32,000 bases of DNA, taken from NCBI RefSeq assembly GCF_000012925.1, contig NC_007517.1, positions 990,001 to 1,022,000 of the forward strand, read 5' to 3'. Of this stretch, positions 1 through 32,000 are shown piece after piece (within the stretch, counting starts at the first letter, position 1; each line of letters opens with the position of its first letter). This DNA is from Geobacter metallireducens GS-15 (lineage in GTDB: Bacteria; Desulfobacterota; Desulfuromonadia; Geobacterales; Geobacteraceae). The translations under genes and the position numbers were made by a program. The notes beneath the pieces are model-generated. The model did no database searches. It saw only the letters and a list, made by a program, of their open reading frames with translations, and was not told where the DNA came from.

Positions 1-1057
1 TGCGTAACATCCTGGCAACCTTCTTCATCGGTTCCAGGTCAGTTTGCATTGTCCTGATGACCCAGTCGTCGAGGAACTTGCCAGCAAAGTCAGACCGCTG
101 GTAGTCCCAGAACTGCTGAAAGTCCTCGCGCAGCAGATATGCCTTGATTGATGAGAGGTTGAGCTTGAGCAAATCTCCCAATCGTGACGTCTGCTTCTCG
201 GACAGATTTTCCGGCCGTTTCAGCAGCAACCAACGGCCCTTTTCCAGGACGTTCTCCTGCTTTACGGCCTTGAACTCCTTGGCTTCGGTGCGCCGAACCT
301 CGTCAATCGCTTCGTTAAACTTCCGCATGATGTGGAAGCGGTCGAGGATGTTCACGGCATTGGGTGCCCGCTTGGCGATAACCTTGAGATACGGTGCCCA
401 CATGTCGCTGCAGACATACTTGAGCTTGGCGCTGCGTTCTTTGCCGAATTCCCGAAAGAAGCGCAGTAGCGTTCTTATCCGACGTTGCGGACCACACCAG
501 AGAAGACGCCTGACGCCGGCATTGAGCTGATAGACCATCGTAAGATACTGATGGCCCTTGAAGACGGCAATTTCATCAACACCGATTTCCGTAACGCCAT
601 CAAGGTTTCTGTTTGCCAGGCCGTAATCGACAGCATACTGCACCGCCCGAAAGATGCTGTCCCAACTGGTCTTAAAGATTTCGGCAACTTCCTTCCAGGA
701 GAGTCGCCGAGCCCACCGGGCAAGATAGACCTGGTACGAGATCGTCATTTGCTCTTTGCCATACCCCCAGGGGAGGGATTCAACCTTTACCCCATGGATT
801 GGGCACAGAACCCGACGGGGAGCGTAGCGAAAGAAGACCTTGAACGCCCAGATCGGCACATACTCGAACAGTCGGGCCGGTTGCGTGTCGTATGTCTTGC
901 CTCGCTTGCCACATTCCGGGCATTCGGGCTTGCTGTTGCGACGAGCCTTGATGTCAATGACTAGTGCTTCTGAGCCGCCGACTTTCGCCAGTCGGCAATC
1001 TCCGTAAATGAAGGACTTGAAACGCTCGAACTTGTTCAGTACAGTCTTGATAAGCAT
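1..1057 (-). CDS. ISL3-family transposase; C-terminal part lies beyond the window edge (352 codons present)
   Basis: Absent from the ORF track because it runs off the window. Manual minus-strand translation from the ATG (complement of 1055-1057) is open down to position 2. It reads MLIKTVLNKFERFKSF..CPECGKRGKTYD (zinc finger)..GVDEIAVFKGHQYLTMVYQL..CSDMWAPYLKVI..ILDRFHIMRKFNEAIDEVRR. These motifs are typical of ISL3/IS204/IS1001-type transposases. The plus-strand ORFs 144..530 and 485..964 are antisense shadows. Confidence 0.85.
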   Translation of the reverse strand, partial: MLIKTVLNKFERFKSFIYGDCRLAKVGGSEALVIDIKARRNSKPECPECGKRGKTYDTQPARLFEYVPIWAFKVFFRYAPRRVLCPIHGVKVESLPWGYGKEQMTISYQVYLARWARRLSWKEVAEIFKTSWDSIFRAVQYAVDYGLANRNLDGVTEIGVDEIAVFKGHQYLTMVYQLNAGVRRLLWCGPQRRIRTLLRFFREFGKERSAKLKYVCSDMWAPYLKVIAKRAPNAVNILDRFHIMRKFNEAIDEVRRTEAKEFKAVKQENVLEKGRWLLLKRPENLSEKQTSRLGDLLKLNLSSIKAYLLREDFQQFWDYQRSDFAGKFLDDWVIRTMQTDLEPMKKVARMLR

Positions 1058-1170
1058 TGCTTCTCCCGTGTCGGACTTGATCGTTTCTCGCAAAAACAAT
1101 CTTATCCTTCACGGAGGGGCAATGCCCTTATTTTTTCAGCCAACTACCCACAGATTCTGCGGACGAGGCA
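1..1170 (-). mobile_element. Right-hand part of an ISL3-type insertion sequence; outer boundary not determinable
   Basis: Contains the transposase gene plus about 100 nt of 5' flank. The partner inverted repeat lies outside the window, so the exact IS end (somewhere between 1058 and about 1200) cannot be fixed. Confidence 0.5.
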
Positions 1171-1282
1171 AAAAAGTATAGTCCCTCCTACGGCATACGC
1201 CCGGAAAAGTCAAGCCGGTGATCCTTGCGGCAGGAAGCAATGGTGCCGGTTTACACTTATTTTGTGACAGTCGAAAAAATCG

Positions 1283-1311
1283 TTGACACTCTGTTTTTGT
1301 TGTATTATATA
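1283..1311 (+). promoter_or_regulatory. Candidate sigma70 promoter for the XRE/cupin regulator
   Basis: TTGACA (1283-1288), a 17-nt spacer, then TATATA (1306-1311). It sits in an AT-rich stretch about 130 nt upstream of the GTG start at 1444. Confidence 0.5.
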
Positions 1312-1340
1312 CCACCCCTTGTGCGCACGGGTTTAAACTA

Positions 1341-1394
1341 AAAGTTTAGAAATGCTAAACCAGCTGCTTTACAGAAAGTTTAGAAATGCTAAAC
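1341..1394. promoter_or_regulatory. Two identical 20-nt operator-like repeats, each holding the palindrome GTTTAG-N5-CTAAAC
   Basis: AAAGTTTAGAAATGCTAAAC occurs at 1341-1360 and again at 1375-1394. The palindromes are at 1344-1360 and 1378-1394, 34 bp centre to centre. The repeats lie between the predicted promoter and the regulator start. Extra GTTTA(G/A) half-sites are at 1331-1338 and 1413-1418. Confidence 0.6.
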
Positions 1395-1443
1395 AGCGCA
1401 ATTGGATAGAATGTTTAGGGTTTCTGGACCAGGAGACTAGAAC

Positions 1444-1989
1444 GTGAAGATCGGCGAGCGGTTGAAGCGGCTCAGGATGATCAACTCCCTCACCCAGGAG
1501 GAACTGGCAAATCGGGCCGACCTGACCAAAGGGTACATCTCCCAGTTGGAGAACGACGCCACATCTCCCTCCATCGCCACCCTGAAGGATATCCTCGACG
1601 TCTTCGGCGTCAGTATGCAGGAGTTCTTCAGTGACCCCATCGGCGAGGATGTGGTCTACGGCAAGGATGCCCGGGTCCAGCCCTCGGCCGACGACGCGGC
1701 CGTCACGGTGGAGCTTCTTGTCCCCGGCGCCCAGAACCGGGAGATGGACCCGGCCCTGGTGACCCTGGCCCCGGGCGAGGAGATGGACGAGCAGAATTTC
1801 CACGAGGGGGAGGAATTCGGTTTTGTCCTCCTCGGGAAGATCCAACTCCGGTTGGATGACAAGATCTACACGGTGAAGAAGGACGAGTGCTTCTACTTCA
1901 CCTCGGACAAGCGGCACACGGTGAAGAATATCGGCAAGGGGTCGGCCCGAATACTATGGGTCGTAACCCCGCCTACCTTTGATTATTAA
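1444..1989 (+). CDS. XRE-family HTH plus C-terminal cupin transcriptional regulator (PuuR-like architecture)
   Basis: GTG start with AGGAG at 1431-1435. The N-terminus IGERLKRLRMINSLTQEELANRADLTKGYISQLEN is a classic HTH_3. The C-terminus EGEEFGFVLLGKIQLRLDDKIYTVKKDECFYFTSDKRHTVKN is cupin-like. Confidence 0.85.
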   Translation: MKIGERLKRLRMINSLTQEELANRADLTKGYISQLENDATSPSIATLKDILDVFGVSMQEFFSDPIGEDVVYGKDARVQPSADDAAVTVELLVPGAQNREMDPALVTLAPGEEMDEQNFHEGEEFGFVLLGKIQLRLDDKIYTVKKDECFYFTSDKRHTVKNIGKGSARILWVVTPPTFDY

Positions 1990-2046
1990 CGAAAATATCG
2001 CGTTCTCAAGAATCGTTACACGGATTTTGCCTACTATATTAGTTCA

Positions 2047-2175
2047 AGCGGCGTCAGATTCGTGATGATAACGGCGGATGAGAGGAGAGAGGCCCGCAGG
2101 CGTAGCAGCGCTACGTCGAGGAGCCTCTCGACGAGCAGACGTCGTTAGCGCGCGAATATGGCGTCGTTCAGGAGG
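2047..2175 (+). promoter_or_regulatory. Structured 5' leader element, copy A (forward orientation); function unknown
   Basis: About 85% identical to 4877-5003. Contains the core GGCCCGCAGGCGTAGCAGCGCTACG and a long closing helix (2058-2064/2151-2157 and 2069-2076/2140-2147). It runs into the SD (AGGAGG 2170-2175) of the downstream gene. Confidence 0.75.
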
Positions 2176-2179
2176 AAAC

Positions 2180-3373
2180 ATGAGCAAGGTACTGATAATC
2201 GGAGCCGGCGGCGTCGGCCAGGTCGTTGCACACAAATGCGCCCAGCGCCGGGACATCTTCAGCGAGATCACCCTGGCCTCTCGGACCAAGTCCAAGTGTG
2301 ACGCCATCGCTGCCCAGCTGAATAACACCATTGCCACGGCCCAGGTGAATGCCGACAACGTCCCCGAACTGGTGGCGCTCATCAGGAAGGAGCAACCGAA
2401 GCTCGTCATCAACGTGGCCCTGCCGTACCAGGATCTGACCATCATGGACGCCTGCCTGGAAACCGGCGTGGACTATCTCGACACCGCCAACTACGAGCCC
2501 CTGGACACCGCCAAGTTCGAGTACTCCTGGCAGTGGGCCTACCAGGAGCGCTTCAAGGCTGCGGGGCTCATGGCGTTGCTGGGTTCCGGCTTCGATCCGG
2601 GCGTCACCAACGTCTATACGGCACTAGCCGCCAAGAAGTACCTGGATGAGGTGGAGGAGCTCGACATCATCGACGCCAACGCCGGCAGCCACGGCCAGCC
2701 CTTCGCCACCAACTTCAACCCGGAGATCAATATCCGTGAAGTGACCGCCGTCTGCCGCCACTGGGAGAACGGCCAGTTCGTGGAGTCGCCGCCCCTCTCC
2801 ACCAAGCGGGTCTTCGACTTCCCCGAGGGCATCGGCCCTATGAACATCTACCGCCTTTACCACGAGGAGATGGAGTCCATCGTCAAGCATATCCCGACCA
2901 TCAAGAAGGCCCAGTTCTGGATGACCTTCTCCGACAACTACCTGAAGCACCTGGAAGTGCTCCAGAACGTGGGGATGACCCGCATCGACGAGGTGGAGTT
3001 CCAGGGGCAGAAGATCGTCCCGATCCAGTTTCTGAAGGCGCTCCTTCCCGATCCCGGCTCCCTCGGCCCCCTCACCAAGGGGAAGACCTGCATCGGCGTC
3101 ATTGCCCGGGGGCTCAAGGACGGCAAGCGCAAGCAGGTGTACATCTACAACATCTGCGACCACGAGGCCTGCTACAAAGAGGTCCAGTCCCAGGCTATCA
3201 GCTACACCACCGGCGTTCCGGCAGTGGTCGGAGCTATTATGATGCTCACCGGCAAGTGGCACGCACCGGGCGTCTGGAACATGGAGCAGTTCGATCCGGA
3301 GGTGTTCCTCAAGGAGCTGGGCCCCATGGGGCTGCCGGAAGTGGCTGTGGAAGGCGAGTGGCCTGAACTGTAG
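2180..3373 (+). CDS. Carboxy(nor)spermidine dehydrogenase (saccharopine dehydrogenase family)
   Basis: The preferred start is ATG 2180 (MSKVLIIGAGGVGQ, a Rossmann GxGxxG motif) preceded by AGGAGG. The 34 codons upstream in ORF 2078.. overlap the leader element. Size is 397 aa, and the gene sits next to nspC and speA. Confidence 0.8.
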   Translation: MSKVLIIGAGGVGQVVAHKCAQRRDIFSEITLASRTKSKCDAIAAQLNNTIATAQVNADNVPELVALIRKEQPKLVINVALPYQDLTIMDACLETGVDYLDTANYEPLDTAKFEYSWQWAYQERFKAAGLMALLGSGFDPGVTNVYTALAAKKYLDEVEELDIIDANAGSHGQPFATNFNPEINIREVTAVCRHWENGQFVESPPLSTKRVFDFPEGIGPMNIYRLYHEEMESIVKHIPTIKKAQFWMTFSDNYLKHLEVLQNVGMTRIDEVEFQGQKIVPIQFLKALLPDPGSLGPLTKGKTCIGVIARGLKDGKRKQVYIYNICDHEACYKEVQSQAISYTTGVPAVVGAIMMLTGKWHAPGVWNMEQFDPEVFLKELGPMGLPEVAVEGEWPEL

Positions 3374-3383
3374 GAGGAGCGCA

Positions 3384-3501
3384 ATCTTCCGACCATCTCC
3401 CCGCCGTCCTCGGAATGCTCGTTGTGCGGCGTAGCGCTGCTACGCCTCCGCCGGCATCCCTGCGGGTGCGAGGATCTGGCCGAAATCTTGCGCTCCGGCG
3501 G
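3384..3501. repeat. Structured element, copy B (inverted and diverged relative to A/D)
   Basis: Starts 11 nt after the stop codon at 3371-3373. About 85% identical to 4730-4847. Contains the hairpin GGCGTAGC-gct-GCTACGCC and CCTGCGGG, the reverse complement of the A/D core. Confidence 0.75.
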
Positions 3502-3559
3502 TTAAGGCGCTTACTCTGTCTTCCTCTGTGACCTCTGTGGTTAATGCTTTGAAAAGGTT

Positions 3560-4720
3560 TTGCATTTGACCGGCATCGACATTGAAAAAATCCTGAAGCT
3601 GGCCCCGTCCCCCGCCTACGTGGTGGACCTGGGGCGGCTGCGCCACAACCTGGCCATCCTCGACGATGTCCAGAAGCGTAGCGGCGCTAAGATCCTCATG
3701 GCCTTGAAGGCCTTCGCCATGTGGAGCGTTTTTCCCATCATCCGGGAGACCCTCCAGGGGGTCTGCGCCAGCTCGCCGTGGGAGGCCCGCCTGGGTCGGG
3801 AGGAGTTCGGACGGGAGGTCCACAGCTTTGCCGCCGCCTTCAAGGAGAGCGACGTGGTGGAGCTGCTTGCCGTCTCCAACCATCTGGTCTTCAACTCCTT
3901 CAACCAGCTGGAGCGGTTTCGCCCCCTGTGGGAGAAGGAGCGGGGGCGGGTGTCGGTGGGGTTGCGGGTGAACCCCGAGCATTCCGAAGGGCATACCCCC
4001 ATCTACGACCCCTGCGCCCCCAAGTCGCGGCTCGGCATCCCCCGCGCTGCGTTTGAGGGGAAGTCGCTTGCCGGAGTCGAGGGGCTCCACTTCCACACCC
4101 TCTGCGAACAGCTCTTCGAGCCTCTGGAGCGGACCGCGAAGGTCTTCGAGGAGAAGTTCGGGCCGCTGCTCCACGGCATGAAGTGGCTGAACCTCGGTGG
4201 CGGGCACCACATCACCCGCGCGGGGTACGACATCGACGCCCTGGTGGAGCTGGTCAAATACTTCAAGGGGAAGTACGGCGTTGAGGTCTACCTGGAGCCG
4301 GGGGAGGCCATCGCCATCGGCACCGGCGTCCTCGTGGGGGAGGTGCTGGACGTGGTGCGCAACGAGATGGAGATCGCCATCCTCGATGTCTCCGCCACCT
4401 GCCACATGCCAGACGTGCTGGAGATGCCCTACCGCCCCGGCATCACCGGCGGCTTCGACCCCGGCGAGAAGGCTCACACCTACCGGCTTGCCGGGCCGTC
4501 GTGCCTGGCCGGGGACGTCATCGGCGACTGGTCCTTTGACAAGCCCCTGAAACCGGGGGACCGGCTCGTGTTCGAGGACATGTCCCACTACACCATGGTG
4601 AAGACCACCACCTTTAACGGCATCCAGCATCCAGCCATCTGTACCTTTGAGCCGGAAACCGGGGAGCTCAGGGTGGTGCGGCGTTTCGGGTACGAGGATT
4701 TCAAGAGCAGATTGTCTTAA
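3560..4720 (+). CDS. nspC: Carboxy(nor)spermidine decarboxylase
   Basis: 386-aa ORF with the fold-III PLP decarboxylase layout (..PAYVVDLGRLRHNL.., ..LMALKAF.., ..LNLGGGHH.., ..YLEPGEAI.., ..AGPSCLAGD..). It is adjacent to the dehydrogenase partner. The TTG start at 3560 is uncertain; TTG 3566 is an alternative. Confidence 0.8.
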   Translation: MHLTGIDIEKILKLAPSPAYVVDLGRLRHNLAILDDVQKRSGAKILMALKAFAMWSVFPIIRETLQGVCASSPWEARLGREEFGREVHSFAAAFKESDVVELLAVSNHLVFNSFNQLERFRPLWEKERGRVSVGLRVNPEHSEGHTPIYDPCAPKSRLGIPRAAFEGKSLAGVEGLHFHTLCEQLFEPLERTAKVFEEKFGPLLHGMKWLNLGGGHHITRAGYDIDALVELVKYFKGKYGVEVYLEPGEAIAIGTGVLVGEVLDVVRNEMEIAILDVSATCHMPDVLEMPYRPGITGGFDPGEKAHTYRLAGPSCLAGDVIGDWSFDKPLKPGDRLVFEDMSHYTMVKTTTFNGIQHPAICTFEPETGELRVVRRFGYEDFKSRLS

Positions 4721-4729
4721 AGGGGCGAT

Positions 4730-4847
4730 ATCTTCCGACCATCTCGACGCCGTCCTCGTAAGCCTCGTTGTGCGGCGTAGCGCTGCTATGCCTCCGCCGG
4801 GCTTCCTGCGGGTGCGCCGATCTGGCCGAAATCTCTCACCCCGGTGG
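4730..4847. repeat. Structured element, copy C (same orientation as B)
   Basis: Starts 10 nt after the nspC stop. About 85% identical to copy B. Forms an imperfect inverted pair with copy D, 29 nt downstream. Confidence 0.75.
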
Positions 4848-4876
4848 TAAATAAAACACAAAATTGCATATCATAC

Positions 4877-5003
4877 AGCGGCGTCAGATTTGCGATGATT
4901 CCGTTGGCGGAGAGGAGGAAGGCCCGCAGGCGTAGCAGCGCTACGTAGAGGAGCCTGACGACGAGCCGACGGCGGAAGGGCGCAAATATGGCGTCGCCAG
5001 GAG
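4877..5003 (+). promoter_or_regulatory. Structured 5' leader element, copy D (forward orientation), upstream of speA
   Basis: About 85% identical to copy A, with the same helix geometry (4888-4894/4981-4987 and 4899-4903/4973-4977) maintained by compensatory substitutions. It is preceded by an AT-rich segment with a -10-like TATCAT (4869-4874). Copy A has TATATT (2035-2040) at the equivalent place. Confidence 0.75.
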
Positions 5004-5009
5004 ACCACT

Positions 5010-6917
5010 ATGGAACGCTGGTCGATCAACGACTCCGCAAAGATTTACAACCTCCCCAACTGGGGGGCTGACCTCTTCTCCATCAACAAGAAGGGGAACG
5101 TCTGCGTACACCCTTCCCCCACGTCGAAGCACTCCATCGACCTGCGGGCGCTGGTGGACGATCTCATCAAGCGCAAGATCAAGCCCCCGATCCTGCTACG
5201 GTTCATGGATGTCCTCCAGGGGCGGATCGCTGCCATCAACCGCGCCTTCAAGTACGCCATCGATGAGAACGACTACCCGTCCACGTACCAGACCTTCTAC
5301 CCCATCAAGGTGAACCAGCAGCGGCAGGTGGTGGAGGCCATCGCCAAGTTCGGCAAGCGTTACAACATCGGCATCGAGGTGGGCTCCAAGCCGGAGCTGG
5401 TGATCGGCATCTCCTTCGCCACGGGGAACGGCATCCCGATCATATGCAACGGCTACAAGGACAAGGAGTACATCGAGACGGTCCTCTACGCCACCAAGAT
5501 CGGCTACGACATCACCATCGTCGTGGAGAAGATGTTCGAGCTGGAGAAGATCATCGCCCTCTCCAAAAAGACCGGCATCAAGCCCAAGCTCGGCATTCGG
5601 GTGAAGCTCTCCTCCAAGGGGACCGGCAAATGGGCCACCTCCGGCGGCGAGGACGCCAAGTTCGGCCTCCGGATGTCGGAGATCATCGCTGCCATCGGGC
5701 TTCTGGAGCAGAACGAACTCCTTGATAGCGTGAAACTGATCCACTTCCACATCGGGAGCCAGATCACCAAGATCGACAAGATCAAGAGCGCCCTCATCGA
5801 GGGGACCCGGGTCTACGCCGAGATGCGGAAGCTGGGGGTCGGCATAGAGTACGTGGACATCGGCGGCGGCCTGGGGGTCGACTACGACGGCTCCAAGTCC
5901 AGCTACTTCTCCAGCGTCAACTACTCCATCGAGGAGTACGCCAACGACGTCATCTACCAAATCAAAAACATCTGCGAGGACGCCGGTGTCGAATGCCCCA
6001 ATATCATCTCCGAATCGGGCCGGGCCACGGCGGCCCACTACTCGGTGCTGGTGACGAACCTCCTCAACACCAATACCCAGAACCTGATGCCGGACTTTGA
6101 GGAAACCCTCAACGGCGCTGAGAAGCTGGCCCCCACGGTCAAGAAGCTGGTGGACATCTACAAGAGCATTGACCGCTATTCCCTTCGGGAGGACTACCAC
6201 GACACGGTACAACTCATCCAGGAGGCGGTGAGCCTTTTCAGTCTGGGGTACCTGACCCTTGCCGAACGGGCCATGGCCGAGTGGCTCCACGGCAAGATCC
6301 TGCGCAAGATCAACGGCATCGTGGAGAAGATTAAACCGATCCCCGAGGAGCTCCAGAACTTCCAGTTGAGCCTGCGGCAGACCTACTTTGCCAACTTCTC
6401 GTTGTTCCAGTCGATTCCCGACTCCTGGGCCATCGACCAGCTCTTTCCCATCGTGCCGATTCAGCGGCTCAACCAGAAGCCCGACGTCATGGCCTCCATC
6501 GCCGACATAACCTGCGACTCCGACGGGGAGATAACCAGCTTCGTCGGCGAGAACGGCCGGACGAAGTATCTGCCGCTCCACAAGATCCGCAAGGACGAGG
6601 ACTACTTCGTGGGCTTCTTCCTCATCGGCGCCTACCAGGAGATCCTGGGGGACATGCACAACCTCTTCGGCGACACCAACGCCGTGCATGTCACTTTCAA
6701 CAAGAAGACCGGCTACAAGATCGACACGGTCATCAACGGCGACGCCACGTGGGAGAGCCTGAAATACGTCCAGTACAAGGGACCGGAGATCCTCAAACAC
6801 GTCCGCGACACCATGGAGAAGGATGTGGCCCTGCGCAAGGTCTCCATCGAGGAGAGCAGCCACTTCCTGGAACTGCTGGACCGGACCCTCCTGGGGTATA
6901 CGTACCTGGGGGAATGA
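5010..6917 (+). CDS. speA: Biosynthetic arginine decarboxylase
   Basis: 635 aa. The N-terminus MERWSINDSAKIYNLPNWGADLFSINKKGNV and the motifs ..FYPIKVNQQ.., ..HFHIGSQ.., ..DIGGGLGVDY.. are characteristic of SpeA. Confidence 0.92.
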   Translation: MERWSINDSAKIYNLPNWGADLFSINKKGNVCVHPSPTSKHSIDLRALVDDLIKRKIKPPILLRFMDVLQGRIAAINRAFKYAIDENDYPSTYQTFYPIKVNQQRQVVEAIAKFGKRYNIGIEVGSKPELVIGISFATGNGIPIICNGYKDKEYIETVLYATKIGYDITIVVEKMFELEKIIALSKKTGIKPKLGIRVKLSSKGTGKWATSGGEDAKFGLRMSEIIAAIGLLEQNELLDSVKLIHFHIGSQITKIDKIKSALIEGTRVYAEMRKLGVGIEYVDIGGGLGVDYDGSKSSYFSSVNYSIEEYANDVIYQIKNICEDAGVECPNIISESGRATAAHYSVLVTNLLNTNTQNLMPDFEETLNGAEKLAPTVKKLVDIYKSIDRYSLREDYHDTVQLIQEAVSLFSLGYLTLAERAMAEWLHGKILRKINGIVEKIKPIPEELQNFQLSLRQTYFANFSLFQSIPDSWAIDQLFPIVPIQRLNQKPDVMASIADITCDSDGEITSFVGENGRTKYLPLHKIRKDEDYFVGFFLIGAYQEILGDMHNLFGDTNAVHVTFNKKTGYKIDTVINGDATWESLKYVQYKGPEILKHVRDTMEKDVALRKVSIEESSHFLELLDRTLLGYTYLGE

Positions 6918-6954
6918 TATCCCGGTGAACAAGCGGATTATGGGAAGGGAAGAT

Positions 6955-6997
6955 GCCCCTGATGCTCCGGGTTCGGATTGTCAGGGGCTTTTTGTTT
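6955..6997 (+). terminator. Rho-independent terminator after speA
   Basis: Stem GCCCCTGA (6955-6962) / TCAGGGGC (6981-6988), followed by TTTTTGTTT. Confidence 0.6.
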
Positions 6998-7088
6998 CCG
7001 GAAACTCGTCCCCAGTGGCGGCAAAAGTGGTATTTGTACGGTACACTGTCTAATTAGAGATGTATTGGCATTCACATGGGGGGGACTT

Positions 7089-8564
7089 GTGGAAAATCTC
7101 ACCGTAACAGGTCTCGTGCGCCTCATCGGAGCCGGGGCCACCATGATCTACGTGGTGACCGACAACGAACGGCGGACCGAGCAGATCGCCACCCAGGCGG
7201 CGGCCCGGCTCAAGGGGGCCGGCTCTCCCTACGTCTGGACCTGCACCGAGGGCTTCAGCCGCGACGGCGCCGTGGTGGAGGGGATCGACGATCCGGTGGC
7301 GGCCGTCGGTTTCGCCTTGGCCCAGCCCGGACCGCTTCTCTTTCTCTTCAAGGACCTTCCCTGGTTTTGGGGAGACAACCCCTATCTCATCCGTGCCCTG
7401 AAGGATTTCGCCATGCGCGCCAAGGCGAAGGCAATCGTGGTCCTCGGCCAGCAGGAGGGGATTCCGGCGGCGCTTCGCGAGGAGTTTGTCATCCTCCAGC
7501 AGGGGCTTCCGGCCATGGAGGAGATCAAGGCCTTCTTCGAGCAGGCGAGGGCGCGGGACCCCCAGTTGGCCCAGGCGTGCCAGGAGCGGCCCGGCCTTCT
7601 GAACGATCTGGTGGTGGCGGCCCAGGGGCTCGACCTTCTGGATGTGGAGCGGGGAATGCGGGGAGCCCGTGCCGCCGGGGAGGCGGGGGGCGAGGGGCTG
7701 GTCCGCTCCATTTTCGAGACCAAGCGGGCCATCATCCGCACGGGCGGCATCATGGAGTTCGTGGCGAACGACGTCACCCCCGACCAGGTGGGGGGGATGG
7801 AGAACCTGAAACAGTGGATGGCCCGGCGGGAGCAGGCCTTCGGCCTGGAGGGTATCTCCTCGGGGGCGAACCTCCCCAAGGGGGTGCTCATGATGGGGAT
7901 CGCCGGGTGCGGCAAGTCGCTCTTTGTGAAGGCCATTGCGGCCACGTGGCGGCTGCCGCTCATCCGGCTCGACATGGCGGCGGTCTACGACGGGAGCTAC
8001 GGCACCCCCGAGTCGAGCCTCCGCAAGGCCTTCAGGACTGCCGAGGCGGTGGCCCCCTGTGTCCTCTGGATCGACGAGATCGAGGCAGGGATCTCCACCC
8101 AGGGGTTCAAGGCGGAAGGGGGGCCGGCGTCCCGCATCCTCGGCTCGTTCCTCACCTGGATGCAGGAGAAGCGGGCCCCGGTCTTCGTGGCCGCCACCGC
8201 CAACGCCATCGAGATGCTCCCGGCCGAGATCATCCGCAAGGGGCGCTTCGACGAGATCTTCTACATCGGGCTCCCGGAAACGAAGGGGCGGGAGGAGATC
8301 TTCCGCATTCACCTGACGCGCCGGAAGATTGGCCTGAGCGCCTTCGACGTGCCGCTCCTGGCCGGTTCCACCAAGGGGTTCTCCGGGGCCGAGATCGAGC
8401 AGGCGGTACAGGCGGCCGCCTTCGAGGCCCTTACCGGCAAGCGCCCCATGACCCAGCAGGACCTCATGGCCGCCATCAGCCGCACGGTTCCCCTCTCCGT
8501 CACCATGGCGGAGCAGATCAAGAAGATCGAGGCCTGGGCCTTCAAACGGGCGGTTCCGGCGTAA
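7089..8564 (+). CDS. AAA+ ATPase (single classic AAA module with an N-terminal domain of about 230 aa, function unknown)
   Basis: Walker A GIAGCGKS, Walker B VLWIDEIE, and a C-terminal helical lid (..[11 protein letters not shown]..). The start is uncertain: GTG 7089 follows a G-rich RBS-like run, and TTG 7065 and ATG 7143 are alternatives. The overlapping ORFs 7076..8716(+) and 7050..8741(-) are rejected. Confidence 0.8.
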
Positions 8565-8565
8565 A

Positions 8566-8672
8566 GACAGGGACCAGGGACCAGGAACCGGGGACCGGCA
8601 AAACCCTATCTTTCCGGTCTTTACATTTTCGCCTTTCCTGGTCCCTGGTCCCCGATCCCCGGTCCCGGCTTT
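8566..8672. repeat. Long imperfect palindrome built from GGGACC / GGTCCC units
   Basis: A perfect 17-bp stem joins GGGACCAGGGACCAGGA (8570-8586) and TCCTGGTCCCTGGTCCC (8636-8652). There is an inner GACCGG/CCGGTC pair and further GGGGACCGG / CCGGTCCCGG units. It ends in CTTTTCC. Confidence 0.7.
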
Positions 8673-8685
8673 TCCGAGGTTTTGA

Positions 8686-9846
8686 ATGTTTAGAGGCATC
8701 TCCGGCAATGTCCTGATTTTCGGGCTGGTAAGCTTCCTCACCGATGTGTCGAGCGAGATGATCTATCCGCTCCTCCCCCTCTTCCTCACGACGGTCCTCG
8801 GGGCGGGGCCGGCGTTCCTCGGGCTCATCGAGGGGGTGGCCGAGTCGACGGCAGCGTTCCTGAAGCTGGTGTCAGGGATCCTTTCCGACCGCGTCCGGAG
8901 CCGCAAGGGGCTGGTGCTCGGCGGGTACGCCCTGTCGAGCCTTGCCCGTCCCCTGGTGGCGGCCGCCACGGCTCCATCGGCGATCCTCGCCATCCGTTTC
9001 GCCGACCGGGTGGGGAAGGGGATACGCACCTCGCCCCGCGACGCGCTCATTGCCGATTCCACCGATCCCGCCTTCCGGGGCAAGGCCTTCGGTTTCCACC
9101 GGGCCATGGACCACGCCGGAGCCCTCGTCGGTCCCCTCATCGCCACGCTTCTCCTTGCCTGGTTCGTGAAGGATCTGCGGACCGTTTTCTGGCTCGCGGC
9201 CATCCCGGGGTTCCTGGCCGTTGTCCTCATCATCTGGAAGGTGCGGGAGACGGCGCGGGTCCGCACCGGCGACGGCACCTTTCTTCGCATCGTCCCCCAT
9301 GGCGATCTCCGGCGATTCCTCCTGATTCTTTTTCTCTTTACCCTGGGGAACTCATCCGACGCCTTCCTCCTCCTGAGGGCCGGCGAACTGGGTGTCACCC
9401 CAGCCCGCATTCCCCTCCTCTGGGCCTTCTTCCATCTCGTCAAAATGGCCGGGTCCACTCCCTTCGGCGCCCTGTCGGACCGGATCGGACGCCGCGGCGT
9501 GATCGTCGTGGGGTGGGGGGTCTATGCCCTTTCCTACGGAGGATTCGCCCTGGCCGAAACCGAGGTGGCCTGCTGGCTTCTCTTCGCCTTCTACGGGCTC
9601 TTTTACGCCATGACCGAAGGTGCCGAGAAGGCGCTCCTGGCCGACCTCGCCCCATCCCGGGAGCGGGGGAGCGCCTTTGGCTGGTACAATTTCGCCGTGG
9701 GGGCGGGGGCGCTTCCGGCAAGCCTTCTGTTCGGCGCCGTCTGGGAGAAGGCGGGAAGAGTGGCTGCCTTCGGCTTCGGGGCGGCGTTGGCGGCCCTTGC
9801 GGCCGTGCTGCTCCTCTCCCTCGTGAGGGCCCCGGCGCGGGAATGA
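8686..9846 (+). CDS. MFS-family transporter
   Basis: 386 aa and highly hydrophobic, with about 12 predicted helices. It has the MFS-type loop motif (..SDRVRSRKG.. and ..LSDRIGRRG..). Confidence 0.75.
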   Translation: MFRGISGNVLIFGLVSFLTDVSSEMIYPLLPLFLTTVLGAGPAFLGLIEGVAESTAAFLKLVSGILSDRVRSRKGLVLGGYALSSLARPLVAAATAPSAILAIRFADRVGKGIRTSPRDALIADSTDPAFRGKAFGFHRAMDHAGALVGPLIATLLLAWFVKDLRTVFWLAAIPGFLAVVLIIWKVRETARVRTGDGTFLRIVPHGDLRRFLLILFLFTLGNSSDAFLLLRAGELGVTPARIPLLWAFFHLVKMAGSTPFGALSDRIGRRGVIVVGWGVYALSYGGFALAETEVACWLLFAFYGLFYAMTEGAEKALLADLAPSRERGSAFGWYNFAVGAGALPASLLFGAVWEKAGRVAAFGFGAALAALAAVLLLSLVRAPARE

Positions 9847-9938
9847 ATAAGGGGGTGGCTTGACAACGCAAAGCTTGCCTTTATCATTCTTCATGACGTT
9901 TGCTTCAGGTAAGTTCAGGGAAACGGAAGGGATTTTCA

Positions 9939-10391
9939 ATGAAAAGATCATGGGGAATATGGGCGCTGACGGCAGCACTGACCATCATGGCCCCATCGGC
10001 GGTTCCGGTTTCTCCGGCATATGCCGCCGACGACCAGTGGGTGCTCCTCGACGAGGATCCCTCCACCTCCCGCTACTATTATGACACGACCTCCATCGTC
10101 CAGGATGATGAAGATAGTGTCACCGTCCGGACCAAGGCGGTCTACACCGCAGAGGGGAAGGCCGACGCCCTTGACACCATCGGTCATCCCAAGGGGTTCG
10201 AGGACCTGGCCGACACGAATTTTTACTACACCATCAACTGCTCCGACGACATGAGCCGGCTGGAAAAGGTTGTCCACCGGGACAGCACGGGGAGGACCAT
10301 CAAGGAGTACCTCCTCGCCGGCAAGACTCCCTGGGAGCAGATCGAAGCGGATACGCGGATGAGCCTTCTACGGGATGCCGTCTGCGACTGA
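9939..10391 (+). CDS. Small secreted protein of unknown function
   Basis: The preferred start is ATG 9939 (MKRSWGIWALTAALTIMAPSAVPVSPAYA|ADD), a Sec signal peptide ending in AYA-A. Faint resemblance to the adhesin-E-like pattern (YYYD..SI ... INC). No function can be assigned. Confidence 0.55.
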   Translation: MKRSWGIWALTAALTIMAPSAVPVSPAYAADDQWVLLDEDPSTSRYYYDTTSIVQDDEDSVTVRTKAVYTAEGKADALDTIGHPKGFEDLADTNFYYTINCSDDMSRLEKVVHRDSTGRTIKEYLLAGKTPWEQIEADTRMSLLRDAVCD

Positions 10392-10654
10392 GGTTTACGG
10401 TTGCTATTCCATGCTCGCGTCGTTTGAAGCGACGGATATGTGTGGGAGACAGGTTAGGTATTCAATTGCTGTTTCTATGACGTATTCATGTTCCTTCCTG
10501 GCTGTATTTGACCTTCCTTAAGATTTTTCTCCCTCTGCTGCAATTACCGTTCTGTTGTCAAACCGCTGTCCTTGACCTGTCGAGGGGTTCCGGGCGCCGG
10601 CGCGCGTCTTATTGTTTTGCCCATCAAGGTACCGGCTACAATCGGAGAGCGGAC

Positions 10655-10737
10655 CCCGGAACAGAGGAGGTGAGAGAGATGACCCGGGGGGCGCACAAGG
10701 TGATGTTGCTGATTTTGTGAGAAAGGAGGTCCACTGA
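10655..10737 (+). promoter_or_regulatory. Conserved 5' leader of Pcc module 1
   Basis: Shares a conserved block with 15473-15554: CCGGA..AGGAGGTGAGAG..CCGGG..CGCA.A..GTGATGTTGC.GATTTTG.GAGAAAGGAGGTCCACTGA. Over the last 54 nt, 52 positions are identical. Confidence 0.6.
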
Positions 10738-11955
10738 ATGGGAATCAAATGGTTTACCCACATTCTCCTGCTTGCGGGTGTCGTCAGTGCTTCAACCGGT
10801 TTTGCGGCCCAGATCAACGGCAGGAGCTCAACGCAACTGATCTGGTTCAATGATTACTACTCCGGGCGCCAGGTGGAGCTGGTGGAGTATCTGCGGCTTT
10901 CCGTGACGAAGATCGACGAGGCCGGCAAGTTCTCCCTCTACGGTTACGGCCGCGGTTCGCAGGATCTGAACAACGGCGACGGACTGAACGGCAGACTCTA
11001 CTATCTCTATGCCGACTACCGGGGGCTGTTCGACAAGGTCGACTTCAGGCTCGGCCGGCAGTTTGTGAACAATTCCGCCGGGACCGCCCTTGTCGACGGC
11101 GGTCAGATCGACCTGAGAAACATCGGCCCCATCGGGTTCAACGTCTTCGGCGGCCGCGACGTCGTTTTCGGGATCAACGGCGAGGCGGGGCACAGCGGAA
11201 ACTACGCCATGGGGCTGTCGGCGTACCTTTCCGGATTCAGGAATACCGACCTGGACGTGAGCTGGTTCCGCAAGTGGGATGACGGTGACGTCTCCCGCGA
11301 TATCCTCGGCGCCTCGTTCAAGCAATACCTTTTCAACCGCCTGAAGCTCTATGGCAACGCCCGGTACGACGTGACGGCAGAGGTCTTCAACGAAGTGCTG
11401 GGAGGGGTCAAGTATTTCCCGATGGCCAACCTCATCTTTACCGGCGAGTGGTATCAGAGCTACCCCACCTTCGACACCACCTCGATTTACTCGGTCTTCG
11501 CCGTTAACCGCTACCAGGAGGGGGTCTTCCGGGTCGACTACACGATCAACGACATGATCGCCGTCAACGCCGGGTACAGCCGTCAGGACTATGGCGATGA
11601 CGGCATTGCCAACGTGTACGAACTGGGGTGCAGGCTCCATCCGATCAGCTCCGTGGAGATCGGGCTCGCCTACGATAAGCGCAATGGCTACGGCGGCAAG
11701 CTCGATGGCGGCCAGCTCGATGTGGCCTGGGACGTCACGAAGGGGCTCCAGCTCAGCGGCGGACTCACCTACGACGTCTACCAACGCGACTTCTATCTTG
11801 ACGGGAGCAGTCGCGAAACGGCCCAGAAATACTGGCTGGGGGGCAAGTACAAGCTTGCCAGGAATCTGCAGGCGTCTCTGCGTGTGGAAGACGCCATCAC
11901 CGCGCGGGACGAAAGCGATATCAACGGCCGCTTCGTTCTGGACTACGATTTCTAG
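10738..11955 (+). CDS. Outer-membrane porin-like beta-barrel of a porin-cytochrome complex (OmbB/OmbC-like)
   Basis: Has a signal peptide (..SASTGFA|AQ), an alternating beta-strand pattern rich in aromatic residues and Gly, and a C-terminal ..FVLDYDF ending in Phe. It is followed by two multiheme cytochrome genes. About 65% identical to the paralog at 15555..16766. Confidence 0.8.
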   Translation: MGIKWFTHILLLAGVVSASTGFAAQINGRSSTQLIWFNDYYSGRQVELVEYLRLSVTKIDEAGKFSLYGYGRGSQDLNNGDGLNGRLYYLYADYRGLFDKVDFRLGRQFVNNSAGTALVDGGQIDLRNIGPIGFNVFGGRDVVFGINGEAGHSGNYAMGLSAYLSGFRNTDLDVSWFRKWDDGDVSRDILGASFKQYLFNRLKLYGNARYDVTAEVFNEVLGGVKYFPMANLIFTGEWYQSYPTFDTTSIYSVFAVNRYQEGVFRVDYTINDMIAVNAGYSRQDYGDDGIANVYELGCRLHPISSVEIGLAYDKRNGYGGKLDGGQLDVAWDVTKGLQLSGGLTYDVYQRDFYLDGSSRETAQKYWLGGKYKLARNLQASLRVEDAITARDESDINGRFVLDYDF

Positions 11956-11970
11956 AAAGGGGGGATACCT

Positions 11971-12750
11971 GTGAGAAAATGGCTGATGTTCACTATGCTG
12001 CTGGCCATGGCGGCACTTTACTCACGGCAGGCGACAGCCGAACGCAAGGAAAACCACAAGGATTACGCCTCGTCGTCCATTGCAGAGTGCAGCAGTTGCC
12101 ACAAGGGCGAAGGGGTAGCCCCCAACCACGATTCCGACTGGGTGCGGGGACACCGCCTCGTGGCGCAGAAGCCGGGGAGGAATTGCAACGACTGTCACGA
12201 TCAGGCGTTCTGCCTCGATTGCCACACCGGCGGCGGTATCGACACCTCACCGTCCAACCAGACCTTCCGGCGCGACTACAAGCCGAAGAGCCACCGCAGT
12301 GATTTCCTCGAGATCCACCCCATCAAGGCAATGGATAATCCCCAGAGCTGCACCCGCTGCCACTCCGAGCAGAAATTCTGTATCGAGTGCCACGAGCGGT
12401 TCCGGGCGAACGATCTTCAGTTCCAGTCCCATCGCCGCCAATTCAGCGACATTCAGCTCTCGAACGTCGGGCCCAAGCACGAAGGCTTCTCGGCGACCCA
12501 GTGCCAGAGCTGCCATCCGGGCGGCATGCTCCCGACCCACAAATGGTCGGCCGACCATGCCGTGGAGGCACGCCGGAACCTTCAGGCCTGCCAGACATGC
12601 CACAGCGAAGGGGATGTCTGCATGAGGTGCCACAGTGCCCGTACCGGTCTCAAGGTGAGCCCCCATCCGCGCAATTGGGATTCGGTCAAGGGGAACTACC
12701 GGGACAAGAGCAACGGCAGAAGCTGCGTCAAGTGCCATGACCATTTTTAG
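11971..12750 (+). CDS. Periplasmic multiheme c-type cytochrome (OmaB/OmaC-like), 9 CXXCH motifs
   Basis: GTG start after AAAGGGGGGA. Signal peptide present. The CXXCH motifs counted in the translation are CSSCH, CNDCH, CLDCH, CTRCH, CIECH, CQSCH, CQTCH, CMRCH and CVKCH. Confidence 0.85.
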   Translation: MRKWLMFTMLLAMAALYSRQATAERKENHKDYASSSIAECSSCHKGEGVAPNHDSDWVRGHRLVAQKPGRNCNDCHDQAFCLDCHTGGGIDTSPSNQTFRRDYKPKSHRSDFLEIHPIKAMDNPQSCTRCHSEQKFCIECHERFRANDLQFQSHRRQFSDIQLSNVGPKHEGFSATQCQSCHPGGMLPTHKWSADHAVEARRNLQACQTCHSEGDVCMRCHSARTGLKVSPHPRNWDSVKGNYRDKSNGRSCVKCHDHF

Positions 12751-12774
12751 CCCCCAGTGAAAGGAGAGTAGCGT

Positions 12775-14970
12775 ATGTACGGTAACTCAGTACGGAGACT
12801 GCTGCTGGGCGTCTGCCTCCTTACCGTGGCCGCCATGCTGTACGGCTGCGGCAGCAGCAAGAAAGAAGGCGCCGGAGCGGGTACCGCCCAGGCAACGCCC
12901 ACCGGAAACATCCAGTCAAGTGTCCAGAGCGTGAACACCAGCGGCCCACTGCCGGTGGTCACCTTTACCCTTTTTGACGAAAACGGGAATCCGCTCGATC
13001 CGACCTCGCTGCCCGCCAACAGCGTCCGCTTCACCATGGCGCAGCTCGGTGCTGACGGCTACTACAAAAACTACATTCCCACCACCACGGCGACGCAGCC
13101 GGGGTACGACTCCGGCGGGACTTTCGCCACCGTGAGCCCGGGAATCTATACCTACACCTTCAAGACCGACATCAAGGACCCCACCAAGACCCTGGGGAAC
13201 CTGGCGTTCGATCCGACGCTGACCCACACCGTTGCTGCCCAGATTACCCGGACCGTGACCTCCGTCAGCGGCACGTCGTTCCAGCAGGCGAGCAACCCGT
13301 ACCTGAACTTCAGGCCCGACGGCGGTGCCGTGACTGCCACCCGGGAAGTCGTCTCCATCTCGGCCTGCAACGAGTGCCACGGCAGCCTCGGCCTCCACGG
13401 CGGCGGGCGGCGCGATATCGCCCTCTGCATCGTCTGCCACTATCCGGGGGTAATCGATCCGCAGACCGGCAACTCCGTCGACATGAAGGTGCTGATCCAC
13501 AAGATCCACATGGGAGAAAAACTCCCGAGCGTGGCTCAAGGTGTGGGCTATGCAATCATCGGCTTCGGCAACTCCTTCAACAGCTACTCCACGGTCGGCT
13601 ATCCGTTCATCTCAGGGGACTCCCGGATCACCGGCACGCCGATCGAATGCACCAAGTGCCACAAGCAGGGTACTGACTTGGTTGGTCGTACCTTCGGCAA
13701 GGACGTGGACAAGTGGAAGGGTGCCCCGAAGATCGCCAACTGCACCACCTGCCACGACACCACCACCTTTGACGGAAGTGCCACGCTCACGGTGAACAAT
13801 CCCCGTTCGGGCGACACCGCCCCCAACCCCGTCACCATCACATCAGCACCGCACTCCGGTGGTAATGCCACCGATGCAGTCTGTGCCGGCTGTCACATCG
13901 ATTCCACGCCGACCGATCAGTACACGCTCTCGGTTGTCGGGGCTCACACTATCCTGGAGAAGGCCCCATCCTACTATACCGGCATCAACTTCCAGATCAT
14001 CAACGTTGCCAACGCCACTGCCGGAAACGCGCCGACGGTTACCTTCAAGATCACCAAGGATGACGGTACCGCCATCTCTCCAGCAGCTCCGTCGAGCTTC
14101 AGCCTCAAGTTCGGCTACTTCACCCAGCTCGACTATCTGAACAACGGCCTTGCCAACTACGGACAACCCCTCAGCCAGGCCACGACAGCGGCAACGGCCA
14201 ACGGCGACGGCAGCTACACCATCTCCTTTGCCACCCCGATTCCGGTGGCCCTCACCGCGGGGGTGGGGGTGATCGGCCTTGAAGGGCGTATCCCCTACAC
14301 GACTCCAAAGGGGACCTATAACGTCGGCGGCACTGCGGTCCAATGGTATTTCAACCTTGCCAACGGTGCCCGGATAACTGATCAGTCCCTCCATCGCCGG
14401 AAAGTGGTCTCGGTTGAGAAGTGCAACGCCTGTCACAGCCGCCTATCGCTCCACGGTGCCAACCGGGTGAACAGCATCGAAGAGTGCGTCATCTGCCACA
14501 ACCCGAACGCCACCGACAAAGGGAGACGGGTCGGCGGACCGTTCCTTGACGGACTTGCCGAGCGGACTATCAACCTCAAGGATATGATTCACTCGATCCA
14601 TACCGGCGAAGAGCTCAGTGTCAAGCCGTACGTCGTCTACGGTTTCGGCAATACGCCCAACATCTTCTCCCACGTCCGCTATCCGAACGACCGGCGGATC
14701 TGCACCGCTTGCCACCTCGACGGGACCTTCGGTCTGCCGCTGCCGACCAACGCCCTCGGCACCACCACCGCCACCGGCGCGAACCCCCTGGACAACAGCG
14801 ATGACACCAAGATTCAGCCGATTACCGCGGCATGTACGTCGTGCCATGACGGCGCCGGCACCGCAACCCATATTGCGGACAAGGTTGTCGGCGGTGCCGA
14901 AACCTGCGTCCAGTGCCACCGTACCGGACTGCTTGTGGGGCCGGACTTCGCCCACACTCCTGTGCGGTAG
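12775..14970 (+). CDS. Outer-surface decaheme lipoprotein cytochrome with MtrC/OmcA-like 5+5 heme architecture
   Basis: Lipobox LYG|C. About 195 heme-free N-terminal residues are followed by 5 CXXCH, then about 170 heme-free residues, then 5 more CXXCH. Both pentaheme halves open with C-N-x-C-H-x-x-L-x-L-H-G. Confidence 0.8.
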   Translation: MYGNSVRRLLLGVCLLTVAAMLYGCGSSKKEGAGAGTAQATPTGNIQSSVQSVNTSGPLPVVTFTLFDENGNPLDPTSLPANSVRFTMAQLGADGYYKNYIPTTTATQPGYDSGGTFATVSPGIYTYTFKTDIKDPTKTLGNLAFDPTLTHTVAAQITRTVTSVSGTSFQQASNPYLNFRPDGGAVTATREVVSISACNECHGSLGLHGGGRRDIALCIVCHYPGVIDPQTGNSVDMKVLIHKIHMGEKLPSVAQGVGYAIIGFGNSFNSYSTVGYPFISGDSRITGTPIECTKCHKQGTDLVGRTFGKDVDKWKGAPKIANCTTCHDTTTFDGSATLTVNNPRSGDTAPNPVTITSAPHSGGNATDAVCAGCHIDSTPTDQYTLSVVGAHTILEKAPSYYTGINFQIINVANATAGNAPTVTFKITKDDGTAISPAAPSSFSLKFGYFTQLDYLNNGLANYGQPLSQATTAATANGDGSYTISFATPIPVALTAGVGVIGLEGRIPYTTPKGTYNVGGTAVQWYFNLANGARITDQSLHRRKVVSVEKCNACHSRLSLHGANRVNSIEECVICHNPNATDKGRRVGGPFLDGLAERTINLKDMIHSIHTGEELSVKPYVVYGFGNTPNIFSHVRYPNDRRICTACHLDGTFGLPLPTNALGTTTATGANPLDNSDDTKIQPITAACTSCHDGAGTATHIADKVVGGAETCVQCHRTGLLVGPDFAHTPVR

Positions 14971-14994
14971 CGTCCACGCCTACCTGAAGTAGCG

Positions 14995-15027
14995 AAAAAA
15001 GCCCCGGAGCAATCCGGGGCTTTTTTC
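14995..15027 (+). terminator. Rho-independent terminator ending Pcc module 1
   Basis: GCCCCGGA (15001-15008), loop gcaa, TCCGGGGC (15013-15020), then TTTTTT. Preceded by an A-tract. Confidence 0.8.
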
Positions 15028-15083
15028 GCCCGCCAAAGCCTCATATCTCCCCTCGCAGGCTTGTCAGGGTTGAAGAGCAATTT

Positions 15084-15110
15084 TTGTCAGGCACTGTCAA
15101 AAAATATAAT
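15084..15110 (+). promoter_or_regulatory. Candidate sigma70 promoter inside the AT-rich island upstream of Pcc module 2
   Basis: TTGTCA (15084-15089), a 15-nt spacer, then TATAAT (15105-15110). It would give a 5' UTR of about 440 nt. The spacer is short, so this is tentative. Confidence 0.3.
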
Positions 15111-15472
15111 GTATTTAGACATTTGACTTCTTTGATATAGAGTTATTGCAATAAAACTATAAAGTTCTAGTGACGAACGTTCCTGATCTATTCTCTTTGG
15201 CCAAAGTGATGGGTATTATTATCGTTTTAGTGTTGTTTCCCCCTCTGCCCCTTTCAACCATTCCTGAGCGCAACCTCTCCTTGTCGAACAATCGTTTAAA
15301 TTCTCATTCTGTCTGTGTGAACGTGGCGTCGTTTTTGCTTCATTAATAACTGAGTGCCGGCGAGCGGTCATTTTTTTGTCTACTCGTGTAAATTAGCGGC
15401 CTGCACCTTGGTTGCAACGCAGGGCGGCTGTTGAACGGAACATTCAGCTTGAATCGATTCAAGAGGGCGAAC

Positions 15473-15554
15473 ACCGGATCGAAGGAGGTGAGAGGGGCCA
15501 ACCGGGTTCGCAAATTGTGATGTTGCAGATTTTGAGAGAAAGGAGGTCCACTGA
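15473..15554 (+). promoter_or_regulatory. Conserved 5' leader of Pcc module 2
   Basis: Counterpart of 10655-10737; see that entry. Confidence 0.6.
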
Positions 15555-16766
15555 ATGGGAATCAAAGGGTTTACCCGCCTGCTCCTGCTGGCCGGCGTCC
15601 TCAGCGCATCGAGCGGTCTTGCGGCCGAGATCCACGGCAGAAGCTCGACTCAACTCTCCTGGTTCAACAACTATTATAACGACAAGAAACAGGTTGAGCT
15701 TGGTGAGTACCTGCGCCTGTCGGTCACGAACCTCGACAAAGAGGGAAAGGCCTCGATCTACGGTTACGGTAGGATCACTCAGGACCTGAACAACGGCGAA
15801 GGATTCAACAGCAGGCTCTACTACCTCTATGGCGAGTATCGCGATCTGTACGACAAGGTCGACATCCGGCTGGGACGGCAGTTTATCAACCAGGCAGCGG
15901 GATCGGCCATTATCGACGGCGGCCAGATTGATCTCAAAAATGTCGGTCCCGTCGCATTGTCCGTGTACGGCGGTCGCAACGTCATCTTCGGCCTGGACAA
16001 CGAGTCCGGTCACGGCGGCGATCTCGCTTTTGGCGCCGCTGCCTACCTTCAGGGGTTCAAGAATACCGATCTTGAGGTGAGCTGGCTCCGGAAGTGGGAC
16101 CAGTGGGACATCGCCCGCGACACCCTCGGGGCGAGCTTCAAGCAGTACCTGTTCAACAGTGTCCGGCTGTACGGCAACACGAGATTCGACCTGGTTTCGG
16201 AAACATTCAACGAAGTGCTTGCAGGCGTTAAGTACTATCCGCTCAGCAACCTGGTCTTCACCGGCGAGTGGTATCAGAGCTATCCGACCTTCGACACTAC
16301 GTCGATCTATTCGGTTTTCGCCGTTGACCGCTACCAGGAGGCGGTTTTCCGCGCCGACTACACCTTCAATGACATGGTATCCGTCAACGGCGGGTACACC
16401 TCCCAGTGGTTCGGGGAAGGCGGGCGTGGTCATATCTATCATCTCGGGACCGGCGTGCGGCCCTTCGAGCCGCTGCTGATCAATGTCGAGTTCGACAACA
16501 ACCAGGGCTACAACGGCAAGACCAACGGCGTTCTGGTCGATGCATTCTATGATGTAACAAAGAGCCTTCAGGTAGCCGGCGGCCTCGGCTATGACGTCTA
16601 CAAGCGTGATGTCATGAACAACGATGAGATCGCCCGGACCTACTGGCTCGGCGGCAAGTACAAACTGGCCAAGAGCATGACCGCCTCGCTGCGCGTGGAA
16701 AACAACGTGAATGCCAGGTACGAGAACGACACGCAAGGACGCTTCGTCTTTGACTACGATTTCTAG
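15555..16766 (+). CDS. Outer-membrane porin-like beta-barrel (second OmbB/OmbC-like paralog)
   Basis: 403 aa with a signal peptide and a C-terminal ..FVFDYDF. Collinear with 10738..11955 at about 65% identity. Confidence 0.8.
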   Translation: MGIKGFTRLLLLAGVLSASSGLAAEIHGRSSTQLSWFNNYYNDKKQVELGEYLRLSVTNLDKEGKASIYGYGRITQDLNNGEGFNSRLYYLYGEYRDLYDKVDIRLGRQFINQAAGSAIIDGGQIDLKNVGPVALSVYGGRNVIFGLDNESGHGGDLAFGAAAYLQGFKNTDLEVSWLRKWDQWDIARDTLGASFKQYLFNSVRLYGNTRFDLVSETFNEVLAGVKYYPLSNLVFTGEWYQSYPTFDTTSIYSVFAVDRYQEAVFRADYTFNDMVSVNGGYTSQWFGEGGRGHIYHLGTGVRPFEPLLINVEFDNNQGYNGKTNGVLVDAFYDVTKSLQVAGGLGYDVYKRDVMNNDEIARTYWLGGKYKLAKSMTASLRVENNVNARYENDTQGRFVFDYDF

Positions 16767-16781
16767 AAAGGGGGAGAATCC

Positions 16782-17468
16782 GTGAAGAAATGGTTAATCG
16801 CACTACTGCTCCTCGCGGCGTCGACCTTCTCAGTTCAAATGGCGTTGGCTGACAAGATGTCGCACAAGGAGTACGCTTCGACCCCCATCGCCGACTGCAA
16901 TTCGTGCCACAAGGGAGAGGGGGTTGCCCCGAACCATGACACGGACTGGCTCCGTGGGCACCGGGTTCTTGCCGGCAAGGCGGGAAGCAACTGCTACCAG
17001 TGCCACACCCAGCAGTTCTGCCTCGACTGTCACAAGGGGGGCGGGATAGATGCCAAGCTGTCGACCCGCAACTATCAGCGTGACTATGTACCCAAGAGCC
17101 ACCGGACGGATTTCATCAGCATCCACCCGATCAAGGCCCTGGACAATCCCCAGAGCTGCAACCGCTGCCACGAGCCGTCCTACTGCAACGAGTGCCACAG
17201 CCGGTTCCCGAAGGGGTCCCTGCGGATCAAGTCGCACCTGAGGAGCGGCACCACCCAGACTTTCATCTGGAACAGCGAGCATGCCACCGAGGCCCGCAGG
17301 AACCTCCAGTCATGCCAGACCTGTCACCCTGACGGCGATGTCTGCCTGAAATGCCACGCCACCAGCGGCAAGGGCGGTACCGGCATCAGCCCGCACCCCA
17401 GAAACTTTAAGGGTGGCAACATCATCGATCGTAGCGACCGGTCCTGCCGGAAGTGCCACACCCTCTAG
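16782..17468 (+). CDS. Periplasmic octaheme c-type cytochrome (OmaB/OmaC-like paralog)
   Basis: GTG start after AAAGGGGGAGA. Signal peptide present. The 8 CXXCH motifs are CNSCH, CYQCH, CLDCH, CNRCH, CNECH, CQTCH, CLKCH and CRKCH. Confidence 0.85.
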   Translation: MKKWLIALLLLAASTFSVQMALADKMSHKEYASTPIADCNSCHKGEGVAPNHDTDWLRGHRVLAGKAGSNCYQCHTQQFCLDCHKGGGIDAKLSTRNYQRDYVPKSHRTDFISIHPIKALDNPQSCNRCHEPSYCNECHSRFPKGSLRIKSHLRSGTTQTFIWNSEHATEARRNLQSCQTCHPDGDVCLKCHATSGKGGTGISPHPRNFKGGNIIDRSDRSCRKCHTL

Positions 17469-17497
17469 TCTCACACCACAACAAGGAGGTATGCCAC

Positions 17498-18970
17498 ATG
17501 AAGTTGTCTAAAAGTCTGACTCTTTTGCTGGGAACAGCGGCCATGGTTGGCCTGTACGGCTGCGGTAGCAGCAATCGCGAAAGCGCCATCGATCAGCAGA
17601 GTGCTTCCTTCCAGGCGTCGGCTGGCTGTATCAGCTGCCACGCAACGAACAAGACCTCACCGGTCACCGGTGCCCTTATCGTTGAAGAGTGGAAAAAGTC
17701 TGCGCACAACACCAGATCCGGCGCAGCCTGTACCGACTGCCACACCAACAGCGGTCACCCTGACGGCGGCACTATTGTTAAAGCAGTTCAGGATACCCAG
17801 TGCGCCACCTGCCACACGGTCGCATCGCTGGCATATCCGCACTTCGCCAACTACACCACCAGCCTCGCGGCCCAATACGTGAGCCAGACCGATGCCGCCG
17901 GCGTGCAGTGCCGCCAGTGCCACAATCCCCACGATACAACTTCTCTTATCCAGTACAACAGGGACTGGGCTGAGTCAGGCCATGGCAGTGTCGAGTATGT
18001 AGCTGGTAACGCCAGTGCCAGCAGCGTCAACTCCCACTATCCCTGGACGACAGCCAGCCGTGACGCCTGCGCCAAGTGCCATACAACTTCGGGTTACAAG
18101 CACGTCATCGCTGGTGGTACTGCTCCGTTCCTGAGCAATAACAAGAAAAACGAAGCCATAATGTGTTCGGCCTGCCATAGCGACTACAGCTGGGCAAGGC
18201 GTACTCCGGGGGCACAGACCCTTGAGTACACCTATGCAGCTGCCGCCATCACACTGGATGATGCAGGGGACTCCAATCTTTGTCTCGTATGTCACTCTGG
18301 CCGCGGCAATATGCAATCCGCAAGGCCGACGAGAAATGGCTCTACATTCCACCACGCTGTTGCCGGCGCAGTATTGTTCAGCGCGAAGACCCACGTTGGT
18401 TATGAGTTTGCCGGACAGAATTATGTGTATGCTGGCTTTAAACATGACACTATTGGCATGACTGATGGTTCCGGGCCGTGCGTCAGTTGTCACATGAAGA
18501 GCACAAAGGGTCACACCTTCGGTGTCGTAACGAAGGATTCCAATGGTGCAATCACTGCAATCAACACTATCGCTACCTGTAATGCCTGCCATGCCGGTAC
18601 ATATGCCTTGACCCCGGCAAAACTCGAAGAGGAGTCGGCCGGTTACCAGCAAGCCGGCAACTTGCTGAAAGCCAAACTGACGGCCAAGGGGATCGTAATT
18701 CCGTCTAGTGGCACCACTGCTTATATCGCAGGTCTTGCAGCCAACGACTACGGTGCATGGCAGAACTCGTTCCTTACTTCAGACGAGCCGGGCGGCTACG
18801 CCCACAATCGTAAGTATGTCAAGCGTTTGATTTTCGACTCCCTGGATTGGCTTGATAACGGCACATTCGATGGCACCATCACTCTCAGTCCTGCCGATGT
18901 TGCGGCATATCCAGAAGCAGCTGCCTGGTTTAGGGCCGACGCAACAACAGGCGTGGCAGCCCGTCCGTAA
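17498..18970 (+). CDS. Outer-surface multiheme lipoprotein cytochrome (OmcB/OmcC-like), 9 CXXCH motifs
   Basis: The preferred start is ATG 17498, 8 nt after AAGGAGG (17483-17489). Lipobox LYG|C. Nine CXXCH motifs are spread through the protein. From memory, the C-terminal ..GGYAHNRKYVKRLIFDSLDWLDNG.. resembles the OmcB family tail. Confidence 0.75.
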   Translation: MKLSKSLTLLLGTAAMVGLYGCGSSNRESAIDQQSASFQASAGCISCHATNKTSPVTGALIVEEWKKSAHNTRSGAACTDCHTNSGHPDGGTIVKAVQDTQCATCHTVASLAYPHFANYTTSLAAQYVSQTDAAGVQCRQCHNPHDTTSLIQYNRDWAESGHGSVEYVAGNASASSVNSHYPWTTASRDACAKCHTTSGYKHVIAGGTAPFLSNNKKNEAIMCSACHSDYSWARRTPGAQTLEYTYAAAAITLDDAGDSNLCLVCHSGRGNMQSARPTRNGSTFHHAVAGAVLFSAKTHVGYEFAGQNYVYAGFKHDTIGMTDGSGPCVSCHMKSTKGHTFGVVTKDSNGAITAINTIATCNACHAGTYALTPAKLEEESAGYQQAGNLLKAKLTAKGIVIPSSGTTAYIAGLAANDYGAWQNSFLTSDEPGGYAHNRKYVKRLIFDSLDWLDNGTFDGTITLSPADVAAYPEAAAWFRADATTGVAARP

Positions 18971-18990
18971 CTTCTGCCATATCCTGCATA

Positions 18991-19021
18991 AAAAGCCCCC
19001 GCTTCGGCGGGGGTTTTTTTG
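18991..19021 (+). terminator. Rho-independent terminator ending Pcc module 2
   Basis: GCCCCCGC, loop ttcg, GCGGGGG, then TTTTTTT. Confidence 0.8.
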
Positions 19022-19069
19022 TGGTAGTCTATTACTTGCCTTTGGGCAAATACACTACGGAGGACTTCC

Positions 19070-19525
19070 ATGAAAAAAATCGTTCTGTTCCTGCTTGCGC
19101 TGACCTTCACTGCTACTGCTGCCCTGGCTGCCGGTGGTCTTGACTACTTTCTCGGCAACCTCAACGTGCAGGCCCGTGCCGACATGAGCGGCTTTGCCGG
19201 CAGGCTGAGCGCCCAGTTCGGCGTGCCCGGCGTTCAGGTGAGTGCCACCCTGGGCACGGTGAAGGAGCCGGCCGATGCCTTCATGATCTACCAGTTGGGC
19301 CAGATGACCCATCAACCATACCAGAGGGTACTCCAGACCTATCAGTCCAATCGGGGAAAGGGATGGGGCGTGATTGCCAGAAGTCTCGGCATCAAGCCCG
19401 GTTCGGCCGAGTTCCACGCCCTCAAGAGGGGAGATTTCGCCCTGACCGGAAGGCCGGGCAGCACGTGGGAGCAAAGGGATGACTACGGCAAAGGGAAGGG
19501 AAGAGGGAAGGGGCACAACAAATAG
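19070..19525 (+). CDS. Small secreted protein of unknown function with a Lys/Gly-rich tail
   Basis: RBS GGAGGA upstream. Signal peptide MKKIVLFLLALTFTATAALA|AGG. Internal GWGVIARSLGIKPGSAEFHALKRG motif. C-terminal GKGKGRGKGHNK. Confidence 0.6.
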   Translation: MKKIVLFLLALTFTATAALAAGGLDYFLGNLNVQARADMSGFAGRLSAQFGVPGVQVSATLGTVKEPADAFMIYQLGQMTHQPYQRVLQTYQSNRGKGWGVIARSLGIKPGSAEFHALKRGDFALTGRPGSTWEQRDDYGKGKGRGKGHNK

Positions 19526-19588
19526 AGAAGAAAAGGGGGATCGTCCCTCTCTATTTTGAAAAGGCCCATTTGCCGGGAAGTGAAAGCC

Positions 19589-19930
19589 ATGGGACAGACG
19601 TTTAGACCCCGCCGATCGGGAAAGCCGGCCGAAAAGAGCCAGGCAGAACTTGACGAGATGGTGCGGCGGATGCGGGGGGAGCAGAGCGCTTCCGGCAGCT
19701 ACCGGGAGCAGTCGTTGAAAATCCACGGCTGGATCTGCGCCAAGTGCGGCCGCGAGTTCGATCTCGCAAACCTCCATCTCCTCACAGTGCATCACCGGGA
19801 TGGGAACCATCTCAATAATCCCCCCGACGGGAGCAACTGGGAGAATCTCTGCGTCTGGTGCCACGATGACGAGCACAGCCGCGGGGTGCTGGGGGATTAC
19901 CTGAACGACGGCGAATCGCGGAGGAAATGA
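19589..19930 (+). CDS. yajD: YajD-like HNH nuclease family protein
   Basis: ..YREQSLKIHGWICAKCGREF..LTVHHRDGNHLNNPPDGSNWENLCVWCHDDEHS.. matches the YajD pattern I recall from E. coli (..VHHID.DH.NNP.DGSNWE.LC..CHD.EHS), and the size is similar (113 aa). The start could instead be TTG 19556. Confidence 0.75.
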   Translation: MGQTFRPRRSGKPAEKSQAELDEMVRRMRGEQSASGSYREQSLKIHGWICAKCGREFDLANLHLLTVHHRDGNHLNNPPDGSNWENLCVWCHDDEHSRGVLGDYLNDGESRRK

Positions 19931-19963
19931 AAAAAGCCCCGGCCTGAAAAGGTCGGGGCTTTC
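19931..19963. terminator. Bidirectional hairpin terminator between yajD (+) and purC (-)
   Basis: GCCCCGGCC (19936-19944) / GGTCGGGGC (19951-19959). It is flanked by AAAAA upstream, which gives a U-tract on the minus strand, and by TTT downstream. Confidence 0.65.
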
Positions 19964-20002
19964 GTGTGTCGGGAGCGTACCGGTTTGAATCGGAGTTGGC
20001 GA

Positions 20003-20893
20003 TTACTTCCCTTTCCCCGTGAGCCGCACCAGGGCCTCCATGTATTTTTCGCCAGTCTTCTTGACGATCTCGGCGGGGAGCGGCGGGGCCGGAGCGGTCT
20101 TGTTCCAGTCGAGGGTCTCCAGGTAGTCCCGCAGGAACTGCTTGTCGAAGGAGGGCTGCGCCCCGCCCGGCTTGTAGCTGTCCTTGGGCCAGAAGCGGGA
20201 TGAGTCGGGGGTCATGCACTCGTCGATGATGATCAGTTCGCCGTTGTAAATGCCGTATTCGAACTTGGTGTCGGCAATGATGATCCCCTTGGCGTCGGCG
20301 ATGTCCCGGGCCCGCTTGTAGATGGCGATGGTGACGTCGCGCACCTTCCCGGCCAGTTCCTTCCCCATCATTTCGACCATCCTGTCGAAGGAGATGTTCT
20401 CGTCGTGGGTGCCGAGCTCGGCCTTGGTGGAGGGGGTGAAGATCGGCTCCTCCAGCTTGTCGGATTCCACGAGCCCTGCCGGGAGCTTGATGCCGCAGAT
20501 GGAACCGGTGGCCTTGTAGTCCTTCCACCCGGAGCCGGAGATGTAGCCCCGCACGATGCACTCCGCCGGGAGGGGGTTCGCCTTCTTGACCAGCATGGAG
20601 CGCCCTTCCAGGTCGGCGGCGTACTTCTGGCACTCGGCCGGGAAGTCCTTTACCTCGGTGGAGATGATGTGGTTCGGGATGATGTCCTCCATCTGGCGGA
20701 ACCAGAAGGCGGAGATCTGGGTGAGGACGTACCCCTTGTCCGGGATCCCCTCGTTCATGATGACGTCGAAGGCGGAAATCCGGTCGGTGGTAACGATCAG
20801 CAATGCTTCGCCCAGGTCATAGATGTCGCGGACCTTGCCGCGGGCCACAAGCTTCAGATCGGGGAAGTCGGTTTTGAGGACCAGGTTTGCCAT
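20003..20893 (-). CDS. purC: Phosphoribosylaminoimidazole-succinocarboxamide (SAICAR) synthase
   Basis: 296 aa. ..[30 protein letters not shown].. and ..[11 protein letters not shown].. are hallmark PurC motifs. Confidence 0.92.
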
Positions 20894-20933
20894 GGCTCAG
20901 TCTCCTTTTTCGTAAATCGTGTGATAGTGCCCG

Positions 20934-22520
20934 CTACTGATCCTTGAGGGCAGGGTTGATCTCGATCTTCGCCTTCGCGCGCAGCTCCTTGAGCCACTTC
21001 TGCAACTCTTCCTCCTGCTTTTTCGGGAGGAGTTCCTGCTTGATCTTTTCCTTCTCGGCCGGGAAGGCGGCAGCGTTCAGCTCGGTGCGCTCCTTGAGCC
21101 TGAAGGCGACCCAGCGGTTGCCGATCTTGACGGGAGCCTGGGGGGCGGGGGCCTTGTCGGTCAGCGTGAAGGCCGCTTCCATGAGTTCGGGCGATGTCCC
21201 GATCACCGGAACGTTCCCCTTGGCGTCAAAGGCAAAGCTTCCGGTCTCCTGCAGCTTGAGGCCGGCCGTGTCTCCCTTGGCGAGCTTCGCCTGGGCCTCC
21301 TCGGCCTTCTTCTTGGCGAGTTCCACCGCCCTGACGGCCTTGGCCCTTTCTTCGACCTTCGCGCGAATCTGGGCCAGCGGCGGCACGTCGGAGGGTTTGC
21401 GCTCCTTGAGCTTCAGGATGTAGATCCCCTTGGGGGTCTCCACCGGGCCGCCCAACTCATTCTGCTTGAGGAGGAATGCCCGCGTGAGCACTTCTTTCTC
21501 GCCGGCCAGGGCCGGTGCGGGAGCTTTTGCGGTAAAGAGCGGGGTTTCGCTGACGGCCACTCCCAGTTCCCGGGCCACGGCGGCCAGATCCCCTGCGGTC
21601 TTATGCTTGTTCACGGAGGCAGCGGCAAGCTCGTAGGCCTTCTGACCCGCATAGAAACGCTGGGCGTCGGCCTTCACCTGCTCCTTGACCTCGGCCAGGG
21701 GGAGGATGCCTCCCTTGCCCTGGTAGCGGTCGATGTTCTTCTGGTACCAGGACTGGATGTCGGCCTCGGTAACCTCCACCTTTCCTGCTAGCTTGGCCGG
21801 GTCGGCCAGGACGTAGGAGACGCTTATCTGCTCTGGAGTCTTGAACTCATTCTGGTTCTTGGCGAGGAAGTCGGTGAGTTCCTGGTCGGAGAGTTTGATC
21901 TCCCCCTTGAGCTCTTCCGGCGAAAAGGAGGTGAACTGGAGATTGAGCCGGTCGTTCCTTTTTTTGTAGAGCTGCCGCGCCGCATCATCGGTGACCTGGA
22001 CCTTCGCCTTGATCTGGTCCTGGGCCTTTTTCACCATGAGCTCGTCCTTCTGGCCCGCCTCGAACTCCTTGGGAGCGAGCCGGTTCGCCTTGAGGACGGC
22101 GAAGTACTGGGCGGAGTCAAAGGCGCCGTTTTTCTGGAACGCGGGGATGGCGGCGATGGCCTTCTGCACCTCTTCTTCGGATACCTTTACCCCCATGTCT
22201 TTGGCGGCCTTCCGCAACAGCGCCGCATCGATGAGGGAGTCCAGGGCCTGTTTCTTCAGGTTGAGCTGCTTCTCCACCTCGGGAGTGAGGGCCGGACCGT
22301 AAATCTGGGTGTAGATGTCGCGCAGACGGTAGTAGGTTCGCTGGAATTCTTCGTAACTGACCTTGGTGCGATCCACCTTGACGGCATAACTCGACGGGGT
22401 GAGTCCCCCGTCACCCTTGCCCCAGACAAGAAAAATGGTGCCGATGAAGCTGAGGACGATGAGGCCGAAGACCACCTTGATGACGATGGACTGCTTGTAC
22501 TTTCGCATGATGCCGAGCAT
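20934..22520 (-). CDS. ppiD: PpiD-type periplasmic chaperone / peptidyl-prolyl isomerase, membrane anchored
   Basis: The preferred start is the ATG at 22520 (MLGIMRKYKQSIVIKVVFGLIVLSFIGTIFL), preceded by AAAGGAG. It has an N-terminal TM anchor and a long SurA-N-like helical region. The upstream 37 codons of the tracked ORF were discarded. Confidence 0.7.
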   Translation of the reverse strand: MLGIMRKYKQSIVIKVVFGLIVLSFIGTIFLVWGKGDGGLTPSSYAVKVDRTKVSYEEFQRTYYRLRDIYTQIYGPALTPEVEKQLNLKKQALDSLIDAALLRKAAKDMGVKVSEEEVQKAIAAIPAFQKNGAFDSAQYFAVLKANRLAPKEFEAGQKDELMVKKAQDQIKAKVQVTDDAARQLYKKRNDRLNLQFTSFSPEELKGEIKLSDQELTDFLAKNQNEFKTPEQISVSYVLADPAKLAGKVEVTEADIQSWYQKNIDRYQGKGGILPLAEVKEQVKADAQRFYAGQKAYELAAASVNKHKTAGDLAAVARELGVAVSETPLFTAKAPAPALAGEKEVLTRAFLLKQNELGGPVETPKGIYILKLKERKPSDVPPLAQIRAKVEERAKAVRAVELAKKKAEEAQAKLAKGDTAGLKLQETGSFAFDAKGNVPVIGTSPELMEAAFTLTDKAPAPQAPVKIGNRWVAFRLKERTELNAAAFPAEKEKIKQELLPKKQEEELQKWLKELRAKAKIEINPALKDQ

Positions 22521-22642
22521 TCGCGAGGACTCCTTTGCGTGAGGGAAATCGGTGCCGTAACCCCTGAAACAACGGGTTCGCATAGTACTATAACCTGCCT
22601 TGCAAAAGCAACATTGAATACTCCCGGTCAAGCTTTTCCCCC

Positions 22643-22671
22643 TTGCATGCCCAGGGGGTTTCTGCTACGAT
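22643..22671 (+). promoter_or_regulatory. Candidate sigma70 promoter for mreB
   Basis: TTGCAT (22643-22648), a 17-nt spacer, then TACGAT (22666-22671), about 50 nt upstream of the mreB ATG. Confidence 0.35.
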
Positions 22672-22718
22672 GCAACGCTTCGAAAAAGCTCACTTTCGCG
22701 CACTATGAAAGGGATTAG

Positions 22719-23765
<1,047 letters not shown>

Positions 23766-23772
23766 TTCGACC

Positions 23773-23807
23773 CCTGTCCGCCGTGCGGGAGAAGCGCCGC
23801 GGACAGG
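23773..23807 (+). other. 9-bp stem hairpin just after mreB (no U-tract)
   Basis: CCTGTCCGC (23773-23781) / GCGGACAGG (23799-23807). It could be a partial terminator or an RNA-processing site. Confidence 0.3.
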
Positions 23808-23911
23808 CCCGTTATAAGAAGCCGCATGGATGACGCGTCGCCGGGAAGAACTGACTTCCCCGTCGACAGGCCGTCCATGCGGTTTGCTCGTTTTCCGACC
23901 CGCAGTTCACC

Positions 23912-25006
23912 ATGCTACCCGCAGGCGTGACGATTCCCATGACACCCTTCACTGTCGACATACTCATTCCCATCTGGAACCGGCCCGTTGAAACTCGCAA
24001 CTGCCTGGTCACCCTCATGGAGACCACCCCTTCCGCCCGCCTCATTCTCATTGACAACGGCAGCGACCGGGAAACCGAACGGCTTCTGGAAGAGTTCTCC
24101 GAGATTCTCGGGGAGCGTGCGCTCTTCCTGAAGACCAGCGCCAATCAGGGCTTCGTCAGGGCAGTGAACCGCAGTCTCGCCCAGGTGGAAGCTCCCTATG
24201 CGGTCGTTATGCAGAACACAACCCTGGTGACAAGGGGGTGGCTGGAGCCGATGGTGGAGTTGGCCGATTCCCGCCCCGATGCGGGTATCATCGTGCCGCG
24301 CCTGGAGCTTGAGGACGGACAGGGGCGAAGGCCGAAAGCCGCGCCACCTGCCGGGCCGGTCACCGAGGTGTCCCATGGGTCCTTTGCCGCCTCCATGGTT
24401 CGGAGAGAGCTCGTGGAACGCCAGGGGGGCTTCGACGAAGAGCTCGACGGTGGTCCCTGGTGCCTCAGGGACTATTCCCGCCGTGCCTTCAGAAACGGGT
24501 TTCTGACCTTAGCCCTCGATGGGGCCGTGGTGACCTATGCCGAAGAGGTTCCCCTCGGCTCCGTTGCCCGGAGGGAGGAGACCGTCCGGCGGAGCGCCGA
24601 AACGTGCCGCGCCCGGTGGGGACGGGAGGATGCCTTTTGCATCTATTTCCCCAAGGATGCCGAGCCCGAAGCGGTTCATGGGAAGCTCGACGTCATCCTC
24701 CGGGGAGCCCGCATGGGGCAGTGCTTTACCCTCATTCTCCACCCGGGGCTCCACAAATCCCTCATGGAAACCGGCCACGCCCCCCTTCACAGCAACATCG
24801 CCCTGGCGCCTCTTCCCCGCTTCTTCGCCACCGGTGAAATTCGCAAAATCATCGGGAAACTTGCTTCCGTTCGCGGCGATACGGTAACGGTCGCCGGCGT
24901 CGACGGCCTCTCCATTCCAGGGGTGGAGGGGGCCAGGTCCTTCAGCTGGCTTGCGGATGAAATCCGGCGCCGGCACGAGTCCCTGTACCGCCCTGAATCC
25001 CCTTGA
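23912..25006 (+). CDS. Family-2 glycosyltransferase with an uncharacterised C-terminal region of about 140 aa
   Basis: ..VDILIPIWNRPVETRNCLVTLMETTPSARLILIDNGSDRET..ANQGFVRAVNRSL.. is a GT2 (GT-A, DxD-type) N-terminal domain. The start may be ATG 23912 or ATG 23939. Confidence 0.7.
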   Translation: MLPAGVTIPMTPFTVDILIPIWNRPVETRNCLVTLMETTPSARLILIDNGSDRETERLLEEFSEILGERALFLKTSANQGFVRAVNRSLAQVEAPYAVVMQNTTLVTRGWLEPMVELADSRPDAGIIVPRLELEDGQGRRPKAAPPAGPVTEVSHGSFAASMVRRELVERQGGFDEELDGGPWCLRDYSRRAFRNGFLTLALDGAVVTYAEEVPLGSVARREETVRRSAETCRARWGREDAFCIYFPKDAEPEAVHGKLDVILRGARMGQCFTLILHPGLHKSLMETGHAPLHSNIALAPLPRFFATGEIRKIIGKLASVRGDTVTVAGVDGLSIPGVEGARSFSWLADEIRRRHESLYRPESP

Positions 25007-25076
25007 GTGAAACCGGGTGACACCTCCGGGCGATTCGGATAAATTTGAAGATCATACAGATTTCCAGGAGGATGCA

Positions 25077-25646
25077 ATGAATGAGGAAATCATGACCCAG
25101 CTCCGGTCCCACCGGGAGGTGATGGAGGCGGTGGAACGGGAGCTGACGCCGCGGATCGCCGCCTTTGCCGGGATGCTCGTTGCCGCCCTGAAAGGCGGGA
25201 AGAAGCTCCTCGTCATGGGGAACGGAGGCTCTGCCGCCGATGCCCAGCACTTTGCCGCCGAGATCGTCGGCCGCTTCAAGATGGAGCGCCGGGGGTTGCC
25301 GGCCGTGGCCCTCACCACCGACACCTCGATCCTGACCGCCATCGGCAATGATTACGGCTTCGACGCCGTTTTCCGCCGCCAGGTGGAGGCCCTGGCCGAC
25401 GAGGGGGATGTGGTTGTCGGCCTTTCCACGAGCGGTTCGTCCCGGAACGTGTACGACGCCCTCGCCCTTGCCAATGACCGGGGGTGCATCACCGTGGGGC
25501 TCCTGGGGCGCGACGGCGGGACCCTCAAGGATATCGTCGATCTCGACGTCACCGTTCCGAGCGGCGATACCCCCCGTATCCAGGAGGGGCACATCACCAT
25601 CATCCACATCGTCTGCGATCTCGTGGAGAAGGGGTTGTTCAAATGA
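25077..25646 (+). CDS. gmhA: Sedoheptulose-7-phosphate isomerase
   Basis: SIS-domain motifs ..[19 protein letters not shown].., ..TAIGNDYGF.. and ..GLSTSGSS.N... ATG 25077 lies 5 nt after CCAGGAGG. Confidence 0.9.
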
Positions 25647-26590
25647 AATACCGTCCCGTCGACCTTTCGGGAGTTTCCACCTACCCCCTTGCCGAGCGGA
25701 AGAACAAGGTGAGCATCAAAAACGACTTCGCCGGCCCGGTTTCCGCGGGGATGAGCGTTGCCGACCTTATGGGCTCGCTGCCGCGGCAACTGGGAGGAGA
25801 GGCCCTCATCGGGGTTGCCGATGCCGTGGCTGATGCCCGGGCCAAGGGAAAGCCGGTCATCCTCGCCATGGGCGCCCACGTAATCAAGTGCGGCCTGCAA
25901 CCGGTGCTGAAAACGCTCATCGAGGCCGGCGCCATCACGGCGGTGGCCCTGAACGGCGCCGGTTCCATCCATGATTACGAACTGTCGCTCATCGGTGAGA
26001 CCAGCGAGGACGTGGGAGCGGTTCTCCACTGCGGCACCTTTGGTATGGCAGAGGAGACCGGCCGTGACATCAACCGGGCCCTGAAGGAGGGAATCGCCCG
26101 GGGGATGGGATACGGCGAGTCGGTGGGGCGTTTCATCATCGACAACGGGAACCCCTTCCGGGAGTGGAGCCTCCTGGCCACCTGCGTGGAGCGGGATATT
26201 CCCGTCACGGTCCACGTGGCCCTCGGCACCGACATCATCCACCAGCATCCGGCCGCCGACGGCGCGGTCATTGGCGAGGCCACCTTCCGGGACTTCCGGC
26301 TTCTCACCTCTGTGGTGGCCGATCTCGGCGACGGCGGGGTCTACCTCAACGTGGGAAGCGCCGTGCTGCTCCCCGAGGTCTTTCTCAAGGCCCTCTCCAT
26401 CGCCCAGAACCTGGGGCACCACGTGGATCACTTCTCCACCGCCAACTTCGACATGCAGCAGCACTACCGCCCCCTCCAGAACGTGGTGAAGCGTCCCACA
26501 TCGGGAAAGGGGCGCGGCTACACCGTAACCGGCCACCACGAGATCATGCTTCCGCTTCTGGCCGCGGCGATCTTGGACCGGTTGAACTGA
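25643..26590 (+). CDS. Deoxyhypusine-synthase-like (DHS-fold) protein of unknown function
   Basis: The start ATG overlaps the gmhA stop (ATGA at 25643-25646). By eye, four segments line up with the DHS layout: ..[43 protein letters not shown].., ..[13 protein letters not shown].., ..[11 protein letters not shown].. and ..[11 protein letters not shown]... This comparison was made from memory, not by alignment. Confidence 0.5.
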
Positions 26591-26629
26591 ACGAGGGGCG
26601 CCCTGAGGGCGCCCTTGGAGAGAGGACGC

Positions 26630-28102
26630 ATGGAACGCAAAAACGTCGAATCGCTCTTCGCCCATGCCCGGGATATCAACGCCCTTGTCATCGGCGACCT
26701 GATGCTTGACGAGTACCTCTGGGGAAGGGCCGAGCGCATATCCCCCGAGGCCCCGGTGCAGGTGCTCGACGTGACCCGGGAGGAAGTCCGCATCGGAGGC
26801 GCCGGCAACGTGGCCAACAACCTGGTGGCCCTGGGGTGCCGGGTGAGCGTCGCCAGTGTCGTGGGGGGAGACGAGAACGGCACGATCCTTCTCCATGCAT
26901 TCTCCGGCAAGGGGGTCGACGTGTCGGGGGTTTTTGAGGACCCGCAGCGGACCACAAGCCGCAAGACCCGCGTGGTGGCGGCCAACCAGCAGATCGTCCG
27001 GATCGACCGGGAGTCCCGCGATCCCATCGGGGCCGGTTACGAGGAGAAGATCGTTGGTTTCCTCCGGGAGCAGGGAAGCCGGTTCAATGTGATCCTCATC
27101 TCCGATTACCTGAAGGGGGTACTCACCCCGACGCTTCTGGCCGCGGTGATCGCCGTTGCCCGGGAGCGGAAGATACCGGTGGTGGTGGATCCCAAGGGGA
27201 ACGATTACACCAAGTACCGGGGCGCCACGCTCCTCACCCCGAACCGCAAGGAGGCCGAGGCAGCGTCGGGGATCGCCATTCGCGACGAGGCGAGCCTTTG
27301 CAGGGCCGGCGAGCGGCTTCTGGCAACGGCCGACCTCACGGCCCTCGTCATTACCCGAAGCGAGGAGGGGATGTCTCTCTTTCTGCGCGACGGCGGCGTG
27401 GTCCACATTCCCACCTTCGCCCGGGAGGTGTTCGACGTGACCGGCGCCGGCGACACGGTGCTGGCAATACTGGGGCTGGCCCTTGCCTGCGGGGTCGGAT
27501 TCGCCGATGCGGCAGGGCTCGCCAATGTGGCGGCGGGGATAGCGGTGGGGAAGGTGGGAACCTCCACGGTGTCGCCCGCCGAGGTTATCGGCTCCATGGG
27601 GTTCCAGCACTCCGACAGCGATGCCAAGATCAAGAACCTGGACGGCCTGGCCGGGATCATCGAAGCGGAAAAGGCGAGGGGGAAGAAGATCGTCTTCACC
27701 AACGGTTGCTTCGACCTCCTCCACGTGGGGCACGTAAAGTATCTCCAGAAGGCAAAAAGCTATGGCGACGTTCTGGTGCTGGGGCTCAACAGTGATGCCT
27801 CGGTCCGCCGGCTCAAGGGGGAGAAGCGTCCCCTCATCGACGAGGCCGAGCGGGCCCACATCCTGGCGGCCCTCGACTGCATCGACTACGTGGTTATTTT
27901 CGACGAGGACACCCCGCTGCGCCTCATCGAAACCCTGAAGCCGGCGGTCCTCGTCAAGGGGGGAGACTATACGCCGGAAGGGGTCGTGGGGAAGGATGTG
28001 GTGGAGTCCTACGGCGGCAGGGTCGAGCTCGTGACCTTCGTGGATGGCCGCTCCACCACGAACATCATCGATAAGATTCTGAGGGCCTATGGTGAGGAGT
28101 GA
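26630..28102 (+). CDS. hldE: Bifunctional D-beta-D-heptose-7-phosphate kinase / heptose-1-phosphate adenylyltransferase
   Basis: It has an N-terminal ribokinase-like domain (..VIGDLMLDEY..PEAPVQV.., ..DVTGAGDTV..). It also has a C-terminal cytidylyltransferase domain (..VFTNGCFDLLHVGHVKYL..). 490 aa. Confidence 0.9.
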   Translation: MERKNVESLFAHARDINALVIGDLMLDEYLWGRAERISPEAPVQVLDVTREEVRIGGAGNVANNLVALGCRVSVASVVGGDENGTILLHAFSGKGVDVSGVFEDPQRTTSRKTRVVAANQQIVRIDRESRDPIGAGYEEKIVGFLREQGSRFNVILISDYLKGVLTPTLLAAVIAVARERKIPVVVDPKGNDYTKYRGATLLTPNRKEAEAASGIAIRDEASLCRAGERLLATADLTALVITRSEEGMSLFLRDGGVVHIPTFAREVFDVTGAGDTVLAILGLALACGVGFADAAGLANVAAGIAVGKVGTSTVSPAEVIGSMGFQHSDSDAKIKNLDGLAGIIEAEKARGKKIVFTNGCFDLLHVGHVKYLQKAKSYGDVLVLGLNSDASVRRLKGEKRPLIDEAERAHILAALDCIDYVVIFDEDTPLRLIETLKPAVLVKGGDYTPEGVVGKDVVESYGGRVELVTFVDGRSTTNIIDKILRAYGEE

Positions 28103-28667
28103 GGAGGGCCGCGCGGCCGTCTTTCTTGACCGGGACGGCACCATCAACGTGGAGAAGGAGTACCTCCACCGGGCCGAGGAGTTCGAGTTCGTCCCCGGGG
28201 CGCCGGAAGCGATCCGGCTCCTGAATGAAGCCGGATTTCTGGTGGTGGTGGTGACCAACCAGTCGGGGGTTGCCCGCGGCTACTACGACGAGGCGGCGGT
28301 CCACCGTCTCCACCGCTTCGTGGACAACGAGCTGGCAAAGGCCGGCGCCTCCATCGACGCCTACTATCTCTGCCCCCATCATCCCCGCCACGGCATCGGC
28401 CCATACCTCACCGAGTGTGCCTGCCGTAAGCCCCTTCCCGGCATGCTCCTCGCCGCGGCACGGGATCTGGGCATAGACCTTGCCCGCTCCTGGATCGTCG
28501 GCGACAAGGCGGCCGACGTGGAAGCGGGTATCGCCGCCGGCTGCCGCCCCCTGCTGGTCAGGACCGGCTACGGTATTTCGGAGGCTGGACAGGTCCCCTC
28601 TGACGTGACGGTCTGCGACGACCTCCTTGCCGCGGCCCGGGTGATTCTGGCAAGAACCCAAGAATGA
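28089..28667 (+). CDS. gmhB: D,D-heptose-1,7-bisphosphate phosphatase
   Basis: HAD motifs ..VFLDRDGTIN.. and ..VVVTNQSGVARGYY.., the Zn-binding CPHHP..CACRKP, and ..VGDKAADVEAG... It overlaps the end of hldE by 14 nt. Confidence 0.88.
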   Translation: MVRSEEGRAAVFLDRDGTINVEKEYLHRAEEFEFVPGAPEAIRLLNEAGFLVVVVTNQSGVARGYYDEAAVHRLHRFVDNELAKAGASIDAYYLCPHHPRHGIGPYLTECACRKPLPGMLLAAARDLGIDLARSWIVGDKAADVEAGIAAGCRPLLVRTGYGISEAGQVPSDVTVCDDLLAAARVILARTQE

Positions 28668-28697
28668 TGGACAGCCCCAGAAGGGGGGAGTTACGGT

Positions 28698-28727
28698 TTG
28701 ACGCTCTTTTCCCTGCTGTGCTATAAC
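28698..28727 (+). promoter_or_regulatory. Candidate internal sigma70 promoter upstream of rfbA
   Basis: TTGACG (28698-28703), an 18-nt spacer, then TATAAC (28722-28727). Confidence 0.35.
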
Positions 28728-28776
28728 CGCTTGTCAGAAGGACCATTTTGATTCAATCCCCGGTATGGAGTTCGTA

Positions 28777-29685
28777 ATGGCCATCAAGAAGGGTATCATC
28801 CTCGCCGGCGGCGCCGGCAGCCGCCTCTATCCCCTTACCCTCGTTGCCAGCAAGCAGTTGCAGCCGGTCTACGACAAGCCGATGATCTACTATCCCCTGG
28901 CCACCCTCATGATGGCAGGGATCAGTGACATCCTCATCATCTCTACCCCCCATGACACCCCCCGCTTCCAGTCGCTCCTCGGCGACGGCTCCCGCTGGGG
29001 GATCCGGCTCACCTACAAGGTGCAGCCCGAGCCCAAGGGAATTGCCCAGGCATTCCTGGTGGGGGAGGAGTTCATTGCCGGCGATCCGGTCTGTCTCATC
29101 CTCGGCGACAACATCTTCTACGGCAAGATGGGGCTCGACCGGGCCATCCGCGATTTCGCCGGAGGCGCCCTTGTCTTCGGCTACTACGTGAACGACCCCG
29201 AACGGTACGGGGTGGTGCAGTTCGACGGTTCCGGCAAGGCCATCGGCATCGAGGAGAAACCGGCTGCCCCCAAGAGCAACTACGCCGTGCCAGGGCTCTA
29301 CCTCTACGACGGGAAGGTTTCTGAGATCGCCCGCAATCTTGCCCCTTCCGCCCGGGGGGAGCTGGAGATCACCGACGTGAACCTGGAGTACCTGCGGCGG
29401 GGCGAACTCATGGTGGAAAAGCTCGGCCGGGGAATCGCCTGGCTCGACACCGGCACCCACCAGAGTCTCCTGGAGGCATCCCACTTCATCGGCACCCTGG
29501 AGGCCCGGCAGGGTCTCAAGATCGCCTGTCTCGAAGAGATAGCCCTGAGGATGGGGTATATCGACTGTCGCAAGATGGCGGAGGTGATTGCCGCCACTCC
29601 CAACTCCTCGTACCGGGAATACCTGGTGCGGGTCCATAACGAAACAAACCTGTGCGGAGGGCATGACGATGCAAAACTTTCCTGA
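28777..29685 (+). CDS. rfbA: Glucose-1-phosphate thymidylyltransferase
   Basis: ..[17 protein letters not shown]...[17 protein letters not shown].. is the canonical RmlA N-terminus. ATG 28777 is preferred because GGAG lies 5 nt upstream. ATG 28765 is possible. Confidence 0.9.
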
Positions 29686-30157
29686 GTTCAAGAAAGGGAA
29701 GATTCACGATGTAGCGGTGCGCCCCTTGACGAAATTCCTCGACGAGCGGGGGTGGCTCGCCGAACTGTTCCGCAGCGATGAAACCGATGCTGCCACCATG
29801 CCGGCCATGGCCTATCTCTCCATGACCCAGCCGGGGGTAGCCCGGGGACCCCACGAGCACGTGGACCAGACCGACTGGTTCTGCTTTATCGGTCCCTCCA
29901 ACTTCAAGGTCTATCTCTGGGATGCCCGGCCCACCTCTGCCACTTTCGGGGTCAAGCAGACCATCTATGCCGGCATCGATGCCCCCCTTGCCATGATTGT
30001 CCCTCCCGGCGTGGTCCACGCCTACAAGAACGTCGGCGGAGAGAACGGGATCGTTTTCAACGCGCCGAACCGTCTCTATGCCGGCGAAGGGAAGAAATCG
30101 CCGGTGGACGAGATCCGGCACGAAGAGGTGGAGGGGTCTCCCTTTACGCTCGATTGA
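29663..30157 (+). CDS. rfbC: dTDP-4-dehydrorhamnose 3,5-epimerase-family (RmlC-like cupin) protein
   Basis: ..[11 protein letters not shown].. and ..GVARGPHEH.. fit the RmlC-like pattern. 164 aa. The ATG at 29663 overlaps the rfbA 3' end by 23 nt. Confidence 0.65.
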
Positions 30158-30263
30158 TCAAGGACGTCACAGCCGTTGCCCTTGATCGGCGATATGCCGA
30201 TCTACCCTCGAATCTTTCGGCCGAACGGACCGTTTGCGGTTCCCGAGGCCAGAACATCGCTCC

Positions 30264-31085
30264 ATGCTCGAACTGATCAGGAAATACCGGTTCCACCTGC
30301 TGACCGGCGCGGCCCTGCTGGCGGCCCTTGCCTTCTATTCCCTCAGCCTGCGGGATCGGGAGCACGCAAGCGGCTTTGAACGCATGGTCATCGATCTCTT
30401 TGCGCCGGTTCACAACGTTGGTGCCGGTGTCAGCGGTTTTTTTTCCGGCGTCTGGAATGACTACATCGACCTGGTTGACGTCCGGGCAGAGAACAAGCAG
30501 CTGCGCGAGTCGGTGAAGACCCTCAACTCCCGCCTGATCGAGAACCGGGAGGCAATCCACGAGAACATGCGGTTGAGGCAGCTCCTGGACCTGAAGGCGA
30601 TCCAGCGGGCGCCGTCGGTGGCCGCCATGGTGATCGGTGAAGACAGCTCCCCCTGGTTCAAGACCCTGGTCATCAACCGGGGGGCGGTGGACGGCCTCCA
30701 GGAAGGGATGCCGGTGGTGGCCGCCAACGGCGTGGTGGGCCAGGTGATCAAGGTGGCGGCGGGGAGTTCCCGCGTGTTGCTCCTCACCGACACCGCCAGC
30801 GGCATAGCCTCGGTGGTCCAGCGTTCCCGGGCCAGGGGTGTTGTCAAGGGGAAGGGGGGCGGTCTCTGTTTCCTCGAATTCTCCCTCCGGGAGGAAGATG
30901 TGAAGGTCGGCGACATGGTTGTGACCTCCGGCATCGGGGGGATCTTCCCCAAGGGGCTCGTCATCGGCGAAGTGACCATGGTGAGGAAGGGAGAATACGG
31001 CATCTTCCAGACCATCAGCGTTCGTCCGGCCGTGAATATGGCAAGGCTTGAGGAAGTTCTCGTTCTCTTGCAGAAGGCGCCATGA
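30264..31085 (+). CDS. mreC: Rod-shape-determining protein MreC
   Basis: It has an N-terminal TM segment, a coiled-coil region (..ENKQLRESVKTLNSRL..) and the C-terminal beta-domain ..VVTSGIGGIFPKGLVIGEV... The preferred start is ATG 30264. Confidence 0.88.
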   Translation: MLELIRKYRFHLLTGAALLAALAFYSLSLRDREHASGFERMVIDLFAPVHNVGAGVSGFFSGVWNDYIDLVDVRAENKQLRESVKTLNSRLIENREAIHENMRLRQLLDLKAIQRAPSVAAMVIGEDSSPWFKTLVINRGAVDGLQEGMPVVAANGVVGQVIKVAAGSSRVLLLTDTASGIASVVQRSRARGVVKGKGGGLCFLEFSLREEDVKVGDMVVTSGIGGIFPKGLVIGEVTMVRKGEYGIFQTISVRPAVNMARLEEVLVLLQKAP

Positions 31086-31567
31086 TCAAGTTCCTCTGGT
31101 ACGCCATCCTTGTCTTCGCGGCGCTCGTCATGCAGGTAACCCTCTTTCCTGCGCATATTGCCGATCCCTTCAAGCCCAACCTCCTGATTATTTTCGTGGT
31201 CTACATGGGGCTGCGGGAGGGGGTCGCCTGGGGGGCGCTCGCCTACGTTCTCGGCCTCATCCATGACAGTTTCAGCGGTCTCTATCTGGGACTGAACGGT
31301 TTTTCCTACCTGATCATTTTTCTGGGGCTCACCATGGTGGCCGACCGCCTCTTCACCGACCGGCGCTCGCTCATGATCCTCGGGGTCTTTTCCTCAACCA
31401 TCGTCAATGGCCTCCTGAACCTGCTTCTGCTCTTTCTCTTCTCCTCAGCCCAGGGGATTTACGCAACCCTCCTCGAAAGCCTCGTCCCCCAGGCCCTTGT
31501 CAATGCCCTGGTCGCCTCCGTTATCTTCACCGTTCCCCCCCTTGCGCGGATTGGGGAGGCCCGATGA
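31082..31567 (+). CDS. mreD: Rod-shape-determining protein MreD
   Basis: 161-aa polytopic membrane protein. ATGA start/stop overlap with mreC upstream and with the PBP2 gene downstream. Confidence 0.8.
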   Translation: MIKFLWYAILVFAALVMQVTLFPAHIADPFKPNLLIIFVVYMGLREGVAWGALAYVLGLIHDSFSGLYLGLNGFSYLIIFLGLTMVADRLFTDRRSLMILGVFSSTIVNGLLNLLLLFLFSSAQGIYATLLESLVPQALVNALVASVIFTVPPLARIGEAR

Positions 31568-32000
31568 ACGGGAAGGCCTACATCCGGCAGCCCAATGATC
31601 CCCGGAAGCAAAAGCAGATAATCATCCTGTCATGCTTCGTGGCCGCACTCTTCTTTCTGCTCCTGACCCGGCTCTGGTATCTCCAGATTGTCAAGGCCGA
31701 GGATTTTCAGAACAAGTCCGAAAGCAACCGGCTCCGCCTTGTTCCCGTGGCGGCGTCCCGGGGAACCATCTTTGATCGCAACGGCACGGTGCTCGTCAGC
31801 AATCGCCCCTCGTTCAGCGTTGCCGTTATTCCCCAGGAGGTGAAGGACCGCGATGCCCTCCTGGACCAGCTCTCTGCATATCTCGACATCGACCGGGCCG
31901 AGCTCCTGGAAAAATGGGAAAAGGGCAAGGGTAGGGCCCGGTACCATCCCATCGTCCTCGCTTCGGGGATTACCCGGGACCAGCTTGAGCTGCTGGAGGA
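31564..32000 (+). CDS. mrdA: Penicillin-binding protein 2 (elongasome transpeptidase), N-terminal fragment; continues beyond the window
   Basis: Manual translation gives MNGKAYIRQPNDPRKQKQIIILSCFVAALFFLLLTRLWYLQIVKAEDFQNKSESNRLRLVPVAASRGTIFDRNGTVLVSNRPSF... This is the typical PBP2 N-terminus. It is not in the ORF track because it runs off the edge. Confidence 0.85.
   Translation, partial: MNGKAYIRQPNDPRKQKQIIILSCFVAALFFLLLTRLWYLQIVKAEDFQNKSESNRLRLVPVAASRGTIFDRNGTVLVSNRPSFSVAVIPQEVKDRDALLDQLSAYLDIDRAELLEKWEKGKGRARYHPIVLASGITRDQLELLE

Follow-up and report, generated by a model that had tools for sequence, protein, structure and literature searches.

Hairpin elements at the gene boundaries of the polyamine operon of Geobacter metallireducens belong to a dispersed repeat family with a preferred polarity toward ORFs

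The window, i.e. the whole stretch of 32,000 nucleotides of G. metallireducens that was analysed, contains a polyamine operon in which four hairpin elements, here called copies A to D, lie at the boundaries of the genes. The features are as follows, where F denotes the better-folding strand of an element:

1444..1989, + strand: gene for a PuuR-like HTH and cupin regulator, upstream of the operon
2048..2167, + strand: copy A (Gmet_R1010), F-strand hairpin in the mRNA sense
2180..3373, + strand: carboxynorspermidine synthase/dehydrogenase gene (CANSDH), between copies A and B
3376..3496, - strand: copy B (Gmet_R1011), hairpin antisense to the operon
3566..4720, + strand: nspC, carboxynorspermidine decarboxylase, between copies B and C
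4722..4842, - strand: copy C (Gmet_R1012), minus-strand hairpin
4878..4997, + strand: copy D (Gmet_R1013), F-strand hairpin in the mRNA sense
5010..6917, + strand: speA, biosynthetic arginine decarboxylase, with copy D in front

The product of nspC matches TIGR01047 with 489 bits, above the curated cutoff, and that of speA matches TIGR01273 with 892 bits. CANSDH was recognised by the NCBIfam model for carboxynorspermidine synthase (E 3e-123, below the curated cutoff) and by Pfam Sacchrp_dh, and the regulator by the NCBIfam PuuR model over its full length (E 1.7e-27, again below the curated cutoff). A PuuR-like HTH-cupin gene lies directly upstream of the operon in all Geobacterales loci examined, and its product is a conventional candidate for polyamine-responsive control.

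The four copies are present where a first-pass annotation of this DNA had placed them, and its description of structured elements of about 120 nt, with B and C inverted, is correct. Repeat finding aligned 2047-2166 with 4877-4996 (the A/D pair, 84% identity) and 3375-3505 with 4721-4851 (the B/C pair, 85% identity), and the 36-nt core that A and D were said to share, with one differing base, is there in the sequence. An 18-nt core, AGGCGTAGCAGCGCTACG, occurs four times at no more than one mismatch (on the plus strand in A and D, on the minus strand in B and C) against a chance expectation of 0.02; one further occurrence, with three mismatches, lies inside nspC. A covariance model built from family members recovered all four, with E values of about 1e-26 to 1e-28 and scores of 95-103 bits, namely A at 2040-2175 (96 bits), B at 3368-3505 on the minus strand (99 bits), C at 4714-4851 on the minus strand (103 bits) and D at 4870-5005 (95.5 bits), and its scan of the whole 32 kb gave no match besides these, with none 3' of speA (past 6917).

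The two helices proposed for copy A (2058-2064 with 2151-2157, and 2069-2073 with 2143-2147) and the corresponding two of copy D (4888-4894 with 4981-4987, and 4899-4903 with 4973-4977) are found both in the sequence and in the minimum-free-energy folds, which amount to -71.3 kcal/mol (z -7.3) for A and -66.1 kcal/mol (z -6.2) for D. The apical hairpin of A, GGCGTAGC-AGC-GCTACGTC, occupies 2099-2117, and the element stops 2 nt short of the AGGAGG Shine-Dalgarno sequence (2170-2175) of CANSDH; the hairpin of D ends 12 nt before the speA ATG (5010), leaving the AGGAGA Shine-Dalgarno sequence unpaired. Both Shine-Dalgarno sequences thus lie outside the folded structure, and no terminator was found at copy A or D. 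The extents of the hairpins of B and C put their bases 2 nt past the TAG stop of CANSDH (3371-3373) and 1 nt past the TAA stop of nspC (4718-4720), respectively, and not the 10-11 nt that had been given. In the case of B, the minus strand folds at -80.4 kcal/mol (z -7.0) and the plus (mRNA) strand at -60.2 (z -1.5); in the case of C, the values are -64.0 (z -5.4) and -49.0 (z -0.8). The F strand is the mRNA strand at A and D and the antisense strand at B and C, and the earlier hint that B and C act in the mRNA sense, which came from a single base pair, is contradicted by the element taken as a whole. As to the suggested pairing of C with D, the cores do pair in the centroid structure, whereas the minimum-energy structure keeps two separate hairpins.

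In both sequence and coordinates, copies A-D correspond to Gmet_R1010-R1013 (for copy A, Gmet_R1010 at 992050-992163, with a coordinate offset of 989,997). These are among the 24 'predicted short RNA elements' of group 1 in G. metallireducens, Gmet_R1001-R1024 (Aklujkar et al. 2009, BMC Microbiol 9:109, PMC2700814, Additional files 4 and 5), whose central palindrome, GRCGTAGCGCTGCTACGCC, is that of copies A-D. There can be little doubt that the four copies belong to a dispersed non-coding hairpin family with units of about 120-135 nt. The published description offers no more than a BLAST alignment and a tabulation of the adjoining genes, orients the family on the strand with the poorer fold, and labels its members putative regulatory short RNAs, 'e.g. 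5' of lysine/arginine metabolism genes'; the strand asymmetry, the polarity at ORF boundaries, the cross-phylum spread and the conservation of orthologous copies given below are not reported there. The published table of 24 copies already implies that the family is not confined to polyamine genes, as other copies adjoin hemE, nuo, dapL, nifD, cysT, fliK and similar genes (PMC2700814), and the genes next to the 20 sites outside the operon are unrelated. Nevertheless, the calculated chance of finding four of the 24 within 3 kb is about 2e-5.

An exact-core scan recovered at least 120 further loci that carry the family core, and the core matches listed come from Geobacterales, Desulfobacterales, Myxococcota, Nitrospirota, Acidobacteriota and some Bacillota and Bacteroidota genomes. 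The covariance model yielded 132 copies from 97 sources, related genomes holding many more copies than the 24 of G. metallireducens; no family of Rfam 15 matches the copies. By the refuting condition that the first-pass annotation itself had set, occurrence in many unrelated intergenic regions, the reading as a regulatory RNA of the polyamine genes thus does not stand. The evidence instead favours the third option of the first-pass annotation, namely a REP-like repeat family that is concentrated at these genes.

Each element folds into one hairpin, about 120-135 nt long, that has no multi-stem junction. Its apical part, GGCGUAGC-AGC-GCUACGYC, is nearly invariant across the family, and the flanking helices vary among subfamilies yet remain complementary. 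In the family alignment, for which RNAalifold was also run, 85.2% of the cells are paired (65.0% after shuffling), 27 of the 31 base pairs show double changes, and the covariation score is 0.496, as compared to 0.168 for shuffled and at most 0.147 for slid controls. The compensatory changes noted earlier between the two leader copies are real, and covariation is strong, but it is a property of the whole family and not particular to A and D. The F strand, which is purine-rich and has conserved purine-rich internal loops, folded better than its complement in 112 of 117 copies in one set and in all 125 of another, and mean z was -7.1 on F as against -4.2 on the other strand; the strand test counted 368 G.U cells against 193 A.C cells.

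The modules occupy ORF boundaries at a fixed polarity, with the 3' end of F toward the ORF. Among 108 classifiable copies, the F 3' end points toward a stop codon in 78 and toward a start codon in 9, whereas in 8 it is the F 5' end that points to a stop codon. As a consequence of this polarity, copies ahead of start codons, such as A and D, are in the mRNA sense, and those behind stop codons, such as B and C, are antisense; about 80% of the copies are antisense to the neighbouring gene, and in 11 of 17 convergent gene pairs the element lies against the gene that it is antisense to. Bracketing as in the polyamine operon is also seen at nifHDK (L114) and in the arg operon of L127, which has five copies, and copies are present in dap operons as well.

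Occupancy of the polyamine-operon junctions differs among Geobacter species: OR-1 has copy D only, A, B and C being absent, and G. sulfurreducens has B and C but has lost most of D. Where copies are shared, they are conserved well beyond the neutral level. Between G. metallireducens and G. sulfurreducens, copy B is 97.7% identical and copy C 92.4%, against about 73% (71-75%) at fourfold sites (binomial P 2e-14 for B and 2e-8 for C), and in the comparison with DSM 9736 the elements are 79-85% identical and the fourfold sites 44-55%. Orthologous copies show compensatory changes, and in clustering the copies group by position and not by genome. The sense copy before speA is kept in at least six Geobacterales lineages, with orthologues in the window and in L073, L136, L144, L153 and L157 that show compensatory changes and conservation above fourfold sites. 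At the same time there are signs of spread as a repeat, i.e. subfamilies, chimeric and nested copies (near-identical chimeric ones in one metagenome), filled versus empty sites, and independent insertions in one spacer, that between dapB and dapL, which holds differing subtypes in both orientations.

Taken together, the best reading overall, and one that we consider somewhat favoured, is that of a hairpin module of mobile origin that is kept as an ORF-boundary element. The family appears to have spread as a mobile or duplicating repeat, with the Geobacterales polyamine operon as one of its hot spots, and its copies would have been kept as elements that act in cis at the borders of cistrons. 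On the operon mRNA, A and D would each fold into a highly stable hairpin in the 5' leader, a short way ahead of a free Shine-Dalgarno site, where they probably serve 5'-end protection or the definition of a processing site; B and C would form weaker hairpins 1-2 nt past the stop codons, probably acting, by analogy with REP, ERIC and Correia elements, as barriers to 3' exonucleases or as points at which cistrons are decoupled. That the copies have some function in place is quite probable; this specific mRNA-boundary mechanism is put forward tentatively. Selection favours the fold of the non-mRNA strand in about 80% of the copies, B and C included, which the mechanism leaves unexplained, and the mRNA-strand folds of B and C score little above shuffled sequence. 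The primary-sequence identity of copy B, moreover, exceeds what a simple stability hairpin ought to need. No mobilising enzyme or parent element was found near the copies, and neither a terminal inverted repeat together with a target duplication nor any consistent target-site duplication was found at their flanks.

An alternative that accommodates the strand-specific fold whatever the direction of transcription is that the F hairpin acts as single-stranded DNA, as a substrate of a putative strand-specific recombinase or HUH-type transposase, on the model of integron attC bottom strands, REP/REPIN-RAYT and the ends of IS200/IS605. On this view the copies would mark off gene-sized modules as mobile or recombinogenic DNA sites, and effects on mRNA, if there are any, would be incidental. 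The near-invariant apical hairpin with its fixed 3-nt loop is typical of DNA hairpins recognised by proteins; the placement right behind stop codons, the antisense folding strand and the uniform direction along operons recall attC arrays; and the filled and empty sites, the chimeric copies and the cross-phylum spread fit as well. We nevertheless consider it unlikely, as no recurrent recombinase or transposase accompanies the copies, the flanked genes form core operons of conserved order (arg, nif, dap, polyamine) and not cassettes, the attC R-box consensus (RYYYAAC/GTTRRRY) is missing from the element ends, target-site duplication is not consistent, and since the split of the species orthologous copies have stayed in place and been subject to purifying selection.

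More doubtful still is that the RNA of the F strand is the active species and acts on any RNA polymerase or transcript that enters an ORF, sense copies being leader attenuators or 5' stabilisers and antisense copies serving antisense transcripts that enter the 3' ends of genes, as their terminators, processing sites or 5' modules. The element would in this way work as a gate or insulator that holds back antisense and read-through transcription. It is the sole RNA-level idea that covers both the universal preference for F and the rule that its 3' end faces the ORF; the convergent pairs agree with it, and the purine-rich F strand and internal loops are as in structured RNAs. It needs, however, antisense transcription over many core operons, and no promoter or U-tract terminator signatures were found at the copies or their flanks.

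The model of the first-pass annotation, in which A and D, or all four copies, respond to polyamines, agmatine or arginine as a riboswitch or a protein-bound leader and control the polyamine genes, is very unlikely. It is true that CANSDH and speA each have a sense copy immediately before the start codon, that the speA-leader copy is conserved as described, that the A/D subtype is disproportionately frequent around polyamine genes, and that copies occur in arg and dap operons. The same subtype is, however, also found antisense after CANSDH and beside other genes, the element has no junction or pocket-like conserved multiloop, the Shine-Dalgarno sequences are unsequestered, a PuuR-like regulator is encoded upstream, and the antisense majority, the loss of most of D in G. 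sulfurreducens and the lack of A, B and C in OR-1 are against it. Because the family is multicopy and lies beside many unrelated genes in several phyla, at 20 other sites of this genome and hundreds elsewhere, we are confident that A-D are not polyamine-specific sensors, although a locally co-opted regulatory role of sense copies is possible, given the conservation of the speA leader. Attenuation by an Arg-rich uORF (..ARRRSSAT..) that opens at the ATG of the conserved GATGAT of A and D and senses arginine for speA is scarcely credible, in spite of open frames from 2066 (28 codons) and 4896 (17 codons) that encode RRRSS and an ATG conserved among A/D-type copies, since no Shine-Dalgarno sequence precedes that ATG, the length, stop and frame relative to speA vary by orthologue (17, 26 or 28 codons up to the stop, or read-through), conservation of the peptide does not extend beyond the stretch in which the nucleotide core is itself invariant, wobble positions included, and elsewhere the core is mostly antisense to genes.

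Of the known systems, polyamine-related leaders (the speF leader, RF00518, and the spermidine-sensing SAM-riboswitch variants, PMC10853860) share with A and D the position in a 5' leader and a conserved structure backed by covariation, whereas here there is no Rfam match, multi-helix junction or expression platform, and gene association and orientation are inconsistent, with copies also after stops and beside unrelated genes. Integron attC sites are likewise imperfect hairpins (57-141 nt) of highly variable sequence and conserved structure, immediately after the stop of the preceding ORF, with the folding-competent strand antisense to that ORF and a shared direction within an array. They have conserved boxes at the base and a variable apex, whereas here the apex is near-invariant and the base variable, and instead of intI and cassette-like genes there are core biosynthetic operons and sense copies before starts. 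ERIC/IRU and Correia (NEMIS) elements measure about 100-160 nt, are imperfectly palindromic and transcribed together with genes, occur in either orientation and show filled and empty sites among strains, and their long RNA hairpins alter mRNA processing and stability in an orientation-dependent manner. They have defined terminal inverted repeats with TA target duplications, whereas the termini here differ by subfamily, and, unlike the present family, they are limited to one family or genus and lack an invariant apical motif. REP, BIME and REPIN elements (Enterobacteria and Pseudomonas; RAYT-mobilised) are, like the present family, extragenic, GC-rich, multicopy imperfect palindromes, often near stop codons and within operons, as singlets and inverted doublets in which compensatory change maintains the hairpin. 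REP elements act as stabilisers of mRNA 3' ends, and Liang, Rudd and Deutscher reportedly found in 2015 that a REP within about 15 nt of a stop codon affects translation termination. REP units measure 20-40 nt and have a 5' GTAG tail, whereas the hairpin here is 120-135 nt long with GTAG/CTAC inside the near-invariant apical stem, and no RAYT gene was seen near the copies. REP families are lineage-specific, whereas the core described here is common to several phyla and its strict orientation rule toward ORFs is no known property of REP.

The four structured elements that accompany the polyamine genes, here designated A-D, were already known: an annotation of 2009 (Aklujkar et al. 2009, PMC2700814) placed them in a repeat family of 24 copies, Gmet_R10xx, whose alignable element of ~113 nt carries a central palindrome, GRCGTAGCGCTGCTACGCC. 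The palindrome is present in all four copies (in C with one G.U-type change), the sequences of A-D are those of rows R1010-R1013 in Additional file 4 of that paper, and the window coordinate plus 989,997 yields the genome coordinate in all four cases (e.g. 3384 becomes 993381 and 4730 becomes 994727). The neighbouring genes are Gmet_0902-0904.

Genes and repeat copies of the polyamine operon (window positions; Gmet_R identifiers, genome positions and signs in brackets are those of the published alignment, PMC2700814)
1444-1989: gene for a PuuR-like HTH-cupin regulator
2048-2167, plus strand: copy A (Gmet_R1010, 992050-992163, (-)); fold -71.3 kcal/mol, z -7.3
2180-3373: CANSDH, gene for carboxynorspermidine synthase/dehydrogenase
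3376-3496, minus strand: copy B (Gmet_R1011, 993381-993494, (+)); minus strand -80.4 kcal/mol, z -7.0; plus (mRNA) strand -60.2 kcal/mol, z -1.5
3566-4720: nspC
4722-4842, minus strand: copy C (Gmet_R1012, 994727-994840, (+)); minus strand -64.0 kcal/mol, z -5.4; plus (mRNA) strand -49.0 kcal/mol, z -0.8
4878-4997, plus strand: copy D (Gmet_R1013, 994880-994993, (-)); fold -66.1 kcal/mol, z -6.2
5010-6917: speA

The other 20 copies of the family adjoin hemE, nuoBCD, dapL, nifD, cysT, fliK, flhB and the genes for cytochrome oxidase subunit IV, transketolase, aldehyde:ferredoxin oxidoreductase and both ETF subunits, a phage baseplate gene and others (PMC2700814). Such surroundings, unrelated to polyamines, are the very result by which, according to the first-pass annotation itself, its regulatory-RNA reading would fail.

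The observation of the four copies is nevertheless real and far beyond chance. Repeat finding recovered the pairwise likeness that had been noted (84% identity between 2047-2166 and 4877-4996, 85% between 3375-3505 and 4721-4851), and an 18-nt core, AGGCGTAGCAGCGCTACG, occurs with at most one mismatch in A(+), D(+), B(-) and C(-), where 0.02 occurrences are expected by chance. All helices that had been described are present in the sequence and in the minimum-free-energy folds. In the predicted folds of A and D the closing helix stops just 5' of the Shine-Dalgarno sequence, which stays unpaired. By their fold energies the hairpins of B and C belong to the minus strand, contrary to the earlier suggestion that these copies act in the mRNA sense, and their stems start 1-2 nt past the stop codons rather than 10-11 nt. 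The pairing envisaged between C and D is absent from the minimum-energy structure, in which both fold separately, and appears, through the cores, only as an alternative in the ensemble.

The aligned copies share eight modules, in the order outer stem; GAUUUU...; ...CAGRUCAAGGC...; variable stem; CSGNAGGCGUAGCAGCGCUACGYCG followed by AGGA or CACAAG; variable stem; ...ACGCCGAGAUGGC...AAAAG; outer stem. The sequences of the stems are specific to subfamilies, while complementarity is kept. In the model alignment 85.2% of cells are paired, compared with 65.0% after shuffling; the covariation score reaches 0.496 (0.168 when shuffled and at most 0.147 with slid partners) and 27 of 31 pairs show double changes, figures that lean towards structure because the alignment was fitted to the model; a separate MAFFT/RNAalifold run found compensatory changes in 14 of 21 pairs. 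The near-invariance of the apical stem is partly due to the way in which copies were retrieved: eight of the 24 copies in G. metallireducens depart from the pattern, some by compensatory changes (R1008, R1022 and R1023). Small secondary insertions (e.g. TAGCGCTGAAGCTTCACTACGTGCTC and ATTTCGCTTGTGAAATTGGACCGCGA) lie just 3' of the invariant core in otherwise normal copies (L030 and L035; L061 and L129:2935-3022), the same position having been struck twice independently.

The family extends well beyond Geobacter. A scan with one genome per species gave at least 120 loci with the exact 21-nt core pattern; among the matches listed are Geobacterales, Desulfuromonadales, Desulfosarcina (including two complete genomes), Desulfopila, Myxococcales, Anaeromyxobacter, Bradymonadales, Nitrospirota, Syntrophorhabdaceae and Acidobacteriota, with one match each, on megabase-scale contigs, in Christensenellales, Victivallales and a Lewinellaceae MAG. 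The covariance-model search that had been suggested, performed with a model made from 28 diverse copies, recovered 132 copies in 97 sources, many without the exact core. Rfam 15 gave no match for the window at gathering score, no relevant match for 1900-5100 at E<=10, and no match overlapping the elements in eight loci from other taxa. An association with phages was rejected, as 2.9 million viral contigs held only four core matches (three core-only, and one weak partial match running off the contig end). In Logan assemblies with a CANSDH gene (L001-L010) many short-read contigs stop exactly 78 nt past the CANSDH stop codon, just beyond the invariant core of B, or begin ~104-120 nt 5' of the gene, where A has its 5' end nearby. 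Assemblies break at the repeated core, so the elements will often be absent from or truncated in draft genomes and MAGs.

Within the window the sole extra match of the covariance model, a weak one, is formed by four tandem GGGACCR heptamers (8568-8596) that are followed 44 nt on by four inverted GGTCCCY heptamers (8640-8666), in the spacer between an AAA-ATPase gene and an MFS gene. These belong to a second multicopy family, Gmet_H419/H420, with 49 copies (Aklujkar 2009, PMC2700814). Elsewhere in the window, 10687-12354 and 15504-17162 form a direct duplication (~4.8 kb spacing, 71-82% identical) of a segment with a gene for a 405-aa protein and multihaem c-type cytochrome genes, which looks like a tandemly duplicated gene cluster, and the palindromes at the ends of two cytochrome clusters (14995-15025 and 18990-19020), each consisting of an A-run, a GC-hairpin and a T-run, look like bidirectional intrinsic terminators.

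The copies have a distinct polarity. Let F be the strand on which the core reads ...AGGCGUAGCAGCGCUACG..., which is the mRNA strand for A and D and the antisense strand for B and C. F is purine-rich and folds better than its complement in 112 of the 117 pattern matches listed and in all 125 of 125 model matches (mean energy -63.1 versus -48.6 kcal/mol, mean z -7.1 versus -4.2), and its G.U cells are twice as numerous as its A.C cells (368 versus 193). When ORFs were called with our own GC3-based caller, 108 copies could be classified: in 78 of them the 3' end of F looks onto a stop codon no more than 25 nt away, in nine onto a start codon no more than 40 nt away, and in only eight does the 5' end of F face a stop codon; another tally showed the same pattern. 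Most copies are therefore placed as B and C are, just past a stop codon and with the strand that folds well antisense to the gene; A and D exemplify the less common sense arrangement, directly 5' of a Shine-Dalgarno sequence and start codon. Tight operon spacers account for some of this spacing, but not for all of it: between convergent genes the polarity is unchanged, and in 11 of 17 such pairs the element adjoins the gene to which it is antisense. Since the better-folding strand is usually the non-mRNA strand, the orientation rule falls outside the usual REP/MITE explanation. Relative to replication, 15 of the 24 published coordinates give a weak strand bias, and orientation relative to genes is the stronger signal.

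The bracketing of every polyamine gene, to which the first-pass annotation drew attention, is a real layout but not a polyamine-specific one, as it is seen family-wide, e.g. in nif and arg operons. One locus (L114, 3471-7908) reads E> nifH <E nifD <E nifK <E (E, element), with four copies filling all nifHDK junctions. In Geobacter sp. AOG1 (L127, 361-6138) each of five successive stop codons is followed by an antisense copy, all five in the same orientation; the operon looks like one for arginine biosynthesis, a reading taken from the ends of the ORF translations. Different subtypes occupy the dapB-dapL spacer: two species carry them antisense and a third carries them in the sense orientation, so the insertions were independent.

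Occupancy of the polyamine operon (R, after the regulator; A, before CANSDH; B, after CANSDH; C, after nspC; D, before speA)
G. metallireducens: A, B, C, D
Geobacter sp. DSM 9736: R, A, B, C, D and one after speA
G. sulfurreducens: B, C and a D remnant with internal deletion
G. pickeringii: B, D
Geobacter sp. OR-1: D only; CANSDH and nspC 4 nt apart
Geotalea uraniireducens: R, A, weak C
G. daltonii: partial R
Geomobilimonas luticola: R, A
Metagenomic contigs: R+A+B; B; D; B+1; one after speA

The Geobacterales polyamine operon is a hot spot of variable occupancy, in which copies have been gained and lost; at the tabulated loci all stop-side copies are antisense and all start-side copies are sense. 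The gene for the PuuR-like HTH (XRE) and cupin protein (1444-1989 here) lies directly upstream of CANSDH-nspC-speA in all Geobacterales examined (equivalents in L152-L157, L132, L133 and L144), often with an antisense repeat copy of its own 3' of the gene. The A/D subtype is common around this operon and also occurs elsewhere, namely antisense after CANSDH, beside other genes, and in a chimeric multi-copy form in one metagenome. In G. sulfurreducens (L152, 4934-5000) the speA leader retains the D-type outer stem and 3' part, ACAGCGGCGT / TAGCGCGCAACTATGGCGTCGCCAGGAGA, and has lost the core through an internal deletion of ~75 nt, so that the full leader hairpin is dispensable in this species.

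The copies group by position and not by genome, and are therefore orthologous. At the fourfold-degenerate sites of the regulator, CANSDH, nspC and speA, G. metallireducens and G. sulfurreducens share 71-75% identity, whereas between the two species B is 97.7% identical (three differences in 132 nt, no gaps; binomial P 2e-14) and C 92.4% (binomial P 2e-8). In comparison with DSM 9736 the elements are 79-85% and the fourfold sites 44-55% identical. Substitutions between orthologues include compensatory ones, such as the change of GUAGC/GCUAC in C's apical stem to GUGGC/GCCAC. Orthologues conserved above the neutral level imply that purifying selection acts on the copies in place, and not only on a transposing master copy.

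With respect to origin, the family resembles ERIC/Correia-like MITEs (100-400 bp) in being multicopy (24 copies here and 132 model matches elsewhere) and non-coding, and in having sites found both filled and empty, with A, B and C empty in OR-1 and occupancy varying between species. Such MITEs also have defined terminal inverted repeats within a target-site duplication, and a parent IS sharing their ends. C has TAA on both flanks, matching the empty site in OR-1. The flanks of other copies are inconsistent; a target-site duplication or TA target is suggested by C but does not hold consistently over the copies, and the termini differ between subfamilies. A search for a parent element found none. 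In one metagenome (Ga0209212) seven loci (L134, L135, L137, L139, L141, L143 and L147) hold near-identical chimeric repeats, in which a full A/D-type element is fused to a B/C-type 3' half (...CGAGGACGGCGGCGAGATGGCTGTTTTTCAACA...); their left flanks differ, which is evidence that a composite copy was amplified recently. When 558 neighbouring ORFs were clustered, housekeeping families alone emerged and no recurrent transposase or recombinase, and the neighbours of copies in Bacillota, Bacteroidota and other non-Desulfobacterota were ordinary genes without a recurrent transposase-like protein. That the family has subfamilies, chimeric copies, nested insertions and both filled and empty sites leads us to infer that the elements arose as a mobile or duplicating hairpin repeat.

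What the copies do now is probably connected to the boundaries between cistrons, as modules of which they seem to have been kept. In the operon mRNA, A and D would form very stable 5' hairpins beside free ribosome-binding sites, and B and C hairpins that begin right past the stop codons; on the model of REP, ERIC and Correia elements, such hairpins might protect or define transcript ends and uncouple neighbouring cistrons. We propose this specific mechanism only tentatively, because the better fold of the non-mRNA strand in most copies is left unexplained by it. A somewhat more doubtful reading is that the family constitutes an unnamed cross-phylum class of strand-specific ORF-boundary elements, with the 3' end of the folding strand always facing an ORF, which is under purifying selection and functions via the non-mRNA strand, either as an attC-like single-stranded-DNA recombination site at which a hypothetical enzyme could shuffle or duplicate gene-sized modules, or as a gate acting on transcription that enters genes from either side. 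If so, the Geobacter polyamine operon, with 0-6 copies per species and a near-identical B in the genetically tractable G. sulfurreducens, would offer a natural test bed.

Considered separately, an attC- or REP-like single-stranded-DNA site for a hypothetical enzyme would account for the strand bias but seems unlikely, as no such enzyme was found among the neighbouring ORFs. The strand bias would equally follow if an F-strand RNA gated transcription that enters ORFs from either side; we consider this improbable, since a consensus scan of 1900-5100 tied no promoter or terminator to the elements. A literature search for transcription start sites or antisense data over the element sites of G. sulfurreducens gave nothing usable. 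The interpretation favoured by the first-pass annotation, a leader that senses polyamines or arginine, failed on both placement and expression platform, and is very improbable: the neighbours in G. metallireducens are unrelated, ~80% of the copies lie past stop codons in antisense orientation, A and D leave their Shine-Dalgarno sequences unpaired and outside the closing helix, so that an expression platform is lacking, and no terminator-like site was found in 1900-5100. The element is very probably not a new polyamine riboswitch. Attenuation by a uORF or leader peptide in A and D is hardly credible, given that a Shine-Dalgarno sequence is lacking and that length and frame vary between orthologues.

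What the analysis adds to the family of 2009 is its absence from Rfam, its occurrence beyond Geobacter in several phyla, its conservation far above neutral at orthologous intercistronic positions and its orientation rule. This combination is unusual, and the remaining interest lies in the family as a whole, non-Rfam, multi-phylum and selected, with its antisense-strand and ORF-facing rule.

Among described elements, the Chunjie MITE of G. uraniireducens, which is rich in AT and has terminal inverted repeats of 21 bp and direct repeats of 9 bp, and the MRSC-65-2 motif (UYCCGG repeats) are both unlike the Gmet_R10xx family, and the accessible parts of the text and supplement of Narunsky et al. 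2024, which included a Geobacter genome, hold no matching motif. REP/REPIN units measure 20-40 nt and have GTAG at the 5' end, whereas the present hairpin measures 120-135 nt and has GTAG/CTAC inside the apical stem and not in a single-stranded 5' tail. A cognate RAYT gene, for a Y1 HUH transposase, typically lies between such REP repeats; among the 558 ORFs next to the present copies no transposase-like protein recurred. Integron attC sites carry R''/R' boxes (RYYYAAC ... GTTRRRY) at the base of the hairpin, which are absent from the subfamily consensus ends (GGAAACG.../...CGTTTCC; AGGTTGCT.../...AGCAACCT; CAGCGGCGTCAGATT.../...AATATGGCG), and are associated with intI or promoterless accessory cassette arrays, whereas the genes flanked here belong to conserved core operons (arg, nif, dap, polyamine). 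The likeness to attC lies in the placement after the stop codon of an ORF with the folded strand antisense to it, as in 78 of the 108 copies, B and C included at 1-2 nt past their stops.

Follow-up and report, generated by a model that had tools for sequence, protein, structure and literature searches.

The window, a 32,000-nucleotide stretch of Geobacter metallireducens GS-15 (NC_007517.1, positions 990,001 to 1,022,000), carries two three-gene modules at 10738-14970 and 15555-18970, comprising Gmet_0908-0913; the module 1 barrel is 100% identical to Gmet_0908. The modules are PccF and PccG, two porin-cytochrome clusters already described in the literature, and belong to a known system. In Pcc complexes as the literature describes them, the periplasmic cytochrome, with 8 or 9 hemes, is enclosed by a porin-like barrel and hands electrons on to a multiheme cytochrome that a lipid anchors at the cell surface. 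PccF is Gmet_0908-0910 (ombF-omaF-omcF, encoding OmbF-OmaF-OmcF) and PccG is Gmet_0911-0913 (ombG-omaG-omcG, encoding OmbG-OmaG-OmcG). Their parts are as follows.

10645..10737, + strand: module 1 leader (5', conserved), in which a second SD-like GGAGGTGA precedes the start codon by ~65 nt
10738..11955, + strand: Gmet_0908 / ombF, porin-like outer-membrane barrel, 405 aa
11971..12750, + strand: Gmet_0909 / omaF, periplasmic 9-heme cytochrome, 259 aa, with 9 CXXCH motifs and a signal peptide
12775..14970, + strand: Gmet_0910 / omcF, 731-aa surface lipoprotein, an OmcA/MtrC-family decaheme with its hemes arranged 5+5
12838..12870, + strand: omcF lipobox and Pcc-slot tag, L-Y-G-C-G-S-S-K-K-E-G
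14971..15554, no strand: spacer between the modules, 584 nt, ending in the 92-nt conserved module 2 leader (15463-15554)
15555..16766, + strand: Gmet_0911 / ombG, porin-like barrel, 403 aa
16782..17468, + strand: Gmet_0912 / omaG, periplasmic 8-heme cytochrome, 228 aa, 8 CXXCH motifs
17498..18970, + strand: Gmet_0913 / omcG, 490-aa surface lipoprotein (counted from the ATG after AAGGAGG), a 9-heme cytochrome in the OmcB-type superfamily, with 9 CXXCH motifs
17552..17584, + strand: omcG lipobox and Pcc-slot tag, L-Y-G-C-G-S-S-N-R-E-S

Both clusters have been named and studied, and have already been compared, deleted and phenotyped (PMC4245776, PMC10989804, PMC11389400). These papers give the heme counts (9/10 and 8/9), report that the clusters lie in tandem and that their outer cytochromes have little identity, and describe deletion phenotypes with Fe(III) citrate and ferrihydrite, on anodes and in interspecies electron transfer; the deletion mutants proposed in the initial annotation of this DNA have been made (PMC10989804, PMC11389400). 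Shi et al. (2014) concluded that the outer cytochromes of Pcc clusters had not co-evolved with the other two components, the porin and the periplasmic cytochrome, and the general idea of outer-cytochrome exchange on a chassis is already published (PMC4245776). In the papers examined we did not find OmcF explicitly described as a member of the OmcA/MtrC family on a Pcc chassis, nor a slot-specific N-terminal tag, nor a cassette replacement relative to G. grbiciae.

Paralogous chassis and unrelated surface cytochromes

The initial annotation described two collinear modules 584 bp apart, and all the features it listed for them are present in the sequence. It put the barrels at about 65% identity and considered the periplasmic cytochromes paralogous; we measured 63% and 52% respectively, with a 31-residue indel (an insertion in omaF) that holds the ninth heme. 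The two leaders (10645..10737 and 15463-15554) are 75-82% identical, and their two GGAGG motifs are also kept upstream of barrel genes at other loci. An Rfam search of the 5' leader gave no match, the Gmet_0908 barrel had no match in Pfam, NCBIfam or PDB, and no TetR remnant was found in the spacer. Judged by sequence, the PccF and PccG chassis are old paralogues.

The same annotation called the third proteins unlike in layout (731 aa with a 5+5 arrangement of 10 CXXCH, and 490 aa with 9 CXXCH), and this was borne out, the two having short heme-motif matches alone in common (best E 7e-6 over 188 residues). Gmet_0910 scores 640.6 bits against TIGR03507 (cutoff 209.3) over residues 54-727, contains PF22113 twice and has sequence matches in PDB to MtrF, OmcA, UndA and MtrC, which mark it as a full-length OmcA/MtrC-family decaheme. 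Gmet_0913 found no relative in PDB; clustering places it with 51 other OmcB-like third-slot cytochromes, and its nearest relatives are 57-66% identical. Third-slot cytochromes fall into four sequence groups (MtrC-type, OmcB-like, F1 and F3). In profile-profile comparison, MtrC-type proteins align with the other three groups over 34-120 columns of heme motifs only, the OmcB-like group and F3 align over their full length, and the F1 group has its N-terminal ~190 columns alone in common. By these profiles the third components are members of unrelated families: PccF carries an OmcA/MtrC-type decaheme and PccG an OmcB-type 9-heme protein.

Replacement of the third gene

Across 66 modules, barrel identity follows periplasmic-cytochrome identity (Spearman 0.68) and is weakly related to third-gene similarity (Spearman 0.28), many pairs of modules combining barrels that are 80-93% identical with third genes that score 0.08-0.30. 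Third-gene families are interleaved on the chassis tree, and the proteins most similar to Gmet_0910 (56-63%) are paired with barrels just 35-46% identical to Gmet_0908. The initial annotation had proposed looking for incongruence among the components, and the trees are indeed incongruent, as judged by neighbour-joining without bootstrap together with the correlations over the 66 modules; genes at these loci were taken from crude ORF calls and lipoboxes from a heuristic finder.

Comparison with module 2 of G. grbiciae allows one replacement to be delimited. The barrels are 99.5% identical, the periplasmic cytochromes 94% and the third genes 36%. At the DNA level, identity is 98% over 15555-17250 and 96% over 19100-19540, and between these flanks it drops to 64-84% and then to about 40-50% or becomes unalignable, which delimits the following segment.

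17255..19070, + strand: segment replaced relative to G. grbiciae, ~1.8 kb, comprising the 3' end of omaG, the whole of omcG and the downstream spacer

The left breakpoint (~17250-17260) lies inside omaG, the periplasmic cytochrome gene, and not at the lipobox; the right one falls a short way before the gene that follows. We conclude from these comparisons that third genes have repeatedly been replaced by recombination while the chassis was kept, with one replacement recent enough to be mapped against G. grbiciae. Given the G. grbiciae comparison, congruence of the barrel, periplasmic and surface cytochrome trees is very unlikely. The cassette exchange originally proposed is therefore upheld in that the third gene is swapped on a barrel-plus-periplasmic chassis, but the LYGCGSS DNA is not the swap junction.

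A slot-specific tag at the lipobox

Aligned across modules, LYGCGSS is the start of an eight-residue tag running from the lipidated Cys, C-G-S-S-x-K/R-E-G/S. The tag (C-G-S-S-x-K-E-G) is present in 63 of 69 third-slot cytochromes, across four sequence groups, and in 2 of 49 other candidate lipoproteins of the same loci, both of which are themselves Pcc-slot genes. Among MtrC-family lipoproteins, 27 of 30 in-slot proteins and 1 of 31 out-of-slot proteins are tagged (Fisher 7e-13, relatedness ignored); the in-slot proteins are essentially one clade, and the number of independent tag gains or losses is therefore small, roughly 2-4. In a set of 150 diverse MtrC/OmcA representatives, the closest relatives alone carry it. 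Information content (88 dereplicated sequences) exceeds 3 bits at +1, +2 and +5 to +7, is 2.4-2.7 bits at +3 and +4 and falls to ~1 bit from +8. Two loci (L005 and L101) have an untagged MtrC-type gene followed by a fourth, OmcB-like gene, which is tagged in L005 and has the variant CGSDKKKG, outside the strict pattern, in L101. On this distribution each module has almost exactly one tagged cytochrome, the one encoded directly after the periplasmic cytochrome, whatever its family, and we regard the tag as a modest new lead. It is possibly a docking or sorting adaptor that would let unrelated cytochrome bodies mount on the chassis; a search of PDB for a Pcc structure found none.

The 23-mers encoding this region (12838-12860 and 17552-17574) are equal at 22 of 23 bases, as originally reported, and 60 nt on either side show no similarity. 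The divergence immediately beyond them, described as complete, is less abrupt: the flanks are dissimilar, but weak similarity extends to 36 nt (83%) because the next codons (K-K-E-G-A in omcF, N-R-E-S-A in omcG) encode the rest of the conserved tag. Allowing up to three mismatches, the pattern occurs at these two sites only in the window (0 expected from shuffles), and no exact copy was found in 241 million metagenome records. For two sequences that encode this one peptide, the probability of no more than one mismatch is 0.9-2.2%.

In G. grbiciae and a third relative, the PccF chassis already carries an MtrC-type gene and the PccG chassis an OmcB-type one, and the PccG third genes read CTT GCY GGN TGC GGC AGC GGC (LAGCGSG), matching at 17-19 of 23 bases. 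With the pairings the same and the match at only 17-19 of 23, the 22/23 identity arose later, in the G. metallireducens line. It is younger than the pairing, and the mapped breakpoint is elsewhere, so it does not serve as the junction of an exchange. The extra identity would reflect a later micro gene conversion or parallel substitution atop the conserved tag, 23 bases being too few to tell the two apart.

Our preferred reading, to which we give a probability of about 0.75, is that PccF and PccG are old paralogous chassis whose third genes were replaced and that LYGCGSS is a slot tag; its adaptor role and the origin of the later identity are what we infer.

For the identity itself, a short gene conversion from omcF to omcG, confined to the G. 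metallireducens line, covering ~8-20 bases round the lipobox and unrelated to cassette exchange, is a tentative explanation that we consider somewhat doubtful. Compared with G. grbiciae and L079, omcG shows CTT->CTG, GCY->TAC and GGC->AGC, all four base changes being towards omcF; the omcF clade typically has an aromatic residue at -2 (W, G, H, L082, L083, L091 and L108 show Y, F or H), and the omcG subtype typically has 'LAGC'. However, there is a mismatch mid-tract (GGT vs GGC), the prior perfect homology of ~12 bases is short for homologous recombination, Y at -2 occurs independently in OmcB-type genes (L062, L068, L070, L071, L073 and L078), and S is the commonest state at +3.

A generic role for the tag, as a lipoprotein linker or surface-sorting signal that these bacteria would use beyond Pcc conduits, seems improbable. 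Bacterial lipoproteins commonly have G-S-rich linkers following the lipidated Cys, and loci round Pcc clusters make up the whole sample. Against this, the tag is absent from all 47 candidate lipoproteins outside the Pcc slot at these loci (~1.2 Mb), and 30 of 31 out-of-slot MtrC-family lipoproteins, which often sit beside the cluster and are presumably surface proteins too, lack K-E-G.

Very little weight remains on the initial proposal that the 23-base identity is the recombination junction of a surface-cytochrome cassette swap in G. metallireducens. The near-identity between unrelated flanks and its low chance probability speak for such a junction, as does the finding that cleaved leaders and a 'GG' lipobox follow chassis type and not cytochrome family (9/14 vs 7/53, Fisher 3e-4, relatedness again ignored), a hint that old body swaps kept the resident leader. 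Yet the sister genomes (L080 and L079) have the same pairings with LAGCGSG in the PccG gene, the signal-peptide DNA just upstream is dissimilar, the recent mapped exchange breaks within omaG, and third-slot cytochromes share the peptide generally. Plain tandem duplication, with the third genes one gene diverged beyond recognition, would suit the paralogous barrels and periplasmic cytochromes and the similar leaders, but is refuted by the full-length match of Gmet_0910 to a different, widespread family (TIGR03507; 2086 relatives, most without the tag), by a profile comparison with the OmcB-type group that gives local heme motifs only, and by Gmet_0910 relatives on dissimilar barrels, and the trees are incongruent.

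Comparison with known conduits

The tandem OmbB-OmaB-OmcB and OmbC-OmaC-OmcC modules of G. sulfurreducens PCA share gene order, kind of barrel, a lipoprotein outer cytochrome and tandem layout with those described here, and their periplasmic cytochrome has 8 hemes, as in PccG. PccG is closer than PccF to these conduits, with identities of 30-75% reported (PMC11389400). The G. sulfurreducens copies are recent duplicates (70-100% identical) parted by the TetR-type orfR/orfS, whereas PccF and PccG are old paralogues that no regulator gene separates.

Gmet_0910 shares its protein family with MtrC, OmcA and MtrF of the Shewanella MtrCAB system, and in related loci an untagged MtrC-family paralogue often adjoins the cluster, resembling omcA beside mtrC. 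The PccF partners, however, are not MtrA/MtrB: the barrel (~405 aa) has no MtrB/PioB match, and the periplasmic cytochrome has 9 hemes and no DmsE/MtrA-family match. A 2025 paper reported an 'Mtr pathway' in G. metallireducens and called the MtrAB association of Desulfobacterota MtrC proteins unknown (PMC12133095). At the G. metallireducens locus analysed here, the MtrC-type gene occupies the third position in a Pcc cluster.

Layout and identity of the tandem modules

The locus comprises two collinear three-gene modules, PccF and PccG, separated by a spacer of 584 nt, and the coordinates and counts reported for both modules and the spacer in the initial annotation were correct on re-analysis. 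As the first barrel is 100% identical to Gmet_0908 of G. metallireducens GS-15, which is named as an outer membrane channel, the six genes correspond to Gmet_0908-0913, the published clusters PccF and PccG.

Genes of the two modules (coordinates along the window)
10738-11955: module 1 barrel, 405 aa; Gmet_0908, ombF
11971-12750: module 1 periplasmic cytochrome, 259 aa, 9 CXXCH; Gmet_0909, omaF
12775-14970: module 1 outer cytochrome, 731 aa, 10 CXXCH as 5+5, predicted lipoprotein; Gmet_0910, omcF
15555-16766: module 2 barrel, 403 aa; Gmet_0911, ombG
16782-17468: module 2 periplasmic cytochrome, 228 aa, 8 CXXCH; Gmet_0912, omaG
17498-18970: module 2 outer cytochrome, 490 aa, 9 CXXCH, predicted lipoprotein, ATG after AAGGAGG; Gmet_0913, omcG

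The order of barrel, periplasmic cytochrome and outer cytochrome is shared by both modules and by 78 genome loci. Homologues of the barrel are numerous (981 at E<=1e-10, mostly Geobacteraceae), and both barrels are among the pcc genes in earlier studies (PMC4245776, PMC11389400). Between the modules the barrels are 63% and the periplasmic cytochromes 52% identical, in keeping with the paralogy proposed for them; the third proteins, which had been described as unrelated in length and layout, have similarity at their heme motifs only. With nine and eight CXXCH motifs and hydrophobic N-termini, the periplasmic cytochromes fit the Pcc-type pattern of about eight CXXCH motifs plus a Sec signal peptide. 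The ninth heme of Gmet_0909 (CQSCH, residue 178) sits in a 31-residue insertion (residues ~156-186, window 12436-12528) that occurs in all nine-heme periplasmic cytochromes recovered and defines the PccF-type chassis, by which we mean the barrel with its periplasmic cytochrome. In both outer cytochromes L-Y-G-C follows a hydrophobic leader, making them putative lipoproteins. Directly upstream of the cluster lies a gene (9900-10391) whose product, small and secreted, weakly matches Adhesin_E (PF16747); it is found at the same position in G. grbiciae and in a third relative, L079.

According to published work on Pcc complexes, electrons in each conduit would leave the periplasm by way of a cytochrome sheathed in the barrel and reach a lipoprotein cytochrome at the surface. 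Such a three-protein trans-outer-membrane electron-conducting complex has been shown biochemically for G. sulfurreducens only (PMC4282303); for Gmet_0908-0913, the published evidence consists of deletion phenotypes (PMC11389400). The tandem clusters were catalogued by Shi et al. 2014, with adjacent copies less than 64% identical (PMC4245776). Single-gene and whole-cluster deletions have been assayed on Fe(III) citrate, ferrihydrite, anodes and direct interspecies electron transfer, and the roles of PccF and PccG are distinct, overlapping and compensatory (PMC10989804, PMC11389400). The experiments proposed in the initial annotation have therefore largely been done.

The leaders of about 93 nt preceding the two barrel genes (10645-10737 and 15463-15554) are 75-82% identical between the modules and hold a second SD-like element, GGAGGTGA, some 65 nt upstream of the real ribosome-binding site. 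Paired GGAGG motifs also precede barrel genes in other species, and the conserved region may be a regulatory leader. At gathering thresholds Rfam matched nothing anywhere in the window; the conserved 5' regions are therefore not explained by a known riboswitch or leader. Promoter and terminator consensus sites were no commoner across 10300-19200 than in shuffled sequence, and neither a TetR gene in the window nor a TetR remnant in the 584-nt spacer, sought by analogy with orfS, was found. A 13-codon upstream ORF in the module 1 leader was dropped, as it is not conserved in module 2. In L079 (Logan SRR22388125 contig, 1304-10156) the module order is reversed, a PccG-like module preceding a PccF-like one, with barrels 87% identical and a TetR-family gene upstream of the first module.

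Two families of surface cytochrome and their exchange

Gmet_0910 matches the OmcA/MtrC decaheme family over essentially its full length (NCBIfam TIGR03507, 640.6 bits against a cutoff of 209.3, model positions 2-672 of 672). Its CXXCH motifs (residues 198, 218, 292, 323, 370 and 550, 571, 643, 687, 711) form two pentaheme domains, PF22113 matches it twice, and its sequence matches those of the solved MtrF, OmcA, UndA and MtrC (3pmq 6e-22, 4lmh 6e-18, 3ucp 6e-14, 9eov 6e-4). MtrAB-type partners were not found beside it: neither Pfam nor NCBIfam matches the barrels, and the periplasmic cytochromes, with nine and eight hemes, do not match TIGR03508. PccF therefore combines an MtrC-type protein with a Pcc-type chassis; its identification as an Mtr (MtrCAB) conduit was ruled out, as neither an MtrB/PioB-type barrel nor an MtrA/DmsE-type decaheme lies alongside. 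Gmet_0913 clusters with 51 third-slot cytochromes, that is, those encoded right after the periplasmic cytochrome, in an OmcB-like group (at least 150 bits and at least 60% coverage), and it has the N-terminal tag and first-heme region common to OmcB-type third-slot proteins. Gmet0911-0913 are reported to be 30-75% identical to OmbB/OmaB/OmcB (PMC11389400). A PDB sequence search returned nothing for the barrel or for Gmet_0913.

Scanning one genome per species with the barrel alignment gave the 78 loci, which do not include G. metallireducens itself and in which genes and lipoboxes were called heuristically. These fall into two chassis types, with a nine-heme (PccF-like) or an eight-heme (PccG-like) periplasmic cytochrome, and their third genes into four sequence groups: OmcB-like (F0), F1, MtrC-type (F2) and F3. 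NCBIfam had no family above cutoff for F1 or F3. Profile comparison with hhalign identified F3 as a full-length remote relative of F0 and found F1 to have only its N-terminal ~190 columns in common with F0; the MtrC type is unrelated to the other groups apart from the heme motifs. We thus rejected four unrelated families in favour of a single superfamily made up of three of the sequence groups, to which the MtrC type is unrelated.

The initial annotation had proposed cassette exchange of the surface cytochrome on a conserved chassis. This is supported, although it was already published in substance: Shi et al. 2014 concluded that the evolution of Pcc outer cytochromes was not coupled to that of the porin and periplasmic cytochrome (PMC4245776). 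On a neighbor-joining tree of barrel plus periplasmic cytochrome, which lacks bootstrap support, the nine-heme clade has F2 and F3 interleaved, and the eight-heme clade has F1 at several positions within F0. Across 66 modules, the identity of the barrel rises with that of the periplasmic cytochrome (Spearman 0.68), whereas its correlation with third-gene similarity is weak (0.28). Discordant pairs occur in both directions, with a barrel identity of 0.88 and a third-gene score of 0.08 in one (L041/L043), and conversely 0.52 and 0.76 in another (L058/L078). For module 1 the relatedness of third gene and chassis runs inversely: the closest relatives of Gmet_0910 (L105, 63%; L081 and L083, 58%) accompany barrels only 35-46% identical to Gmet_0908, and the nearest MtrC-bearing chassis (L101, 71%; L005, 64%) carry third proteins only 45-47% identical. 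Five metagenome loci (L082, L083, L091, L107, L108) have very divergent barrels, 35-37% identical to Gmet_0908; the MtrC-type cytochromes they carry rank with those closest to Gmet_0910 (53-58%), and this barrel type may represent a further Pcc-like chassis lineage.

Exchange is clearest between G. metallireducens and G. grbiciae (L080), where a recent replacement is visible. DNA identity to the window is 96% over 10000-17200, 98% over 15555-17250 and again 96% from ~19100, but over ~17255-19070 it drops to 64-84% and then becomes unalignable. The replaced stretch (L080 16500-20135, window 17255-19070) takes in the 3' end of omaG, the whole of omcG and the downstream spacer, with its left breakpoint within the periplasmic cytochrome gene and its right one at the start of the next gene. 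Whereas barrel 2 is 99.5% and the periplasmic cytochrome 94% identical between the two species, the third proteins are 36% identical (576 vs 490 aa). That of G. grbiciae is nearest to the G. argillaceus protein (70%) and that of G. metallireducens to those of L079 and L054 (62-66%); the G. grbiciae segment also carries an additional 335-aa NTP_transf_8 gene. We found no published description of this replacement. The surface component is modular and is replaced by homologous recombination, with conserved chassis sequence as flanks.

It had also been suggested that the DNA encoding the shared LYGCGSS marks the junction of exchange. The two 23-mers (12838-12860 and 17552-17574) do match at 22 of 23 bases within dissimilar flanks, as stated, and no further such site occurs in the window. 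An exact search of metagenome contigs, rather than of the rest of the GS-15 genome, gave no match, so this is not a widespread DNA motif. However, the 60 nt upstream, signal peptides included, have no similarity between the two genes, and G. grbiciae and L079 keep the same pairing of chassis and cytochrome yet encode LAGCGSG in PccG, with an identity of only 17-19/23, a baseline that a conserved peptide and codon bias explain.

Lipobox codons of omcF and omcG in three genomes
omcF, G. metallireducens and G. grbiciae: CTG TAC GGC TGC GGC AGC AGC AAG (LYGCGSSK)
omcF, L079: CTG CAC GGC TGC GGC AGC AGC AAG (LHGCGSSK)
omcG, G. grbiciae: CTT GCT GGA TGC GGC AGC GGC AAT (LAGCGSGN)
omcG, L079: CTT GCC GGC TGC GGC AGC GGC AAC (LAGCGSGN)
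omcG, G. metallireducens: CTG TAC GGC TGC GGT AGC AGC AAT (LYGCGSSN)

The pairing of the MtrC type with PccF and the OmcB type with PccG is therefore older than the 22/23 identity. A recombination scar at the lipobox is wrong, since the identity is missing where the pairing is present and neither flank is chassis-like up to the junction. The omcG of G. metallireducens differs by four base changes, all toward omcF; Y at -2 and S at +3 are also seen in other third genes, and independent codon choice for the same peptide would give at most one mismatch with a probability of 0.9-2.2%. The changes could reflect micro gene conversion or parallel substitution, neither of which bears on how the cassettes were exchanged.

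The N-terminal tag of third-slot cytochromes

In third-slot cytochromes the lipidated cysteine is followed by G (81%), S (83%), S (58%), N/S, K (81%), E (83%) and G (78%), with an information content above 3 bits that falls to ~1 bit at +8 (88 dereplicated sequences). This tag, C-G-S-S-x-K/R-E-G/S, is present in 63 of 69 third-slot cytochromes of the genome loci, spanning all four groups, against 2 of 49 other candidate lipoproteins, both of which are Pcc-slot genes. The initial annotation had allowed that LYGCGSS might be common on unrelated lipoproteins in this genome; with related loci standing in for GS-15's own lipoproteins beyond the window, this was not the case. A sharply bounded N-terminal tag marks exactly the third-slot cytochrome, whatever its family. 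No relevant account of a lipobox or tag in OmcB-type proteins emerged from a literature search.

The MtrC family allows the slot to be compared with other contexts. When 1.84 billion representatives were searched, Gmet_0910 had 2086 relatives, and among the best 150 of these only the closest few carry the tag. After a metagenome scan with the MtrC-type alignment added 52 loci, the tag was present in 27 of 30 MtrC-family lipoproteins whose genes directly follow that of a Pcc periplasmic cytochrome versus 1 of 31 elsewhere (Fisher 7e-13), a test that ignores kinship, the in-slot MtrC-type proteins being essentially one clade. The lone tagged gene outside the slot lies at a contig edge. In-slot MtrC-type proteins pass directly from the eight-residue tag into MtrC domain I, and F0, F1 and F3 share both the tag and the first-heme region that follows. 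Two four-gene modules (L005 5706-11757 and L101 3858-10020) encode a barrel, a nine-heme cytochrome, an untagged MtrC-type decaheme and an OmcB-like cytochrome; the fourth gene is tagged in L005 and has a CGSDKKKG variant outside the strict pattern in L101. Two tagged genes are never found in one module. Of the third genes on nine-heme chassis, 9 of 14 have a 'GG' lipobox, in both F2 and F3, as against 7 of 53 on eight-heme chassis (Fisher 3e-4, likewise uncorrected for relatedness); the cleaved leader, too, tracks the chassis and not the cytochrome body. There is weak evidence that old swaps of the body kept the resident leader and tag.

We tentatively suggest that the tag may be a docking or sorting adaptor matching the lipoprotein cytochrome to its chassis. 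Our fuller reading, to which we give a probability of about 0.35, is that the eight residues after the lipidated cysteine would form a portable adaptor choosing which lipoprotein cytochrome is mounted, one per module. As the same adaptor is found on unrelated bodies, the bodies would be freely swappable, including Shewanella-type MtrC-family decahemes onto Geobacter-type conduits, and untagged MtrC paralogues next door would be peripheral, OmcA-like partners.

Significance and comparison with known systems

PccF and PccG already have names, published comparisons and a genetic analysis, so the locus itself is nothing new. What is added here is modest: a tag specific to the slot, the hybrid character of PccF and the recent swap with respect to G. 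grbiciae. A 2025 paper (PMC12133095, ISME J 2025) describes genes of the MtrC family from Desulfobacterota, among them an uncharacterised 'Mtr pathway' of G. metallireducens. It calls their association with MtrAB unknown and, in the part of its text available, draws no link between this pathway and PccF. The G. metallireducens MtrC-family protein concerned is probably OmcF, in which case its gene occupies the third position of a Pcc cluster and the pathway is better read as a hybrid conduit. The tag offers a simple test of surface cytochrome-conduit matching and a possible handle for mounting chosen cytochromes, and acceptor range could be studied in G. metallireducens and G. grbiciae, which differ by a natural cassette swap in a nearly isogenic setting.

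Many Pcc clusters have untagged genes for MtrC/OmcA-family lipoproteins directly upstream or downstream.

Untagged MtrC/OmcA-family genes beside Pcc clusters
L029: 7425-9908
L070: 7396-9804 and 17860-20154
L084: 4941-7502
L087: 10810-13176
L090: 8964-11495
L104: 823-3093
L109: 1172-3697

By analogy, these neighbours may be peripheral partners akin to Shewanella OmcA: in Shewanella, omcA sits beside mtrC, an arrangement that the Pcc loci resemble in often having untagged MtrC paralogues beside the cluster.

What the first reader, a model, noticed from the sequence alone, without database searches (positions are those of the whole stretch)
25643..26590. Deoxyhypusine-synthase-fold gene translationally coupled inside the ADP-heptose operon
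- A 315-aa ORF sits between gmhA and hldE.
- Its ATG overlaps the gmhA stop codon (ATGA at 25643-25646).
- Its sequence lines up by eye with the NAD-binding deoxyhypusine/homospermidine-synthase fold: ..[37 protein letters not shown].. and ..[13 protein letters not shown]...
- It does not resemble any canonical ADP-heptose pathway enzyme.
- The window contains GmhA, HldE and GmhB but no HldD-type ADP-heptose 6-epimerase.
- A tightly NAD-bound oxidoreductase-like protein at this position is therefore a candidate for a non-orthologous heptose-modifying step, such as epimerisation or another redox-neutral rearrangement. It could alternatively link heptose and polyamine chemistry.
- This functional idea is speculative.
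Basis: inference. Interest (0 to 1): 0.6.

Follow-up and report, generated by a model that had tools for sequence, protein, structure and literature searches.

The report
Candidate fifth enzyme of ADP-heptose synthesis
A widespread uncharacterised enzyme-like protein with a deoxyhypusine-synthase fold sits inside the LPS heptose operon. It is fused elsewhere to all four known heptose enzymes and occurs almost only in genomes lacking the usual heptose epimerase HldD, so it may replace that enzyme.

Summary
The 315-aa ORF at 25643-26590 overlaps the gmhA stop (ATGA) and precedes hldE-gmhB.

- **Family and fold:** It belongs to NCBIfam NF052581, the "GSU2086 family", which has no assigned function. 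A confident model (pLDDT 97) matches only NAD+-dependent enzymes: the AgrE/ArgZ ornithine-cyclodeaminase domain and deoxyhypusine synthases (Z about 20-21).
- **Pathway link:** The family is tied to nucleotide-heptose synthesis in many phyla. gmhA lies directly upstream in most loci. Natural fusions join it to GmhA, the HldE kinase, a GmhB-like phosphatase and the HldE nucleotidyltransferase.
- **HldD pattern:** This genome has no canonical HldD. HldD and this family avoid each other in three phyla:

| Phylum | Genomes with both | Expected by chance |
|---|---|---|
| Desulfobacterota | 16 | 54 |
| Acidobacteriota | 1 | 6 |
| Nitrospirota | 0 | 14 |

- **Best reading (about 0.5):** an NAD-dependent heptose 6-epimerase that is not an SDR enzyme and stands in for HldD.
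- **Not shown:** NAD binding, the substrate and the product.
- **Evidence against an essential role:** Close relatives keep gmhA-hldE-gmhB with neither gene. An unassigned SDR sits next to waaC in this genome.

First readers flagged the same gene in at least five other genomes. None was followed up.

The parts
25643..26590 (+). GSU2086-family gene (315 aa) with a DHS/AgrE-like fold; the subject of the finding
   Evidence: NF052581 scores 429.5 bits against a cut-off of 250. The model has pLDDT 97.4.
25017..25646 (+). gmhA (sedoheptulose-7-phosphate isomerase, SIS domain); the conserved upstream partner
   Evidence: PRK13936 scores 213.7 bits and TIGR00441 scores 205.3 bits, both just under their cut-offs; Pfam SIS_2 E is 1e-27. 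It is adjacent to the family in 25/30, 18/20 and 42/80 loci.
25643..25646 (+). ATGA start/stop overlap between gmhA and the GSU2086-family gene
   Evidence: Read directly from the sequence. The same 4-nt overlap, or gaps under 40 nt, recur in other phyla.
26595..26614 (+). GC-rich hairpin (8-10 bp stem, 3-nt loop) in the 39-nt spacer before hldE, with no T-run after it
   Evidence: Fold energy is -22.8 kcal/mol, z -2.75. The terminator scan does not call it.
26615..28102 (+). hldE (bifunctional heptose-7-P kinase / heptose-1-P adenylyltransferase); likely start at ATG 26630
   Evidence: TIGR02198 scores 403 bits and TIGR02199 scores 220 bits, both over cut-off.
28089..28667 (+). gmhB (heptose 1,7-bisphosphate 7-phosphatase)
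   Evidence: PRK08942 scores 202 bits against a cut-off of 178.
23912..25006 (+). GT2 glycosyltransferase, first gene of the block after mreB
   Evidence: Pfam Glycos_transf_2 E is 2e-14. It is conserved upstream of gmhA in relatives.

Best explanation
The gene encodes a cytoplasmic enzyme that acts as a fifth, tailoring step of the ADP-heptose pathway. It works alongside GmhA, the HldE kinase, GmhB and the HldE adenylyltransferase. The most likely activity is the one HldD normally supplies: epimerisation at C6 of ADP-D-glycero-beta-D-manno-heptose, or of a heptose phosphate, to the L-glycero form used for the LPS inner core.

The proposed mechanism follows its nearest structural relatives, deoxyhypusine synthase and the AgrE ornithine cyclodeaminase domain. 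A bound NAD(P)+ transiently oxidises the substrate and the hydride is returned, so the reaction has no net redox change.

Shown:
- family membership and fold;
- a conserved cleft;
- genomic linkage and domain fusions to all four canonical heptose enzymes;
- absence of HldD in this genome;
- near-exclusive distribution against HldD.

Inferred: NAD binding, the substrate, and that the product is L,D-heptose.
For: **Family and conserved cleft**
- NF052581 scores 429.5 bits.
- About 45 near-invariant residues sit after the beta-strands, where DHS-fold enzymes bind cofactor and substrate. They include H79, K82, H110, D111, E113, T120, K249, D270, Y275, R276, R284 and E300.

**Fold**
- The best matches are AgrE, whose PDB entry 6lrg is titled a ternary complex with ornithine and NAD+, at Z 21.5, and DHS at Z about 20.
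- The profile shares the motifs G-x-x-V-I-x-x-G and N-G-A-x-x-x-H-D-x-E with ArgZ/AgrE/3c2q, at E 1e-6 to 4e-5.

**Adjacency to heptose genes**
- gmhA lies directly upstream in 25/30 and 18/20 Desulfobacterota loci, and in 42/80 loci from about 10 phyla.
- 53/80 of those loci have at least one heptose gene on the same strand.

**Fusions**
- The domain is fused to SIS (2 cases), PfkB kinase (2), a HAD/GmhB-like phosphatase (2), the nucleotidyltransferase (7), whole HldE, and an ARMT1 phosphatase plus nucleotidyltransferase. It is never fused to an SDR.
- It therefore replaces none of the four canonical steps.

**Relation to HldD**
- There is no HldD in the own genome.

| Phylum | Genomes | Family present | HldD present | Both | Both expected |
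|---|---|---|---|---|---|
| Desulfobacterota | 401 | 256 | 84 | 16 | 53.6 |
| Acidobacteriota | 121 | 36 | 21 | 1 | 6.2 |
| Nitrospirota | 101 | 65 | 22 | 0 | 14.2 |

- Five family-positive genomes from other phyla have GmhA, a kinase and a nucleotidyltransferase but no HldD.

**Operon states in relatives**
- Close relatives with HldD elsewhere have gmhA-hldE with no gene between them.

**Phenotype**
- In G. sulfurreducens Tn-seq the orthologue GSU2086 gives the same electrode-growth defect (-3.2) as hldE (-3.1) and gmhA (-3.7) (PMC5585712).

**This organism uses heptose**
- WaaC and five other GT9 genes are present.
Against: - No biochemical data exist for any family member.
- Several NAD-contacting residues of DHS are not conserved. 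The T-S-N loop becomes G-A-H, and Asp320 of P. horikoshii DHS aligns with a His. NAD binding is therefore unproven.
- Four close relatives (G135, G226, G333, G381) keep gmhA-hldE-gmhB contiguous with neither this gene nor HldD. 65 of 121 Acidobacteriota also have neither gene, although nearly all have an HldE-type nucleotidyltransferase. The step is therefore dispensable, as expected if many lineages use D,D-heptose.
- 17 genomes carry both genes.
- The tightest linkage is to gmhA, not to the nucleotidyltransferase that makes HldD's substrate.
- HldD never occupies the same operon slot in relatives.
- An unassigned SDR (336 aa) lies next to waaC in this genome and could be a divergent epimerase.
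- The Tn-seq phenotype may be a polar effect on hldE.
- Related genomes are not independent, so the Fisher p-values overstate the case.
Confidence: 0.5

Rival explanations
1. It is a heptose-pathway enzyme but not a C6 epimerase. It would carry out a different tailoring or isomerisation step on sedoheptulose-7-P, heptose-7-P or an NDP-heptose. This could be epimerisation at another carbon, or a step feeding a second nucleotide-heptose. That step would define an LPS or glycan type alternative to the HldD type.
For: - The strongest and most widespread linkage is to gmhA, even where the kinase and nucleotidyltransferase genes are dispersed.
- Acidobacteriota with the family more often carry two rfaE_dom_II-like nucleotidyltransferase genes: 28/36, against roughly 38% of the other genomes.
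- One viral contig has the order nucleotidyltransferase, this gene, kinase, then two SDR dehydratase/epimerase genes. That looks like a modified-heptose pathway.
- The His/Asp/Glu-rich cleft could bind a metal rather than NAD.
- The SDR next to waaC could be the true epimerase.
Against: - Only D,D- and L,D-heptose are common in LPS inner cores (established knowledge).
- Avoidance of HldD in three phyla is most simply explained by the same product.
- All nearest structural relatives use NAD+ for transient oxidation.
Confidence: 0.27
2. It is a non-catalytic or auxiliary partner of GmhA. It could be a regulator, a scaffold, or a metabolite-repair enzyme that removes a side product of the heptose pathway.
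For: - The gene is translationally coupled to gmhA, and gmhA fusions exist.
- The gene is dispensable in close relatives with an otherwise identical operon.
- One fusion includes an ARMT1 'damage-control' phosphatase domain.
Against: - About 45 near-invariant residues cluster at the canonical active-site cleft, and phage copies retain them. This argues for catalysis.
- A repair or regulatory role does not predict avoidance of HldD.
- The domain is fused to enzymes of every pathway step, not only GmhA.
Confidence: 0.1
3. It is a bacterial deoxyhypusine/homospermidine-synthase-type aminobutyl transferase or an ornithine cyclodeaminase. It would act on polyamines or amino acids and lie in the heptose operon by chance.
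For: - UniRef and some JGI records name family members 'deoxyhypusine synthase'.
- The fold and two N-terminal motifs are shared with DHS and AgrE.
Against: - The DHS models score far below threshold: PRK02301 gives 17.3 bits against a cut-off of 364. PF21570 gives 19.6 against 27.
- Sequence identity to these enzymes is 10-18%.
- Linkage and fusions are consistently to heptose enzymes. No polyamine or arginine-pathway gene appeared among the neighbours scanned.
Confidence: 0.03

Closest known systems
HldD / GmhD / RfaD, ADP-L-glycero-D-manno-heptose 6-epimerase (TIGR02197, extended SDR family)
   Same: It holds the proposed place in the pathway, after the four steps that make ADP-D,D-heptose. 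The proposed chemistry is also the same: transient oxidation by a bound nicotinamide cofactor. The two occur in complementary sets of genomes.
   Different: There is no sequence or fold relationship, since HldD is an SDR Rossmann enzyme and this protein has a DHS-like fold. HldD is usually not next to gmhA, whereas this gene nearly always is. The activity of this protein is untested.
AgrE/ArgZ C-terminal ornithine cyclodeaminase domain and the archaeal LOR/SDH-like protein 3c2q (PF21570, TIGR00300-type)
   Same: These are the best structural matches (Z 20.5-21.5, rmsd about 3 A over 211-219 residues). They are the only PDB sequences reached by the family profile (E 1e-6 to 4e-5). They share the G-x-x-V-I-x-x-G and H-D-x-E motifs. 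AgrE was crystallised with NAD+, according to the title of entry 6lrg.
   Different: Only about 65 residues align by sequence. PF21570 scores below threshold (19.6 against 27 bits). The C-terminal half carries family-specific invariant residues (K249, Y275, R276, R284). The genomic context is heptose synthesis, not arginine or ornithine metabolism.
Deoxyhypusine synthase (PF01916, EC 2.5.1.46)
   Same: The whole-chain fold is shared (Z about 20 over 253-293 residues, TM 0.55-0.65). The His-Asp after strand 2 matches archaeal DHS.
   Different: Identity is 10-16% and the models score far below threshold. Several NAD contacts are replaced. Bacteria lack the eIF5A substrate. No link to polyamine genes was seen.

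Membership tests
NCBIfam NF052581, GSU2086 family protein | Full-length match to the family HMM above the curated cut-off of 250 bits | tested here: met
   The score is 429.5 bits, E 7.8e-129, residues 5-309 against model positions 1-301.
Deoxyhypusine synthase (PF01916 / NF002630) | Match to the DHS model above threshold | tested here: not met
   NF002630 scores 17.3 bits against a cut-off of 364. PF01916 is not reported for this protein.
Deoxyhypusine synthase (PF01916 / NF002630) | DHS-like Rossmann fold | tested here: met
   Foldseek TM is 0.55-0.65 at E about 1e-9. VIA-align Z is 19-20.8 over 253-293 residues.
Deoxyhypusine synthase (PF01916 / NF002630) | Conserved NAD-contacting residues (P. 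horikoshii DHS T101, A102, G103, E107, D214, D320; PMC7432094) | tested here: inconclusive
   Motif-level mapping through the HMMER alignment to 8put gives N-G-A and H110-D111 at the T-A-G and Glu/His-Asp positions. A His sits where D320 aligns. No residue-level structural superposition was available.
AgrE/ArgZ C-terminal ornithine cyclodeaminase domain (PF21570) | Match to PF21570 above the gathering score | tested here: not met
   The score is 19.6 bits against 27, covering residues 58-120 only. The fold match is Z 21.5.
HldD, ADP-heptose 6-epimerase (TIGR02197) | SDR fold and a match to TIGR02197 | tested here: not met
   The protein gives no TIGR02197 match and has a different fold. The claim is that it works like HldD, not that it is a member.
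HldD, ADP-heptose 6-epimerase (TIGR02197) | Interconversion of ADP-D,D- and ADP-L,D-heptose | not testable with these tools
   This needs an enzyme assay or genetic complementation.
Nucleotide-heptose biosynthesis system (GmhA, kinase, GmhB, nucleotidyltransferase) | Conserved gene linkage with pathway genes across distant lineages | tested here: met
   gmhA is adjacent in 25/30, 18/20 and 42/80 loci. 53/80 loci have at least one heptose gene.
Nucleotide-heptose biosynthesis system (GmhA, kinase, GmhB, nucleotidyltransferase) | Domain fusions with pathway enzymes | tested here: met
   Fusions occur with SIS, PfkB, HAD, CTP_transf_like, whole HldE, and ARMT1 plus nucleotidyltransferase.
Nucleotide-heptose biosynthesis system (GmhA, kinase, GmhB, nucleotidyltransferase) | Loss-of-function phenotype matching pathway genes | tested here: inconclusive
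   Published Tn-seq gives GSU2086 -3.2, hldE -3.1 and gmhA -3.7 on electrodes (PMC5585712). A polar effect on hldE is not excluded.

The most novel reading that the evidence does not exclude
The GSU2086 family is a previously unrecognised ADP-heptose (or heptose-phosphate) 6-epimerase that has a DHS fold, depends on NAD and is not an SDR enzyme. It would supply L-glycero-D-manno-heptose in most Desulfobacterota and Nitrospirota, and in many Acidobacteriota, Poribacteria, NC10 bacteria and Verrucomicrobiota, all of which lack HldD. Phages would carry it as an auxiliary gene to remodel the host heptose pool or LPS core.
Probability: 0.45. Interest if true: 0.78.

Novelty: new variant of a known kind. 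Interest (0 to 1): 0.66.

Why it matters
L-glycero-D-manno-heptose is the signature sugar of the LPS inner core. ADP-heptose is also a bacterial signal sensed by the host ALPK1 pathway.

Absence of HldD is currently read as "this organism makes only D,D-heptose"; the Coxiella preprint PMC13252051 does this. If this family is an analogous epimerase, that inference fails for large parts of the bacterial tree. In that case, a fold known only for amine oxidation (deoxyhypusine synthase, ornithine cyclodeaminase) would gain a sugar-nucleotide activity. If it does something else, it is still an unassigned, highly conserved step of a textbook pathway.

Either way it can be tested directly with one protein, commercially available ADP-heptose and an E. 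coli hldD mutant.

Tried and rejected
- **GmhA binding:** Complex prediction with the GmhA alignment A2 and the family alignment A1 returned no verdict. This says nothing either way about binding.
- **In-situ displacement:** In five relatives with only HldD, hldD is not near gmhA or hldE. This stronger form of evidence was not found.
- **NAD-site check:** Only a motif-level mapping through HMMER alignments and the published P. horikoshii DHS contacts was possible. The result is inconclusive.
- **Papers not held:** The AgrE and ArgZ structure papers and the Vinogradov 2004 paper on the G. sulfurreducens LPS core could not be read. The heptose configuration in Geobacter could therefore not be checked.
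- **Literature on the family:** A search for 'GSU2086' found only the Tn-seq paper. Searching 'deoxyhypusine synthase' with 'heptose' and 'gmhA' found nothing.
- **Neighbourhood look-ups:** The look-up of encoding contigs on three distant members gave mostly short contigs with uninformative neighbours.
- **PHROGs:** There is no family for the window protein or for two phage copies tested.
- **Weak Pfam hit:** The Amidohydro_2 hit (E 0.0023) was treated as noise.
- **Apparent stop in hldE of G135:** The internal TGA reported is just the terminal stop. The ORF is intact.

Full report
**Observation**

- The ORF at 25643-26590 (+) is open and encodes 315 aa.
- Its ATG shares the tetranucleotide ATGA with the stop of the upstream SIS-domain gene at 25017-25646.
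- NCBIfam and Pfam identify the neighbours as mreB, a GT2 glycosyltransferase, gmhA, hldE, gmhB, rmlA, a weak rmlC-like ORF, mreC and mreD. The gmhA scores are 205-214 bits, just under the equivalog cut-offs.
- The window is G000:C1:990001-1022000 of a 4,011,182-bp, two-contig genome. The closest named homologues (97-98% identity) are from Geobacter hydrogenophilus and G. grbiciae.

**What the protein is**

- It is a full-length member of NCBIfam NF052581, "GSU2086 family protein" (429.5 bits against a cut-off of 250). This name carries no function.
- Pfam gives only sub-threshold hits: ArgZ-like_C_2nd at E 8e-4 and deoxyhypusine synthase at E 2e-3.
- The family is large. At least 8000 clusters at 90% identity were found in one search. 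Another found 2682 clusters at 50% identity with E below 1e-3.
- An alignment of 95 diverse members (A1) has 5 invariant and about 40 near-invariant positions.
- An AlphaFold2 model from that alignment is very confident: pLDDT 97.4, pTM 0.92.
- The conserved residues follow the six parallel strands, which is the ligand cleft of this fold. They include G77, H79, K82, N104-G105, H110, D111, E113, H191, G195, N236, G238, S239, K249, D270, Y275, R276, G297, H299 and E300.

**Fold**

- Foldseek's top PDB hits are deoxyhypusine synthases. The M. maripaludis LOR/SDH-like protein 3c2q and ArgZ come next.
- VIA-align ranks the AgrE/ArgZ C-terminal domain first (Z 21.0-21.5, rmsd 2.9 A, 211-218 residues). 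P. horikoshii DHS scores Z 20.8, 3c2q scores 20.5 and human DHS about 19.7.
- One AgrE entry is titled a ternary complex with ornithine and NAD+ (6lrg).
- The family profile reaches ArgZ, AgrE and 3c2q by sequence alone (E 1e-6 to 4e-5) over residues 56-119, with shared G-x-x-V-I-x-x-G and H-D-x-E motifs.
The nearest branch is the cyclodeaminase type rather than DHS proper.
- DHS and ornithine cyclodeaminases both use NAD+ catalytically, with the hydride returned in each cycle (established knowledge). HldD epimerises ADP-heptose by the same logic.
- NAD binding here is not shown. Mapping the published P. horikoshii DHS contacts (PMC7432094) through the HMMER alignment keeps the small-residue loop and the His-Asp, but puts a His where Asp320 aligns.

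**Link to the heptose pathway**

- *Within Desulfobacterota.* 256 of 401 sampled genomes carry the family above cut-off. gmhA lies immediately upstream in 25 of 30 loci and in 18 of 20 loci examined over ±8 kb.
- *Flanking genes.* Outside the Geobacter group, the pair is flanked by variable housekeeping genes such as hemC, argH, adk and ispF. The kinase and nucleotidyltransferase are separate genes elsewhere in the genome.
- *Other phyla.* 80 loci were taken from Nitrospirota, Acidobacteriota, Poribacteria, Methylomirabilota, Verrucomicrobiota, Omnitrophota, Bacteroidota and others.
  - gmhA is adjacent in 42 of them.
  - An HldE-type nucleotidyltransferase is adjacent in 15, a kinase in 13, gmhB in 5 and a GT9 heptosyltransferase-like gene in 5.
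  - 53 of the 80 loci have at least one such gene, always on the same strand. An HldD never occurs there.
  - Spacers to gmhA are typically -4 to +40 nt.
- *Fusions.* Natural fusions join the domain to SIS (P0142, P0189), PfkB (P0208) and HAD/GmhB-like phosphatases (P0235, P0247). It is also joined to the nucleotidyltransferase (P0129, P0138, P0150, P0158, P0225), to whole HldE (P0238), and to an ARMT1-type phosphatase plus nucleotidyltransferase (P0176).
- *What this implies.* The domain is fused to each of the four canonical enzymes, and all four are also present in this window. It therefore replaces none of them. It is an additional, fifth activity.

**Relation to HldD**

The own genome has no HldD, yet it has WaaC and five other GT9 genes, so it uses heptose. 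The table uses TIGR02197 above cut-off as the marker for HldD.

| Phylum | Genomes | Family | HldD | Both | Both expected |
|---|---|---|---|---|---|
| Desulfobacterota | 401 | 256 | 84 | 16 | 53.6 |
| Acidobacteriota | 121 | 36 | 21 | 1 | 6.2 |
| Nitrospirota | 101 | 65 | 22 | 0 | 14.2 |

- One-sided Fisher p-values are 2e-21, 3e-3 and 4e-13. They overstate significance because related genomes are not independent. The replication in three phyla is the more meaningful control.
- The Acidobacteriota tallies include two unpublished genomes: G454, which has the family, and G429. Removing them changes counts by one, and no conclusion rests on them.
- Five family-positive genomes from other phyla have GmhA, a kinase and a nucleotidyltransferase but no HldD.

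Among close relatives of the window genome, three operon states exist:

1. GT2-gmhA-X-hldE-gmhB without HldD, where X is this gene: G000, G102, G196 and G357. G255 has this operon and HldD as well.
2. GT2-gmhA-hldE with HldD elsewhere: G027, G066, G166, G309 and G283.
3. gmhA-hldE-gmhB with neither gene: G135, G226, G333 and G381.

**Interpretation**

- The simplest reading of "a fifth enzyme that avoids HldD" is a functional analogue of HldD.
- State 3 and the many genomes with neither gene fit lineages that use ADP-D,D-heptose directly, as is accepted for HldD-less bacteria (PMC13252051). They also show that the step is not essential.
- Published Tn-seq in G. sulfurreducens gives GSU2086 the same electrode-growth defect as hldE and gmhA, but a polar effect cannot be excluded.
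- Several points keep confidence near 0.5:
  - the unproven cofactor;
  - tighter linkage to gmhA than to the nucleotidyltransferase;
  - 17 genomes with both genes;
  - HldD never taking the same operon slot;
  - an unassigned 336-aa SDR between waaC and galE in this genome.
- Chemically, oxidation at C6 is safer once the 7-phosphate has been removed. This favours ADP-heptose or heptose-1-P as the substrate (inference). The frequent nucleotidyltransferase fusions agree with that.

**Comparison with known systems and novelty**

- The protein is not a DHS, not a PF21570 cyclodeaminase domain and not an SDR epimerase by their defining models. It shares only the fold and two motifs with the first two.
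- I found no paper that assigns the family a function.
- First readers of this scan noted the same gene in heptose or inner-core operons of at least five other genomes, none followed up.
- I rate it a new variant of a known kind: a probable analogous enzyme for a known pathway step.

**Side observations**

- Phage contigs carry family members that retain nearly all conserved residues.
  - Some sit alone between the terminase and portal genes.
  - One lies in a nucleotidyltransferase-X-kinase-SDR-SDR cassette.

Noticed in passing
window 22722-31567: mreB is separated from mreC/mreD by the 6.5-kb block GT2-gmhA-X-hldE-gmhB-rmlA-(rmlC-like), where X is the gene in question. The same insertion after mreB recurs in relatives (L045, L071, L073-L075, L151, L174). 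In G135 mreC directly follows gmhB (L065).
   Followed up: partly
window 26595-26614: A GC-only hairpin lies in the 39-nt spacer between the gene and hldE. It is formed by two copies of the palindrome GGGCGCCC with a 3-nt loop, at -22.8 kcal/mol, and has no T-run. It may be an mRNA stability or processing element rather than a terminator.
   Followed up: partly
L188 452-1366; L190 5977-6891; L191 5920-6789 (IMG/VR contigs): Phage copies of the family (39-41% identity) sit between the large terminase (GpA) and the lambda-type portal gene, with no other heptose gene nearby. They keep most conserved residues but lack H191, D217 and H299.
   Followed up: partly
L187 5528-10163 (IMG/VR contig): A viral cassette has the order nucleotidyltransferase, family member, PfkB kinase, GDP-mannose-dehydratase-like SDR, then a second SDR. 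It looks like a phage-encoded pathway for a modified (possibly deoxy) heptose.
   Followed up: partly
L043 3229-9780; L182 4618-7621: Other phage-like contigs place the family member between very large multi-domain glycosyltransferases (L043), or between a methyltransferase and a sulfotransferase (L182).
   Followed up: no
L003 1195-2205 (-), about G000:C1:2637313-2638323: An unassigned 336-aa SDR epimerase/dehydratase lies between waaC (heptosyltransferase I) and galE in the LPS core cluster of the window's genome. Its best equivalog score is 155 bits, below all cut-offs. Its substrate is unknown.
   Followed up: partly
L051 8923-9291; L056 8935-9243; L060 7594-7971: A small cyclophilin-like protein (PF04126) is encoded immediately downstream of the gmhA-X pair in three unrelated Desulfobacterota. 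It could be a third partner.
   Followed up: no
P0122 (679 aa), P0172 (582 aa): Some family members carry two tandem copies of the domain in one chain. This hints that the working unit is a dimer, as in DHS.
   Followed up: no
Acidobacteriota sample: Genomes with the family more often have two rfaE_dom_II-like nucleotidyltransferase genes: 28 of 36, against roughly 38% of the rest. This may point to a second nucleotide-heptose branch.
   Followed up: no
L082 5473-7011; L084 5255-6901 (Poribacteria): Where no heptose gene is adjacent, the upstream neighbour in Poribacteria is an O-antigen-ligase-like (Wzy_C) membrane protein. This is still an envelope-glycan context.
   Followed up: no
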